64,000 nt of DNA from Aulosira sp. ZfuVER01 (GCA_034530615.2 JAVRCV020000015.1:1-64000); one strand, 5' to 3'. Positions 1 through 64,000 are shown, numbered from the stretch's first letter. The notes: generated from the letters alone by a model not told the origin. Numbers and translations: made by a program.

Positions 1-99
1 TTGGTGGATTAAAATCGGAGCTTAATCATAAGTCATTTTCCGAACATGATATTACTTTAAAAATGATACAGATAGGCAAGCAGAGAAGGACTGTTGCAC

Positions 100-330
100 G
101 GCGTAAAGCCTCCTCCTGTCGGAGACGCTACGCGAACGGCATAGCTACTCTACCCTGGGGTAACTCTCTTCTCCTGCGGAGACGCTAACGCTAATGAGAG
201 AACGGGAACGAATACTCTGCGAGAAGGGCTACTCTACCCTTGGGGAACGACTTCGTAGAACGATTTCTCCTTTGGAGTACGCTGAGGGCGACATAGGAAC
301 GTCGGCAGTCCGGTCGTGGGGAGCTACTGG
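100..330. repeat. Cluster of degenerate Nostocales small dispersed repeats
   Basis: CTCCTG(T)CGGAGACGCTA occurs twice (~112, ~172) and GCTACTCTACCCT(T)GGGG twice (~144, ~228); CGCTACGCGAACG resembles CGCTGCGCGAACG at ~39870. Confidence 0.55.
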
Positions 331-547
331 GTTGGAAAGACAGTGCGTCAGCTTTTCATACTATACTCAACAACGCAAAATCAAAATATTTATGCAAAAA
401 GTCTAATAAACTTTGAAAGAGGCAACACTTCCCTATTTCAGCGATTCTCAACCAGAATCTGTACGCAAAAGGAAACTACGTATTGAAAGAATGTCAATAT
501 ACTTAATAGTTAATAAACTATTTTTGTGCTGACGAATAAATCTACCT

Positions 548-910
548 ATGCTAAAAATTAAGGCATCTCAGGCTGAACCAGCAGTAATCGCGGCGGTTGC
601 TGAGTATTTTAAGGTGCTATCAGAAGTTAGCCGACTACAAATTTTGACCTGTCTCAAGTCAGGGCCGATGAATGTGATGGAAATTGCGGAAGCGACAGGT
701 TTAGGGCAGGCAAATCTATCCAAACATCTCAAAGTATTAACTCAAGCAGGAGTTTTATCTCGTCAGCCCAAAGGTACTAGCGCCTATTACGAGATTTCCG
801 ACCCGATGATTTTTGAACTTTGTGAGTTAGCTTGCAATCGGATTAGCGATCGCATTTTCCAACAAGCTGAAAGCCTCAAGGCTCTGCGCAGCAATACTGG
901 GGTTTTTTGA
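548..910 (+). CDS. ArsR/SmtB family transcriptional regulator
   Basis: FKVLSEVSRLQIL...NVMEIAEATGLGQANLSKHLKVLTQAGVL is a typical ArsR winged HTH. Confidence 0.9.
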   Translation: MLKIKASQAEPAVIAAVAEYFKVLSEVSRLQILTCLKSGPMNVMEIAEATGLGQANLSKHLKVLTQAGVLSRQPKGTSAYYEISDPMIFELCELACNRISDRIFQQAESLKALRSNTGVF

Positions 911-923
911 CCCCAAACAGAAA

Positions 924-945
924 AGCACCCCAGAGGTAGGGTGCT
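924..945 (+). terminator. Hairpin downstream of the arsR-like gene
   Basis: AGCACCC...GGGTGCT inverted repeat just after the stop; no clear U-tract. Confidence 0.35.
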
Positions 946-1087
946 AACACAGCATATAAACAGATTAAATCTTTATACAACCATGTAGTTATTTAGTAAA
1001 CTTTTTGTAGCTTTTGGGTATACAGATCCACCCGCATAGGAGTAAAACTAAGATGGTAAAATTACTCAACTGCTATTTAGTTAATTA

Positions 1088-2200
1088 ATGAATAAGTCTG
1101 CTATGACCCGTATCCTGCCTTCTCTGCGGATTGGTAAACATATTGCTCGCTATCCGATTGTTCAAGGTGCAATGGCAGTACGGGTGTCTGGTGCAAACCT
1201 GGCTGGCGCTGTAGCCAATGCGGGAGGAGTTGGTGTAATTGCCACGTTAGGACTAGGGTTGCATTCTCCGTATTTTGAAACACGCAAACGCGGGAGCTTT
1301 TTTACAGCTAATCGACTGGCTTTAATTGATGAACTGACTAAAGCACGCAGCATCAGCCCAGAGGGTGCGATCGCAGTGAATATTTTAGTTGCGACTAAAG
1401 ATTATCTAGAGTTAGCGCAAACGGCAGCTGCCCACGGAGCAAATATCATCATCACGGGAGCAGGATTGCCTCTATCTTTACCAGAGTACACTGCTGACTA
1501 TCCTGATGTGGCATTAGTACCGAGCGTATCGAACTTAGAAGCAGCGCAGTTAATCTGTGAAACTTGGAAACTGCGATACAACCGCCTTCCTGATGCGTTG
1601 ATTATTGAAAATTGCCAAATGGTGGGGGGACATTTTAGCCAATGCGAGCAGATTAATCTGCCAGGGTTCACGATTGAATCTGTAATTTCCCAAATCCGGG
1701 AATATTTAGAAGAACAGCTAAGTGCTACGATACCGTTGATTATCACAGGGGGAATTTGGGATCGGGCTGATATCGATCGGATGTTAGCGATTGGGGCTGA
1801 TGGCGTACAAATTGGTACTCGCTTCATCACCACAGAAGAATGTGATGCCGATCGCCGTTATAAAGAATTTCATCTCCATGCCCGTCCAGAAGATATTGTG
1901 ACTGTACCCAGTCCAGTGGGAAAACCTAGCCGTGCTTTATGTAATGCTTTTGCAGAACAGGCGATCGCAGGTTCATCAAAAATAGAACGGCGATGCATTG
2001 CCAATTGTTTAGAATCCTGTTTGTGCCGAGACAGTGGCAAAACCTATTGTCTTCTGCAAGCACTGGGGAAAGCAGCACGGGGCGACGTGGAAAATGGGCT
2101 GATTTTTTCTGGAGCCAATGTTAGGTACACTGAGCGAATCATGACGATTGCCGAACTGATGGCAGAGTTAACTCAACCTGAGGTAGCGATCGCGCTCTAG
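1088..2200 (+). CDS. Nitronate monooxygenase/FabK-FabX family FMN-dependent oxidoreductase with a C-terminal Cys cluster
   Basis: PIVQGAM, GAGLP, GGH, GGIWD, GVQIGTRF and G(D)VENGLIFSG motifs; CIANCLESCLC...YC cluster. Confidence 0.85.
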   Translation: MNKSAMTRILPSLRIGKHIARYPIVQGAMAVRVSGANLAGAVANAGGVGVIATLGLGLHSPYFETRKRGSFFTANRLALIDELTKARSISPEGAIAVNILVATKDYLELAQTAAAHGANIIITGAGLPLSLPEYTADYPDVALVPSVSNLEAAQLICETWKLRYNRLPDALIIENCQMVGGHFSQCEQINLPGFTIESVISQIREYLEEQLSATIPLIITGGIWDRADIDRMLAIGADGVQIGTRFITTEECDADRRYKEFHLHARPEDIVTVPSPVGKPSRALCNAFAEQAIAGSSKIERRCIANCLESCLCRDSGKTYCLLQALGKAARGDVENGLIFSGANVRYTERIMTIAELMAELTQPEVAIAL

Positions 2201-2223
2201 TTGTCAATCAAAGGTCGAGTAAT

Positions 2224-2937
2224 ATGCATGTGGATGAAATTCTCAAACGTTATGCTAGCGGGGAACGCAGCTTTCAGCGACTCAATCTGCAAGAAGCAGA
2301 ACTAACAAATACTAACCTTAGCGGCTCAGATTTTAGCTATACCGATTTGCGTCAGACACGCTTAGGTAAAACCAACTTCAGCCAAGCCTGTCTGCGGGAA
2401 GCAGATTTAAGTGAAGCTATCCTTTGGGGTACAAACTTGAGTGAAGCTGACTTGTATCGTGCCATTCTTCGGGAAGCAGATTTGACGGGTGCGAAGATAG
2501 CTAACACCAATTTGGCAGAAGCTAACTTAATCAAAGCCAGTTTATGTGGTGCTAATTTAAACGGTGCAAAACTATCGCGTTCTCTGCTATTTCAAGCCGA
2601 CTTGCGTCCTAGTTCCGACCAACGTACAGATTTGGGATACGCTAATTTAACTGGCGCAGACTTGAGCTATGCAGACCTTAGAGCCGCTTCACTACATCAC
2701 GCCAACTTAGATGGAGCGAAATTGTGTCGGGCAAATTTGAGCCAGAGAATCCAATGGGAAGATATGGCAACAGATTTAAGTGGAGCCAGTTTGCAAGGCG
2801 CAGACTTAAGCTACGCCAATCTCACTAGTGCCATACTGCGAAATGCAAATCTCAAAGGAGCAGACTTAACAGGAGCGATCCTCACAGATGTAGAATTCCA
2901 AGGCGCAATCATGCCTGATGGTAAAGTTCATGATTGA
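2224..2937 (+). CDS. Pentapeptide repeat protein
   Basis: A(D/N)LxG repeats throughout; typical cyanobacterial ends ILKRYASGERSF and GAIMPDG. Confidence 0.92.
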   Translation: MHVDEILKRYASGERSFQRLNLQEAELTNTNLSGSDFSYTDLRQTRLGKTNFSQACLREADLSEAILWGTNLSEADLYRAILREADLTGAKIANTNLAEANLIKASLCGANLNGAKLSRSLLFQADLRPSSDQRTDLGYANLTGADLSYADLRAASLHHANLDGAKLCRANLSQRIQWEDMATDLSGASLQGADLSYANLTSAILRNANLKGADLTGAILTDVEFQGAIMPDGKVHD

Positions 2938-3117
2938 GGATGTGCGATCGCTCTCCAATAGATGCAGATGCGATCGCCCATTCCCGCCTAATTCAAATGC
3001 ACAAACCGAACCAATTTGATATTTATCTTGTTATTGATTATTTCTTTTGGGATTGAGGCAGATTAACAGAAATAAATCAGAATTTATTTGTAAAAAAGCT
3101 AATTTTTAACTCTTAAT

Positions 3118-3149
3118 GTAGGGTGTGTTGTCGCGCAGCGCAACGCACC
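3118..3149. repeat. REP-like palindromic repeat (32 bp)
   Basis: GTAGGGTGTGTTGTCGCGCAGCGCAACGCACC is the exact reverse complement of 25871-25902. Confidence 0.8.
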
Positions 3150-3200
3150 ATCAACAATTCAAAGTGCGTTAATCAGAGACTATTTGGAAAAAGCTAATAT

Positions 3201-4469
3201 TTAAGAAATAGGAAGAATAATAAGAAATTCACTTCCTTGAGCAAATTCTGAGTTAAATTTTAATTGTCCGTGATGTTTTTCTTCAATGATTTGACGAGAA
3301 ATAGATAAACCTAAGCCTGTACCTTTACCTAAAGGTTTTGTCGTAAATAATGGCTGAAATAGCTTATGCATCATTTCTTCATTCATACCTATACCGTTAT
3401 CTGCAACAGTAATGAATACCTGTAAATCTACTATTTTTGTAGAAATGCAAATCTGAGGTTGTTTTACTTCTTCTACCGCATCAATTGCATTAGCAATGAC
3501 GTTCATAAATACTTGATTAAGCAACCCTGGATAGCAATGTACCGTCGGTAGTTCACCATACTGCTTGAGCACCTCAATAGCTGGGCGAGTGCCTAAGGCT
3601 TTCAAGCGATGGCGTAAAATTAACAGTGTACTGTCTAAACCTTCATGCAAATCGACAGCAATTTTTGTTGATGTATCACTTCGAGAAAAGTTTCGCAGTG
3701 AAACAGATATATCTGTAATGCGTTTAGAACTTAACTTCATAGAATCCAGTATTTTAAACAAGTCATCAGAAGCAAAATCGATATCAAGTTCTTCTAAAGC
3801 TGCTTGAATTTCTGTTACTGGTTGGGGATAGTATTGTTGATAAAGTTGGATAATGTCTATTAAATCTTTCACATATCCATAAGCAGGAGCAATATTGCTA
3901 GCTATACAGGTAATAGGATTATTAATTTCATGAGCTACTCCTGCAACCAATTCTCCCATTGCTGCAAACTTTTCTTTCTGCACAAGTTGCACTTGGGTTT
4001 TTTGTAAAGCTTCTGTATGTTCAGCTAATTTTTGTTCTAATTGTTGATTCCATTGTTGTTGTTTTTTAGTTAACTGTTGAATTTGTAAATGAATGCGGAC
4101 TCTGGCTAGAACTTCTTCACCTTCAAATGGTTTAGTTATATAATCTACAGCACCTAAAGATAAACCTTTGACTTTGCTAGCAATATCAGCCGCAGCTGTC
4201 ATAAAAATCACAGGAATATGATAAGTTTTAGGATTGTTTTTGAGTCTGTGACAAGTTTCAAATCCATCAATTCCTGGCATTTTTACATCAAGTATAATTA
4301 GTCCTGGAAGTTCACCATCTTCTTCTAATAACTCTAAAGCACTTTGCCCATCTTCAGCTATGCAAATTGATAAACCACCATCTGTAAGAATTTTTGCTAG
4401 TACAGCAAGATTTGTGGGATTATCATCAACAATTAAAATGAAGCTGGAATCTTGGGATAAGATTGACAT
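3201..4469 (-). CDS. Response regulator receiver-histidine kinase hybrid (REC-HisKA-HATPase)
   Basis: ILIVDD/LDVKMPGIDG/DYITKP receiver motifs; GVAHEINNP H-box; NAIDA, DNGIG and GTGLGL boxes. Confidence 0.93.
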   Translation of the reverse strand: MSILSQDSSFILIVDDNPTNLAVLAKILTDGGLSICIAEDGQSALELLEEDGELPGLIILDVKMPGIDGFETCHRLKNNPKTYHIPVIFMTAAADIASKVKGLSLGAVDYITKPFEGEEVLARVRIHLQIQQLTKKQQQWNQQLEQKLAEHTEALQKTQVQLVQKEKFAAMGELVAGVAHEINNPITCIASNIAPAYGYVKDLIDIIQLYQQYYPQPVTEIQAALEELDIDFASDDLFKILDSMKLSSKRITDISVSLRNFSRSDTSTKIAVDLHEGLDSTLLILRHRLKALGTRPAIEVLKQYGELPTVHCYPGLLNQVFMNVIANAIDAVEEVKQPQICISTKIVDLQVFITVADNGIGMNEEMMHKLFQPLFTTKPLGKGTGLGLSISRQIIEEKHHGQLKFNSEFAQGSEFLIILPIS

Positions 4470-4499
4470 AATTTTAGTGCGATCGCCGCATTAATACTA

Positions 4500-6662
4500 T
4501 TAGAGAGTATCGACAAAGCCCTTAATATAATCTCGAATGAGTTTAATTTGAAAATTTTGTGCTAATTGAGTAATCTTGTGAGCAAACGGAACCAATTTAC
4601 TATCAGCCTCTTTTAATTGATTGACTTCATCTAGGATTGCGTAAATATTACCTTTTTTCGCTAATTGCGAGAGATGTTGCAGAACTTCTACTGAGGGAGG
4701 AATAACTTCCTCCAATTGCATTTGATTATTAGAACTTTTATTCTTGTCCTGATATATCCAGTTCAGTTTTAAATATTGACCTAGTAACCTTAGTAGCATA
4801 TTCACCTGTATAGGTTTTGCTAAAAATTCATTAGCTCCAGCATCAATACTTTTATACTGGTCAGTTTCAAAGACACTAGCCGAAGAAACAATGACTACAA
4901 TATTTTTTAGTTGGGGTGAGTGTCGGAGATTTTTCAGGAACTCCAAACCATTCATCACAGGCATTACTAAATCTGTAATAATCAAGTCTGGTTGATATTT
5001 ATTCGCTATCTCTAAACCTTCTTGACCATGACTAGCTTCAATAACTTCAAACCCAATTGGTTCTAATAAATGGCAGATAACTGAACGATTTTCCCACTTA
5101 TCATCTACAACTAAAATTTTTTGCTTTTTACCTTCGTAACCTACGATATTTCCAAAATCTGCCAAAATTGAGGCTTCAGCCCAGTTTTGTACTTCAGTTA
5201 ATTCAACCTCAAACCAAAAAATACTACCTCGTTGGGGATAACTTTCAACTTCAATTTGGCTATTCATTAAAGAAACTATCTTTTGACTAATTGCTAATCC
5301 TAAACCTGTACCTTCTGCTTGTTTTTTGCTCTCGCCTACCTGTTCAAAAGGTAAAAAAATCTTTTCTATCTGTTCCTGGGTTATACCTACGCCTGTATCT
5401 TCTACTTCAAATCGAATTTTATGCAAGAAACTTTGATTATCTATTCCTTGAGATTGAACGCGGAATGTAACGCTACCTCGATCGGTAAATTTGATAGCAT
5501 TACTCAACAGATTAATCAAAACTTGGCGCAGACGCTTCTCATCAGCAAACAAACCTATAGGTATTTGTGTGTCTGGTTCATAAATAAATGCGATATCTTT
5601 TTGTTCTGCTCGAATTTTGCAAATTTCTGTCACACCTTCTAGAAAGGATGGAAAATGAAAATTCACAGGATGAAGTTCCATTTTTCGAGCTTCAATTTTA
5701 GATAAATCTAAAACATCATTAATTAAAGTCAAGAGATGAGAAGCACACTGCTGAATAATATCAATACCTTTACGATTAGATTCAGATAATGATTCAGTAC
5801 GTTTAATAATTTGAGTATAGCCAAGAATGCCATTGAGGGGAGTACGCAGTTCATGACTCATGTTAGCTAAAAACTCACTTTTAGCTTTGTTAGCACTATC
5901 AGCAACTATCGTCGCTTGTCTTAGTTGTTCTGTGCGTTGTTCAACCCTAATTTCTAACTCTTCATTAGCTTGCTGTAACAATTCCTGACTTTGCCGTAGT
6001 GCAGTTTCAGCTTGTTGTCTACGTTTATAGTTCCGATGGGATTCAATGAGGTTAGTACAAGTTGCTAAAAATGGTTTTAGGTAAGCAATTACTGATTCAT
6101 CATAACCGTTGGGGCGATTAGCAATTCCTACCATACCCACTAATTGCTTATTGTTATAAAATGGTAGCCCTAAGAAAGCATTTAAAGGTGGATGTCCGTC
6201 TGGTATTCCACCACGACGAGAATCTGTGGCTGGAGAATTAGCTATTACTGGTTCACCTGTAACAATAACTGCACCAAATAGAGTTTTTAAATTATGAAAT
6301 TCCATGCCTTTTGGTGCATTTTCCTCATAAAAAGCTCGTGTTTCTTCATTCCAAGCAATATTAGTAATAGCATGAGTTTTTAAATAAGGATTACCACGCA
6401 CTTTCATGTGTGCAGTCATATCTATATCGCCAATCTCTGTATAATGCATTTCACCAATGAAACCATACTCGCTTTCAGTTAGCAATAAGAGATTGTCGAG
6501 TAAGACATTAAATGCAATTCTCGGGTTAGATTCAACTATGAACTGAGATTGAGCCAGGGTGATAGTTTCTAATAATTTCGTACTTTTTTCTTGTTGATGT
6601 AGTGCTTCTTTAATCTGTTGTAATTCACTGCTGTGTCCTACTGTTAAATCAGAAATTTCCAT
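4500..6662 (-). CDS. Hybrid sensor histidine kinase (GAF-HisKA-HATPase-REC)
   Basis: GAF-like (GGIPDGHPPLNAFLGLP), [27 protein letters not shown]-terminal receiver; ATG at 6662 preferred over TTG at 6677. Confidence 0.92.
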   Translation of the reverse strand: MEISDLTVGHSSELQQIKEALHQQEKSTKLLETITLAQSQFIVESNPRIAFNVLLDNLLLLTESEYGFIGEMHYTEIGDIDMTAHMKVRGNPYLKTHAITNIAWNEETRAFYEENAPKGMEFHNLKTLFGAVIVTGEPVIANSPATDSRRGGIPDGHPPLNAFLGLPFYNNKQLVGMVGIANRPNGYDESVIAYLKPFLATCTNLIESHRNYKRRQQAETALRQSQELLQQANEELEIRVEQRTEQLRQATIVADSANKAKSEFLANMSHELRTPLNGILGYTQIIKRTESLSESNRKGIDIIQQCASHLLTLINDVLDLSKIEARKMELHPVNFHFPSFLEGVTEICKIRAEQKDIAFIYEPDTQIPIGLFADEKRLRQVLINLLSNAIKFTDRGSVTFRVQSQGIDNQSFLHKIRFEVEDTGVGITQEQIEKIFLPFEQVGESKKQAEGTGLGLAISQKIVSLMNSQIEVESYPQRGSIFWFEVELTEVQNWAEASILADFGNIVGYEGKKQKILVVDDKWENRSVICHLLEPIGFEVIEASHGQEGLEIANKYQPDLIITDLVMPVMNGLEFLKNLRHSPQLKNIVVIVSSASVFETDQYKSIDAGANEFLAKPIQVNMLLRLLGQYLKLNWIYQDKNKSSNNQMQLEEVIPPSVEVLQHLSQLAKKGNIYAILDEVNQLKEADSKLVPFAHKITQLAQNFQIKLIRDYIKGFVDTL

Positions 6663-6929
6663 CTGAGCTTTCCTCAAAAACTCTCCACAAATTCCCTGCT
6701 CTGCTTTAGATAAGTAGAAAAGGTTCTTGGTATAGAATGCCCATTATGGAGATAAGATTAACAGAACTTAGACAAAAATTATACTCAAATGTAACCAAAA
6801 CTGGCTTGATAAGAGGAAAATAGGTTAAAATCAGGTGATTCATAACATAAAAATATTTAAATTACACTTAGATTGCAGAGCGATCGCTCTCAAACAACAT
6901 AACTTAAGATGAGCGATCGCTTCAGCAAT

Positions 6930-8006
6930 TTAACAAACTTTTCCCCGCAGGGCTTCAGCGTCGATTGGTTTAATTAAGTAAAGTAGGAATAAATTCCAAA
7001 TAATTGCAGCGACTAAGGGGATTTTACGGATTACTTTCACAAATTTGGGCTGAGAACTGCGGTCAATTTCCACCAATTTCAAGTTGTAATCTGAGCAACG
7101 ATGCAAACGCGAGAAAAACTTGGGATGTTCGGTGTCTAACATCACGGGAAAAGCACGCCCAGCAGTTTCGTTGGTGTTGCGAATAACTTGGCGATCGAAT
7201 TCTGTTTCATCAATCCCTAATGAGTGGTAAAAACCTGCGCGTTCGTGAACTGTTAGGGTATGGGTAGCAAATACCGATAACAGGAAAAAGCGACTCCACA
7301 ATCTAGCTTTCCAAGTCTTCCAGAGTTGGGGTTGCGATCGCAATAAAGCTTTGAATATATCCCCATGACGGTTTTCGTCCTGACACCAGCTTTCAAAGTA
7401 GTGGAAAATTGGGTAAAACTGGTTTTCTGGATGCTTTTGCAAATGGCGATAAATAATGATGTAACGCCAGTAGCCAATTTTTTCTGATAAATATACGGTG
7501 TAAATTACCCAAGCGATCGGGAAAAATGTATAGGTGCGGGTTTTAGTTACATCAGCCAAATCGAGCGAAAGTTTGAAATCACCCATTGCTTTGTTGAGGA
7601 ATCCTGCATGGCGCGCTTCATCACGAGCCATCAGATTAAATATTTCCGCCAACAGTGGACTGCGATTTTTAAGCTTGCGGGATAGTTCTTTGAATAGCAA
7701 AAACCCAGAGAACTCTGAAATACAAGAACGTTCCAGATACTCAATAAACGACTGGCGTGCTTCTGCACCAATATGTTCCCAAGACTGCTTAAACGTCTCA
7801 TCCCGCACAAAATGGTGACGATTGTAGTCTGCTCGCATTTCTGTTAGCATCGCCTGCAACTCTGTTTCCTGAGCAGACAGATCTAGGCTAGCCGCAGTTT
7901 CAAAGTCTGTAGTGTAAAACCGGGGAGTCAGTACTGTTTCTTTGGTTGGTGTTTTAATTCCCGGCTTCGGTTCTTTCGGCGCAGACTGGGATAAGGTATT
8001 AACCAT
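6930..8006 (-). CDS. acsF: Mg-protoporphyrin IX monomethyl ester oxidative cyclase (AcsF), probably the CycII/ChlAII-type paralog
   Basis: LTPRFYTTDF, SCISEFSG, DEARHAG, LSEKIGYWRY, DENRHGD diiron motifs; WVIYTVYL and the ...RGKVC end recall the ChlAII type. Confidence 0.95.
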   Translation of the reverse strand: MVNTLSQSAPKEPKPGIKTPTKETVLTPRFYTTDFETAASLDLSAQETELQAMLTEMRADYNRHHFVRDETFKQSWEHIGAEARQSFIEYLERSCISEFSGFLLFKELSRKLKNRSPLLAEIFNLMARDEARHAGFLNKAMGDFKLSLDLADVTKTRTYTFFPIAWVIYTVYLSEKIGYWRYIIIYRHLQKHPENQFYPIFHYFESWCQDENRHGDIFKALLRSQPQLWKTWKARLWSRFFLLSVFATHTLTVHERAGFYHSLGIDETEFDRQVIRNTNETAGRAFPVMLDTEHPKFFSRLHRCSDYNLKLVEIDRSSQPKFVKVIRKIPLVAAIIWNLFLLYLIKPIDAEALRGKVC

Positions 8007-8094
8007 GAGTTCTCCACTAGTTAGCTTAAAAGTTGCATAACTATTAAGTTATAATAGCGCTAAAGTGCGTACCACGAAATCATCACATCAATGA

Positions 8095-8253
8095 CATAAA
8101 CATGTACCAACGGTACACCTCAACTACCGCTACTTTGAAGCAGTCCCAATATGGTGGTTTGTTGGAGGAGCAGATTTAACACCTTACTATCCGTTTGCAG
8201 AGGATGCCATTCATTTTCATCAAACATTAAGGGGAGTATGTCAAGATTATTAG
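8095..8253 (+). pseudogene. hemF: Internal fragment of coproporphyrinogen III oxidase
   Basis: Translates to [46 protein letters not shown], matching the HemF core VPTVHxNYRYF...WWFGGGxDLTPYY; bounded by stops, no start. Confidence 0.85.
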
Positions 8254-8683
8254 TTTTGGATTGATAGCTAAAAATGTAATTCCTTAGCCTGACTTGAGAT
8301 CGGTAAATACATCGTTACAAAATGTTTTTAAGTAAATCTAAAAGTAACAAGTTAATACACATTTAACTAGAGCATCGCAAATATGCAAATTAAATGTGTA
8401 ATAGCTTACTTAAGCTTGGAAGGTAAGCTGTTATACCAATTTATAAAAAGAATGTGACAGATAGATTGTTTAAGGGAGCAAGGCTTTGCATCCCTAAGGA
8501 TTCTCGATGTGTTACCAAGATTTTTTGAACTGTTTTTACTTTACATAACATAGTAAACAACAAAAAATATCAATTTCAAGAATGTGGTTTTAACTACGCT
8601 ATTCTATTAAATTAGTAAGATATCATTGCCCTATAGATATCATCAAACCACTGAGTTTGATTTAGTGAAAAAAAGGGATAAAC

Positions 8684-8908
8684 ATGAGCAAAGAAGTATA
8701 CAAATTAATCTTATGGGAAGAAAATCAAAAAGATTTTATCAAAAAGTTCTACGATCCCCAATTTGTTCCTAGAATAGGTGAGGAAATTTATTTAAAAAAA
8801 GAGCAATGGAGAGTAACCAGAGTTGAGCATGATTTAGAAGTTAGTGAGGTTAATATCTACATGGAACTAATCAAAAAAGGGAAGCAGGAAAAATCATCTA
8901 ATTCATAA
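8684..8908 (+). CDS. Small hypothetical protein
   Basis: 74-aa ORF with a purine-rich RBS (AAAGGGA) and protein-like composition (VPRIGEEIYL...WRVTRVEH). Confidence 0.55.
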   Translation: MSKEVYKLILWEENQKDFIKKFYDPQFVPRIGEEIYLKKEQWRVTRVEHDLEVSEVNIYMELIKKGKQEKSSNS

Positions 8909-8952
8909 GTAGATGGACAGAAATATTTACATTCATATATTTAAATGTAAAA

Positions 8953-9288
8953 ATGGTAACATTAGTTGTTATAATTAATACCCTAATTTCGCTCTTATTA
9001 CTCTATGTAGCTTGGCGAGTGTGGAAGCTAAAGCAACTGCTGGGGATAGTCGCAGATAGGTTAGCTACTTATGAACGTTGTAGCCATGCAGTACTTTATG
9101 TAGCACCCGAAACAATCGCTACTGTCCAGCAGAATATTTATAACCTACGACAGAGAAACCAAAGGCTAGAGGTACAAATTCAACAAGTGCGGCAAATTGT
9201 CAGCCTATTGTTGTTAGGAAGGCAAGTCTGGCGGCGCTCTTTTCGTAGCTTAGGCTCTACAGTTGGGCAGAAGACAACAGCAAAATAA
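8953..9288 (+). CDS. Conserved cyanobacterial hypothetical protein (N-terminal TM plus coiled coil)
   Basis: Hydrophobic N-terminus; lies upstream of the ytxH-like gene on the same strand. Confidence 0.75.
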   Translation: MVTLVVIINTLISLLLLYVAWRVWKLKQLLGIVADRLATYERCSHAVLYVAPETIATVQQNIYNLRQRNQRLEVQIQQVRQIVSLLLLGRQVWRRSFRSLGSTVGQKTTAK

Positions 9289-9411
9289 CAGTCAAAGCAA
9301 CATTTTTACCTTATATATAGTCTTTATGGGTTTAAATAATTAAAATCACTTGAGTTTTGCAACGGGAGAAAACCCACCTAAAATGGGTGTAAGGAGAGAA
9401 ACAATATAAAA

Positions 9412-9792
9412 ATGTCTAACAACCGTTCTGGAGTATTTATTGGCGGTTTGATGCTAGGGGCAACCATCGGGGCCTTGACAGGTTTGCTCGTCGCTCCACG
9501 CACAGGGCGCGAAACCCGTAAACTCTTAAAAAAATCTGCCGATGCTTTACCAGAATTGGCAGAAGATTTATCAACAAGTGTACAGATCCAAGCAGATCGT
9601 CTCTCTGCCAACGCACTACGCAACTGGGATGAAACTTTAGACCGACTGCGGGAAGCGATCGCCGCTGGTGTTGTCGCCACTCAAAGAGAAAGCCAAGGCT
9701 TAAAGCGGCAAAATGTTGTAGAAACCCGTAGTGCTGATTCGCAAACCGAAGAAGACCCAGATTCTCTTGCCCAGCATCTAGAACGTTCATAG
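9412..9792 (+). CDS. YtxH domain-containing protein
   Basis: FIGGLMLGATIGALTGLLVAPRTGRETR signature. Confidence 0.88.
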   Translation: MSNNRSGVFIGGLMLGATIGALTGLLVAPRTGRETRKLLKKSADALPELAEDLSTSVQIQADRLSANALRNWDETLDRLREAIAAGVVATQRESQGLKRQNVVETRSADSQTEEDPDSLAQHLERS

Positions 9793-9803
9793 ATAGCATA
9801 ACC

Positions 9804-10349
9804 GTGATCGATCCGCTATTTTGGCTGGGACTTTCCATACTCTTAGTCGCCGCTAGTCTAACTGCTGTTTTAGTGGCGGCTATACCTGCTTTGCAGGAAT
9901 TAGCGCGTGCAGCGCGCAGTGCCGAAAAGTTATTTGATACCCTCTCACGGGAATTACCGCCAACTCTGAATGCTATCCGCACCACTGGCTTAGAACTTAC
10001 CGATTTAACCGATGATGTCAGTGAAGGTGTTAAAAGCGCTAGTCAAGTGGTTAAACAAGTCGATCAAAGCTTGGATAGTGCGAGAAAACAGGCTCAGAAC
10101 CTTCAAGTAGGCACGCGCAGCATTTTTGTGGGTGTAAAAACTGCCTGGAAAACTTTCACTCGCCAAAAACCACCCAGGCGATCGCTTGAGCGTCTACCAA
10201 ATAGTGAAAAAACTTCCCTCAATTTACGCGAACGAGAAGCCCCCAAACCAGAAAATCGCCGCAATAAATCAGAAATCTACCGTACCAACGACGGTTACAG
10301 CGAAGCTCCTGACTGGGAAACAAATTTCGAGGATGAAGATTTGTCTTGA
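9804..10349 (+). CDS. DUF948/YoxC-like membrane-anchored coiled-coil protein
   Basis: TM segment followed by ARSAEKLFDTLSRELPPTL; adjacent to the YtxH gene; GTG start. Confidence 0.8.
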   Translation: MIDPLFWLGLSILLVAASLTAVLVAAIPALQELARAARSAEKLFDTLSRELPPTLNAIRTTGLELTDLTDDVSEGVKSASQVVKQVDQSLDSARKQAQNLQVGTRSIFVGVKTAWKTFTRQKPPRRSLERLPNSEKTSLNLREREAPKPENRRNKSEIYRTNDGYSEAPDWETNFEDEDLS

Positions 10350-10619
10350 AAGAAATTGGTCAAGAATCAAAGGTCAACGATTAAAGCTCAAAAGCTAAGT
10401 GGTAAGGTCATTAATTATTCTGCTTGTGCATTTTCTAATGCCCAATTGAGATGATGCAGCAGAAATATGAGGGAACACAAGTAATGTTTTCCTTAAATCC
10501 TTATAGATCAATGCCCCAAGATTAGAGTAAAGTAAACAAGTGTAAAGAACTATCACTTTTCTCGTACCTTTAAAAACAACTTGTTCACTTCTACTGTTGA
10601 TATTTGTATAAAAAAGTCC

Positions 10620-11429
10620 ATGCAGTCAGGTTTTTGGCGACGAATTCTGGTATCTATTGCAGTATTTTTCTTGGCTGGGTCAATTTGGGTGATGTCTTCT
10701 CCCCCAGCACTGGCTTATGACAATCCTGAGTTATTACCCAATACTCCTACTCCAGTTGTAGACTTGGCCAAATCACTCACCGACGTACAAGAAGAAAAGC
10801 TTGTTCACGATTTAGAGCAATTTCAAGCTGAAACTGGTTGGAAACTGCGAGTATTGACCCAATATGACCGTACTCCAGGTCGGGCCGTCATCAATTTTTG
10901 GGGTTTAGATGATAAAAGTATTCTGCTAGTTGCCGATTCCCGTGGTGGTAACATCCTCAGTTTTAGTGTTGGGGACGCAGTTTACGAACTTTTACCCCGA
11001 ACTTTCTGGATTGAGCTACAAACACGTTTTGGTAATTTGTACTTTGTCCGAGAACAAGGTGAAGACCAAGCTATTCTGCAAGCCTTAGATTCAGTTAAAG
11101 GTTGTTTACTTCAAGGTGGTTGCAAAGTTGTTCCCGGATTACCACGAGAACAGTGGATTCTCACTCTGATTACCTCAGTTATCGGTGGAGTTATTTGTGG
11201 ATTTGCATCTCAACCACAGCGCGAAGGACAAATTTTTGCTTGGCAATGGGCTTTAATTTTCTCACCTTTATGGGGAATTTTATTTATTGCCTTTGGTATT
11301 GGCCCGGTAGTGACACGTACAACTGATTGGCTACCGCTGTTTCGTAACATCGCTGGTTTTCTCATCGGCGCTTTGGTAGCTTATCTTTCGCCTATTTTCA
11401 ATCGGTCTTCTTCCAATGCCGAGTTCTGA
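10620..11429 (+). CDS. TPM (TLP18.3/Psb32/MOLO-1) domain membrane protein
   Basis: Signal peptide ending PALA, then VVDLAKSL...ETGWKLRVLT, FWIELQTRFGN and C-terminal TM helices. Confidence 0.8.
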   Translation: MQSGFWRRILVSIAVFFLAGSIWVMSSPPALAYDNPELLPNTPTPVVDLAKSLTDVQEEKLVHDLEQFQAETGWKLRVLTQYDRTPGRAVINFWGLDDKSILLVADSRGGNILSFSVGDAVYELLPRTFWIELQTRFGNLYFVREQGEDQAILQALDSVKGCLLQGGCKVVPGLPREQWILTLITSVIGGVICGFASQPQREGQIFAWQWALIFSPLWGILFIAFGIGPVVTRTTDWLPLFRNIAGFLIGALVAYLSPIFNRSSSNAEF

Positions 11430-11575
11430 GTAATTCAGAGGGGACACAGTGGAGAAGTTCCCCAACTTGAGCCGACTTATTTGCTGAGTAATTTGATTTC
11501 TACTAATTACTCAGCTATAAGTGCTGGGAACTGTCTGAAGCTGATAAGCTGAAAGCTGAAATCGAAAGAGCAACA

Positions 11576-12211
11576 ATGGCAATGGAATGGCACGTAACTG
11601 ATGCTCAAAGTTTAGCAATCATTGATAGTGAAATTGGCGATCATGTATTTTCGCCAGCAGAATATGAAATTGTCCGGCGGGTAATTTACGCCACAGCCGA
11701 TTTTGAGTATAAGTCTTCAATTCGTTTTTCTGAACACGCTTTACAAGCTGGAGCAGCAGCCCTAGCGGCACGTAGCACTATTGTGGTAGATGTGCCATTA
11801 GTGCAAGTAGGCATTAGCTACGATATTCAAAACACCTTTGCCAATCCCATATATTGCAGCCTTGAAACCCCAACACGTCCTCAAAAAGAAAAAACTCGTG
11901 CAGCTTGGGGAATAGAAACTCTAGCCAAGCGTTATCCAGAAGGCATTTTTGTGGTAGGTCAAGCGCAAACGGCACTAACTGAACTAGTTGATTTAATTGA
12001 AGCTGAAGAAATTCGACCTGCTTTGGTAATTGCTACCCCAGTAGGATTTGTGGATGTAGATGTTGCTAAAGAACGCTTGCGAGATTCTTTAATTCCGCAC
12101 ATTACAATTGACAGCCGCAAAGGGAATGCAGTTGTAGCAGCTGCGATCGTTGATGGATTGGTAGACTTGGCTTGGCAAGCCTACGGGCAAGATCAGAATA
12201 GAGGAAGTTAA
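11576..12211 (+). CDS. cobH: Precorrin-8X methylmutase (CobH/CbiC family)
   Basis: SLAIIDSEI, IVRRVIYATADF, PVGFV, RKGNAVVAAA motifs. Confidence 0.88.
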   Translation: MAMEWHVTDAQSLAIIDSEIGDHVFSPAEYEIVRRVIYATADFEYKSSIRFSEHALQAGAAALAARSTIVVDVPLVQVGISYDIQNTFANPIYCSLETPTRPQKEKTRAAWGIETLAKRYPEGIFVVGQAQTALTELVDLIEAEEIRPALVIATPVGFVDVDVAKERLRDSLIPHITIDSRKGNAVVAAAIVDGLVDLAWQAYGQDQNRGS

Positions 12212-12921
12212 TATCTATCATCTTCTTCATCCCACTCTTCCACTTGACGACGACGACGCCGACGCGGCCTATCCTCTGGATCTTCACGCAAGCGACGGCT
12301 AACTTCACCAAAGAAATCTTGTCGCACATAGGGATAGTCGCTTACCCACAAGTCACGATTGGGAATGTAGATATCGCTAAATTCTTCAATCCTGCTCAAA
12401 TCTCGGCGGTTTGACATCACTACCATTTCGGCAATTAGTCCGCGACTAATAACTTTATAAGCAGGACGTAGCGGAGCTTCAAACTCAATGGTAAATCCTG
12501 TGTCATCCCCTATTTCTAAGTTAATTCGCTTTTCTCGATTTTCGACAATTACCAACTCTCCTTTGCTGTTGACAGTTTCCTGCTTACCCATTAACTGGTC
12601 TGTGATCCACCAATCGAGGATGCGACCTCGGAAAAAGCCGCTGTATTTATAACGGCGGCATTTTGCATTCCGCACGCTGGCCTGAAATACTGGATACCAC
12701 AGCCAGAAAAACGCGCCAATTATCCCCAGGATAAATACTATTAGATCAAACTCAATCCTGAAAAAGACTTTGACAAGCAAAATCACAACTACAGCAACTA
12801 CAGAAATTAATAGGCGCTGTATAAAGTTAGAAAACTTTCCCCAGTAGTGCTTGTACTGGGGACCACTAGCAATTAAGGGGATTACTTGTTCAAATTTCTG
12901 TCGAGTCAGTGGAACGAGCAT
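12208..12921 (-). CDS. Conserved cyanobacterial membrane protein (2 TM)
   Basis: MLVPLTRQKFEQVIP start; two hydrophobic segments; the longer ORF extension lies in repeat DNA. Confidence 0.8.
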   Translation of the reverse strand: MLVPLTRQKFEQVIPLIASGPQYKHYWGKFSNFIQRLLISVVAVVVILLVKVFFRIEFDLIVFILGIIGAFFWLWYPVFQASVRNAKCRRYKYSGFFRGRILDWWITDQLMGKQETVNSKGELVIVENREKRINLEIGDDTGFTIEFEAPLRPAYKVISRGLIAEMVVMSNRRDLSRIEEFSDIYIPNRDLWVSDYPYVRQDFFGEVSRRLREDPEDRPRRRRRRQVEEWDEEDDRY

Positions 12922-12943
12922 GAGTGCTGAGTAGTGAGGTTCA

Positions 12944-13070
12944 GGGGGACTGGGGAAGAGGCAGGGAGTAGGGGACAAGGAGGACAACGGGGACAAGGGA
13001 GCAGGGGAGAAATAACTAATGACTCTTGACTATTGCCCAATGCCCAATGCCCCATGCCCCATGCCCAATA
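12944..13070. repeat. STRR heptamer-type tandem repeats
   Basis: (TGCCCAA/TGCCCCA)n at 13035-13070 and GGGGAC/GGACAA repeats at 12944-13010. Confidence 0.85.
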
Positions 13071-13080
13071 CCTTTGAAGT

Positions 13081-13917
13081 CTATAGTATCTTTTCTAATC
13101 CATATACTAATGACTTTAGCTGTAAGACTTTGCGAATTGCTAGTAGCACTCCTGGCATATAACAAGCGCGATCGCTCGTGTCATGTCGTAAAGTGTAAAT
13201 TTGCCCAGGTGCGCCAAAAATCACTTCCTGATGGGCAACCAGTCCCGGCAACCGCACGCTGTGAATCCGAATTCCTTCATCTGCTAAACTGCCCCTAGCT
13301 CCAGCTAATTTTTCTGTCTCTTCTACAAGAGCAGGGTTAAAAGTTTTACCCATTTCTGCTAGTAATTGTGCGGTTTGAATTGCCGTACCACTAGGAGCAT
13401 CAGCTTTTTGATTATGATGCAGTTCGATAATTTCTACATGATCAAAATATTGGGATGCGGCGATCGCTGCTTGTTGTAGCAGTACCATACCAATGGAGAA
13501 GTTAGGAATAATTAAGCAGCCTGTACTAGCTTTCTCGGCAAAGTCTGACAAATCTTTAATTTGTTCTGGACTTAAGCCAGTAGTACCAACTACCGGACGA
13601 ATACCGTAAGCGATCGCACTACGAATATTGTCATAAACTGAATCGGGATGAGTAAAATCTACCATTACTCCTGGTGGCCCTTGTCTGTCACCAGCCACGT
13701 ACCCCAGCATTGGTTCTAATTGATTAGTAATTGGCACTTCTAAGGGTTCGCTTAAACCCGCCAACTCTCCAGCGTCTTTATCTTGATGTTGGGGACTGCT
13801 GTCAATTGCACCCACTAGGTTTAAATCAGGTGCTTGCGCTACAGCTTTTATCACTTCGCGGCCCATTTTGCCAGCAGCACCGTTGACAATAACTGGGATA
13901 GGAGCTTGATTCGTCAT
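13081..13917 (-). CDS. dapB: 4-hydroxy-tetrahydrodipicolinate reductase
   Basis: [39 protein letters not shown]. Confidence 0.97.
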
Positions 13918-14304
13918 AAGTTGAGCAAAACTTTTTTAACTAACAAAGGAATTGTAAAGACTTTAGCGATCTAGTAGCTAGTTAGTGCAAGAAGGCAGAC
14001 GCTAGAAGGAAAGAAAGCTGGATTTACATACTTTGTAGCTTTCGCAACGAAATAAAATGAGTTTTGACTTCTGCGTAGCTTGACATTTCTAGTTCAATTT
14101 CGGTGGCTCTGAGTTGTTCTGATTAAAGTCTAAAAGATCTATCAGGGTTGGAATTTTACAGTAGCGATCGCATTTATGCAGTTCTCTGAACACTGGTAAT
14201 AGCCATTGAGCCATTTTGGGGGAATTTGTATAAGATGGACTGATCGATAACCAATTGATGTGAAAAGATAAGTCGCATCTTTCATTACCCAAGTTGGAAA
14301 ACAC

Positions 14305-14673
14305 ATGAACAAAAAGTTTGTCCTATCTTTACTTTCCACCCCGGCAGTGTTTATGTCTATGCTGTCTATGGTCATGATGACCAAACCAGTTCACGCCAGT
14401 CAAACAGTCACTCCGGTTGGTACTCATCTATCTTGTGTACGCGCTCCCCACTCAGCAGTTGCTAAACAGGTATGTATACAAGTTAGTAACACTCCTGCTT
14501 CTGTTGCCAAATCTGAGATGACAGTAGCACAAGTGCAATCGCCTAATCAGCCTGCGGAACTAGAATTCACAGATGCAGAGAGCGATGAAGCGATAAAATT
14601 GTTTGGTTGTGATTGCCCAATCTGCATTAACGCTGTACGTCAATTGCACGGTTTAGCTCCAATGCCTGTCTAG
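14305..14673 (+). CDS. Exported small protein with a C-terminal CxCxxC motif
   Basis: Signal peptide ending PVHA; FGCDCPICINAVRQL. Confidence 0.75.
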   Translation: MNKKFVLSLLSTPAVFMSMLSMVMMTKPVHASQTVTPVGTHLSCVRAPHSAVAKQVCIQVSNTPASVAKSEMTVAQVQSPNQPAELEFTDAESDEAIKLFGCDCPICINAVRQLHGLAPMPV

Positions 14674-14843
14674 GAACTTGGTGAATTAGGAACAAAGTAT
14701 TTAGTACTTATTGATACTAATACATTACTTTATTCAAGTAGTTGTCACAATTTTTCGCAACTTGGTAATGAACACAAAAAAGCCAGAGAATACTATCTCT
14801 GGCTGAAAGTTGGAGACAAAAGAATAATTACGTAGGTAAAAAC

Positions 14844-15110
14844 TTAGATTCTGCCAAGGTTATGCAGTCCTAAAATAATACCTGTTCCTAAGATATGACC
14901 AAAGGCAGTTGTAGCTAATAATGCGGGTAAACCAAAACCACCAAATAAATTAGGTGAGGGTAGTGCTGGGCCAGCATTGGGATACTTGATAGTCGATTTG
15001 CCAAAGGCAATAGCGGCAATATTAGCCAAAATCATAATCACTCCAACTGTTGGACTCCATTGCAGGGTTGTAGGAACAGTGGTAGCGGCAAGTAAGGTCG
15101 AAGTAAGCAA
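14844..15110 (-). CDS. psaK: Photosystem I reaction center subunit PsaK
   Basis: WSPTVGVIMILANIAAIAFG...LLATTAFGHILGTGIILGL; TTG start. Confidence 0.95.
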   Translation of the reverse strand: MLTSTLLAATTVPTTLQWSPTVGVIMILANIAAIAFGKSTIKYPNAGPALPSPNLFGGFGLPALLATTAFGHILGTGIILGLHNLGRI

Positions 15111-15296
15111 CTGATTCGCTCCTGAAACTTGTTGATTATTGAAATATGATCTGAATATTTGTCTACAAAGTTCAAGAAAACAGGCTGGATTTGCAGCAAT
15201 ATTTTACAGTTATTCTCAATACTTAATACAAACCACTGTTATTGGGCTGCTGCTTTGTTTTAGTTCGAGAAATACCCAAAGCCTCAAACACTCGAA

Positions 15297-15872
15297 TCAG
15301 GAAGTCAAAGTTTTCTCAATGCGACGGTCGGGGATCAGCCACATGATCGCAACCAGAATATATACCCCAAAAGCAACCCAAGAGTTTACAAAAGAAAGAG
15401 GAATTGCTACGGCATACAATACAACTGATATCTTGCCCTTGAAGTCTCGACCCAGTGCGATCGCTAAAGTAGAATCCTTGCCATGATGAGCAATCAAAGT
15501 CAGTGACAGGATGAAGTAAGCGATCGCAGCAAACAACAGTACCGTACCATAAAGGGCAATTGGCCAGGCCGCAAAATGGTTTTCGCCCATCCAGCCAGTG
15601 ACAAAGGGAATTAGCGACAGCCAGAACAGCAGATGCAAATTAGCCCAAAGAATACGTCCATTAACGTGTCTGACTGCTTGCCATAGGTGATGGTGGTTGT
15701 TCCAGTAGATGCCAATATAAATAAAACTCAGCACATAACTCAAAAATACCGGAATCAACGGACGCAGAGCAGCTAAATCGTCACCGTGTGGCACCTTCAG
15801 TTCCAGCACCATGATCGTGATGATGATAGCCAGCACACCGTCACTGAACGCTTCTAACCTCCCCTTCCCCAT
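15297..15872 (-). CDS. TMEM175 family (DUF1211) potassium channel
   Basis: RLEAFSDGVLAIIITIMVLE signature and YWNNHH. Confidence 0.92.
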   Translation of the reverse strand: MGKGRLEAFSDGVLAIIITIMVLELKVPHGDDLAALRPLIPVFLSYVLSFIYIGIYWNNHHHLWQAVRHVNGRILWANLHLLFWLSLIPFVTGWMGENHFAAWPIALYGTVLLFAAIAYFILSLTLIAHHGKDSTLAIALGRDFKGKISVVLYAVAIPLSFVNSWVAFGVYILVAIMWLIPDRRIEKTLTS

Positions 15873-15997
15873 CTGTTTCTGCGCTCCTTTTGTGCCTAAA
15901 AGTCAGTTGTCTGTACTTTACCTTGTCTTGTAACCACTTAGGCGAAGGTTGTCTGGTTGTTGAATTTGACTATTTATGCCCCAAGAATTTGATGCTG

Positions 15998-16402
15998 TTA
16001 GAATCGGCAGAAAAAGGCAGATGGGGAAATATGGAACAACTTAGCTAGTTTTTCAATGTGTTCTACAGTGAACTTGCGCTGACCATTAAGAATTGCAGAT
16101 ACAATTGACTCAGTTTTAAAAATAGGAACTAGATCCTTCTGTTTGAGATTTAGTTCATCAATTAATGCTTTAAGTAAATCAACACCACATAAATCAGGAA
16201 TTGTTAGATATTTTTCTTCGTATTCATGGACTAAAACTCCCAAGACATTAAGATAATCCTGTTTATCTGGAGTCATTTCACCAGAGTCAAGCAAAGCATC
16301 AATTACTTCTTGAACAGCAAGCAACTCCGCCTCTGATTTGATTGGGCGAGGCGGAAACTTTTTTAGAAGCTCAAAATAACTATCGGATGCAGCAGCAAAC
16401 AT
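15998..16402 (-). CDS. higA: HigA-family antitoxin (HTH)
   Basis: FPPRPI...LGVLVHEYE...LKQKDLVPIFKTESIVSAILNGQR; downstream of higB. Confidence 0.88.
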   Translation of the reverse strand: MFAAASDSYFELLKKFPPRPIKSEAELLAVQEVIDALLDSGEMTPDKQDYLNVLGVLVHEYEEKYLTIPDLCGVDLLKALIDELNLKQKDLVPIFKTESIVSAILNGQRKFTVEHIEKLAKLFHISPSAFFCRF

Positions 16403-16479
16403 ATGTCTTTTGCGCCCGTTGACGGCGGCGACCCGATGACATAAAGTTTATGCGCCCGTTAACAGCGGCGACCTGTCAG

Positions 16480-16785
16480 TTAGCTACCATACCACTCATC
16501 TTTTTTCCAATCATCCTTGTCATATTCTGCGTGAGTGAGAACATTTCGGATGAATACTTTCTGGTATGTGTAATCGATGAAAGCAATCAGGCGATATTTG
16601 TTACCACCAATGTTAAAAACCGTGAAATTTCCAACTTGGTCAGCAGAAGAAAAGACTTCTCGCAGATCTACAAAGTTTTGCCAACTTGCGGTAATTGTAA
16701 GCTTGTACCACAAAAGCAAACTGGTTTTAGAATCAGGGTGCTTTTCCCAAAACTCTATCAGACGAGAGCGAGTGATAACATGCAT
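16480..16785 (-). CDS. higB: HigB-family mRNA interferase toxin
   Basis: MHVITRSRLIEFW...VFNIGGNKYRLI...VLTHAEYD. Confidence 0.92.
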   Translation of the reverse strand: MHVITRSRLIEFWEKHPDSKTSLLLWYKLTITASWQNFVDLREVFSSADQVGNFTVFNIGGNKYRLIAFIDYTYQKVFIRNVLTHAEYDKDDWKKDEWYGS

Positions 16786-17070
16786 AGCCTATACTCGCAC
16801 CAATGGCGCGAAAGTAAGACATAATAAGCTTCCAAATGATACATAACTACTTGGTTGCTCCAGTTCGTTGCGCAATAAGTAATTGGCGCTTTTTTAGCCA
16901 TTTAACTACTGACGATGAATATAAACTTAGCAAATTGCGAATTTTATTGCAATCACATTAAGGTTGCAAATATTTTCTAGGTAAACCTGGAGTGTTGAAT
17001 GCAAGCGTGAATTTCTGGATTTGCCAATCTACCCTTCATCAAGGTTTTTATCGCTAGCTCCAAGACCCGA

Positions 17071-17091
17071 TCATGACAAACGCGATCGCTC
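17071..17091. repeat. 21-bp direct repeat, left copy (contains HIP1)
   Basis: TCATGACAAACGCGATCGCTC is identical to 17443-17463. Confidence 0.9.
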
Positions 17092-17107
17092 TTATTTCAT
17101 CACTTTA

Positions 17108-17326
17108 CTAGACGTTGCTCACCCAATCTAAAGACGGCTTACGCTGAGATTTTACACAATCCTGTAAATAAAGATTGATCAGACTCTGATAGGAAATGCC
17201 GGTTTCTTCAGCTAGAGCTTTGAAATAATCAACCACATCTTCTTCAAGCCGAATTGTTACCTGCTTCTTCAGCTTCTTAATGTATGGATTTTTTACAGAT
17301 TGGGAGAAATCGTACTCTTTTTTCAT
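17108..17326 (-). CDS. brnA: BrnA-family antitoxin
   Basis: MKKEYDFS...NPY...VTIRLEEDVVDYFK...YQSLINLYL; ATG overlaps the stop of the brnT remnant (ATGA). Confidence 0.85.
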   Translation of the reverse strand: MKKEYDFSQSVKNPYIKKLKKQVTIRLEEDVVDYFKALAEETGISYQSLINLYLQDCVKSQRKPSLDWVSNV

Positions 17327-17446
17327 AACAAAAAACTTTGATATTGGTGACGCTCTTTTTTCGTAGCTTTTCGAGCTGAGATGATGCGGATAACTTCCTC
17401 GTATATCATAAGCAACGTGAGTACGCAGGTCTTGGGAAATGCTCAT
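17323..17446 (-). pseudogene. brnT: 5'-truncated, degenerate BrnT toxin remnant
   Basis: EEVIRIISARKATKKERHQYQSFLL* is the BrnT C-terminal signature; the N-terminal part is missing. Confidence 0.8.
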
Positions 17447-17463
17447 GACAAACGCGATCGCTC
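17443..17463. repeat. 21-bp direct repeat, right copy (contains HIP1)
   Basis: Identical to 17071-17091. Confidence 0.9.
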
Positions 17464-17512
17464 CCCAGATAATTTACACTCAAGGTGAGACCGATCGTTT
17501 GCAACTGCTGTT

Positions 17513-17947
17513 ATGTCATCAACTTTAGATTCTTTACCACCTGCTCTCGCTAAAATTGTCCAGCGCTTTCAACGTGCTTCTGACCCGAAGCGGCGCTACG
17601 AACAACTTATCTGGTACGCTCAAAAGCTTCCAGCGTTCCCAGAAGCGGATAAGGTACCAGAAAATAAAGTCCCTGGTTGCGTCTCCCAGGTTTATGTCAC
17701 CGCAACCTTGGATGATGGGAAAGTTAAATATCAAGGCGATTCTGATTCCCAGTTAACTAAGGGATTAGTAGCCTTGTTGATAGAAGGTTTAAATGGCTCA
17801 TCTCCCACAGAAATTGTCCAACTAGCACCAGATTTTATTCAAGCTACTGGTTTAAATGTCAGCCTGACACCTTCCCGCGCCAACGGCTTTTATAACATTT
17901 TTAAAACGATGCAAAAAAAGGCGTTGGAATGTAAATTAGAACAGTAG
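17513..17947 (+). CDS. sufE: Fe-S cluster assembly sulfur acceptor SufE
   Basis: KVPGCVSQV, GDSDS, SLTPSRANGF. Confidence 0.93.
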   Translation: MSSTLDSLPPALAKIVQRFQRASDPKRRYEQLIWYAQKLPAFPEADKVPENKVPGCVSQVYVTATLDDGKVKYQGDSDSQLTKGLVALLIEGLNGSSPTEIVQLAPDFIQATGLNVSLTPSRANGFYNIFKTMQKKALECKLEQ

Positions 17948-17970
17948 TAGTGAGTACTGAGTAAAAACTC

Positions 17971-18882
17971 ATGTCTACCAATTTATTATCAAATGATAAT
18001 GCTGTTGGATTTGGTGGAGTAGTTCAAGAATTTCTCTGGAATTGGGAAAATCAATCATTGCGGGTGGTGTATGAAACCCTTGGTCAAGGTTCACCGCTAT
18101 TGCTACTACCAGCTTTTAGCAGCGTTTCCAGCCGTGAAGAAATGGGCGAACTGGCTAGGCTACTAGCTCCCCACTTTCAAGTTGTAGCAGTAGATTGGCC
18201 TGGTTTTGGTGAATCTTCTCGACCCAGTTTAGATTACCGTCCAGAGTTATATCAGCAATTTTTAGCAGATTTTGTCAACTCAGTTTTTAACACAGCAGTT
18301 AATGTCATAGCAGCTGGTCATGCGGCTAGTTATGTATTGAAATTAGCTGTCAAACAGCCTGCTGCTTTCGCCAAAATTGTCTTAATGGCTCCCACTTGGC
18401 GCGGCCCTTTACCGACAATGGGTGCAAATCCCCAGGTAGCGTCTATGGTGAGAGAATTAGTGCGATCGCCTATTGTTGGTCAATTTCTCTACAAACTCAA
18501 TACCCTGCCATCTTTTTTAAATTTTATGTACCGCCGCCATGTCTTTGCAGATGAGGCGAGACTTACCCCCAGTTTCATACAAAAGAAGTGGCACACAACG
18601 CAAAAACCAGGAGCGCGATTTGCTTCTGCTGCCTTTGTGACTGGTAATATTGATGCGGTACACGAGCAATCTGATTTTCTGGGATTAATAAGAGCGCTAT
18701 CTGTCCCACTCACGATTGTAATTGCCGAATCCTGTCCGCCCAAATCAAAAGCCGAAATGCAGGCTATGGCGGCGTTACCAGGAGTCAGCAGCGTTGTGCT
18801 TCCTGGTTCCTTAGGACTGCATGAGGAATACCCAGAAGAAGTTCTAGAAGCCGTACTACCTTTTTTAAAAGCGCTATCATAG
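17971..18882 (+). CDS. Alpha/beta fold hydrolase-like protein
   Basis: VDWPGFGES and C-terminal HEEYP; no canonical GxSxG. Confidence 0.85.
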   Translation: MSTNLLSNDNAVGFGGVVQEFLWNWENQSLRVVYETLGQGSPLLLLPAFSSVSSREEMGELARLLAPHFQVVAVDWPGFGESSRPSLDYRPELYQQFLADFVNSVFNTAVNVIAAGHAASYVLKLAVKQPAAFAKIVLMAPTWRGPLPTMGANPQVASMVRELVRSPIVGQFLYKLNTLPSFLNFMYRRHVFADEARLTPSFIQKKWHTTQKPGARFASAAFVTGNIDAVHEQSDFLGLIRALSVPLTIVIAESCPPKSKAEMQAMAALPGVSSVVLPGSLGLHEEYPEEVLEAVLPFLKALS

Positions 18883-18884
18883 GC

Positions 18885-18899
18885 AGGCAATAATTATCA
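18885..18899 (+). promoter_or_regulatory. Candidate Zur box
   Basis: AGGCAATAATTATCA versus consensus TGATAATnATTATCA, about 20 bp upstream of a COG0523 GTPase. Confidence 0.5.
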
Positions 18900-18918
18900 A
18901 TAAAGTCGCCTTGAGATT

Positions 18919-19890
18919 ATGATCTCTGCCGAAACATCCAATTCTGTACCTGTAACCGTTCTGACTGGCTATCTTGGTGCAGGTAAAACAACCCTACTAA
19001 ATCACATCCTCACCTACGAACACGGCAAAAAAGTCGCTGTCATCGTCAATGAATTTGGTGAAGTCGGCATTGATAATCAATTGGTTATCGATGCCGATGA
19101 AGAAATTTTCGAGATGAATAATGGCTGTATCTGCTGTACCGTCAGAGGTGATTTGATTCGGATCATCGGCAACTTGATGAAACGGCGCGATAAGTTTGAC
19201 CATTTAGTAATTGAAACTACAGGTTTAGCTGACCCCGCGCCAGTAATTCAAACCTTCTTTGTCGATGAAGATATGCAAAATCAACTGTCTTTAGATGCAG
19301 TGGTGACAGTTGTTGACGCCAAGCATATCTGGCAGCATTGGGAGGCAGATGAAGCCCAAGAACAGATTGCTTTTGCTGATGTAATTTTATTAAATAAAAC
19401 TGATTTAGTTACACCAGATGTATTAGAAGAACTAGAAAATCGGATTCGGGGGATGAATGCATTAGCTAAAATTTACCGTACCCGTAATTCTGAATTATCA
19501 ATGGATGCTTTATTGGGTGTAAAAGCCTTTGATTTGGATCGGGCTTTAGAAATCGATCCTAATTTTTTAGGTGAAGATGCTCACGTACATGATGAAACTG
19601 TTTATTCTGTAGCGGTGGTAGAAAAAGGTGCAGTTGACGGACAAAAATTAAATGCTTGGATGACCGAATTACTACGTACCCAAGGATCGGATATATTCCG
19701 CATGAAAGGTATTTTAAATATTGCTGGGGAAGAAAATCGTTTTGTATTCCAAGGAGTACACATGATATTTGATGGCAGACCCGATCGCCCTTGGAAACCC
19801 AACGAAACCCCTAAAAACGAACTAGTTTTCATCGGACGCAATCTTGATGAAGCTAAACTTAAACAAGATTTCCTAGCCTGTCTAACTTAA
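18919..19890 (+). CDS. COG0523/CobW family metallochaperone GTPase
   Basis: GYLGAGKT, NEFGE, GCICC, ETTGLADP, NKTD, and C-terminal CobW_C (RMKG, LVFIG). Confidence 0.95.
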   Translation: MISAETSNSVPVTVLTGYLGAGKTTLLNHILTYEHGKKVAVIVNEFGEVGIDNQLVIDADEEIFEMNNGCICCTVRGDLIRIIGNLMKRRDKFDHLVIETTGLADPAPVIQTFFVDEDMQNQLSLDAVVTVVDAKHIWQHWEADEAQEQIAFADVILLNKTDLVTPDVLEELENRIRGMNALAKIYRTRNSELSMDALLGVKAFDLDRALEIDPNFLGEDAHVHDETVYSVAVVEKGAVDGQKLNAWMTELLRTQGSDIFRMKGILNIAGEENRFVFQGVHMIFDGRPDRPWKPNETPKNELVFIGRNLDEAKLKQDFLACLT

Positions 19891-19991
19891 AAAAATACTT
19901 TGCATTTTCCCTTTGTGTCTCTGTGACTTTATAGTTCCAAAATCTTTTTTAAACCCAGAGACACAAAGATACAAAGAACTTTTAACACACT

Positions 19992-21035
19992 ATGAACTTG
20001 ACAACTAGCAAAGCCCAGGAATTTGAAGAATATTCTTCGGGGCTACTTTCAGATTATGTAACTGCGATCGCTTGGTCGCCTGATGGTACAAACTTAGCAG
20101 CCACTTCCGCAACAGGAGAAGTCATACTGTGGAATCATGATGACTTAGTAACCATGCAGACTGGTGATGGGAAATCAGTAGATTGCATCGCCTTTTCTCC
20201 GGATGGGAAATTTTTGGCTATTGGCGGACAAGATGGACAGGTAAAAATTTGGCAAGGTAATGAATTAATCGCCACCTTAAAAAATGCCCCAGCATGGGTT
20301 GATCAGCTAGCTTGGAGTCACACCAGTAACCAACTAGCTTTTAGTTTGGGGCGTTATGTGCAAGTTTGGGATGCAGATACCAATGAAATTGTCGTCACGT
20401 TAAATTTCGATAACTCATCAGTATTAGGAATTGATTGGCGCAGGGATGGGGAATACTTAGCCATTAGCGGTTATCAAGGAGTCAAGATTTGGCACACTCC
20501 AGACTGGGATGAGGAACCATACATCTTATCCATGCCTACTGTCAGTGTAGCTATGGCTTGGTCGCCTGATAGCAAATTTCTTGCTTCTGGCAACATGGAT
20601 CGCAGCGTTACCGTTTTGGAGTGGGGAAACCCCGACCCTTGGGTGATGCGTGGCTTTCCTGGTAAAATTCGCCAACTAGCATGGTCAGAAGCTACTACCC
20701 AATTAGGCGCACCGATTTTGGCATCCTCCAGCGTGGAAGGTATTGTGGTTTGGGAAAAGCTAGAAGATGATTCCTTAGGTTGGGAAGCGCGAGTTTTGAC
20801 TAATCATGTTGGTGTAATATCTGCGATCGCTTTTGCCCCGCAAAGCTTCTTACTTGCATCAGTTGCTGCTGACGGCTGGCTGTGTTTGTGGGACAAAGCC
20901 CAAGAAATCAGCCAAATTCTTACAGGTGTATCAGCAGGATTTTCCTGTCTAGCTTGGCATCCCCAAAGTAATTACCTGGCCGCAGGTGGTGAACAAGGAG
21001 AATTACTGATTTGGTCAAAAGTATTACACGATTAA
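19992..21035 (+). CDS. WD40 repeat protein
   Basis: Repeated AWSPDG..LA...W units. Confidence 0.9.
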   Translation: MNLTTSKAQEFEEYSSGLLSDYVTAIAWSPDGTNLAATSATGEVILWNHDDLVTMQTGDGKSVDCIAFSPDGKFLAIGGQDGQVKIWQGNELIATLKNAPAWVDQLAWSHTSNQLAFSLGRYVQVWDADTNEIVVTLNFDNSSVLGIDWRRDGEYLAISGYQGVKIWHTPDWDEEPYILSMPTVSVAMAWSPDSKFLASGNMDRSVTVLEWGNPDPWVMRGFPGKIRQLAWSEATTQLGAPILASSSVEGIVVWEKLEDDSLGWEARVLTNHVGVISAIAFAPQSFLLASVAADGWLCLWDKAQEISQILTGVSAGFSCLAWHPQSNYLAAGGEQGELLIWSKVLHD

Positions 21036-21171
21036 CGAATAAATTATTCACGTTTGATAAGATGAAGGGCACTAACTAAGGACTTTACCAGTCATTCATC
21101 TCAGTAATCGCGGTTGAAGGTAGTCAAGTTATTGGCTATGCTGTATCACCAGAAGACTTTATTTGTGAACT

Positions 21172-21435
21172 ATGAATATACTCAAACGGATTTTAATTGC
21201 TTTTCATCTCTTTGTAACGTCTATGCTGTTTATAGCCAATCCAGCACAGGCATCTAGTCTACAATCTGCGCCTGCTACACAAATCACGATTGTAGCATCT
21301 GCACAACCCATTTCCGAATTAGTAGTCCCAAAATTAACTCCAGCATCCCATCCAATTAGCGATCTCGCTGGCTGCAATTGTACTCAATGCGTTCAGTCTA
21401 AATTTCATTTACTGCAAGGCAAGTTACCTCTTTAA
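21172..21435 (+). CDS. Exported small protein with a CxCxxC motif
   Basis: Signal peptide ending PAQA; AGCNCTQC; same layout as 14305-14673. Confidence 0.7.
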   Translation: MNILKRILIAFHLFVTSMLFIANPAQASSLQSAPATQITIVASAQPISELVVPKLTPASHPISDLAGCNCTQCVQSKFHLLQGKLPL

Positions 21436-21438
21436 TCG

Positions 21439-21483
21439 TAGTCAGGACTTCAGTTCTTAAAATCAGGGCTAAAGTCCTGACTA
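21439..21483. repeat. REP-like inverted repeat / bidirectional terminator
   Basis: TAGTCAGGACTT...AAGTCCTGACTA between convergent genes. Confidence 0.65.
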
Positions 21484-21499
21484 TAGTAATTTTATAAAC

Positions 21500-23668
21500 C
21501 TACCAATGCGCTACTTGTTGTTGTAATTCTTCAATATCTAAATAATCATTAACAAAAGCCTTTCGTAATAGTGGGTAAGGAATAAATTCATCATATTTTT
21601 GCAATTCTGGTGCTTCACATTCACTTACTAAATATTCCGGCGTAATTCTTTCTTCAGCCAATGCCGCAATTTGTTGAACCAAGTCTGGAAATTTATTCTT
21701 ACCTAATTTGAGTGTTAGATAATAAGGATTCATCCCACCAATACTTTTAATTTCTAAAGATTCCCGACAGCAGGAATTCAACCATTTTTCTAATGTGCGG
21801 TAAGCTAAAGTTCCCATCCAAGGAAAGATACAGCATTTACCGTTTTCTAATCGTAATATATTCTGTTTATCTAAATTCGCTGCTCTCACCAACTGACGAA
21901 CTGTTTGTAAACATTGCAGAGCGTTTGTTTGTAAGTAACTATATTCTAAATCTTCTAACAAAACTTGCCGCATTCGTTGCAAAACTTTGGTATGGATAGT
22001 TCCTCCACCACCACGCCAATAAATAGTAGCTTTACCTTCCACAGGTTTAACCGAAATCACTCTTTTTTTTAAGTCAATTTCTACTACTTCCCAAGTTCTC
22101 CCTGCTAAGGCAAATTGATTGCCAACAGGAGGTGGCTTTAAAATACTACCAATTTCTGTTGTACCTTGCTTTACTGCATATTCTTGACTGTCAGCAAAGA
22201 CGGCATAAAACTGAAATTTTCTGACTATTCTTTCTCCAGCTAACCCAATAATTAATTTACCTGTTTCAGTTTTTTGAATATGGTCAATATCAATTAAATA
22301 GCGGAGCAATAGTTTAAAGTCTTCCTGAGAAATAGCGGCAAACGGTGGTAGGTTTAAAACTTGTTTTGCTAAAGCAGCAGGTGAAAGCTCACCTGTAGCT
22401 GCTAAAATACTCATTGTCTGGTGATATAGCAAACTCAAAGGATATTTTACAGGCTTGATTGGTTCAATCCATCGCTCCTCTAAATAAAGTTGAATAATCG
22501 CAATACACTGCAACAATTGCCAAGGAATTTGTTCTGGTAGAGATGCTTCTAAAGAGGGTTGAGATTCAGCGCAAACAAAGCGCATATCAGCAGCTTCACC
22601 TCTTCTTCCCGTGCGTCCCAAACGCTGTAAAAAACTAGCTACAGAAAGGGGTGATTCTAATTGAATAACTCTTTCTAAATGACCAATATCTATGCCTAAT
22701 TCTAAAGTTAAAGTAGCAGCAGTCACCGCCGGATTGTGAGGTTCGCGCATAGCATTTTCAGCTACTTGTCGCAAGCTAGCAGATATACTGCCGTGATGTA
22801 CATGATAAATATCTGGTAGTGTTTGTTCTGTCGCTATTCTTCGTAAAGATGCAATTACAGATTCCGTTTGCGTGCGATTATTAGCAAATATCAGACACTT
22901 GCGAGATTTACTGAGATTAAACAAATATCTGTCGTATACAGTTACTTCTAAATCATCAACTTCATCGTTGAGATAAAAATGCTCTACAGCCAGTTTAATT
23001 TGACGTTTTCCTCCTTCAATTTTTGGCGTAATTACTGACTTGTCAGTTCCAGAACGCAACCACTCTTCCGCCATTGAATAATCACCAAGTGTTGCTGACA
23101 AACCAATGCGACGAGGTTGTGTTTTGGTTAAGTTCGCCAAACGCTGCAATTGACAAATAATCTGACAACCGCGTTCTGAACCCATAAAGGCGTGAATTTC
23201 ATCAATCACCACAAACCGTAACTCACCAAATAAGCGAATTAAGTCATGATGTTTGTTAACTAATAAACTTTCTAAGGATTCCGGCGTAATTTGCAGAATA
23301 CCTTTAGGATTTTTTAAAAGCTTATTTTTATGACTTTGAGAAACATCTCCATGCCAATGCCAGACGGGAATATCTGCTGCTTTTAATAAGCCATTAAGAC
23401 GCTCAAATTGATCGTTAATTAAAGCTTTGATGGGGCCAATATATAATGCGCCTATGGTAGCAGATGGGTTTTCATACAATCGAGTTACTACTGGTAAAAA
23501 TGCTGCTTCTGTTTTACCTGCAGCCGTAGCCGCAGCAACTAGCAAGTGAGCATCAGTATCAAAAATAACTTGACAAGCAGCTATTTGGGCTGGGCGTAAT
23601 TCAGTCCAGTTGTGATGATAAATATATTCTTGGATAAAGGGTGCAAGACGATTGAATGTATCACTCAT
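21500..23668 (-). CDS. Lhr-like DEAD/DEAH-box helicase
   Basis: TAAGKTEA, TPESLE, DEIH, LSAT, HHGS, TLELGIDIG, QRLGRTGR; ATG at 23668 (MSDTFNRL) preferred. Confidence 0.92.
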   Translation of the reverse strand: MSDTFNRLAPFIQEYIYHHNWTELRPAQIAACQVIFDTDAHLLVAAATAAGKTEAAFLPVVTRLYENPSATIGALYIGPIKALINDQFERLNGLLKAADIPVWHWHGDVSQSHKNKLLKNPKGILQITPESLESLLVNKHHDLIRLFGELRFVVIDEIHAFMGSERGCQIICQLQRLANLTKTQPRRIGLSATLGDYSMAEEWLRSGTDKSVITPKIEGGKRQIKLAVEHFYLNDEVDDLEVTVYDRYLFNLSKSRKCLIFANNRTQTESVIASLRRIATEQTLPDIYHVHHGSISASLRQVAENAMREPHNPAVTAATLTLELGIDIGHLERVIQLESPLSVASFLQRLGRTGRRGEAADMRFVCAESQPSLEASLPEQIPWQLLQCIAIIQLYLEERWIEPIKPVKYPLSLLYHQTMSILAATGELSPAALAKQVLNLPPFAAISQEDFKLLLRYLIDIDHIQKTETGKLIIGLAGERIVRKFQFYAVFADSQEYAVKQGTTEIGSILKPPPVGNQFALAGRTWEVVEIDLKKRVISVKPVEGKATIYWRGGGGTIHTKVLQRMRQVLLEDLEYSYLQTNALQCLQTVRQLVRAANLDKQNILRLENGKCCIFPWMGTLAYRTLEKWLNSCCRESLEIKSIGGMNPYYLTLKLGKNKFPDLVQQIAALAEERITPEYLVSECEAPELQKYDEFIPYPLLRKAFVNDYLDIEELQQQVAHW

Positions 23669-23760
23669 ACCAATTTTTAATTTTAGAGATGTTGCATGGA
23701 AAGTCTCTACAGATGTTCCAGCAATCTCAAACAATTTATCCTTATATATCAAATAATTAA

Positions 23761-23792
23761 AGCTCCCAATGTTGGATTTAACATTGGGAGCT
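23761..23792 (-). terminator. Terminator hairpin after the 6S RNA
   Basis: 13-bp perfect stem AGCTCCCAATGTT/AACATTGGGAGCT. Confidence 0.75.
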
Positions 23793-23802
23793 AAGAATTT
23801 TT

Positions 23803-23989
23803 GAGTTCACCGCGACGCCGTTTTACCTAAGTTTATGACCTGGTTAAACCAGGTGGGTATCTAACTCTCTCGTTTAAAGTTTCCGGGTACTTGCCCGGTC
23901 TACTGCCACGAGAACTTTTGATTCCCTTTTCTTTAAAGACATAGATCAAAAAACTTGATGGCAGTCACCAACGTCGTAGTGCAACTAAC
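23803..23989 (-). ncRNA. ssrS: 6S RNA (SsaA/SsrS)
   Basis: Directly downstream of purK, the usual cyanobacterial location; long self-complementary ends (ACTACGACGTT...AACGGCGTCGCGGTG); CCTGGTTTAACCAGG hairpin; TATAAT at 23992-23997; terminator downstream. Confidence 0.88.
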
Positions 23990-24044
23990 TCATTATAGCC
24001 TTCAAAACTTGTTGTGTGTTCAATATAGAAATTTTCTCGCAAAT

Positions 24045-25187
24045 TTACCTGGGATACCAGATAGATTCTATGGTACGAGCGATCGCATTAGCCTCATCTT
24101 GGTTTTGACTAGCGAGTAAAACAGTGACGTGTCCTAGTTTTCGCCCAGGACGAGATTCTGTCTTACCGTACCAGTGGATGTAAGATTGGGGAATTTCGGC
24201 TAGCTGTTGGCGCTGGCTTTGGTAGTCGCTTTGGGAAGTTTCGTAACCTAGCAGGTTTACCATAACAGCGCTAGGAGTTTTAAACGCAGTATTACCCAAA
24301 GGTAAACCACAAACTGCTCTCAGATGCTGTTCAAACTGGGAGGTTTCACAAGCGTCTAAGGAAAAATGCCCCGAATTGTGAGTGCGGGGAGCAATTTCAT
24401 TGACGAGGACTCTACCATCTTTGGTAAGGAATAGCTCAATACCAAAAACACCCACCACTTGTAGATTATTTAATAGAGTGTGAGCGATCGCATCTATTTC
24501 TGCTGCTTGATTAGCTGTAATCTCTGCTGGTGCAATTACTCGGCGGCAAACCTGTTGTTCTTGTTGGGTTTCCACAACTGGGTATGTAACCACCTCCCCA
24601 TCGACAGAACGCGCTGCAATTATCGCCAACTCTCTGTCAAACGGAACAAATTTCTCTATTAAATAGAGTGTGTTGATACTAGCTAGTTTTTGCTGCAAAC
24701 TAGCCCAATCCTGAATAATGAAAGTACCCTGGCCGTCATAACCGTGGCGTCGGGATTTGAGAACTATCGGAAAACCTAAATGTTCAATTTTCGATTGTAG
24801 TTCTTCCGCTTGGACAGTATTATCTAGAGCAAAAAAATTGGGAACAGGTAATCCCAATTCTTGTAAATAGCAACGCTGATGATATTTATCTAATAGAGGA
24901 GCCAAAGCTGCTAATCTAGGACGAAAACAAACACCTTGGTTTTCTAAGACAGATAAGGCTTCTAAGTTAACAAATTCATTTTCAAAAGTGATGACATCGC
25001 ACTTTTGGGACAAAACCTCTGTAGCCGCCGCGTCACCAACTTGAGCAAAAACTGTTTCTTGGGCAATACTTACAGCGGGATCGTATTTACTGGGAGTTTG
25101 CACTATTAATTCCACGCCTAACTTCTTGGCTGCATCCCCCATCATCCAGGCCAGTTGCCCGCCACCAATTATACCAACACGCTTCAT
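24045..25187 (-). CDS. purK: N5-carboxyaminoimidazole ribonucleotide synthase
   Basis: GIIGGGQL, TFENE, GYDGQG, NEIAPRTHNSGH, RKLGH; start overlaps the upstream stop. Confidence 0.97.
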   Translation of the reverse strand: MKRVGIIGGGQLAWMMGDAAKKLGVELIVQTPSKYDPAVSIAQETVFAQVGDAAATEVLSQKCDVITFENEFVNLEALSVLENQGVCFRPRLAALAPLLDKYHQRCYLQELGLPVPNFFALDNTVQAEELQSKIEHLGFPIVLKSRRHGYDGQGTFIIQDWASLQQKLASINTLYLIEKFVPFDRELAIIAARSVDGEVVTYPVVETQQEQQVCRRVIAPAEITANQAAEIDAIAHTLLNNLQVVGVFGIELFLTKDGRVLVNEIAPRTHNSGHFSLDACETSQFEQHLRAVCGLPLGNTAFKTPSAVMVNLLGYETSQSDYQSQRQQLAEIPQSYIHWYGKTESRPGRKLGHVTVLLASQNQDEANAIARTIESIWYPR

Positions 25188-25672
25188 TGACATCCTAGAG
25201 AATCACGAGTTTGCACACCAGTCTTGGAATTTATACCACTGGCTTTGGCACACAGTTCTTTGATTTGAGCTTTATCCAGAACTGCATCAGTGAAATCTGC
25301 ATTGCTGATGTTCACATTATTAAAAATTGCACGTAATAAAAGGGTTTCTTTTAAAACGGCATCGCTCAAATCAGATCCAGTTAAGTTTACCTGATCTACC
25401 ATTGCATTTGTTAAATCTGCTCCGTGCAAATTTGCTTGTGTCATTACCGAAGCACTCAAAACTGCTCCTCGCAAATCTGCACCTGCAAAGTTAGCTAGTT
25501 CTAAATTGGCATTAGAGAACTCTGCTGCTTGCAAACTTTGTCCCGAAAAATCATGTCTTGTTAACTCTGCATTGCTAAATGACAGCGGATGAGTCCAGTC
25601 TGCCAGTGCAGGGGAAGCGATGAAAAATACTATCATCCCCAGAATTAATGCCAACCCTCGCTGCCAAAACAT
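25184..25672 (-). CDS. Exported pentapeptide repeat protein
   Basis: Signal peptide, pentapeptide repeats, LC..ASG.N..TGV.TRDSLGC tail. Confidence 0.9.
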   Translation of the reverse strand: MFWQRGLALILGMIVFFIASPALADWTHPLSFSNAELTRHDFSGQSLQAAEFSNANLELANFAGADLRGAVLSASVMTQANLHGADLTNAMVDQVNLTGSDLSDAVLKETLLLRAIFNNVNISNADFTDAVLDKAQIKELCAKASGINSKTGVQTRDSLGCQ

Positions 25673-25817
25673 ATCCGCTATCTCATTTTGTGTCTACTCA
25701 CTGCCTTTTAGCTTATCGCATTTCACTCAGGGCCATAATTCAACAATAAGCTTATCTCACCTCTAAAAGAAGTGGGATTTCGCGGGCATAGAGAATTGGG
25801 CATTAGTCAATAGTCCA

Positions 25818-25902
25818 GTAGCGTGTGTTATGCCGTAGGCTAACGCACCTTTAAAGGTTAATTGTGTGTCGGTGCGTTGCGCTGCGCGACAACACACCCT
25901 AC
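25818..25902. repeat. Inverted pair of REP-like palindromic repeats
   Basis: GTAGCGTGTGTT...AACGCACC and GGTGCGTT...AACACACCCTAC; one arm is identical to 3118-3149. Confidence 0.8.
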
Positions 25903-25932
25903 ATTTAAATTCCTTAACTTAATTCTGTCTGG

Positions 25933-27882
25933 CTACTTATTATTAACCCTCGTCCATGGGATCTGAGGAGATTCAACTGAAGCACCAGATTCAATAGAAA
26001 CTGGAATGATAACGTCGTTTTTCTTAGGTACTCGAACTCTCGTTCCAGGTGCCAACAAGTTACCATTGACGATGCTTTCTCCCCCGATGGTTGTCCCTTT
26101 TGTGGTGTAGCCTGTAGCCAGAGACGGCAAGATACGATTTCCTTGTCTGACGACTTCTTTAACAATCATCAACTCGGCAGGAGAAACCTCTTGCGGTTTT
26201 CCAACTAAGGGCTGAGACAAGTCACTATCTACTACACCAAGAAGGCGGTTATGGTAATCAAAGGCATACCCAATCTTCTGTATTGAAGAAAGAGCCATTC
26301 CTTTTTCCTGCGCAATCCTTTTAGCTTCCTCTTCAAGCTTGAAAGTCTTATCTTGTTCCTCAGCCTGAAGAAGGGTGCGAATCTCTTCAAATGCTTTTTT
26401 AGGTTCTCTGTCAGCTGCAATCTGCTGGGCTTTTTCAAAAGCTTTAGGAGATATAGACTTTCTTACAAAGAGGATCTTATTGGAAACACCTTCTACCTCA
26501 ACCGCATCAAAGACTAGTTGTTCCACAACCTGTGCTTTCTCTCCTATCCAACGTTCAGACTGGAGGCGAAATTTTTCAGGGTTTGCATTGGGGGGAGTTA
26601 GTCCAGCCTTGATAATCTCGTCGGCATTAGGGTTAGCTCCGATGAGAGTCACAACGTATTTAGTGACTTTTACCACGTTAGAAGCAGCACTAGTCTGTCT
26701 CACTCCACAAGCAGTTCCAAAGAAGTCAAAGTTAAAGATTCCTCTTAAACCCCATTCCGAGTATTGGTCAGATCCAACGATATAATCCCCGACTAAGCTG
26801 ACTCCAGATGCACAAGATAAATTCAGGGACATTCCTCCTGAAATTCTTGCTGCTTGACCCTGTGCCGACTTTGCCAAAGAATACAACCGTTGAGCCGCCT
26901 CTGCTTGACCAAACACAGAGACTTTTTCTCCAACTGGACGCTGAAGTCCTCCAATAATTCCTAAGTTTCCAAAGGCAGTCTGAGAAATATCATTTCCTCC
27001 CGTGTTTCCAAAACCGAGGATGTTGCTATAAACCCCGATATAGCTGTTGTTACGAAGAGACTTACCAGGCGCGTTAAATACAACTCCAGTGGTCAATCCT
27101 CCTACTCCAATTGCATTAGATGGCGCAGCAGGGTTGTAAGTAGCCTGTCCAAAGAGGAAGGTATTTTGGGACAGGCGATGGCTAACAGTACCTTCAACTC
27201 CAGCGGTGGGGAAAGTACCGCCTCCAGCAAAAACCGAACCAGACACGTCCGTATGACCCACTTCTACCCTTCTCGCACCAGTAAGTGGTATGGAGATAGG
27301 AACGAGGTTTCCAACGTTTTTTTCTTTCTTCTTCGGTTGTTCTTGGGAATTGGGATTAGGTTGAGGAGTGGGTTGGGGACTAGGTTGTGGGCTGGATTGC
27401 GGATTTGGTTGAGGAGTGGGTTGTGGACTGGATTGCGGATTTGGTTGAGGAGTGGGTTGTGGACTGGATTGAGGATTGGGTGGTGGACTAGGTTGGGGAC
27501 TAGGTTGGGGACTGGGTTGTGGACTGGATTGAGGATTGGGTGGTGGACTAGGTTGGGGGCTGGGTTGTGGACTGGATTGAGGATTTGGTTGTGGACTAGG
27601 TTGGGGGCTGGGTTGTGGACTGGATTGAGGATTTGGTTGTGGACTAGGTTGTGGACTGGATTGAGGATTTGGTTGTAGATTTGGTTGTGGGCTGGATTGA
27701 GGATTTGGTCGAGGACTGGGTTGTGGATTTGGTTGGGGATTATGTTGCGGATTTGGTTGGGGACGGGGTTGGGGATTATGTTGCGGATTTGGTTGTGGTA
27801 CACAAGGTTTTGTTGCCAGTGCAGATTTCGTCAGCAAGATTAACAGTAGTCCAGATACTGCAACAGAAGCCTTATAAATCAT
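25933..27882 (-). CDS. Secreted/outer-membrane protein with a long Pro-Gln tandem repeat
   Basis: Signal peptide (SALA), ~150 aa of PQPN/PQSS/PQPS repeats, a beta-strand-rich middle and a C-terminal domain; RBS GAGGAG. Confidence 0.8.
   Translation of the reverse strand: MIYKASVAVSGLLLILLTKSALATKPCVPQPNPQHNPQPRPQPNPQHNPQPNPQPSPRPNPQSSPQPNLQPNPQSSPQPSPQPNPQSSPQPSPQPSPQPNPQSSPQPSPQPSPPPNPQSSPQPSPQPSPQPSPPPNPQSSPQPTPQPNPQSSPQPTPQPNPQSSPQPSPQPTPQPNPNSQEQPKKKEKNVGNLVPISIPLTGARRVEVGHTDVSGSVFAGGGTFPTAGVEGTVSHRLSQNTFLFGQATYNPAAPSNAIGVGGLTTGVVFNAPGKSLRNNSYIGVYSNILGFGNTGGNDISQTAFGNLGIIGGLQRPVGEKVSVFGQAEAAQRLYSLAKSAQGQAARISGGMSLNLSCASGVSLVGDYIVGSDQYSEWGLRGIFNFDFFGTACGVRQTSAASNVVKVTKYVVTLIGANPNADEIIKAGLTPPNANPEKFRLQSERWIGEKAQVVEQLVFDAVEVEGVSNKILFVRKSISPKAFEKAQQIAADREPKKAFEEIRTLLQAEEQDKTFKLEEEAKRIAQEKGMALSSIQKIGYAFDYHNRLLGVVDSDLSQPLVGKPQEVSPAELMIVKEVVRQGNRILPSLATGYTTKGTTIGGESIVNGNLLAPGTRVRVPKKNDVIIPVSIESGASVESPQIPWTRVNNK
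27350..27800 (-). repeat. Coding tandem repeat (12-nt units in 36-48-nt higher-order blocks)
   Basis: GGTTGTGGACTGGATTGAGGATT-type blocks repeated many times. Confidence 0.9.
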
Positions 27883-29876
27883 TTGATTTTCTCCTCACTT
27901 ATGTAGTTTCAAACTCTCCATTCAAGGCTCAGGGAGCCAATAAGCATCAGAAACAATCGCATCAGCTAATGCAATGCGATCGCCTCTCATGATCAAAATA
28001 GTTAGACAGCACATAACCTATTGGTTGGGTATACAAATTTCTGCTTAAGTACTTACGCATATAAACAGTGGAATTTTTCGGTGCGAAACTGCTGCAACAT
28101 TCATGAGAAGTAGTTACGGGGAAGCCAATAAGGGGCGAGTTTCCCCTTGCAAGTCGCAATATATGCATTGCTGCTGTATTCCAAGAATTACAAAAGTTTA
28201 AATTTCTACTTTTTGTCTTTCAACTATCATTAACGATGTCAAAAAATGGTTGCTAAATGAATTGAAGACATCTAAGCAACCTGGAAACCTGTTGTACAGG
28301 CTATATTCTAATTTTCTAGACAAGTCTCTTTAGTAGTTAATGACAGATTTGAATTGTTTTGACTAGGGAAAATTTTTAGATTCCCTCTCCAACTCGATAC
28401 TATGACTCAAAATAAACATCTCTGCAAAACTACCAATATATTGTAGTTAGCTTTAGTAATACGATGACATTTTGAGAAAAATAAGCACCTTCTTTAGCAA
28501 GATAGGTGTTGAAAATATTTACTGGTCATAACAAGGCAAGAATAAGCATTGATTGCAGATTATTGCTAACCTGGGTAATTTTAAGATTTTTCTACTGGAA
28601 ACATGAATGCTTCAATTTTAAATCTCATCAGTTCAGCAATTGTCATAATTACCTCACAATATTTAGATAGATTTCACCTAATTCTTTTTTGAGCGACTCG
28701 AAATCTTCAGCAGTCTGTTCCTGATAATTTAGCTCTATAGCCTGTATTACAAGTTTCTCTAAATACTCGTAATTCAGACTAATTAACCATTTTTATTCAT
28801 CTTAAAGAACAGCTAAAATTATTACAGAATAAGACTTAAGCCAAAATATTGCTTTAGCTTTTCTGTTAGCAAATAAATGCTCAAACGCTTTATATATCTA
28901 CAGTTGAGAAATTAACTTTTACTTTTTTACTCACAGTGACTAAAGCTATCTAAAGACTGTGAATCTTGTGTATTGTTGGTGATGCACTCAAAAACAAAAT
29001 TCATCTTTGTTAGTAAAAATACTGTATACATATTCTTTTACCATATCTTTTCTAGTTTTTAGAAAAGATAAACGCAAATTGATCTGGCATACCCAGGATT
29101 GACATAATAAGACATATATGCATTGCCATCCTAACTAGGACATATAAGTTAGTTCAGGAAACCTTAGATCGTGACTGAAAGATATCGCAATTGCTAATAT
29201 TCATGCTTTTGCAGGCGCATTTGAGGTATGAGACAAGTAAAAATGTAAAATTAATTACATTCTTATTCAAGGATGATGAAAGCAGTTTTTTAGATAATTA
29301 GCTAAACCTCTATTAATATCCAGTCATACCTCATAAATTGCCAGATTATTTTCAGTAATTCAGTTCAGGATAATCTATTGTTCTGAATTTTAATGTGAAG
29401 TTCTCAAATAACCACGCAATATTCACACCAATGCTTACTTTAGTGGTTTTTAATATGTCAGTGAAATGTTAAGAATGCTTATGGAAAAATCTCAGAATAT
29501 TTTATTAGCATATATTTTTGCTTATATTAGTTCTTGAGGTCGTATTCATCCCGTTTCTTGTGGTGTTGAACCCTCATAAACTGGCAGAAGTATTGTTCTA
29601 GAAGATGATTTAATTTAGTCGGCGTAAATATTTATCGATAAACAACAAAATCAATAGATGCGTTTTGGCATCCACTAATTTTTTTCATGCCAATATTTAC
29701 TGAACTACAATTGTAAATATTTGAGTATTTTACGTACTTACTCTGTGGGATTTTGCTGGTTGTATCTGTAATAGTCGAAATTAGCTATTGGCTCCTGCTC
29801 TGCAATGTTGGTTTTATGCAGTAGTCAGAGGTATTGAAAAATTAATTGATACAAGTCATAAGGGTGGCAATTAGCA

Positions 29877-32069
29877 ATGGGCAAAGCAATAGGGATTGAT
29901 TTGGGGACGACTAATTCTGTCGCCGCTTTTAAGTTGGCAGAAGTGGAAGTGGTGATAGCTAATGATAATACGCCCCCAGATAGGAAACTAACGCGATCGC
30001 TCGTTGCTTACGAGCAAGGTAAATTTTTGGTAGGAGACCAAGCTTACAACCAGCTACGGGCTGACCCAGAAAATGTAATTGTTTCGATAAAACGCTTGAT
30101 AGGTAGAGGTTTTAGCGATTCATCTGTACAGAAACAAAAGTCAGAATTTGGTTACAAAATTACTCAACCAAGCCAGGGGACAGATAACGGGATCGCGGTT
30201 TGGTTAGGAGGTAAAGAATATCAGCCAGAGGATATTTCTGCAGAAATTCTCAAAAAAGTTGTACAAAATGCCCAAGCTTATCGCCAAGGGATTGGTAAAA
30301 CAGACGAAGTTATAGACCAAGCTGTAATTACCGTCCCTGCTTACTTTAACGACAAACAACGCCAAGCCACCCGCACTGCTGCACTCAAAGCCGGTCTGAC
30401 TCCTTTAGAATTGCTACCCGAACCTACCGCCGCCGCAATATCTTACGGTTTTTCTCCCAAGGGAGACGATTTTAAAACGATTTTAGTCTTTGATTTTGGT
30501 GGTGGGACATTTGATGCTTCATTAATTCAAGCAGCTGGAACTTCATTTATTGAATCAGGGAAAGCTGGCGATTTATGGTTGGGAGGAGATGACATTGACT
30601 CTCGCATTATCAAGTTTGTCAAAGAGCAAGTTTCCCAACAAGAAAACATCGCTGATATTGATAGCTTAATTGCTAACATGCCTCACTATCAACGAGTAAG
30701 ATTTAACGTTGACTTGAAAATAGCAGTAGAACGGGCGAAAGTTGAATTAAGCACTGCTACAGTATCTCAAATTGCGCCTGCTACTCAATTATTAGATGAA
30801 TTAGGAATTGCGATTCCTATTGAAGTGACAATTACCCGCGAGCAATTTGAGGGGATGATTTTTGATTTGGTAGAACGTTCCATTCAAATTTGTCGCCAAG
30901 CTTTAGAATACGCAGAACATCATATAGAAATGGTGGATGTAGTTCTGTTGGTGGGGGGTTCTTCGCAAATTCCCTTAGTACAACGCAAAGTTAAAGAAGC
31001 TTTTGGGGCTAATAAAGTTGTAGTGCATCCCCGCCCGATGTATGCGGTAGCAGAGGGTGCAGCTATTGTTGCGGCTGGACAAACAGATAAAGTCACCACA
31101 GTTTCTCGTGATTACTATATTAAGTTAGTAGATGCTCAGTATAAAGTTATTAATCAGGGAGATATTCTGCCAGTCACCACATCCCATACTTTTAAAACAA
31201 CTGCTGATGGACAGAGGTTGATTCACTTTAAGTTTTTTAGCCCTGATGAGGATGAACATTTTGAAAGTATTGGCGATATGTGGTTGGGATTAAACTATTA
31301 CTATCCACACGGTACAGAAATTCTCGTCAACTTAGAGTTAGATGAAAAAAATAGTGTTTTGGGAATGACCGCTACTTTGAAAAATGACCCTTCAGAAAGA
31401 GTGAGTTGTACCTTTTCAAGAGGGCGGTCTGACGAGAAAATATATCAGGGATTAGAAGAAGCGATCGCAGAACTCAACAACCAAGAGTTAACCGATTTCG
31501 GTGTAGAAGAAGCACTGAAGTTAGCATTACCAGTTGTGCAGTTAAGCAATCAAATTATCGATCCCAAGACCGGAGAAGAACGCATCGATTTACGCGATCG
31601 CGCTGGAATGAATCTACAAAAATTCCGGGTATCCATGTCTAGGGAACGTCTAGAAGCTGAGTTTTTCGTGAGTGAATGCGATCGCATAGTTAAATTCTGT
31701 GGGTTTATGATTCCTCAGCCGCAGCAAGAACGATTGCAAAAGCTGAGTCAAGATTTACAAAATGCCATCAATAGCAACGACTCCTCAAGGATGGAATCTC
31801 TCAATGAAGATGCAGAAAAAGAACTCAACAATCTACCTGATGAAGCCAAGCTGATTCAAGTCAGTATAGCCGCAATCCGCCAAGCTCATTCAGTTGCGCC
31901 TACTCAAGCAAATGCCATGTCTGACAAGCTTTCTCGGATGGTTGGTGCTATGGAAAAGGGTGATACACACGAAGCCGATCGCTTGTGGCGCGAACTACAA
32001 CCAGGTGTGAAGCATTGGCTAAATGAAGAATCAACTGCTAAAAGCATTGTCACAGGACTCACACGATGA
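29877..32069 (+). CDS. Hsp70-family protein (non-canonical DnaK-like)
   Basis: IDLGTTNS, ITVPAYF, EPTAAA, DFGGGTFD, LGGDDID, LVGGSSQIP; lacks the DVLLLD linker; divergent helical C-terminus. Confidence 0.92.
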   Translation: MGKAIGIDLGTTNSVAAFKLAEVEVVIANDNTPPDRKLTRSLVAYEQGKFLVGDQAYNQLRADPENVIVSIKRLIGRGFSDSSVQKQKSEFGYKITQPSQGTDNGIAVWLGGKEYQPEDISAEILKKVVQNAQAYRQGIGKTDEVIDQAVITVPAYFNDKQRQATRTAALKAGLTPLELLPEPTAAAISYGFSPKGDDFKTILVFDFGGGTFDASLIQAAGTSFIESGKAGDLWLGGDDIDSRIIKFVKEQVSQQENIADIDSLIANMPHYQRVRFNVDLKIAVERAKVELSTATVSQIAPATQLLDELGIAIPIEVTITREQFEGMIFDLVERSIQICRQALEYAEHHIEMVDVVLLVGGSSQIPLVQRKVKEAFGANKVVVHPRPMYAVAEGAAIVAAGQTDKVTTVSRDYYIKLVDAQYKVINQGDILPVTTSHTFKTTADGQRLIHFKFFSPDEDEHFESIGDMWLGLNYYYPHGTEILVNLELDEKNSVLGMTATLKNDPSERVSCTFSRGRSDEKIYQGLEEAIAELNNQELTDFGVEEALKLALPVVQLSNQIIDPKTGEERIDLRDRAGMNLQKFRVSMSRERLEAEFFVSECDRIVKFCGFMIPQPQQERLQKLSQDLQNAINSNDSSRMESLNEDAEKELNNLPDEAKLIQVSIAAIRQAHSVAPTQANAMSDKLSRMVGAMEKGDTHEADRLWRELQPGVKHWLNEESTAKSIVTGLTR

Positions 32070-32578
32070 ATATCAAACTGAACTGTCCTGTGTGCGGTTA
32101 TCAAGAAGTTGCAGGTAAAACTTGCCCTAACTGCGATACCGACTTGTCTGTGATTCGGATGCTCCAAGAATTACCCTCTGTAGAAACCCTCGTACAACCA
32201 GTAAAGGTTGCGACTTGGCCAATAGGGATTGCCTTGTTGATGCTAATGATTGGTGTCTGTTTGGGAGCCGGAAGCAGCTTTATCTTCCAACAAACACAGT
32301 TACATACATTAACTGTCTCTGCTCCCCATCCAGTTGCAGCTACTAGCCTTCTTCCAAAACCACCAAATACTCCTGTGGTAGTGAAAAAACCCCCAAAACC
32401 AACTACTTATACTGTCCAATCTGGAGATTATCTCAGTGCGATCGCAGAAAAATTTTGTGGTACAGGAACCTCTTGGGATGTGATGGTTAAAGCTAATCCC
32501 CAACTCAAAGGAAGAGAGAATCATATAGATGTTGGGGAAGTGTTTAAAATTCCCAACTGCAAGGAGCAACCTGGATGA
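32066..32578 (+). CDS. Zinc-ribbon + TM + LysM domain protein
   Basis: CPVC...CPNC, hydrophobic helix, Pro-rich linker, YTVQSGDYLSAIA...ANP...IDVGEVFKIP. Confidence 0.88.
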   Translation: MNIKLNCPVCGYQEVAGKTCPNCDTDLSVIRMLQELPSVETLVQPVKVATWPIGIALLMLMIGVCLGAGSSFIFQQTQLHTLTVSAPHPVAATSLLPKPPNTPVVVKKPPKPTTYTVQSGDYLSAIAEKFCGTGTSWDVMVKANPQLKGRENHIDVGEVFKIPNCKEQPG

Positions 32579-35307
32579 GCATCCTTGATAGTTTCAACAC
32601 TCTCAGTAAGATTTTGTTGGGTGTGGGGATAGTTGATGTCTACAAGCAAGCACCACAAACCAAAGAAGCCCAGCAAAAAGCCGAAAAATTAGCTCAAACC
32701 AAGCATCTACGGGAAGCAGTCAACATTGCTGAAAAGGCTCTCGCTGTTTGGTATAAGAAACCAGGTTTTTGGGAACGTTTGATTCGTCAATTGTTATTGG
32801 GTAATTTATTAGGCAACTTTACCCAGCAATTACACCAATGGCGCAGGCAAGTTTTAGAAGCAGACAAACTGGCTGTTAAAGCTAAAAACCTGCTCAAACA
32901 GGATAATGGCGATCCTTTAGAAACCCAAGCAATTGTAAATGCGATCGCTCTTTATCAAAGCTGTACTCAAATTCTCCATGATGAGCGCATATCGCGAGCA
33001 ATTAACAAGTGTCAACGAGAACTACAAAGGCGGCAACAGTTTCAGATACTAGTAAAAAAAGCACAATCACACGCCGAAAATAGATTCTTTCAAAATGCGA
33101 TCGCAGTTTACCGTGAAGCCGAAGAACTATACTCTACTGAAGCTTTACAACAGGCGATTAACGCTGCTAAATCCCAAGTAGAAACAGAAAAAATCTATTA
33201 CGCTGCTTTCCAAAGAGCGCAACAAGCTCAAAATCAAGGAAAATTACAGAGAGCGATCGCAATTTTAGAAGCTGCTGTGGCTAATTTTCCGCGCTCAGAT
33301 GGACTCGAATTGCTCCAAGAAATACAACTCACAATCAAAGGTAGAGAACAGTTTCGTCAAGGGTTAGCAGCAGAGAAAGCGGGTAATTTTCCAGCATCTG
33401 TATCTTTGTATGAAAATGCTAAATTGCTCTTACCAAACCCAACAGACTGCCAAATCAGGTTAGGAATCGTTGCCATTAAGACTGAGAATTGGGCGATCGC
33501 ATTATCTCATCTCATGAGCTTACCTGGAGAACAAGCTGCTTATCTACGGGGATTTGCCTATGCTAAACAAGAGAATTTACAGCAAGCTCATCGAGAGTGG
33601 CAAGGTCTATCTACTACTGCTTTGATTACCGAACAACGGCAAATTCTTAATAGTCTTGCCCAACGAAAACGTCTTTTATTAATACAGAATATTGAACAAT
33701 TTGTCAATACTGAAAATCTAGATCGCGCTCAAAATGCGAGTCAAGAATTTATCCAAAAGTTCGGTTTAGATCCTTTAGTAGAGGCAAATCTTAAAGAACA
33801 TATTCAGCCATGTATAGCAGTCGAATTATGGCAAAGTGGAGATTGGAAGATTATTACTAATGAACTCGAAAGAATCTGGATTTCGCAGCCTAACATTACC
33901 ACATTACATAATTGGACAGTAGCGACTTATTACTGTTTCCAAAGTGATTTCTCTAACCTCTCTTATTTAATAATTTCCTTATCAACAGCACTAGCAAATT
34001 TAACTAAAGACCCAACCCTCAAAGATGTGCCTTGGTTAGGAAATCAACCGATTGATTTCACATCAATATCTTTAGAATTGAAACGTCGCTTAGAAGCTGC
34101 AATTGATACTTACAAAGATACCGATATTCAAAAATATTTGAATTTTCGAGATCAATATCGCTTGGAATTAGTCGCCCTAAAACTTATGGGTGAGCCGTCC
34201 CAGCAAGGTATGAAAGTAAATGATGTATTTATCACACCAGGCTGTTATCACCATTACATTTCTCTGTGGCGACACATCGTAGTTCATAGTATAGATTCTA
34301 GCCAGCAAATTCTCCGTTCCCTTTACACTTCTTGGGGATTAGCTGTAGCTGCTTGTTTAGAAGGAGATGCTCAAAGAGCAATTCAACTTAAACCTGCAAC
34401 CCAAACTACTAATACTATCGAAATATTTGCCCAAAAATTTGTTGCTTATCATGAAGGCTGCTATCATCTCAATCACAAAAAATGGCGCAATGCAATTACC
34501 TCACTCAAAGAAGCAAAGTCAGAAATTCAAGCTAATAAAGATTGGCAACAAGAAATAGACAGACTTTGTGGATTGCAGCGTCAAGCTATCTCAGAAATTC
34601 CTGAACATTTAGAATTTGCTCAATTTTGGTATGACATCTTAGCTAGTCAACCTGCTAGAAGTTATTTAGCTGAATACAAAGCCGAAAATATTCGCGAGCA
34701 AGTTGCTGATGAAAAGATTACCTTAGATAAAGCTTTAAAAGAACTCCAAGAAATCAAAAAAATTGATGCCCAAAATCCTATCGTACTTGACTTAATTCAA
34801 AGGATTGAATTCCAGCAAGAAATCGAAGCGATCGAGAAATTACTCAAGAGTAACAAATTTGAAGAAGCAGTCAAGCTTGCTAAAAAATCTCACAATCAAC
34901 GGATACGTAATGTTGTAGCCGATATTTGCCTAGATATATTAGCCAAAGGTTTTCAAAACCGGGATTTAGGCTTTGAAGATATTTACAATTTAGGAAAATG
35001 GGCTTACGAACTCTCTCCTGATGCGGAAAATGTTCAAGAAATTTATAAATTTAGTCAAGAACTAAAAGAAATACACGATTTGATGAAATGCGATCGCTTT
35101 GATGAAGCAATTCGTCGCGCCAAATATTCACAACACGAATCAATTCGCCACTATGTTGCGCAGTTCTTTATTATGACCTTAGTTAAAGGTCTTGAAGATA
35201 GAGATTTATCTTTTGAGCTAGTTCAACAATTAGGTCGCTGGGCTTACGAAATTTGTCCCGATGAACCTGCTTTTCAAACAATTTATCACAGCCTGAATAT
35301 TCATTGA
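32575..35307 (+). CDS. Large all-alpha TPR-like protein
   Basis: 910 aa of TPR-like helical pairs; 80-aa tandem duplication at the C-terminus; ATGA overlap with the upstream gene. Confidence 0.8.
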   Translation: MSILDSFNTLSKILLGVGIVDVYKQAPQTKEAQQKAEKLAQTKHLREAVNIAEKALAVWYKKPGFWERLIRQLLLGNLLGNFTQQLHQWRRQVLEADKLAVKAKNLLKQDNGDPLETQAIVNAIALYQSCTQILHDERISRAINKCQRELQRRQQFQILVKKAQSHAENRFFQNAIAVYREAEELYSTEALQQAINAAKSQVETEKIYYAAFQRAQQAQNQGKLQRAIAILEAAVANFPRSDGLELLQEIQLTIKGREQFRQGLAAEKAGNFPASVSLYENAKLLLPNPTDCQIRLGIVAIKTENWAIALSHLMSLPGEQAAYLRGFAYAKQENLQQAHREWQGLSTTALITEQRQILNSLAQRKRLLLIQNIEQFVNTENLDRAQNASQEFIQKFGLDPLVEANLKEHIQPCIAVELWQSGDWKIITNELERIWISQPNITTLHNWTVATYYCFQSDFSNLSYLIISLSTALANLTKDPTLKDVPWLGNQPIDFTSISLELKRRLEAAIDTYKDTDIQKYLNFRDQYRLELVALKLMGEPSQQGMKVNDVFITPGCYHHYISLWRHIVVHSIDSSQQILRSLYTSWGLAVAACLEGDAQRAIQLKPATQTTNTIEIFAQKFVAYHEGCYHLNHKKWRNAITSLKEAKSEIQANKDWQQEIDRLCGLQRQAISEIPEHLEFAQFWYDILASQPARSYLAEYKAENIREQVADEKITLDKALKELQEIKKIDAQNPIVLDLIQRIEFQQEIEAIEKLLKSNKFEEAVKLAKKSHNQRIRNVVADICLDILAKGFQNRDLGFEDIYNLGKWAYELSPDAENVQEIYKFSQELKEIHDLMKCDRFDEAIRRAKYSQHESIRHYVAQFFIMTLVKGLEDRDLSFELVQQLGRWAYEICPDEPAFQTIYHSLNIH

Positions 35308-35320
35308 TCAAAGGTGCATT

Positions 35321-35935
35321 ATGGAACATAATCCTTATGACATTTTAGGTATATCCCCAGCAGCATCTAAAGCTGAAATTACTAAAGCTGTAGCCACCGC
35401 AATGAAGCGTAAGCAATATCCCGTAGATATCATTGCTAAAGCCCAAAAAAGCTTAATGAAGCCAGAAGAACGCATCATAGCCGACTATTTGCGTCCGATA
35501 TTAGCCATTATTAAACGCTTCAAATATAGCGATCTATCGGCTTTGGAGCAACCAGTACCAGAACTCGTCTTACTACCAGAATTCGATCGATTAGAGCAAG
35601 CGATCGCTCAAGCTATCCAACAAGAGCGTGTAGAACGTGAGCCGTTAGCCATGAGCTTATCAGAATTAGTGACTGAAGGCATTACAGCTTGCAAAGAAGG
35701 TCGTTACCCCAAAGCCATCAAATATCTCGAAGATTACTGTCAAGGCTGTACAGACCGCAACACCAAAGATTACATTCAAGCCCAAATGTGGCTAATTCAA
35801 GCCTATCAGCTAGGTGGACAGTTACAAAGAGCGATCGCTCTTTGTCAGCTTTTAAGCAACCACACCCATCCTCAAGTACGAACTTGGGTAACGAAAACTT
35901 TATCTATGCTCTCTAAAGAGGTTTCTCATGTCTGA
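35321..35935 (+). CDS. J-domain-like protein lacking HPD, with C-terminal TPR
   Basis: NPYDILGIS..ASKAEITKA is J-domain helix I/II; HPD replaced by QYP; TPR-like C-terminal half. Confidence 0.75.
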   Translation: MEHNPYDILGISPAASKAEITKAVATAMKRKQYPVDIIAKAQKSLMKPEERIIADYLRPILAIIKRFKYSDLSALEQPVPELVLLPEFDRLEQAIAQAIQQERVEREPLAMSLSELVTEGITACKEGRYPKAIKYLEDYCQGCTDRNTKDYIQAQMWLIQAYQLGGQLQRAIALCQLLSNHTHPQVRTWVTKTLSMLSKEVSHV

Positions 35936-36395
35936 TTCTATTCTGAGCCAAGAGAACCGCGACTTGCTCATCCGAGAATTTAGTAACCTCCAAAAACAAA
36001 ACGTTTCACTCCAACAGACCTTGCGAGAACAGCAAACCCAAACAGCAGCAGATACTGAAGATTTATTCTTGGAACTTTTGGAAGTTGCTGATGCATTAGA
36101 AACTTTGCTGGAATATTTAGAAAAAAATCCGGAACTCAACCAAGAATTTATCCAACGCTTACCCAGATCTGTAGGAGCAGTTCAGCGTAAGTTTCTCAGT
36201 ATACTAAGAAAACGCCAAGTTTTACCTATAGAACTACAAGATACTCAACCAGATTTCAACTTGTGTCGTGTAGTCGATCGAGAAGTCCGAACTGATATAG
36301 AAGACCAAACAATTACTAAAATCGTGCGTCAGGGGTTTCGTTTGAGAGAAAAGATTCTCCGCCCCACAGAGGTAATTACATCTAAATTAGATTAA
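35928..36395 (+). CDS. GrpE-like nucleotide exchange factor
   Basis: LLEVADALE coiled coil and IVRQGFRLREKILRPTEV beta domain typical of GrpE. Confidence 0.85.
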   Translation: MSDSILSQENRDLLIREFSNLQKQNVSLQQTLREQQTQTAADTEDLFLELLEVADALETLLEYLEKNPELNQEFIQRLPRSVGAVQRKFLSILRKRQVLPIELQDTQPDFNLCRVVDREVRTDIEDQTITKIVRQGFRLREKILRPTEVITSKLD

Positions 36396-36591
36396 CTAGC
36401 GATCGCTTAATTTTTCATGACAATATCAAACACTTGCTAAATCATCCAAAACTTCCCTAGGAAACTTTTCTCAATTTTATCGGGTTGAAATAATCGCTTA
36501 TAAACAAGCGATCGCTGAACTAATTATTGACCATTCTTGGCTTAAAAAATAACAGCCTTCACTCAAGAGCCTTCTAGTATTTGTCATCCAG

Positions 36592-36654
36592 CATAACCTT
36601 CTAATATCCGAAAATTAAGTTGATATTAACTCTTCCTTTATACAAAATTAATAT
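36592..36654 (+). promoter_or_regulatory. Candidate SphR/Pho box array
   Basis: 8-bp units on an 11-bp period (CATAACCT..ATTAAGTT-ATTAACTC-CTTTATAC-ATTAATAT) resembling PyTTAAPyPy(T/A), upstream of phoD. Confidence 0.6.
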
Positions 36655-36835
36655 CTTCTGAGTATTTTTTGGGCATCAAAGCAATCAGTGACACATTTTA
36701 GTTAAAAGAAATCTGGTCGTAAAAACCTGATTTAGAAAGGGTCTTCTTCATAGGTTTTACCTATAATTACTCTATTTTTTGGTGTCATATATTTCTCTGC
36801 TTTGATTCACCCATATAGTCAGGGATAAAGAAAGG

Positions 36836-38431
36836 ATGTTCAATTACGAGAATTTTGAGCGGTTGCTGCACTATCCTATCAAGCGACGCAACCTCATCAT
36901 TGGGGCAGGAGCATTTACTGGTTTAGCGATCGCTAGCCAATTTTCTCATCAACGCGCGATCGCCACAGGCAGATTTTCTGACTATCCTTTTAAGCTGGGT
37001 GTGGCGTCAGGCGATCCTTATGACACCAGTGTAGTTATATGGACTCGTCTAGCACCCGAACCTCTAAATGGAGGTGGTATGCCACCTGTGAATGTGCCAA
37101 TTCGCTGGGAAGTAGCAACCGACCCCAAAATGAAGCGGATTTTGTCCAGAGGTACAGAACTGGCAACACCAGAACTAGCTCATTCAGTTCGGGTTGTAGT
37201 TGAAGGACTCTCACCTGATACATGGTATTGGTATCGGTTTATTGTCGGCAATGAAGCTAGCCCAATTGGCCGGACTCGTACTACTCCAGCATTAGGTAGC
37301 TACTCCAATAAATTGAAATTTGCACTAGCAAACTGCCAGAACTATCAGCAGGGATACTATACTGCCTACAAATACATGGCTCAGGATGATCTGGACTTGG
37401 TAGTCCATGTTGGTGATTACATCTATGAGGGAGGAATCAGTCCTATCAGTGCTACTATTCCCAGACAGCATAATAGTTCAGAAATTTTCACATTAGAAGA
37501 TTACCGCAACCGTCACGCCCTCTACAAAAGTGATGTGAATCTCCAAGCTGCTCATGCAGCCTTTCCTTGGATTCTTACCTGGGATGACCATGAGGTAGAA
37601 AATAACTATGCCAACTTCATCTCAGAAGTAGATAATGAACCCGATCAAGATCCAGCAGTTTTTCTCAAACGGCGAGCAATTGCTTATCAGGTTTACTACG
37701 AACATATGCCATTGCGTCCCTTCTCGCGACCAGTAGGCCCTGATATGCAACTTTACCGTCGATTGAACTACGGTAATCTGGCGACATTTCATGTCTTAGA
37801 TACCCGTCAATACCGTACCGATCAACCCTGTGGCGATGGTACTAAAGAGCGTTGCCCAGCAAATCTTGACCCACAAGCAACTATTACTGGCAAAGCTCAA
37901 GAGGATTGGTTATACGACGGTTTAGATAAATCAGCTGCTAAATGGAATGTTCTGGCTCAACAGGTGATAGTTGCTCAAATCGACAGAACAGCAGGACAAG
38001 GCACTACTTACAGTATGGATAAGTGGGATGGGTATGTGGCTTCCCGCGATCGCCTGATGCGTTTCTTGGAACAGCGCAAACCATCTAATCCTGTAGTTTT
38101 AACAGGTGATGTCCATAATAATTGGGCAATGGATTTAAAAGCTAACTTTAACGATCCAAACTCCGCTACAGTTGGCAGTGAATTCGTTGGTACTTCAATT
38201 AGCTCTGGTGGAGATGGATCGGACACTATCCCCAGCTATATTAACAGCACCGATAACCCACACATTAAGTTCTATAACAATCGTCGCGGCTATCTCCGTT
38301 GTTCTGTCACTCCCACCACCTGGAGGACAGACTATTTGGTAGTATCAAACGTCACAACTCCAGATGGTACGATTAGTAACCCGGCCTCATTCGTAGTTGA
38401 AAACGGTCGTCCGGGAGTACAACGCATCTAA
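36836..38431 (+). CDS. phoD: Alkaline phosphatase D (Tat-exported)
   Basis: KRRNLI Tat signal, GVASGDP, GDYIYE, WDDHEVENN, LDTRQYR, DKWDGY, LTGDVH. Confidence 0.95.
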   Translation: MFNYENFERLLHYPIKRRNLIIGAGAFTGLAIASQFSHQRAIATGRFSDYPFKLGVASGDPYDTSVVIWTRLAPEPLNGGGMPPVNVPIRWEVATDPKMKRILSRGTELATPELAHSVRVVVEGLSPDTWYWYRFIVGNEASPIGRTRTTPALGSYSNKLKFALANCQNYQQGYYTAYKYMAQDDLDLVVHVGDYIYEGGISPISATIPRQHNSSEIFTLEDYRNRHALYKSDVNLQAAHAAFPWILTWDDHEVENNYANFISEVDNEPDQDPAVFLKRRAIAYQVYYEHMPLRPFSRPVGPDMQLYRRLNYGNLATFHVLDTRQYRTDQPCGDGTKERCPANLDPQATITGKAQEDWLYDGLDKSAAKWNVLAQQVIVAQIDRTAGQGTTYSMDKWDGYVASRDRLMRFLEQRKPSNPVVLTGDVHNNWAMDLKANFNDPNSATVGSEFVGTSISSGGDGSDTIPSYINSTDNPHIKFYNNRRGYLRCSVTPTTWRTDYLVVSNVTTPDGTISNPASFVVENGRPGVQRI

Positions 38432-39032
38432 GCAACTGCTTGGATTTTGGATTGTAGAGACTTTCTATGCAATGTTTCTGCAATCCAATAGGTTGCTGTG
38501 AGTATATCAAATTCAAATATAGTAACCAACTAAGTATTTCTGCAACACTTACCCAGATCGGTAGCAGCAGTTCATTGTAAGTTTCTGATTATACTAACTA
38601 ATTACAAAATTAATATTAGGTAGTGGCATCAAAATCAAGAAATATTAACAGGCGATCGCTTAATCTTTCGTTACAATCTTGAGGCGATCGCTGCTTAATT
38701 GTTTACAATTCTTGACTTAAAAAATAGTTTTTTAGAATATATATTTTTTTTAGGTCTATTTTAGATTTCAGCTTCTATCCAGAGATTTATTTACAATACT
38801 TTACTTGTTTACCTCCTGGTTAAGTTTATTGTATTTTGATTTAACCAGGCTCAATCGGCTGTTAGTCTTGTAATTAAGTTGAGCATTGTTTGAATGTATT
38901 TATATATGATTTGCAAATGCTTGATAAAGCTTTATTTAAGTGAAGAATCATCCTTAAGTTTATAGCATCGAATTTACTAAGTATTTAGATTCATAGAACT
39001 ACACAAATTCAACAAGTTACACTAGCAACCCG

Positions 39033-39356
39033 ATGATGAATCATTACGCTATCGAATGGATTGAGGCATGGTGCCTAGAAAATGGCTGGACAGATTTATT
39101 TGTCGAACGGCGCAATAATTACTGGGCTTTTCCTCCAGGCGGTGTAATGCCTGAACCAATTCCGTCTCATGTGCTGAGATTGATTAAAGCTGAAAATGGA
39201 CTAACTGTTGAAGAAAGATTCTGGTCTACATCAGCAATAATTGGCACAATTGTAGCTGTCTTATCTACGGTTTTCTTTAAGTGCCCTATGCCATTAGTTA
39301 TAGCTTTTGCTTTTAATGCGATTACAGTGGCACAATTTGAACTTGAAGATGCCTAA
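39033..39356 (+). CDS. Conserved cyanobacterial small membrane protein
   Basis: WIEAWCLENGWTDLF...YWAFPPGGVMPEPIP followed by a C-terminal hydrophobic hairpin. Confidence 0.8.
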   Translation: MMNHYAIEWIEAWCLENGWTDLFVERRNNYWAFPPGGVMPEPIPSHVLRLIKAENGLTVEERFWSTSAIIGTIVAVLSTVFFKCPMPLVIAFAFNAITVAQFELEDA

Positions 39357-39396
39357 ATTTTTACCTTGGGTATCACTAATCATCAACCATAATAAT

Positions 39397-39438
39397 TTAA
39401 AACAGCTCTTGCCGATATTTTGGCAAGAGCTGTTTTAA
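39397..39438 (+). terminator. Rho-independent terminator
   Basis: 17-bp stem TTAAAACAGCTCTTGCC/GGCAAGAGCTGTTTTAA. Confidence 0.75.
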
Positions 39439-39519
39439 TGAATTCGTAATTGATAATTAGTTAAACTACTTTTTGTTATCTATATACAGTTTATTTGGCA
39501 GAAGCGTTTGATAGCAATT

Positions 39520-40382
39520 GCACTTTAAAATAGACAGTCAGTAAACAGAAGTCAGGCGATCGTATCTTGCTCACTGGCAAGTAAGGTTTTCAACTTGGCG
39601 ATCGCTTCCCAATTCCAAAATCCCGCCAACAGCAATCGCCGATACATTTGAGACCAATCGAAAAACCTGTCCAATCTGAGTACAATTTGATTAGACACAG
39701 GCAAGCGTGACCTTCCATGACTCCAGCCACAGATATTCGTAGAAGAGCGATCGCACTCATTGACCAGTTATCTCCAGAGCAGCGATCAACCTGAAAAAAC
39801 AGAATCACAAGCAGGCAACAAAAAAGCGATCGCTCTCAATAACTGATGAAAAAAGCGATCGCCTACGGTACGCTGCGCGAACGCCTCCTAACAGATAAAA
39901 AAGTGCGATCGCCTTTCAGCATATCTGAAGAAAGAGCGATCGCACTTTAACAAAGACAATCAGTAACTAGAAGTCAGGCGATCGCGTCTTGCTCACTAGC
40001 TGGTAAGGTTTTCAACAGATGTGATCGCACTCTCTGCTATCGGCGGAACGGGTGTTGATTAGATTATGCTACAGGACGAGCGATGTCTGGCGACAAGAAG
40101 CAGAGCTTCTATGCACTGGAGGGGTAATTGAATTGCAAGGCGATGCAACTCAATTGCAGGGCGATGCAGTAGATTTTTTGCCCCTGCTGCACGCGATCGC
40201 CCTACTTCCAAAAATAGTTGAGCGCATTCTGCCTTTACCAGTATTGTTAAATACTTGAGGCGATCGCCCAGGACGAGAAATGATGCGCTTGATGGCGATC
40301 GCTTGACTGCAAAAGATGGCGAATGAAGGGGTGATCGCACTTAAGACAGACAGCTAGTAAACAGAAGTCAGGCGATTGCTCA
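39520..40382. repeat. HIP1-dense nest of direct repeats
   Basis: 75-bp unit at 39520-39594 and 39942-40016 with a partial copy at 40337-40382; 39635-39778 matches 42526-42669; ten GCGATCGC sites within ~700 bp. Confidence 0.85.
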
Positions 40383-40477
40383 TGAATAGTTTGATTGCAA
40401 GTGCTGGCTGAAGCACTGATTGGCATTTTAAACAACAAGCATGGCATTGATATGAGAAAAAAAGAATCACTTCATTA

Positions 40478-41905
40478 TTACGAAAGAAGACCATTTAGAT
40501 CCTTCACTAATAGTGCTTTATCAGTTATTGCTGTTATGTCTCCATTCCCACCACGACAACATACAAAGTGTATATTTCCACTAATGCTCTGTAAGAGTTG
40601 AGACAAAGTTATTGAGAACGTTGAGTCTAGCCTTGTCCATTTCCCCGTACTTAGATCCATTATGAGACAGGGTATTTGATCGTCTCCCTGCAAGTAATAG
40701 TCCTGGGGGTTAGCCTTACCAATAGTACACTGCTGCTCGCTAATAGCTTGAACACCAGCCTCTTGAAGCATTTTCAAGATACTTTCTAAATTTAAACAAT
40801 CCCGCTTAATCATTGTCGCTATCGTTATTCCTGTGTTTACATCCAACAAAGTATTTTGCTTAGCCCAGAAAGTTAATATTGTCCCTCTGGGAGAATCAAT
40901 GGAGGAAAACTCTTTTGGCGTACCATGTCCCAGATACAACCAGTTTCCTTGTTTTGTTGCGCCTACTTTCGATTGCATCAAGGCTTTTAGCTGTATCTCA
41001 ACGCCTACAAATCGTTTTTCTAAAGTTTGTGTTGTTCTGGTCAACGCCTCAATCTGTTGCCTTAACACACCAGCATTTACTAAACGGCTTTCAACACGAT
41101 TTGTAAGTGCGGTTATCTTAGCCTGTTGAAGTGATTCAATTTTCTTCTGAAGAGCGTCAAGTTGCGATGTATAATAATCAAAGTTATTTTGCAATTTTTT
41201 GAGCTGATCTAAATCTTCCGTGTCATCTATCTTCTGAGCTAAAGTGTCCATTTTTTTTCGCCACGCCACTTTTAGATCTTCATAAGCCTCCAAATCTTCA
41301 AACTTACTATAAGTAGAGGCTTATTTTGCTGAATACCTAACAGCGTAGATGTAGAAATCCTGTGTAATGATTTCATTTTGGAAAAAAGATTGAGACTGAT
41401 AGCCACATTCAAGGATGCCCACAAAAAGAGTTAAACCTGGAGCAAGTGGTTCACTTTTTATTTCCCTTTTGGCTGTCACTTCTGTGCTTGCCATAAAAGA
41501 CTGAAGGATGCCAGAAATCACATCAAAAGCTTTTGCTGCAATATATTCGTCAAGTTTAGCAATTGCGGTGAATGCAGGTGCAATATCTTCAGACTTTTTG
41601 TCTGCAACTTTAGCTCCAGGAGGGGGAGGAGCAGTACCAAAAATAGCATCTTTAACTGCTCCAATAATTTTAGTAACATTATCAAGTGACCAATCCTTAA
41701 CATGTTGAACATCTACATTTTCACCATCAAGGAAAGGTTTTGCATCGTCCCAGCCACCACTAGAGTAATGTTTAGAAATAGTTTCGTTGACTTGATTCCG
41801 AACATCCGCTGCCTTTTTATTGATGTCATCTAGCAACTCGTCTAGATATTGTCGAAATTTGCGGTCTTGATCACGTAGCTCGTCGATAGAGGGAGAGTGT
41901 CCCAT
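40478..41905 (-). pseudogene. Single 475-codon gene split by an in-frame TAA (41321-41323): unknown N-terminal domain, coiled coil, C-terminal GHG...CCRG domain
   Basis: ORFs 41321-41905 and 40478-41293 share a frame and are joined by 9 sense codons (YSAK*ASTYSKFEDLEAY); the downstream ORF has only a TTG start with no obvious RBS. Confidence 0.7.
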
Positions 41906-42159
41906 AAAAAGCTCCTAGATAGAAGTTGAAATCTAACATAGTTTAATCTTGTCTGTGTAATCTAGTCTCGACAACCGAAAATGACGAACTTAGTAACTAA
42001 TTTAAAGACTTCTTATCTTCAAGCTTCTAAATTGAGGAAAGTCATGATTCCAAACATTACATTACAAGGCTTGACATCATGTGCCATTTCCTCCTTAAAT
42101 TCGGTTGGTAAAACTTAATTTCAGCATTTACAGTCATAAAGCGTTAAATCAATTACCAA

Positions 42160-42669
42160 CAATTAGATCAGACACAGGTAAGCGTAACTGTCCATAACTT
42201 CAGATACCGATCTTTTTAGATGATCAATCGCACTTATTTAGCAGTATTTCCAAAGCAGCGATACCCCTAAAAAAAACAGAATCAAAAGCAGGCAACAAAA
42301 AAGGCGATCGCTCTCAATAACTAATAAAGAAAGCTATCGCACTCAGTAACACATAAAAAAGTGCGATCGCCAAGATATTTAAATCGAGTTTTCACAACCG
42401 AAGTTAACTAACTTAAGCGCTTCTTGTCTTTAAGTCCCCAAAGCAATGCTCCGGATTGGCGATCGCTTCCCAATTTTCCCATTACACCAACAGCAATCGC
42501 CTCAGACTTTGGGATTATTGGTGCGATCGCCGATACATTTGAGACCAATCGAAAAACCTGTCCAATCTGAGTACAATTTGATTAGACACAGGCAAGCGTG
42601 ACCTTCCATGACAACAGCCACCGATATTCGTAGAAGAGCGATCGCACTGATTGAGCAGTTATCCCCAGA
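42160..42669. repeat. Right-hand copies of the 39.6-39.9 kb repeats
   Basis: Degenerate copy of 39682-39912 at ~42160-42371 and a near-identical 144-bp copy at 42526-42669. Confidence 0.8.
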
Positions 42670-42972
42670 AAAGTTAAGTGCTGTCGTTCAATTATTGGAG
42701 TTTCTGTCTGAACCCTCAGAACAAGCTGCATCCAATCCTCAGGAGATAGCGCTGCTGGAAGTCATCCAACGTCGCCTTCCGCCCGATCAGCAGCAACGAT
42801 TACAGGAGTTACGCGATCGCTGTAAATGGGGCGAACTCACCGAAATCGGACATGAAAAATTGATCCACTATGAGGATCAGCTAGAACAGTGGCTAGATTG
42901 CCTAGAAGCTCTTAGGAGTTAGCAAGGCTAAAGAATATTGACTTGCTTACCTTGAATCGTCAATTTCAATAG
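42608..42972 (+). pseudogene. Small antitoxin-like hypothetical protein with an apparent 3' frameshift
   Basis: MTTATDIRRRAIALIEQLSPEKL..VVQLLEFL; after LEAL the natural-looking tail ELARLKNIDLLTLNRQFQ* continues in another frame; a truncated copy starts at 39717. Confidence 0.55.
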
Positions 42973-43504
42973 ACTCGTCCTAAAACTTGCAAGCAACTAG
43001 TGTTTTCCGAAAATACAACAGCAGAGAAAGACGATGGCTGCGCCAACGTCTGCGACGATCGCACTCATCAATGTGACACACTTCTCTATGGCATTAACCA
43101 ACCTCAACCGTGCAACTGCAATAATATTGAGTGATTTGCGATCGCGGACTTCATGAAAATCCGTAAAATTACTTAACGTCCATGCGACAATAAAGCAAGT
43201 AACATAAAAATTGCTGGATAAGTTTGCTTCATTCCGTCTTTTAACTCTGACGTACTTGCGGTCGGAAATGGTGCGTTGCATCTGTGTTCGCTAACAGAAT
43301 TCTTGAAACATTCCTTTTAATAGGGTGCATTTTTTACAATCAAGACTTTATTAAGTCGTAGATAACTTTGTAGATTTCGCAACTGAAGTTATTTACTGCT
43401 GAATTTTGCCAGTCATCTCCTGTTTGCTGGTGCATTTTAACTGATGCACTAGAAACGGTCATGTTTATCCATAAAAAATACATTTATAATCTGCGAGGTT
43501 TCCA

Positions 43505-44929
43505 ATGAAATCCCAACAAAGGAGCCGTAGACGTGGTGTAATCCTAACGCCCCAAGGATTGCAGAAACTCCAAGATGCAAAATCTGAATCAGAAAGTAAT
43601 GAAAATTTCGATCAACGTTATACCCGTGAAGCCTTAGGCTTTCGCATGAGGTTAGATCCAGATACAGTAGCAAAGGTATTTGCTTGTGAAGTGGGGGTAG
43701 ATCGGCAAACCCTGAAGTACTGTTTTGGTGCATTTAACCTGCAACTTGAATCCCAAGACTATCAATTTGCCAATCCTGATAACTATCTCCAGAACGGTAA
43801 CAAAGAAATCCAAACTTCGCTCTCTTGGGGAGAAGCACCAGATGTCTCCCTTTGTTGCGGACGCAGCGAAGAACTGGCAACTCTCAAGCAGTGGATTTTA
43901 AATGAATCTCCTACAAATAAGGCAATACCCTGCCGTTTTATTACTCTATTGGGCATGGGTGGTATCGGTAAAACCTGGCTATCCGTAAAACTTACTCAAC
44001 AGCTTCAGGATCAGTTTGAGTTCGTGATTTGGCGATCGCTCTTACCTCGTCCTCCCCTCAAAGACTTATTATCTGACCTCATTAGCTTCTTATCCAACGG
44101 ACAAGACACGAATTTACCAGATAACGTACATGGCGGAATGTCACGGTTTATTGATTATTTACAACACCACCGTTGTCTGCTGGTTTTAGATGGGGTGGAT
44201 GCTGTTTTACAAGATTGTGTAACTCAAAAGTCGGCTTGCAACAGTTGCGTCTGGTTTCCTGACAAAGGAGATCGAGAGTATCGAGAATTTTTTAAGCGGT
44301 TGGGAGAATCTACCCATAAAAGCTGCTTGATCCTCACAAGTCGCGATCAGCCAAAAGAAATTACACCATTGGCAGGTGAAATCTGCCCAGTGCGAGTCTT
44401 CCATCTCAACGGCTTGCAAATGCCAGATGTTCAGGAACTTTTCAACACCAAGGGTGTTTTTGAGGGAACCCCAGAAGATTGGTACAGACTGGTAGAATCT
44501 TATGCAGGACACCCCCTGGCTTTAAATCTTGTCTCCACCACTATTCAAAATTTATTTGCTGGCAAAATTGGTGAATTTTTGCAGCAACAAACCCCTGTTT
44601 TCGGTGAAGTGTCCAACCTGTTAGAACAGCAATGGCAATGCTTATCAGATACAGCTAAGGAAATTCTCAAATCCTTGGCATTCCATTGCCAACCGATTTC
44701 ATTTGCTCAATTGCGATCGCATCTGGCATCTTCCATCTCACCCCAAATTTTATTGGAGGTGTTGGAGTCTTTGCAAGTGCGATCGCTCATTGAAACCCAG
44801 GGGGCTAGGTTCTCGCTACATCCTTTAGTTATAGAATATGTCAATTCCCAACTCATTCCCCAGAATAATGCACAATTTCAGCAGAGTCTCTTGCCCGATC
44901 AAAAGCATGAACTCCAAATTGCCAGTTAA
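43505..44929 (+). CDS. HTH + NB-ARC (STAND NTPase) protein without a C-terminal repeat domain
   Basis: RGVILTPQGLQKL N-terminus, WGEAPDV, GMGGIGKT, LLVLD, ILTSR, GHPLAL, FSLHP. Confidence 0.88.
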   Translation: MKSQQRSRRRGVILTPQGLQKLQDAKSESESNENFDQRYTREALGFRMRLDPDTVAKVFACEVGVDRQTLKYCFGAFNLQLESQDYQFANPDNYLQNGNKEIQTSLSWGEAPDVSLCCGRSEELATLKQWILNESPTNKAIPCRFITLLGMGGIGKTWLSVKLTQQLQDQFEFVIWRSLLPRPPLKDLLSDLISFLSNGQDTNLPDNVHGGMSRFIDYLQHHRCLLVLDGVDAVLQDCVTQKSACNSCVWFPDKGDREYREFFKRLGESTHKSCLILTSRDQPKEITPLAGEICPVRVFHLNGLQMPDVQELFNTKGVFEGTPEDWYRLVESYAGHPLALNLVSTTIQNLFAGKIGEFLQQQTPVFGEVSNLLEQQWQCLSDTAKEILKSLAFHCQPISFAQLRSHLASSISPQILLEVLESLQVRSLIETQGARFSLHPLVIEYVNSQLIPQNNAQFQQSLLPDQKHELQIAS

Positions 44930-44957
44930 CTAGCCATGAATTACGAACTACGAATTT

Positions 44958-46754
44958 CTAAGGTTTGCTGTATTTTGCTACCAGACTAGCTAATAGAGGT
45001 AAATCAATTGGTTTAGAAATATAGTCATTTACTCCAGCAGTCAGACAAGTTTCGCGATCGCCTTTCATTGCCATTGCTGTTTGGGCAATTACCGGAGTCA
45101 TCTGATAATGCTGGTTTTCTCTCAGTTGCCGTACTAAGTTCAGGCCATGATCATCCGGCAAATTCACATCCATTAAAACTACTGCTGGGTTGATATTTTC
45201 TAGCGCTTCCCACATCTCGGCAGCATTTTTTACCCAAGTTACTTGATAGCCCAATTTTTCTAAATAAATTTGTATCAATTTAGCGTTATTTAAGTCATTT
45301 TCCACTAACAAAATTTCTAAAAGAGAGCTAGGGGCGCTAGGTAGAGGCGGAGAGGAAGATGAATCAGCAATTTCACCCCCAATTCCTGCTAATTCCCCAA
45401 TGGGATTTAGGGGCAGTACGATAGTAAAACGCGAGCCACAATCAACTTCAGATTCGACTTCTATACAACCACCGTGAACTTCTGCGAGTTTGCGAGTCAC
45501 GGCTAAACCTAAACCAGTACCTTCATGACGAGCAACTGTGGAGTTAGCAATTTGGAAGTACGGTTGAAACAGTTGAGTTTGGTCTGCTTTGGATATACCA
45601 GTGCCAGTATCCCAAACTGTAAAATTCACAAAACTACCTTGAGCCACAACCTTTAAACCAACAGTTCCTGTAGTTGTAAACTTAAGAGCGTTGAAGAGTA
45701 AATTCAACAGCATTTGTTTTAGACGTAACGGATCGGCAACAAGAGTTGTTACATCTGTGTCTAGATCCAAAAGCAGCTTTAAACCCTTGTTGGCAGCTTT
45801 TTCTTTGACTAATGCCAAAACATTGCGACATAGCGCTGGTACATCGACTATTTCCCACTGCACTTCCAGCTGGTTGGCTTCAATTTTAGAGAGATCCAAA
45901 ATATCATTTATTAGCGCTAGCAGGTGCTTGCCACTGGATTGAATAATATTTAAATATTCTTGATGACGTTCTTTAGTCGGATCGTAGCCTTGAGCTAAAA
46001 GCAGGTGGGTAAAACCGATGATAGAACTCAACGGTGTGCGGATTTCGTGACTCGTATTTGCCAAAAACTGGTTTTTAAGTTGATTGGTACGCTCCAGTTC
46101 TCGATTAGAACTACCTAAGTATTGGGTTTTTTGTTGCCAAGATTGTATTTGTCTTAGCTGTGCCAACACTACATTGCAGTACTTAACAGCCCGTGCAATT
46201 AGTTGCGATCTAAATTGAGGTTCTAATCCTGGGAAAGAATCACAATCCGGTCTAACTTGTATCTTGGCAATTATTAGCCAGACTACCATCCCACCAGAAT
46301 CATCGCTCAACTGCCAAGCGTTGGGTGGTTCTTGATTCTCAAGGTGCTGCAAATCTTCGAGTTCTACCGGCTCGTCCAATCTCAAGCGTAGCTTTCTGCC
46401 TTTTTTGGAGATTGCTTCTAGCTGTGGAAGTTGCGATCGCCGGGATGGCGATGGAGAAACATAACAGACTTTACCAGTTATTTCTTGCGGTTGGAACAGA
46501 GCGATCGCCACCTGGGTGCTATTTAAAGCATGGTTAAGATCGTTGACCAAAATTTGGAAAATTTCTGCTTCTGTCGCTCTTTGCTGTGGCAAAGTAGTAC
46601 AAGCAGAAAGCAGGCAATCATTAAGATGGCTTTGCAACTGGTTCAAGCTGCTTTCCAGCCACAACTCGGCCCGAAGTTGCTGGATTGTGGTCAAAAGTGT
46701 TTGAGTTGCATCTATCTGTGAGTTCTGTTCTGGTAAGCTTGAATACTGCTGCAT
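44958..46754 (-). CDS. hrmK: Hybrid histidine kinase/response regulator, HrmK-like
   Basis: TSHEIRTPL, NALKFT, DTGTG, GTGLGL, C-terminal REC; N-terminal IQQLRAELWLE and position next to natD as I recall for Nostoc HrmK. Confidence 0.7.
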   Translation of the reverse strand: MQQYSSLPEQNSQIDATQTLLTTIQQLRAELWLESSLNQLQSHLNDCLLSACTTLPQQRATEAEIFQILVNDLNHALNSTQVAIALFQPQEITGKVCYVSPSPSRRSQLPQLEAISKKGRKLRLRLDEPVELEDLQHLENQEPPNAWQLSDDSGGMVVWLIIAKIQVRPDCDSFPGLEPQFRSQLIARAVKYCNVVLAQLRQIQSWQQKTQYLGSSNRELERTNQLKNQFLANTSHEIRTPLSSIIGFTHLLLAQGYDPTKERHQEYLNIIQSSGKHLLALINDILDLSKIEANQLEVQWEIVDVPALCRNVLALVKEKAANKGLKLLLDLDTDVTTLVADPLRLKQMLLNLLFNALKFTTTGTVGLKVVAQGSFVNFTVWDTGTGISKADQTQLFQPYFQIANSTVARHEGTGLGLAVTRKLAEVHGGCIEVESEVDCGSRFTIVLPLNPIGELAGIGGEIADSSSSPPLPSAPSSLLEILLVENDLNNAKLIQIYLEKLGYQVTWVKNAAEMWEALENINPAVVLMDVNLPDDHGLNLVRQLRENQHYQMTPVIAQTAMAMKGDRETCLTAGVNDYISKPIDLPLLASLVAKYSKP

Positions 46755-46936
46755 GGTCAACTAGACCGTTGAACAAGTTTCGCTTCGCACAAGAGTGCGA
46801 ACAGGATCTTATGTATATTAGCGCACATTTGTTTTTATTTATAAAGCATAACCTATAGTGTCGAATGTGACGAAGATCCCACAATTTAATGTACGAAATC
46901 ACTAAGCTTGGAATTTCTTAAGATCAACTTAAGACT

Positions 46937-47803
46937 ATGGATTTACAACTTGCTCAATTAATTATCAATGGAATTGCTGTAGGGAGTATTATTGCTCTAG
47001 CGGCAGTCGGACTGACTCTAACATACGGGATTTTACGGTTGTCAAATTTTGCTCACGGTGACTTTCTCACTTTGGGAGCTTACCTGACGCTGCTAGTAAA
47101 TACTGCTGGTATTAATATTTGGTTGTCGATGATCCTGGCTGCGGCAGGAACAGTAGCGACAATGCTGTTATCCGAAAAGTTGCTGTGGTCAAGAATGCGG
47201 AGTCTCCGCGCTACTTCCACTACGCTAATTATTATTTCCATCGGACTTGCCTTATTCTTACGTAATGGGATTATTCTGATTTGGGGTGGTAAGAACCAAA
47301 ATTACAATGTACCTGTTACCTCAGCTTTAGACATCTTTGGCTTAAAAGTGCCGCAAAATCAATTGTTGGTATTGGGTTTAGCAGTGCTAGCTATTTTAGC
47401 GCTGCATTACCTCTTACAAAACACCAAAATTGGCAAGGCGATGCGAGCTGTAGCTGACGATCTAGACTTAGCTAGGGTTTCTGGTATTAATGTAGAACAA
47501 GTAATTCTCTGGACTTGGGTAATTGCTGGCACACTGACATCCTTAGGAGGTAGTATGTACGGCTTGATTACTGCTGTGCGCCCAAATATGGGGTGGTTTT
47601 TGATTTTGCCCCTATTCGCCTCAGTGATTTTGGGTGGAATTGGCAATCCTTATGGTGCGATCGCCGCCGCTTTTATCATTGGTATAGTCCAAGAAGTCAG
47701 CACTCCTTGGCTCGGTTCTCAATATAAACAAGGTGTAGCGCTGTTAATTATGATTTTGGTGCTGCTCATTCGTCCCAAAGGTTTATTCAAAGGCACGATT
47801 TGA
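46937..47803 (+). CDS. natD: Neutral/branched-chain amino acid ABC transporter permease (LivH-like)
   Basis: GLTLTYGILRLSNFAHGD, GKAMRAVADD, ILGGIG, RPKGLF. Confidence 0.88.
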   Translation: MDLQLAQLIINGIAVGSIIALAAVGLTLTYGILRLSNFAHGDFLTLGAYLTLLVNTAGINIWLSMILAAAGTVATMLLSEKLLWSRMRSLRATSTTLIIISIGLALFLRNGIILIWGGKNQNYNVPVTSALDIFGLKVPQNQLLVLGLAVLAILALHYLLQNTKIGKAMRAVADDLDLARVSGINVEQVILWTWVIAGTLTSLGGSMYGLITAVRPNMGWFLILPLFASVILGGIGNPYGAIAAAFIIGIVQEVSTPWLGSQYKQGVALLIMILVLLIRPKGLFKGTI

Positions 47804-47824
47804 GCAGCACCGCTCAACTTCTAA

Positions 47825-47962
47825 CTATTGGATGATATTGAAGTAATAGGCCGCAACTAAGAAGTTGATCGCTAACAACAACAATGCCCAACCAGTACGG
47901 AAGGGATAGGGAGGTTTAGCTCCACTGTCAGCAACCGGGGAATTTTTACTTTTAGCAGTCAT
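47825..47962 (-). CDS. psaX: Photosystem I subunit PsaX (45 aa, absent from the ORF track)
   Basis: Own translation: MTAKSKNSPVADSGAKPPYPFRTGWALLLLAINFLVAAYYFNIIQ; RBS AGGAG. Confidence 0.95.
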   Translation of the reverse strand: MTAKSKNSPVADSGAKPPYPFRTGWALLLLAINFLVAAYYFNIIQ

Positions 47963-48050
47963 TAGGCTGTTCTCCTAAATTTCAGGACTTTTTAAGACAT
48001 ACCAAACAGGTGTACCGATTGCCCAAATTCTTTAAAAATATTTGTGTAGT

Positions 48051-48103
48051 TTGGGCATTGGGCATCGGGCATTGGGCATTGGGCATGGGGCATCGGGCAT
48101 TGG
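48051..48103. repeat. STRR heptamer tandem repeat
   Basis: (TTGGGCA/TCGGGCA/TGGGGCA)n, about 7 copies. Confidence 0.9.
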
Positions 48104-48158
48104 ACAAAAGTCATTAGTTATTTATGGTCTACTCCCCTTGTCCCTTTTCCTCTGCTGC

Positions 48159-49064
48159 TCACGTCTCTTCACCTGCATGGTAGGAACTGCGAACCAGAGG
48201 CCCGGAACGGACATGGCTGAATCCCATCTTCCATGCTACGCTGCCGAGTCGATCGAATTCCTCTGGAGTCCAGTATTTTTGAACTGGCAGATGTTCCAAA
48301 GACGGTCGCATATATTGACCAATGGTTAAGCGATCGCATCCGACTGCTCTTAAATCTGTCATTGTTTCAATGACTTCATCGCTGGTTTCTCCATGTCCTA
48401 GCATCAAACCTGATTTCGTGGGGATGGAAGAATCTATTTCTTTTACAATTGCAAGGACACGGAGCGAGCGATCGTACTTCGCTCCCCGGCGGACTGGCCC
48501 GGTTAAGCGTCGCACTGTCTCGATATTGTGGTTAAAACAAGCTGGCTTCGCCCTGACAATCATCGCTATCCGTTGGCGTTGACCTTCTTCCCCAGCCCCT
48601 ACACCGCCCCAAAAATCTGGTGTCAACACTTCAATTTGAGTTTCTGGGTTCAACTGACGGATAGTTTTCATTGTTTGGACAAAATGACCCGCACCTTGAT
48701 CTGCCAAGTCATCACGGGCGACAGAAGTCAAAACCACATAACGTAAACCCAAAAGCTGCACTGCTTCTGCCACCTTTTGCGGTTCTTCTAGGTCAACAGG
48801 CATTGGTGCATGGCCTTTATCTACTTGACAAAATGCACAAGAGCGTGTGCAAGTAGGCCCCATTAGTAAAAAAGTTGCTGTTTTTTGGGCATAGCATTCC
48901 CCCCGATTAGGGCAACGTCCTTCTTCGCAAATTGTATGGATTTGGCGCTGCTTAATAATGCGTTGTACGGTAGAGATTTCACTGGCTTTGCCGATAGAGC
49001 GACGTAACCAGCTAGGCATTGCCATAATTTCTGACTTGAGTTGGGCTTGTTGTGACGAAGTCAT
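48159..49064 (-). CDS. lipA: Lipoyl synthase
   Basis: [26 protein letters not shown]; start uncertain. Confidence 0.96.
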
Positions 49065-49322
49065 AGACATCCAAGCAAGATCCAAAGGTACTGTAGGGCA
49101 AGTTTCCTATGCTCTAGCGCAAGGTTCAAGCCTTAAATATCACCATGACACAATTTGCCAAGAATATAAGCCGAAGTTTTTTAAAACACATCCAGTAACA
49201 TCACTTATAGCGGAATATACTCTCCCCCATTCAAGATAAATTTTGGATATAGTGGGAGCATTCTCAACGTCCAACGGCAAAATAGCCATCTTCACCTATA
49301 GTTTCTGTTAGAGTAATCAGTC

Positions 49323-49964
49323 GTGGCAAGTAACAAAATCCTAGTTATTGATGACACCACAGTTGTCAGAGTAAAAGTACGAGAAATGTTGCCTCCTGGC
49401 AATTTCGAGGTTGTGGAAGCAAAAGACGGCTTGGAAGGACTTAATTTTATCCTTAAAGAAAAATTCAACTTAATCATGTTGGATTTTCTCTTACCCAAAA
49501 TGAGTGGTTGGGAAGTGTTCCAGCAAATTCAAGCCCAGCCAGAGTTAAGGAAGATTCCCTTAGTGATGATGTCTGGCCGTAAGGAAGAAGTGACGGAGAA
49601 AATTCCCGAACCCTTTGAATATTTTGAATTTCTTGGGAAGCCCTTTGACCAGAAGCAACTAATTGGTGCTATTAAATCAGCAATGGCGAAATCCAAACAG
49701 GTACGCCCAGAACCTGTTTTGGTAGGAGCTGGTGTTGCTGTTAGTAATGCTCCAGTCTCAACTTCTAGTTACGGTAATGGTACAGTCACAACTTCTAGCA
49801 CTAGTACTACTAGTAGTGCTGTTCCAACACCTGTTGTTGAGGCTGCTCCCTCTGCGGAAATTGAGATGCTCAATGAAAAAATCGTCAAGATGCAAGCAGA
49901 AATTGATGGTTTGAAGAAACAACTAGCTCAGGTTGTGACTTTTATTAAACAGAAAGTTAAGTAG
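49323..49964 (+). CDS. Response regulator receiver protein with C-terminal coiled coil
   Basis: ILVIDD, LDFLLPKMSG, GKPF; GTG start. Confidence 0.9.
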   Translation: MASNKILVIDDTTVVRVKVREMLPPGNFEVVEAKDGLEGLNFILKEKFNLIMLDFLLPKMSGWEVFQQIQAQPELRKIPLVMMSGRKEEVTEKIPEPFEYFEFLGKPFDQKQLIGAIKSAMAKSKQVRPEPVLVGAGVAVSNAPVSTSSYGNGTVTTSSTSTTSSAVPTPVVEAAPSAEIEMLNEKIVKMQAEIDGLKKQLAQVVTFIKQKVK

Positions 49965-50513
49965 CTATCATTATTGATGTACACCCCTTTGGGGTACTCT
50001 GAACACCCTGATTACTAGTACTGAATAACCAATACGCGATCGCATCTGGATATATTTTGCCCGATTTCGCAAATATGTATGGTCGAGTGTACTGAAAAAG
50101 ATTAATAACCCCAACTGCTATGTCAAACAAAGCAGCTATAGAAAGACTAGCCCTGCCAAATTTTCTTCTAACAAGAGATAAAGGCAGGGTTTTTTATTGA
50201 GCAGAGCGATCGCGCCTGCTAGGCTGAAATACATTGAATCTGCATCATTACTTATCAAGGTTTTTCAGAGTCCAGAATAACTATTGAGGACTCTTGATCT
50301 TTGACTACCCTACACGAAAAATATCCAATTTAAAAGTTTGACAGCTTATTTTTTCAATTTTGATATTTTTAATTACAGTAATTATTTTAATTTATTGCGA
50401 AGTACAACATTAAAATATACAGAACAAACAAAACTAAAACTATTTAATGATAGTGCTAACTATGTCATGGGAATACTGAACCATAGAAATAAAATTTATA
50501 ATCGCAGGCTACA

Positions 50514-53500
50514 ATGTTAGTACTATCAGATACTGTATCTCCTATACTTGGTCATCGCATTACTGAGCAAATATATTCAGGTCAAAAAACCTTAGTTTAT
50601 CGGGCTATTAGAGAAAAAGACCAGCAATCAGTTATTTTAAAACTGATGCGCAATGAAGATCCTAACTTTGCTGAAATTAATCAGTTCCGCAATCAATACA
50701 CAATTACCCAAAATCTTGAAGTTCCGGGAATAGTCAAACTACTAAGCCTAGAAAATTACCATAATAGATATGCTATAGTCATGGAAGATTTTGGGGGGCT
50801 AGCCCTGAATCTCTGGCGCATAGAAGAGCAGCAACAGGGAAAAAATACTGTTTCATTAAGTCAGTTTTTTGATATTGCTATTGAAATTTCTACAACTTTG
50901 GAAGGCTTGCATCGCCATCGCATCATTCACAAAGATATCAAGCCTGCAAACATCCTCATTCATCCCATAACAGGTAAGACTAAAATTATTGATTTTAGCC
51001 TTGCTACTTTATTACCAAAAGAAATTCAATTTCTCACAAATCCTAACGTCTTAGAAGGGACTTTAGCTTATATTTCCCCTGAACAAACAGGACGGATGAA
51101 TCGAGGTATAGACTACCGTACCGACTTTTATTCTTTGGGTGTCACCTTTTTTGAACTCCTGACTGGGCAGTTACCTTTCTGTAGCACTGAACCTATGGAG
51201 TTAGTCTACTCTCACATTGCCAAAGAACCACCAAAAGCCAGCTTGATTAACTCCAATATTCCTACAATTGTATCTGATATTATCAGCAAACTGATGGCTA
51301 AAAATGCCGAAGACCGATATCAGAGCGCGCATGGACTCAGATATGATTTGGAAATATGCCGCAACCAATGGCAAGAGAAAGGAAATATTACGAGCTTTGA
51401 ATTAGCAAGCCGGGATATCTCCAACCATTTTGCTATTCCAGAAAAACTTTATGGTCGCCAACGAGAGATTGAAATTTTACTCACTACTTTTGATCGAGTG
51501 ACAAGCGGTAACACAGAAATGATCTTAGTCGCTGGTTACTCAGGAATTGGTAAAACTGCTGTGGTTAATGAAGTCCACAAACCTATTGCAAGACAGCGTA
51601 GTTACTTTATTAAAGGGAAATTCGACCAGTTCCAACGTGAGATACCATTGTCAGGATTGGTGCAAGCTTTGCGGGATTTAATTGGGCAACTACTCTCGGA
51701 AACAGATGCCCAAATTCAACAATGGAAAGCCAAAATTCTATTAGCATTGGGTACGCAATCCCAGGTAATTATTGATGTCATTCCTGAACTAGAAAGAATT
51801 ATTGGTCAACAACCTCCAGTTGCTGAATTAGCTAGTGGTGCTTCTCAAAATCGATTCAATTTATTGTTCCAGAGATTTATTCAGGTTTTTACTACTAAAG
51901 AGCATCCTCTGGTCATCTTTCTAGATGATTTGCAATGGGCAGATACAACTTCCTTAAAAGTTATTCAATTATTAATGAGTGGAACTTCTTCTCGTCTTAC
52001 TAATGAGACAGAGAATATATCTGAGAGTAAAGCGGCTCTGCTAATGATTGGGGCATATAGAGATAATGAGGTATTAAATTCACATCCATTACATTTGACA
52101 CTACAAGAACTTGCTAAAACCGGAGCAGTAATTAATACAATTAGGCTCTCCCCTTTGAGTCAGGTTGATTTAAATCATCTGATTGCTGATACACTGCATA
52201 GTCGAGAAGCTATCGCTGTGCCTCTGACTCAAATGGTTTTTGCCAAAACTAAAGGTAATCCCTTCTTTGCCGCTCAATTTCTCAAGTTATTATATGATGA
52301 CGAACTCATTAAATTAAATTTTGATGCTGGACATTGGCAGTACGATATTAACAAAATTAAAACATTATCTCTTACAGATGATGTAGTAGAATTTATAGGC
52401 ATTCAAATAGAAAAATTGCCCGAAAATACACAAAATGTATTAAAAATTTCTGCTTGTATTGGTAATGAGTTTGACTTAAAAACATTATCAATTGTTAATG
52501 AAAAATCTTTAATAGATACTGCCTCAGATTTATGGCAAGCATTAATTGAAGGGCTAATTGTACCTCAGAAAGATGGTTATAATCTGGTAGTAGAGGATGA
52601 TAGGCAATTATTAAGTCTTTCAAATCGAGAATCAGAAAATTTATCAATTACCAATTCCCAATTACCCAAATATAAATTTGTACATGACCGAGTTCAGCAA
52701 GCAGCTTATTCTCTAATTTCCCAAGAGCAAATAAAGCAAATACATTTAAGAATAGGACTACTTTTATTAAAAAATATCCCAGTTGCTGAACGAGGAGAAA
52801 AGATATTTGAGTTAGTGAATCAGTTGAATATTGCAGTTGAATTCATCAGCGATCGCCCTAAACTTGATGAGCTAGCCCAAATGAATTTGATTGCTGGGCG
52901 TAAAGCTTTGGTATCAACAGCTTATTCATCTGCGCTTAAGTATTTAACTACGGGAATTGAGCTACTAGCAGATGATAGTTGGGAGACAAATTATGAGCTA
53001 ACTCTAGCTTTGTATGAAATAGCAGTAGAAGCAGCATACTTAGCTGGTGACTTTGAGCAGATGGAGCAATTAGCAGATGTGGTATTAGTAAAAGCGAAAA
53101 CACTCTTAGAAAAAGTCAAAGTCTATGAAGTTAAAATTCAGGCTTATGGAGCGCAGAATCAAATAATAGAAGCAGTCAATATTGCACTAGTAGTTTTGAA
53201 ATTATTTGGAGTAGAGTTTCCAGAAAATCCCAATCAGTCAGATGTCCAGCTTGAAATGGAGAAAATAACTTTAAGTCTAGCTAATCGATGCGTTGGAGAC
53301 TTAATCAATCTACCAGAAATGGAAGATGTCAAAGTACTAGCAGTCATGCGTATTCTATCCAGTATCATTGTTTATGCTAGTCAAGCTTTTCCTGAGCTTT
53401 TTCCATTAATTGTTTTGAAACAAGTAAACTTATCGCTCGAATATGGTAATGCTTCCTTATCTGCTTTTAGTTATGTTGTTTATGGGTTATTCCTCTGTGG

Positions 53501-56132
53501 ATTATTAGAAGATATTGAATCTAGCTATCAATTTGGTAAATTAGCTGAAAGTCTTGTAACTAAGTTCCAAGATAAAAAAATTACGGCTAAAGTTATCCAA
53601 GCATTTAATGCTCATATTAAGCATGGAAAAGAGCATATCAAAGAACTAACAGAGCCTTTTTTAGAAGCTTACTCTGCCGGACTAGAAACTGGAGATTTAG
53701 AATTTGCAGTATATTCTATTAATGCCTATTGCTATGCTTCATTTTTTATGGGAAGAGAACTGACAACACTACAACAGGAAATGGCAGTATACAGTAATGC
53801 CATAAGCCATTTGAAGCAAGAAATGGTATTGCAATGGAATCAAATATATCACCAAACAGTGCTAAATTTGCTGAAAAATTTTGACAGTCCTTGCAATTTA
53901 ATTGGTGAAGCTTATGATGAAGTAACAAAACTACCTATTCACCTTACAGCTAATGATGGTATAGCACTTTTACGCTTATATATAAGCAAGCTTCATCTGT
54001 GTTATTTATTTGATAATTACAATGAAGCACTTGACAATGCAAAAAAGGCAGAAAAGTACTTATATGCTGGATTAGGATCTTTATTTATACCTCAATTTTA
54101 TTTTTACGATTCACTAGTAAGGCTGGCAGTATACCCTGATAGCACAGAGTCTGAACAGGAGGATATTCTACTCAAGGTAACAAGTAATCAGGAAAAAATG
54201 CGCCATTATGCAGATCATGCTCCGATGAATTACTTGCATAAATTTTATTTGGTAGAGGCTGAGACACATCGAATTAAAGGTGAATATCTCGAAGCAATAG
54301 AAGTTTACGATCGCCCTATTAGTCTTGCTAAAGAAAACGAGTACATTCATGAAGAAGCACTCGCTTATGAACTGGCTGGTAAGTTCTATCTCAAATGGGG
54401 TAAACAGAGAATTGCCCAACTCTACCTCACTGATGCTTATTATTGCTACGTTCGCTGGGGAGCATTAACCAAAGTTGATGACTTACAAAAACGCTATTCT
54501 CAATTACTGGTTCCCATCACTCAACCAGAAAAACTTAGCCATTCTTGCAGTGAAAAAAACCTACCTGAACTGAGCATACACCTATCTACACTCAGCAATA
54601 AATCTACTCGGGTTACGAATGAAACTGTGATTGGCTCCAACACCAGTATTTCCGATATGTTGGATTTAGCAACTGTTATTAAAGCTTCTCAAGTAGTCTC
54701 AGGAGAAATTGAACTAGAGGCGCTTCTTTCTACTTTAATGGAAGTTGTGATACAGAATGCAGGAGCTTCTAAATGTGTTTTGATATTGGGTGAAGTTAAT
54801 AACTTAGAATTAACTGTTACTGCAATTAGTTCTGGTTCCACTTTTGAAAGTACTCATACAGAATTTTTATCCATTCCCCTAGAATCAAGTAATATCGTTC
54901 CTATTTCTTTGATTAATTATGTCAAACGTACTCAAGAAATATTAGTAATTGATGACGTTAAAGCTCAAGCTTCTTTTACATTAGATACCTATATTACCCG
55001 TGAGGAACCAAAGAGCATATTATGTATCCCCATGCTGAATCAAGGTAAATTGCTAGGGCTGATTTATCTCGAAAATAATTTAACTACGGGAGCATTTACA
55101 CGCGATCGCCTAGAAGTACTTAAACTCTTAACTGCCCAAGCATCAATCTCTCTAGAAAATGCCATGCTCTACAAAAATTTGGCTAAAGCTAATGAGCGCT
55201 TGGAGGAATACAGCCATGTACTAGAGGAAAGAGTGGTAGTCAGAACAGCAGAAATTAATGAAAAAAATAAACATCTGCAAGCAGCACTAGAGGAATTACA
55301 AAGTACTCAAAGTCAATTAATCCAAAGTGAAAAAATGTCTTCTTTAGGGCAAATGGTAGCAGGAATTGCTCATGAAATTAATAACCCAATCAACTTTATT
55401 CATGGCAATATTGCCCACGCAAGTAACTATGTTCAAGACTTGCTAGATTTGATTAATATTTATCAGCAAGAATATCCCCATCCCTCGGCTTTAGTAGAGG
55501 AAAAAATTCAGGATATAGATGTAGAATTCCTGACAGAAGACCTACCAAGGGTTCTCGATTCTATGAAGCTGGGAAGTTCCCGTATCCGGAATATTATCCT
55601 GAGCTTACGTAACTTCTCTCGTCTAGATGAATCGGAAATGAAGCCTGTAAATATTCATGAGGGAATTGACAGTACCTTAATGATTTTGCAGCATCGACTC
55701 AAGGAAAAGAATGACCGTCCAGAAATTACAGTTATCAAAGAATACGCAAATCTGCCAAATATTAGTTGCTATGCTGGTCAACTCAACCAGGTGTTTATGA
55801 ATATCTTAAGTAATGCGATCGATGCTTTAGAGGAGTACAAGCATGAAGAAGATTCTCCAATTGAAAATCCTCAGATTCGCATTCGCACTGAACTAGGAGA
55901 AGCAAACACCCTGAAGATTCGGATTTCTGATAACGGTCATGGTATGACTGCACAGGTACAGCAGAAAATATTTGATCCATTTTTTACTACTAAGCCAGTA
56001 GGAAGCGGTACGGGGTTGGGTTTGTCAATTAGCTATCAAGTAGTGGTAGATAAACACAAAGGTCAGTTAAGCTGTGATTCAACTCCTGGAAAAGGGACTG
56101 AGTTTGTAATTGAAATTCCCATGCAACAGTGA
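50514..56132 (+). CDS. Multidomain Ser/Thr kinase-AAA ATPase-GAF-histidine kinase (HstK/Pkn type)
   Basis: HKDIKPANI, GTLAYISPEQTGR, GYSGIGKT, LDDLQWAD, GAF, AHEINNP, GTGLGL. Confidence 0.95.
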   Translation: MLVLSDTVSPILGHRITEQIYSGQKTLVYRAIREKDQQSVILKLMRNEDPNFAEINQFRNQYTITQNLEVPGIVKLLSLENYHNRYAIVMEDFGGLALNLWRIEEQQQGKNTVSLSQFFDIAIEISTTLEGLHRHRIIHKDIKPANILIHPITGKTKIIDFSLATLLPKEIQFLTNPNVLEGTLAYISPEQTGRMNRGIDYRTDFYSLGVTFFELLTGQLPFCSTEPMELVYSHIAKEPPKASLINSNIPTIVSDIISKLMAKNAEDRYQSAHGLRYDLEICRNQWQEKGNITSFELASRDISNHFAIPEKLYGRQREIEILLTTFDRVTSGNTEMILVAGYSGIGKTAVVNEVHKPIARQRSYFIKGKFDQFQREIPLSGLVQALRDLIGQLLSETDAQIQQWKAKILLALGTQSQVIIDVIPELERIIGQQPPVAELASGASQNRFNLLFQRFIQVFTTKEHPLVIFLDDLQWADTTSLKVIQLLMSGTSSRLTNETENISESKAALLMIGAYRDNEVLNSHPLHLTLQELAKTGAVINTIRLSPLSQVDLNHLIADTLHSREAIAVPLTQMVFAKTKGNPFFAAQFLKLLYDDELIKLNFDAGHWQYDINKIKTLSLTDDVVEFIGIQIEKLPENTQNVLKISACIGNEFDLKTLSIVNEKSLIDTASDLWQALIEGLIVPQKDGYNLVVEDDRQLLSLSNRESENLSITNSQLPKYKFVHDRVQQAAYSLISQEQIKQIHLRIGLLLLKNIPVAERGEKIFELVNQLNIAVEFISDRPKLDELAQMNLIAGRKALVSTAYSSALKYLTTGIELLADDSWETNYELTLALYEIAVEAAYLAGDFEQMEQLADVVLVKAKTLLEKVKVYEVKIQAYGAQNQIIEAVNIALVVLKLFGVEFPENPNQSDVQLEMEKITLSLANRCVGDLINLPEMEDVKVLAVMRILSSIIVYASQAFPELFPLIVLKQVNLSLEYGNASLSAFSYVVYGLFLCGLLEDIESSYQFGKLAESLVTKFQDKKITAKVIQAFNAHIKHGKEHIKELTEPFLEAYSAGLETGDLEFAVYSINAYCYASFFMGRELTTLQQEMAVYSNAISHLKQEMVLQWNQIYHQTVLNLLKNFDSPCNLIGEAYDEVTKLPIHLTANDGIALLRLYISKLHLCYLFDNYNEALDNAKKAEKYLYAGLGSLFIPQFYFYDSLVRLAVYPDSTESEQEDILLKVTSNQEKMRHYADHAPMNYLHKFYLVEAETHRIKGEYLEAIEVYDRPISLAKENEYIHEEALAYELAGKFYLKWGKQRIAQLYLTDAYYCYVRWGALTKVDDLQKRYSQLLVPITQPEKLSHSCSEKNLPELSIHLSTLSNKSTRVTNETVIGSNTSISDMLDLATVIKASQVVSGEIELEALLSTLMEVVIQNAGASKCVLILGEVNNLELTVTAISSGSTFESTHTEFLSIPLESSNIVPISLINYVKRTQEILVIDDVKAQASFTLDTYITREEPKSILCIPMLNQGKLLGLIYLENNLTTGAFTRDRLEVLKLLTAQASISLENAMLYKNLAKANERLEEYSHVLEERVVVRTAEINEKNKHLQAALEELQSTQSQLIQSEKMSSLGQMVAGIAHEINNPINFIHGNIAHASNYVQDLLDLINIYQQEYPHPSALVEEKIQDIDVEFLTEDLPRVLDSMKLGSSRIRNIILSLRNFSRLDESEMKPVNIHEGIDSTLMILQHRLKEKNDRPEITVIKEYANLPNISCYAGQLNQVFMNILSNAIDALEEYKHEEDSPIENPQIRIRTELGEANTLKIRISDNGHGMTAQVQQKIFDPFFTTKPVGSGTGLGLSISYQVVVDKHKGQLSCDSTPGKGTEFVIEIPMQQ

Positions 56133-56337
56133 GATCACGAGTAGAATTATTGCAAAAATCGCAATAGGAAGAAAAGGAACCACAGATAAACGCCGATATT
56201 TATCTGTGTTTATCTGTGGTTTGATATCCAAAAAATCGACTTATGCAAGAGGTCTAATGACAAATGAAAAATGACTCTTTCCAGTCAGAGGGGGGGAATC
56301 AGAATTTCCTTTCGCCTCCCGCCCTCTGCCTTTTTTG

Positions 56338-57930
56338 CTAACAATGAGCTATTGCAAGTTTCTTTGTTGTATGCAAATTTTTGATATAGGCATAATGGGA
56401 AGGTAACTCACTTAATAGGTCTGCTGTTTTGATCTGTACAGAATTAAAAATCGTCTCTGCCTTTTCTAAGGAATGCTTTTTGTGATTTAAGATAGGCAAG
56501 ATTGCATCAGGTAAGTAATTCATTCCTGTTAAGATTGCCATGTAATTACTATTAGTCCAGAATCTGTCAAAGCCTGCATCAAAGACTTGGTTATATCCAA
56601 ACTCGTCTGTATAGGGAATATTAATCGGGGCCCCAGCCTTATAGACATTTAAGAGAGCCTGCAATGATTGAGGAATTTTGAGATCGAACTTATTCGCCTT
56701 CCAGAATGACGTGTCTTCTCTAGAGGTGGTGCAATAGTGCAAGACGATAAAATCTCTGACATCATCAATCATGTAAGCAATTCTTTCATTGAACTTGTCT
56801 CGCAAATTAGGACTCATGCTCTTGTCAGGGAAATACCTCAGCAATTGCTTCAAAGCTGCGTAAATAAAGTAGATTCCTGTTGACTCTAACGGTTCGATAA
56901 ACCCACTAGCAAGTCCTAAACTGACGCAGTTCTTGACCCAGGAACGCTCAGTTCTGCCTACTCTCATTTTGAGATGCTTAACTTCAATGTCTTTATCTTC
57001 AATCCCATGAAATGCTCTAAACTCTTGTTCAGCTGATTCTGGGGTTTGGAATTTTTGTGAGTAGACATAGCCTGTACCTAGTCGTTCATACAGCGGAATT
57101 TCCCATACCCACCCGGAACTGAGAGCTGTTGCTGTTGTGTAAGGTCTAAAGTTATCGTCGTTGTCGTTGGTCGGGATTGGCACCGCAACAGCGCGATCGC
57201 ATAGTAAACTCTCTGAATAGGATAAGAACGGCTCTTTTAGAGCTTCATTAATTAGCAGACCGCGAAAACCTGAACAGTCTAAATATAAATCTGCTGTGTA
57301 ACTATCGCCTTTTTGGGTTTTTAAAGAGCTAATGGCACCTGTATTGTCTAGAACTACATCGCTAACTTGATCGATGACACGCACAACTCCTCGTTCGATA
57401 GCCCATTTGGTCAAGAATTCAGCAACCATACTGGCATCAAAATGATATGCATAGTTGGCTCCTACACTTCCATCTAAGAATTTAGGAGATTTGTAATTTT
57501 CGCACAGTACTGAGCTAGGGTAACAGCAATCAGCCATCGAACGTTCATATCCATTTAGGCGTTTTTTCAGCCAGTAATGCGTTAACGGAACACCATCGCA
57601 TTCTTTAGATTCCCCAAAGATGTGATAGAACTTATTATTGTTATTGCTAAATGGTGCATAAGCCCAATTAACATACTTAATGCCTATCTTGAATGTCGCT
57701 TTACATTGTGGCATCCACTCTGATTCGGGAATTTCTAAAAAATCAAAGAAATCTGTGCGGATACTTGGTACAGTTGCTTCCCCTACACCAACTGTGGGAA
57801 TTCGATCCGACTCAATCAAAGTAATAGCAACACTTCCTTGCAGTGCTTTGATTAAATATGCGGCGGACATCCAACCAGTTGTACCACCACCGACAATAAG
57901 TATGCTTTGTATATTGTTAGCTGAATCCAT
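56338..57930 (-). CDS. Flavin-dependent tryptophan halogenase (PrnA/RebH/Thal-like)
   Basis: GGGTTGW, GVGEAT, ATFKIGI (catalytic Lys), AYHFDA, WVWEIP, FIEPLESTGI, FWTNSNY. Confidence 0.93.
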   Translation of the reverse strand: MDSANNIQSILIVGGGTTGWMSAAYLIKALQGSVAITLIESDRIPTVGVGEATVPSIRTDFFDFLEIPESEWMPQCKATFKIGIKYVNWAYAPFSNNNNKFYHIFGESKECDGVPLTHYWLKKRLNGYERSMADCCYPSSVLCENYKSPKFLDGSVGANYAYHFDASMVAEFLTKWAIERGVVRVIDQVSDVVLDNTGAISSLKTQKGDSYTADLYLDCSGFRGLLINEALKEPFLSYSESLLCDRAVAVPIPTNDNDDNFRPYTTATALSSGWVWEIPLYERLGTGYVYSQKFQTPESAEQEFRAFHGIEDKDIEVKHLKMRVGRTERSWVKNCVSLGLASGFIEPLESTGIYFIYAALKQLLRYFPDKSMSPNLRDKFNERIAYMIDDVRDFIVLHYCTTSREDTSFWKANKFDLKIPQSLQALLNVYKAGAPINIPYTDEFGYNQVFDAGFDRFWTNSNYMAILTGMNYLPDAILPILNHKKHSLEKAETIFNSVQIKTADLLSELPSHYAYIKNLHTTKKLAIAHC

Positions 57931-58116
57931 AAAGTTTCTCCTGCAATTCTAATTGTGAATTTTGACAGTTGAATTTTGCTCTCTTGCACTAAATGGCAGC
58001 AAGATAAGCGCTAGTGAGAGAATTTCAATGGTTGCAAAACTTTGAGGAGTCTAAAGAGAATTTAGGACTGGGAGATTGCTCCGACTCCTCCCAATACTAT
58101 TGATTTTCCCAAGCTT

Positions 58117-59667
58117 TTATCGGTAATCGGCAATGCCCACTTCTACGGTGTTACTTATCCAAGAATCATTTGCAGATAATGGCTTTTTAGCCTGTAATTC
58201 TTGCCGCAGGTTCTTGTAGGCTGAGGGACTCAATGGCATCATCATCTCTGCAAACGAACCAGTTTGGCGAAGTTTAGCACCCATGTCACGCATGAGATAG
58301 TCTAAATAGTGAAAACTAAAGGGGAAAAAGCACGTTCCACTATACAAACCTCTTGGCGTTTTAGTCAGTCTCCAGTCCAACTCTGCGTCTATATCCTTGA
58401 GCATCTCTGAGCGTGAAGGTAATTCTAAGTTGCCTTTGACATACTCAATTAGCCACCGAGAGCCAATCTCCGATGATAGAGTCCCAGAAAAAGTACTGTT
58501 GTAGCCAACAAAACCCATCTCAGGAACATCAGGGTGAATGAGATTGCGGTATAGATGAAAGATACCCTGGCGATCGATAATCTGCTGACGATACTGGTCT
58601 TGCAAAAAGGGGATATTCTGGTGGAATCCGGTTGCGAAGATAATTACATCGGCTGATAACTGCTCACCATTTGCCAATTCCACACCACCAGGGACAAACC
58701 TTTCTATGGTCGTCTTTTTAGCACGTATTTTGCCCTGACGCACATATTTATAGAAGTTTTTCGTAGCTATGCTTAAGGGACAGTTGATAAATCCTTCGAT
58801 TGGTTCGTCAGGTAACATCCCACAAGCATCTAAACGTAACTGTAGGCGTAGTAGCATCTCCAAAGTTCGCCAAAAAGCCCAGACTAAAGGCTTACCTACT
58901 GTATGCAACACCTTCTCTACTCCACGAAGTCTGCGGTATGGAAACCAGACTTGCCCCAAGCGCGTTAACATCAAATATTTGATGTTGATGAATCCGAGAA
59001 AGTATCGAGGAATTTTCCAAGACGCTTGACGGAAAACAAGCGTACATTCAGAAGCTTTATCAACCGCGAAAGTTGCTATGTCAGCCGCCGATTTTGCAAA
59101 ACCAACAACGACGACCCGTTTACCTTGGATGAGAGAATCATCATTAATATCAGTGGAATGCAACACCAATCCTCCAGAGTTGATAAACTCTGCCATACCA
59201 GGAAAAGCAAGCACTTTTGGAATGTTGCAAGTACCATTGCAGACAAGAATAAAGTCTAATTCATGTTTTTCCTGGCTTGTTGTTCCTTGAGGGTGATTCT
59301 TGTAGCTGACGCTAACAACCCATCCTGATTTTTTCGCGGTGTTCCTTTCGACTTGAGTCACTTCTGCTTGGAAGCGAATCTTCTCTGCAATGCCAAAGTG
59401 TTGTGCGTAGGACTCTAGGTAATTCCGCACCTGCTCGCCTGTGGGAGCTTCTGGATAGAATGCAGGCATGGGATAATCGGAAAAAGCATACATATCACGA
59501 GGGCTTTGGGTGGTTACTCCTGGATAACTTCTCGACTTTTCCCATACACCGCCAAGTCCTTTCTGTTTCTCGAATACTGTTACTTCGTAACCTTCTTCAA
59601 GAAAAGTTTTAGCTGCGACTAAACCGCTGAGACCAGCGCCAATAACGCCAATACGTTGAATATTCAT
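58117..59667 (-). CDS. Class B flavin-containing monooxygenase (FMO-like)
   Basis: GAGLSG, GGVW, G..LHS, GFAKSA and FATGF motifs. Confidence 0.9.
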   Translation of the reverse strand: MNIQRIGVIGAGLSGLVAAKTFLEEGYEVTVFEKQKGLGGVWEKSRSYPGVTTQSPRDMYAFSDYPMPAFYPEAPTGEQVRNYLESYAQHFGIAEKIRFQAEVTQVERNTAKKSGWVVSVSYKNHPQGTTSQEKHELDFILVCNGTCNIPKVLAFPGMAEFINSGGLVLHSTDINDDSLIQGKRVVVVGFAKSAADIATFAVDKASECTLVFRQASWKIPRYFLGFINIKYLMLTRLGQVWFPYRRLRGVEKVLHTVGKPLVWAFWRTLEMLLRLQLRLDACGMLPDEPIEGFINCPLSIATKNFYKYVRQGKIRAKKTTIERFVPGGVELANGEQLSADVIIFATGFHQNIPFLQDQYRQQIIDRQGIFHLYRNLIHPDVPEMGFVGYNSTFSGTLSSEIGSRWLIEYVKGNLELPSRSEMLKDIDAELDWRLTKTPRGLYSGTCFFPFSFHYLDYLMRDMGAKLRQTGSFAEMMMPLSPSAYKNLRQELQAKKPLSANDSWISNTVEVGIADYR

Positions 59668-59699
59668 GTTCTCAATGCGTAAGTCTATATTGTCTTGAT

Positions 59700-60413
59700 T
59701 TAGGCAACTTTTAATGGTTGCTCAATCTGGTAGGTTTTGGCATAAACCAACAGCTCATTTGTCAATTTTGTAAAAACTGTAAATAAGTTTTCGACTAATT
59801 CAAAAGCTTCTTGCCTGTTCACTTCTGATAGTTGTATATCTTGTATAAATTGCTCTATACCAGATGAACCTGTCATGTGTCCCGTTTCAACATCTAAATG
59901 GAAATCTGCAAAATATCTGCATGGTTTTTGAGTAATTACTTTAATTTCTTTACCAATCTCTGCTGCTATTGAAAACATAACATTACCTGTTGATTCTATA
60001 ACTTCAATGACTATCAACTTCTGAATAGGAGTAGCCTGCGAAGTATATTTATACAGTTGATAGTTTAACCAGCGATTATTTTTAGTTTCTTCACCCCAAA
60101 GAAATTTTAATGCATCACTAAATTTCAGCGATTTGTCAAGTTCTAAGTTCTTTATGTCTTCCAAAAACCACAGCCAATGGTGATCGTCTTCATAAGTATG
60201 CTTGTTAATTAGTATTTGCAGAGGCTCGCTAGTTGGTTCTACTCGTAAAAAATATTTGTTCAGTTCTCCAAAATTCATAATGAAATGAGCAGCGCATGGT
60301 GCCCAAGCCAGCCTTTGTTTGGGATCTATGCTTTGGTCTTGCATAAATTTAAATAATGGCAACTGAGCAAATTCCTGCTTTTTGTGTTGAATTAATGCTA
60401 GGACTTCTTTCAT
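59700..60413 (-). CDS. Heme-oxygenase-fold diiron enzyme, AetD-like
   Basis: 237 aa; HTYEDDHHWLWFLED, EVIE and HLDVETGH motifs and the MKEVLALIQHKKQEFAQLPLF start match AetD as I recall it. Confidence 0.75.
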   Translation of the reverse strand: MKEVLALIQHKKQEFAQLPLFKFMQDQSIDPKQRLAWAPCAAHFIMNFGELNKYFLRVEPTSEPLQILINKHTYEDDHHWLWFLEDIKNLELDKSLKFSDALKFLWGEETKNNRWLNYQLYKYTSQATPIQKLIVIEVIESTGNVMFSIAAEIGKEIKVITQKPCRYFADFHLDVETGHMTGSSGIEQFIQDIQLSEVNRQEAFELVENLFTVFTKLTNELLVYAKTYQIEQPLKVA

Positions 60414-62050
60414 GATTATTACACCAAATTTCAAAAGTTAATTATGTGAGAAAAACTGACTTTTACAAACATTGTAAAAGTATTGAATGCAGAGATTTCA
60501 TCACCAATCAGTAAATACCTGTTAGTGTTTTAGATACTTTAGATGACAATGCCAGCATTTTTTAATTATTGAATTAATATTAATTCAATAAAATATAGCT
60601 GAATACACAGTTTCTAAGATTGCTTGATAGTACATTAGATGAGACACTCTTAGTTGGCATTACAAAACAGTGGCGATGAAAAAAATATCGTCTTGAATGT
60701 AAAATATTTCTCAATCTAAACCACTATAATTTAACAACCCTATACCCTTTTAAGTCAGCATATTGCAACGCAACTATCGCCAGCCTAAAGACTGTAGTGC
60801 GGAAACGCCAAGAGCATCAATTTCTCAGGAATAAGAGATTAATTTTCTCGTAGTTTTAAGTTAAGCATTCACTCTAGAGAATGCTCTTCCAGAACTTCAA
60901 CATACCTAATTTATCAGCCTAAAAATACTTAAAGCGAGCCTGATGGATTTAATTTGCCCAATCCAACCATCTCACTAAGGCGGGGAGTTACTTAAAAATC
61001 TATTTTCCCCTTACTTCTTTTTCTCCTACAAAGAAAGGCTGATTAATAGAGCTTGATTACACTGAAAGTGCTTAAATTATAGTCTCTAACTTTAATTCAT
61101 CTATAATCACTGAACAAATTCAAGTGATTATAAAAATTTGAATTACAGGAATATAGAACCCATTGTCCTGTAAATAGTCAGCCACAAAAAGATTTGTACA
61201 GCGTGTAAATAATATTTACTGCCACCGTGGTTTGCGTTTAAAGCTATAATTTGATGTTTGCAACACTTTATGTGTGCAACCATTGTTTAATTTTTTATTA
61301 AAAAAAATATCCGTAATTACCCGTAATTACTAAAAATAGTTAGTTCTATAAAAGACATTGCAATAAATTATACAAATTTGTTGTCAGACTGGATATCTTT
61401 TAACCTTTAGGCTTGAAAGTATTGTATATATTTGTTCATATCAAGCTAATATAACGAATTATGCTTAAATTAACTCAGTATTATGTATTATAAATAACAT
61501 TTTTATTAAAATTAGCTTACTAATTGATAATTAATTATAAAATCTACTAATCTAAAACAGTTATTTATATTACTTATCTAATTAAGTCTTATTACGTAAT
61601 TGTTAGGATTTTCTGACATAAGTAATTTAGTACACAGGCGAAATTCAGCGCGGCTTGTGGTAAAAATCACTCATCCAATGTTAAAAGAGGTTCAGTTTGT
61701 ACATAGCTGTTCAAACATACCAGGGCAAGAAAAGCAAAATATCTATTAAATTGCAGATGCATAAATTAACTATCTCTCAAAGGTAATATATTAAACTAGT
61801 AAGCAAATATTATCTTAATATCAATCAAATATATATCTATTATAGGATGACAAACAAGCAAACTTAGTATAAATAAAAACAGTCATAATAAATAATGATG
61901 AATTTCAAAGCGATCGCCTTGAAATTCCTAGACTAGACGGTTGTAACTTAATCAGCATGATGATACCAATGCCGGGATAATGGGCAAACTAAATATGCAA
62001 GAAATTTACTCCATCTTTGCAAAGCAGCTCAAAAGCAAAAATTATGACAA

Positions 62051-62168
62051 TCCCATCAAATTATTGTAGAAAAATATGGTGGATGGAACGCTGAAAGTAA
62101 ATTTATCAATATGGTATGGTTCCGAAGTTAGAATTCCTATTACTATTCAGCAACCAGCCATTGAATAA
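62051..62168 (+). pseudogene. Degenerate remnant of a histidine kinase HATPase C-terminus
   Basis: SHQIIVEKYGG (4-nt TGGA duplication) TLKVN...GSEVRIPI resembles SYQVVVDKHKGQL...GTEFVIEIP of the kinase at 50514-56132. Confidence 0.5.
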
Positions 62169-62400
62169 ATATAAATTTTTCACTAAATATACGTGGATTA
62201 ATTTTTATTACTTAAGTGTAATTCTCTTTGAATTTATAGTGTTTTTTTATCACAAATATAGTTCCGATCAAACATATATTGATTTTAATTCAACATATTT
62301 TCTTCATATTTTACTTTTAAAGCAAAGTTTTAAAAGTAATTTCTTATCAAGAGATACTACCTTCTTATTTGCTAAAGATAAACTATTGTTTTTAATTTAT

Positions 62401-64000
62401 ATGAATAAAAAACAAATAAAAATAAAATTCTCGCTATTTACGACCAATTCAAATTTTAAAAAGCATTACAAAGTATCATTCAGGCTGATTCTGATTCTTC
62501 CCTTCATTATCCAGATATTTGCTGCTGTGGGACTAGTGGGCTATCTTTCTTGGAGAAATGGGGAGAGGGCAGTTAACGATCTAGCTAATCAGTTAATGAA
62601 AAAAGTAAATAGGCTTGTCGTTCAGCACCTTGATACATATTTAGCAACTCCTCCACAGATTAATCAGATTAATAGCGATGCCATTAAGCTACAGCTAATA
62701 GATATAAATAATCTGCAAAGTACAGGAAACTATTTTTGGAAGCAAATGCAGGTGCTGAATATTGGCTACATTAATTTTGCTAATCCCAAAGGCGAATTTA
62801 TTGGTATCGAACGTTTAGATAATGGGAATCTTTTAATTAATGAAGTTTCCAAAAAGCGTAAAATTGGTAAACTGTATGTTTATACTACAAACACTCACGG
62901 AAATCGTCAAAACCTTACAGCAGTTAAAGATTACGATCCTCGCCTAGAAGCTTGGTATGCGGATGCAGTCAAGATAGGTAAACCTTTATGGACTCCAATT
63001 TATCAATGGGAAGATAAACCAGAAATTTTTTCTATCTCTTCCAGTTTTCCAATTTATGATGAAGAGCGTAAGCCTATTGGTGTAATTGGTATTGATTTAA
63101 TTTTGTCACAAATTAGTAATTTTTTAGCAAATTTAAAAGTAGGTCAAAAAGGTAAAATATTTATTTTAGAGCGTTCTGGTTTAATAGTAGCTGCTTCTAA
63201 TAATGAGTTACCGTACAATATTATTAATGGCAAAGCTAAAAGGCTATCAGCATTAAACAGTAAAGATGGTGTAATTCAAGCAACAGCGCAATATTTAGAA
63301 CAAAAATTTAGCAGTTTTAAAGAAATTAAAGATAGTCTAGAACTTGATTTTACCCTAAAAGGCGAACGGCAATTTGTCCAAGTTATCCCTTGGCAAGACA
63401 AACTTGGGCTAGATTGGTTAGTCATTGTTGTGATGCCAGAATCTGATTTTATGGCACAAATTGATGCCAATACTCGCAGCAGTATACTCTTGTGTCTAGC
63501 AGCATTAGGAGTAGCGACTTTAGTAGGAATGGTCACATCTCGTTGGATTACAAAACCCATTCTACGCTTGCAGGCTGCAAGTATGGCGATCGCTTCCGGA
63601 AAACTAGATCAAAAAGTTGAAATTAAAGGTATAGATGAACTAGAAAGTCTGGCACAATCTTTTAACCAAATGGCTGCACAGTTGCAAGCATCTTTCCTAG
63701 AACTAGAAACCAGAGTAGATGAACGTACTATCGAGTTAAAAACAGCAAAAGAAATTGCTGATAGTGCCAACACAGCTAAAAGTGAATTTTTGGCTAACAT
63801 GAGCCACGAACTGCGCACACCACTCAACGGTATCCTCGGATATGCTCAAATACTTGAGCTTGACCAAAACTTGAGTGCCAAACAAAAGAACGCTATCAAC
63901 ATTATTTACCAATGTGGTTCCCATTTACTGACCCTGATCAACGATATTCTCGATCTATCAAAAATTGAAGCTCGGAAACTAGAATTATCTGCTCACGATT
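62401..64000 (+). CDS. Membrane sensor histidine kinase (TM-Cache-TM-HAMP-HisKA), 3' end beyond the window
   Basis: Own translation: [61 protein letters not shown]; open to the window end. Confidence 0.92.

Follow-up and report, generated by a model that had tools for sequence, protein, structure and literature searches.

Organization of the locus

The window, that is, the whole stretch of 64,000 nucleotides from Aulosira sp. ZfuVER01 that was analysed, carries on its minus strand three genes that encode a heme-oxygenase-like diiron oxidase (HDO), a class B flavin monooxygenase (FMO) and a flavin-dependent tryptophan halogenase, in this order (Table 1). An earlier sequence-only reading had described three co-oriented genes with gaps of 32 and 186 bp, bounded by a convergent kinase gene and an AT-rich upstream region, and the listing of open reading frames (ORFs) returns the same trio with identical gaps and both boundaries. 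The kinase matches Pkinase, AAA_16, GAF, HisKA and HATPase_c in Pfam, and the 1681 bp upstream of the HDO gene (60435–62115) hold no ORF of at least 60 aa and have a GC content of 0.25–0.34, against 0.37–0.44 within the genes. This upstream region presumably carries promoter or regulatory sequence; its best Rfam match is no better than E 0.8. The HDO reading frame could also begin at a TTG at 60434 and would then encode 244 aa in the ORF listing; its ATG start gives a protein equal in length to the HDO of the skt locus on scaffold33.1 of Nostoc punctiforme NIES-2108 (L010) and aligns to residue 1 of AetD.

Table 1. Features of the halogenase locus in window coordinates, with strand
Feature	Position	Strand	Remarks
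sktA orthologue, HDO	59700..60413	-	237 aa from ATG; predicted skatole synthase
Spacer between sktA and FMO gene	59668..59699	-	32 bp
Class B flavin monooxygenase, SktC position, subtype C'	58117..59667	-	516 aa; PF00743
Spacer between FMO and halogenase genes	57931..58116	-	186 bp
Flavin-dependent tryptophan halogenase, group A by motif, deviant Trp4	56338..57930	-	530 aa; PF04820
Hairpin inside short dispersed repeat	56181..56253	.	between halogenase and convergent kinase stop codons
AT-rich non-coding region upstream of sktA	60435..62049	-	conserved in nearest skt loci
Convergent Ser/Thr-kinase/AAA/GAF/histidine-kinase gene, flanking	50514..56132	+	1872 aa

A search of the 186-bp spacer for a terminator-like site found none; the spacer contains one weak promoter-like match (58028–58001) and resembles none of the other skt loci at the DNA level. 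Beyond the halogenase gene, a terminator-like inverted repeat is detected on both strands at 56181–56208, the summed contig depth is about eightfold higher in the bin 56142–56312, and 56150–56260 is matched by many other contigs. That this is not the aet cluster, as the earlier reading had maintained, is borne out: an AetF-type halogenase, a tryptophanase and a P450 are all absent among the 39 larger window ORFs compared with Pfam.

Relationship to the skt clusters

The combination of enzymes had been taken for undescribed, a claim that does not stand. The skt cluster of Nostoc punctiforme NIES-2108 comprises an AetD homologue, a flavin-dependent tryptophan halogenase and an FMO; its SktA converts 5-bromo-Trp into 5-bromoskatole, cyanide and bicarbonate, the product being neither nitrile nor aldehyde according to the authors, and its SktB is a Trp 5-brominase that works in vitro without requiring a reductase (Adak et al., JACS 2025, PMC11869266). 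The window HDO shares 83% identity with that of the NIES-2108 locus over 237 aa and is nested in a tree clade of 33 skt rows, next to those of loci L001 and L002 and with 100/100 support against those of L058 and L060. Its end branch of 0.13 is no evidence of adaptation, since it fits the general divergence from L001 and L002, whose kinases are 78–88% identical.

We found 33 related skt loci, 32 of them long enough for gene order to be judged. All 32 have sktA, then an SktB-type halogenase gene (74–100% to SktB), then the FMO gene, and none has the window order of HDO, FMO and halogenase without sktB. Where these loci hold a 1.6-kb SktB-type gene between HDO and FMO, the window has its 32-bp spacer, and in the comparison with L002 the DNA homology resumes just 5' of the FMO start codon. 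The adjacency of the three enzyme types is no chance neighbourhood, as HDOs of the skt clade adjoin a halogenase and an FMO throughout the assessable loci. The chromosomal site is the same as that of the skt loci: window positions 59695–62049 are 79% identical to L002 over 2376 bp, 59695–61910 are 80% identical to L001, and in 25 of the 33 loci a convergent kinase homologue (70–88%) occupies the corresponding place.

The FMO, whose assignment to class B is confirmed by its match to PF00743 (FMO-like; 5.5e-48, 164 bits in Pfam), is 58% identical to its NIES-2108 counterpart over 514 aa; its identity to the FMOs of L002 and L024 is 89% and 86%, respectively. These last two loci, which do carry SktB-type genes, form subtype C' together with the window. 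The FAD motif GAGLSG occupies residues 10–15; at the second, NADPH-type dinucleotide motif, where GxGxxG/A is expected, all three members of the subtype read GFAKSA, in contrast to GFGKSA in all 30 remaining FMO rows compared.

The window and the skt cluster of NIES-2108 share three enzyme types, an FMO of the same family and length and a convergent kinase beside them, and neither has a P450 or tryptophanase. They differ in that the window lacks sktB, has a halogenase of another class placed after the FMO gene instead of before it, and combines a C' FMO with an HDO that bears the substitution F217L. Judged by sequence, the locus is the published trio in a new architecture, with the halogenase class exchanged and the gene order changed, two features that the earlier reading had not picked up.

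The halogenase and the predicted position of the halogen

The halogenase matches PF04820 (Trp_halogenase; 5.1e-162, 540 bits against a cut-off of 21 bits) as the sole such match in its genome. Its closest solved relative is PrnA (611 bits, 1.6e-182), followed by Thal (528 bits), RebH (525 bits) and PyrH (411 bits), which bears out its earlier description as a PrnA/RebH/Thal-type enzyme. Identity to SktB is 45%, with a gap of 25 residues in the alignment, and identity to the halogenases of all 32 skt loci is 44–45%. The earlier reading had it as a two-component enzyme, which it may be; the reductase-free activity of SktB in vitro concerns another type of halogenase. Flavin_Reduct has only six matches in the genome, in open frames of 586–607 aa on other contigs.

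In the motif scheme of PMC8269204 (groups A and B1, motifs Trp1–Trp4), group A enzymes have AT(I/V)P at Trp1, HxF at Trp2 and no Trp3 insert, and the 5-halogenases classified there are without exception of group B1, marked by ATFS, HPF and a QxxQ insert. The window enzyme carries ATVPSI and HIFGE and lacks the 25-residue insert of SktB, whose motifs are ATFSTI and HPFQR, of group B1; by its own motifs it is a group A (PrnA/RebH/Thal-like) halogenase and not an SktB orthologue. Its Trp4 motif, YNQVFDAGFDRFWTNSNYM, departs from the group A consensus YYxxF(E/D)(A/Y)EF(R/K)NFW(L/T)N(G/S)(N/S)YY at the second Y, the E, the (R/K)N pair and the final Y, where YY has become YN, the conserved E is a G and DR replaces (K/R)N, and has no equal among the characterised enzymes in Table 1 of the same paper (PMC8269204). 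With the tryptophan 7- and 6-halogenases PrnA, RebH and Thal the enzyme thus shares PF04820, both catalytic residues (Lys and Glu) and Trp1 and Trp2 motifs of the same kind, and it differs from them in having YN..AGFDRFWTNSNYM in place of YYxxF(E/D)xEF(R/K)NFW..NYY. This signature is common to the cyanobacterial clade P0001–P0016 and many uncharacterised sequences outside it; we know of no characterised halogenase that bears it. Equivalents of the catalytic K79 and E346 are present (PrnA numbering, checked on the PrnA alignment), as are those of H101, F103 and W455, which serve in stacking, and of F454 and N459. The equivalents of Y444 and E450, which in PrnA hold the amino-acid end of Trp, are N and G throughout the clade, and the D–R pair of the FDRFW motif could replace the lost contacts. 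As the Trp4 motif is unmatched, and as Trp1 (ATVP) resembles 6-halogenases and the N of NSNY resembles 7-halogenases, the regiochemistry is uncertain.

Might the group A-like enzyme instead be a non-orthologous replacement that still halogenates C5, so that the product is the 5-halo-skatole of the canonical skt cluster? The pocket of the HDO is nearly unchanged, with T142, F214, F44 and F48 as in SktA; the clade's Trp4 motif matches no characterised 6- or 7-halogenase, which leaves the selectivity open; and cyanobacterial routes that need 5-chloro-Trp exist, the tjipanazoles being an example (PMC7497240). We nevertheless hold C5 to be unlikely, if still deserving of serious weight, because the 5-halogenases of PMC8269204 are all of group B1, whose ATFS and HPF motifs occur in SktB and are missing from the window enzyme, because similarity to solved structures is highest for PrnA, somewhat lower for Thal and RebH and far lower for the 5-halogenase PyrH, and because halogenation at C5 would leave the window-specific F217L unexplained.

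The genomic company of the halogenase bears on its substrate. Homologues at 66–80% occur in 8 of 388 genomes of the family, and in four of the eight loci (L055, L058, L059 and L060) an AetD/SktA-family HDO lies directly upstream. In two others (L054 and L056) the clade halogenase is part of a dedicated tryptophan-biosynthesis operon, and in L057 it adjoins an amino oxidase (Trp-oxidase) and VioE, from which we infer that the clade acts on free Trp. Among the other genomes searched, none pairs this halogenase clade with an enzyme of the skt clade. The uncharacterised loci L055, L058 and L060, from other Nostocaceae, resemble the window in the halogenase, in its place directly downstream of an HDO of this family, and in a small residue at HDO position 217. 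They differ in that their HDOs are 40–50% identical to the window HDO and fall outside the skt clade, and L055 has a second halogenase, of SktB type; the examined parts of all three loci contain no FMO gene. Kinase homologues (45–52%) adjoin the HDO–halogenase pair in L058 and L060.

Alternatively, halogenation could come late, with skatole or the FMO product rather than free Trp as the halogenase substrate. The halogenase gene is the last of the three, the equivalents of Y444 and E450 have been lost across the clade as described above, and SktA accepts unhalogenated Trp as well (PMC11869266). Gene order is a poor predictor of reaction order, however, and the D–R pair may supply the amino-acid contacts; together with the conserved Trp1 and Trp2 motifs, F454, W455 and N459, and with the clade members found in the Trp operon and beside the Trp-oxidase and VioE, this makes late halogenation quite improbable in our view.

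The diiron enzyme and its predicted reaction

Although the HDO is assigned to no family in Pfam or NCBIfam, its description as an AetD-like heme-oxygenase-like diiron enzyme proved correct: it matches the crystal chains of AetD without gaps over residues 1–232 (E 6.7e-53), scoring 183.1 bits against AetD where the NIES-2108 HDO scores 185.8 bits. The diiron ligands D76, H79, E140, H172, E176 and H179, that is, the three histidines and three carboxylates listed in PMC11611611, are complete, and these six residues, Y167 and F48 are conserved in the window and 34 other table rows. With the aet cluster of Aetokthonos hydrillicola (PDB 8ji2, 8twn) the locus thus has in common the HDO fold family, the six ligands, Y167 and F48/F44, and, by prediction, a halogenated tryptophan as the HDO substrate. 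AetD differs in having A142 and S214 where the window HDO has T142 and F214.

Position 217 sets the window HDO apart, with L where all 32 other skt HDOs have F. AetD likewise has L when aligned to the window HDO, and the four HDOs that adjoin the window-type halogenase clade have A, S, L and L. The substrate of AetD bears a bromine at C7, which residue 214 contacts according to the AetD structure papers, and residue 214 lies one helical turn from residue 217. By helix geometry only, residue 217 may line the pocket as well (neither AetD structure paper mentions it), and F217L is possibly an adjustment of the pocket. A review reads F214 as fitting a substrate without a C7 halogen (PMC13108848); this residue does not discriminate, since it is kept both in the window HDO and in the HDOs of the loci with the same halogenase clade.

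Does the likeness to AetD extend to its chemistry? The sequence-only reading had favoured a halogenated indole nitrile or oxime, and the full-length similarity to AetD, the identical ligand set and the shared L217 could be taken to mean that the HDO yields a halogenated indole-3-carbonitrile, or an oxime with the FMO. Such a product now seems very improbable: 183 bits to the nitrile synthase AetD compare with 83% identity to the locus of SktA, which gives skatole and cyanide and neither nitrile nor aldehyde; AetD stands alone in the published sequence network (PMC11869266); and at T142 and F214, among the differences between SktA and AetD given in PMC13108848, the window sides with SktA. By analogy, the window HDO would be expected to release skatole and cyanide.

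Proposed pathway and origin

Logan contigs bear out the assembly at both gene junctions. Three runs each contain one that spans 56208–60900 without differences, which is not independent support because the runs may be this assembly's own source data, and contigs from a run of a different study (X4) are 90–97% similar over the halogenase gene, the FMO gene and part of the intervening 186-bp spacer. That the cluster is inactive after the loss of sktB, that the halogenase is a mere neighbour, or that the gene order is an assembly artefact, as its occurrence in one genome only and the dispersed repeat adjoining the halogenase gene might suggest, is hardly credible against these contigs, three intact ORFs with their catalytic residues in place and the want of a terminator-like site between the genes.

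We consider it probable that the locus is a skt-type haloskatole cluster with an exchanged halogenase module. In such a pathway, the group A halogenase would first halogenate the benzo ring of free L-Trp, with C7 or C6 as the likeliest positions. The SktA orthologue would then bind the amino-acid end of its substrate on Fe1 of the diiron site and activate O2, and cleavage between C-alpha and C-beta would give a haloskatole (a 3-methylindole bearing the halogen), with C2 and the amine N leaving as cyanide and C1 as bicarbonate. The reaction, demonstrated with the NIES-2108 enzyme (PMC11869266), is assumed for the window HDO on the grounds of its 83% identity to the SktA locus and its complete ligand set. 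Finally, the FMO may oxygenate the haloskatole, a step that is speculative in every skt cluster and for which the skt authors propose C2–C3 epoxidation leading to 3-hydroxy-3-methyl-oxindole (PMC11869266).

As to its origin, the locus probably descends from an ancestor with sktA, sktB and the FMO gene at the same chromosomal site, from which sktB would have been cleanly lost and which would have gained, after the FMO gene, a halogenase from a Nostocaceae clade whose partners in other loci are less closely related members of the AetD/SktA family. Because the halogenase is of a different class, the halogen may occupy a different position on the ring, and the predicted product is a haloskatole that carries it at C7 or C6, not at C5.

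A published pathway and its diiron enzyme

The three co-oriented genes singled out by a sequence-only reading lie at the coordinates and in the layout it gave, as an ORF listing of the window confirms, and its gene identities (an AetD-like diiron enzyme, an FMO and a tryptophan halogenase of the PrnA/RebH/Thal type) were right by Pfam and PDB matches. Its view that such a trio was undescribed is mistaken: a three-gene skt cluster has been published from Nostoc punctiforme NIES-2108, comprising SktA, which is 39% identical to AetD, the flavin-dependent Trp halogenase SktB and the FMO SktC, with neither a P450 nor a tryptophanase (Adak et al., JACS 2025, PMC11869266). According to that work, SktB forms 5-bromo-Trp, in vitro even without a flavin reductase; SktA turns 5-bromo-Trp, as well as Trp itself, into the corresponding skatole, with cyanide arising from C2 and the amine nitrogen and bicarbonate from C1, the product being explicitly neither a nitrile nor an aldehyde; and SktC was insoluble, so that C2–C3 epoxidation towards bromoanaindolone is the authors' suggestion only. 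Its largest sequence-network cluster has 138 members, mostly from Nostocales, and AetD clusters with nothing (PMC11869266).

The window's heme-oxygenase-like diiron oxidase (HDO), of 237 aa, is assigned to no Pfam or NCBIfam family, and the similarity to AetD claimed for it was borne out by an ungapped match to the AetD crystal chains across residues 1–232 (E 6.7e-53). Scanning genome contigs with this protein returned 33 loci at 79–90% identity, labelled as 30 Nostoc, one Nostocales strain, one Aulosira MAG and one 1961-bp contig under the name Acetobacteraceae. Among them is the NIES-2108 locus itself (L010, scaffold33.1), whose gene order is HDO (237 aa), halogenase (545 aa), FMO (517 aa). 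The window HDO is 83% identical to that of L010 over all 237 residues, and the two score alike against AetD (183.1 and 185.8 bits). Given this identity and the chemistry of SktA (PMC11869266), skatole and cyanide are the expected products, and not the nitrile or oxime proposed earlier.

The metal ligands of AetD (D76, H79, E140, H172, E176, H179) and its substrate contacts Y167 and F48, as named in the available part of PMC11611611, are kept in the window HDO and in all 34 other alignment rows. At the three positions where a review, in its available part, names departures of SktA from AetD (T139, T142, F214; PMC13108848), the window residues are I, T and F; position 139 was rejected as a marker, as it varies among T, L and I in ordinary skt loci. 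A maximum-likelihood tree of 35 HDO rows (the window, 32 loci, and the more distant L058 and L060, with the fragments L032, L055 and L059 excluded) places the window HDO within the skt clade at 100/100 support and groups it with L001 and L002 at 92/88. Its long end branch (0.13) was discarded as a sign of adaptation, the flanking genes being equally diverged. The window's genome has a single member of the HDO family, and 247 of the 388 other genomes of its taxonomic family have at least one (E up to 1e-10).

Module exchange at a shared chromosomal site

All loci were compared by script with the window proteins and those of L010, L032 (the 1961-bp contig) being too short. The order HDO, SktB-type halogenase (74–100% identical to SktB), FMO was found in 32 of 32 assessable loci and the window's order in none; the three enzyme types occur together in these 32 loci, in another arrangement than in the window. 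Relative to NIES-2108, the window lacks two features, the SktB-type halogenase and the gene order, and shares the remaining features tested. Its halogenase is 44–45% identical to each of those in the 32 loci, and its alignment to SktB contains a 25-residue gap. The intergenic gaps of the window trio measure 32 bp (HDO/FMO) and 186 bp (FMO/halogenase); similarity to L002 (Nostoc sp. 106C) breaks off shortly past the stop codon of sktA and returns immediately ahead of the FMO start codon, and these breakpoints, with the 32-bp spacer between them, leave no room for sktB.

The window FMO matches PF00743 (FMO-like) at 5.5e-48, and its best solved relatives are reconstructed mammalian FMOs (about 1e-36 to 1e-34). 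It is 58% identical to the FMO of L010, 89% to that of L002 and 86% to that of L024 (Aulosira sp. DedQUE10), and the last two share with it the NADPH-site motif GFAKSA of a second subtype, here FMO'; the 30 other FMO rows compared all read GFGKSA. Where the window has its halogenase, L002 and L024 carry a fourth gene, for a short-chain dehydrogenase (SDR; PF13561, about 1e-71 to 1e-70), which would be consistent with the additional oxidation put forward in the skt work on the route to an oxindole. No relic of a group A halogenase was found in the FMO–kinase spacer of these two loci, which holds the SDR gene. At least three architectures thus occupy the site, and the region downstream of sktA exchanges modules.

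Features and architectures of the window and of related loci
Feature	Location	Strand or orientation	Remarks
HDO gene (sktA orthologue)	window 59700-60413	minus	Intact ORF, 237 aa; upstream TTG at 60434 would give 244 aa
FMO gene	window 58117-59667	minus	Intact ORF, 516 aa
Halogenase gene	window 56338-57930	minus	Intact ORF, 530 aa
Large kinase gene	window 50514-56132	convergent	1872 aa
Large kinase gene	L058:5766-8450	convergent	
Large kinase gene	L060:3382-8853	co-directional	
AT-rich non-coding DNA upstream of sktA	window 60435-62049		~1.6 kb
Short dispersed repeat	window 56150-56260		
Perfect hairpin	window 56181-56208		Terminator-like
SDR gene after FMO	L002:11204-11968		254 aa, PF13561
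SDR gene after FMO	L024:11012-11776		254 aa, PF13561
Tryptophan operon with halogenase	L054:2347-17857		
HDO and two-halogenase gene row	L055:5-7014		
Split halogenase gene	L061:201-3400		N-terminal piece 201-878, C-terminal piece 2321-3400
Hsp70-like to GrpE gene set	window 29877-36395	co-directional	
Architecture HDO-SktB-FMO			30/32 loci by FMO subtype; fourth gene looked for in L002 and L024 only
Architecture HDO-SktB-FMO'-SDR			2 loci (L002, L024)
Architecture HDO-FMO'-group A halogenase			Window

Beyond the halogenase lies the end of the convergent kinase gene, homologues of which (70–88% identity) hold the same position in 25 of the 33 loci. On the other side, sktA with its upstream non-coding DNA can be aligned with L002 across 2376 bp at 79% (window 59695-62049) and with L001 at 80% (59695-61910). 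Across distant genera, a very large Ser/Thr-kinase/AAA_16/GAF/histidine-kinase protein adjoins loci of the AetD/SktA family at 45–88% identity, an association that could be plain synteny or a regulatory link.

A group A halogenase with an unusual Trp4 motif

The 530-aa halogenase, encoded by the only PF04820 gene of its genome (5.1e-162), scores 611 bits against PrnA, 528 against Thal and 525 against RebH in the PDB, and far lower, 411, against the 5-halogenase PyrH. In PrnA numbering, checked against the PDB alignment, K79, E346, H101, F103, Y443, F454, W455 and N459 are kept, Y444 is changed to N and E450 to G.

Tryptophan halogenases have been sorted by four substrate-binding motifs, and the comparisons that follow refer to the available part of that source (PMC8269204). 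The SktB motifs of L010, ATFSTI and HPFQR, come near the group B1 pattern of 5-halogenases, which agrees with the measured formation of 5-bromo-Trp. The window halogenase, with ATVPSI, HIFGE and YNQVFDAGFDRFWTNSNYM, has the layout of group A (7- and 6-halogenases) and no Trp3 insert, and its Trp4 carries other residues than the published consensus at the second and last Y, at the conserved E and at the (R/K)N pair. This Trp4 signature is common to the cyanobacterial relatives P0001–P0016 (63–83% identity), its FDRFWTNSNY core recurs in many more distant, uncharacterised sequences, and the variant is absent from all enzymes in Table 1 of PMC8269204 as available. The motif signals are mixed, Trp1 resembling 6-halogenases and Trp2 and the N of NSNY resembling 7-halogenases. 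With a group A layout and a deviant Trp4 that has no characterised match there, action at C7 or C6 would be a best guess, no more.

Halogenase relatives in other genomes

Among forty relatives nothing came closer to the window halogenase than 47–49% identity. As an order-level genome search covered only 27 genomes of the window's family, with one 45% match, it was redone at family level, where homologues of 66–80% appeared in 8 of 388 other genomes. In four of these loci (L055, L058, L059 and L060) the gene of an AetD/SktA-family HDO, 40–50% identical to the window HDO, immediately precedes that of the halogenase, which means that this halogenase clade already partners with that enzyme family; no FMO was found near these pairs within the fetched parts. 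In two of them, L058 and L060, the pair adjoins a 45–52% homologue of the large kinase, and this shared site makes such a locus a plausible halogenase donor, from which the window could plausibly have received its halogenase by recombination. HDO matches of at least 76% identity in the family genomes include none in the eight halogenase-clade genomes, and with no overlap between the two sets only the window, among the genomes searched, combines a skt-clade HDO with a halogenase of this clade.

The remaining surroundings are diverse. In L054 and L056 the halogenase gene belongs to an additional operon dedicated to tryptophan biosynthesis (DAHP synthase, trpE/G, D, C, A and B), which also encodes an FAD synthetase, an ABM monooxygenase and two methyltransferases, and looks like a cluster for a product derived from halo-tryptophan. 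In L057 its neighbours are an amino oxidase, VioE and a glycosyltransferase, a gene content that does not evidently make it the tjipanazole cluster; were the tjipanazole Trp halogenase Tjp10 to fall within the clade of the window halogenase, this would be an argument for C5. Taken as a whole, the genomic contexts of the clade favour free tryptophan as the substrate. In a metagenome scan the halogenase found three loci, of which two, on contigs of 273161 and 10070 bases, are probably the same records as L054 and L061, and the third, at 63% identity, lies on a contig of 2.7 kb.

Two of these loci have further peculiarities. On the L055 contig, whose end truncates the HDO gene, this gene is followed in turn by those for a group A halogenase, an SktB-type halogenase, a FAD_binding_4 oxidase and a Methyltransf_33 (histidine-specific-type) methyltransferase; a pair of halogenases next to the HDO suggests that its substrate is a dihalogenated tryptophan, like that of the aet pathway. 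In L061 the halogenase gene is split around a 402-aa ORF that has no Pfam family and is probably an insertion.

Residue 217 and the substrate pocket

The window HDO has seven residues that are absent from the 32 other skt rows, and three of these stand at otherwise invariant positions (D63E, A113N and F217L). Position 217 is L in AetD by the PDB alignment, the substrate of AetD bearing a C7 bromine, and reads A, S, L and L in the four HDOs adjoining this halogenase clade. It lies one helical turn from position 214, where S214 of AetD is hydrogen-bonded to the C7 bromine of the substrate according to the available parts of PMC10654658 and PMC11611611, the same parts making no mention of residue 217. 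F214 itself was rejected as a discriminator of C7 halogenation, being invariant even beside group A halogenases. F217L is possibly a co-adaptation of the HDO pocket to the swapped halogenase, a lead and not evidence.

Assembly, spacers and non-coding DNA

Three sequencing runs of one study, possibly the source data of the assembly itself, yield a single contig that spans 56208-60900 with both junctions and zero differences. Run X4, from another study, gave low-depth contigs of 90–97% likeness covering the FMO, the halogenase and a portion of the 186-bp spacer but leaving out 59733-60245, a hint that the FMO–halogenase junction, which no listed record bridges, exists also in a related strain.

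A terminator scan found no terminator-like site between the three genes, the only notable one being a perfect hairpin that separates the halogenase from the kinase. It sits in a short dispersed repeat, over which summed contig depth rises about eightfold and which is matched by many unrelated contigs of the same runs. Upstream of sktA, 1681 bp are free of ORFs of at least 60 aa, with a GC content of 0.25–0.34 vs 0.37–0.44 within the genes. The AT-rich non-coding stretch there shares ~80% identity with L001 and L002, a degree of conservation unusual in a spacer, and may therefore hold regulatory elements or an unannotated RNA; an Rfam scan of 55900-62300 (E up to 1) returned two chance-level matches only, none credible in this stretch, and promoter-like sites at the locus were fewer than in shuffled sequence (13 vs 20.1).

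A Pfam scan of the window's ORFs found no flavin reductase gene, the genome's only Flavin_Reduct domains being six matches in open frames of 586–607 aa on other contigs. Elsewhere, the window holds a co-directional set encoding an Hsp70-like protein, a LysM protein, 910-aa and 204-aa proteins of no Pfam family, and GrpE, which is unrelated to the skt-type trio.

Implications

A natural module swap may have re-aimed the skatole pathway, in that a group A halogenase whose Trp4 subtype is uncharacterised would supply 7- or 6-halo-Trp to an SktA orthologue that carries a matching F217L; we put this forward tentatively, with the chances somewhat against it. We found no description in the literature of a skt cluster with a group A halogenase, PMC11869266 being considered as its main text.

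The trio was already described, and no new kind of biology is opened here. Module exchange downstream of sktA should be useful to anyone mining these clusters. To our knowledge, SktA is the sole oxygen-dependent, single-enzyme route from tryptophan to skatole, and it is among the few cyanide-forming enzymes. The same framework of SktA and FMO joined to another class of halogenase offers a ready-made comparison for the tolerance of SktA to halogen position, a natural variant in which the tuning of that tolerance by residue 217 can be tested, and it may bring to light, in a Nostoc strain, a new metabolite derived from haloskatole. If the proposed swap is real, the strain would make a haloskatole or halo-oxindole regioisomer new to the skt family, with cyanide as coproduct, and residue 217 would serve throughout the AetD/SktA family as a natural handle on the position of the substrate halogen.
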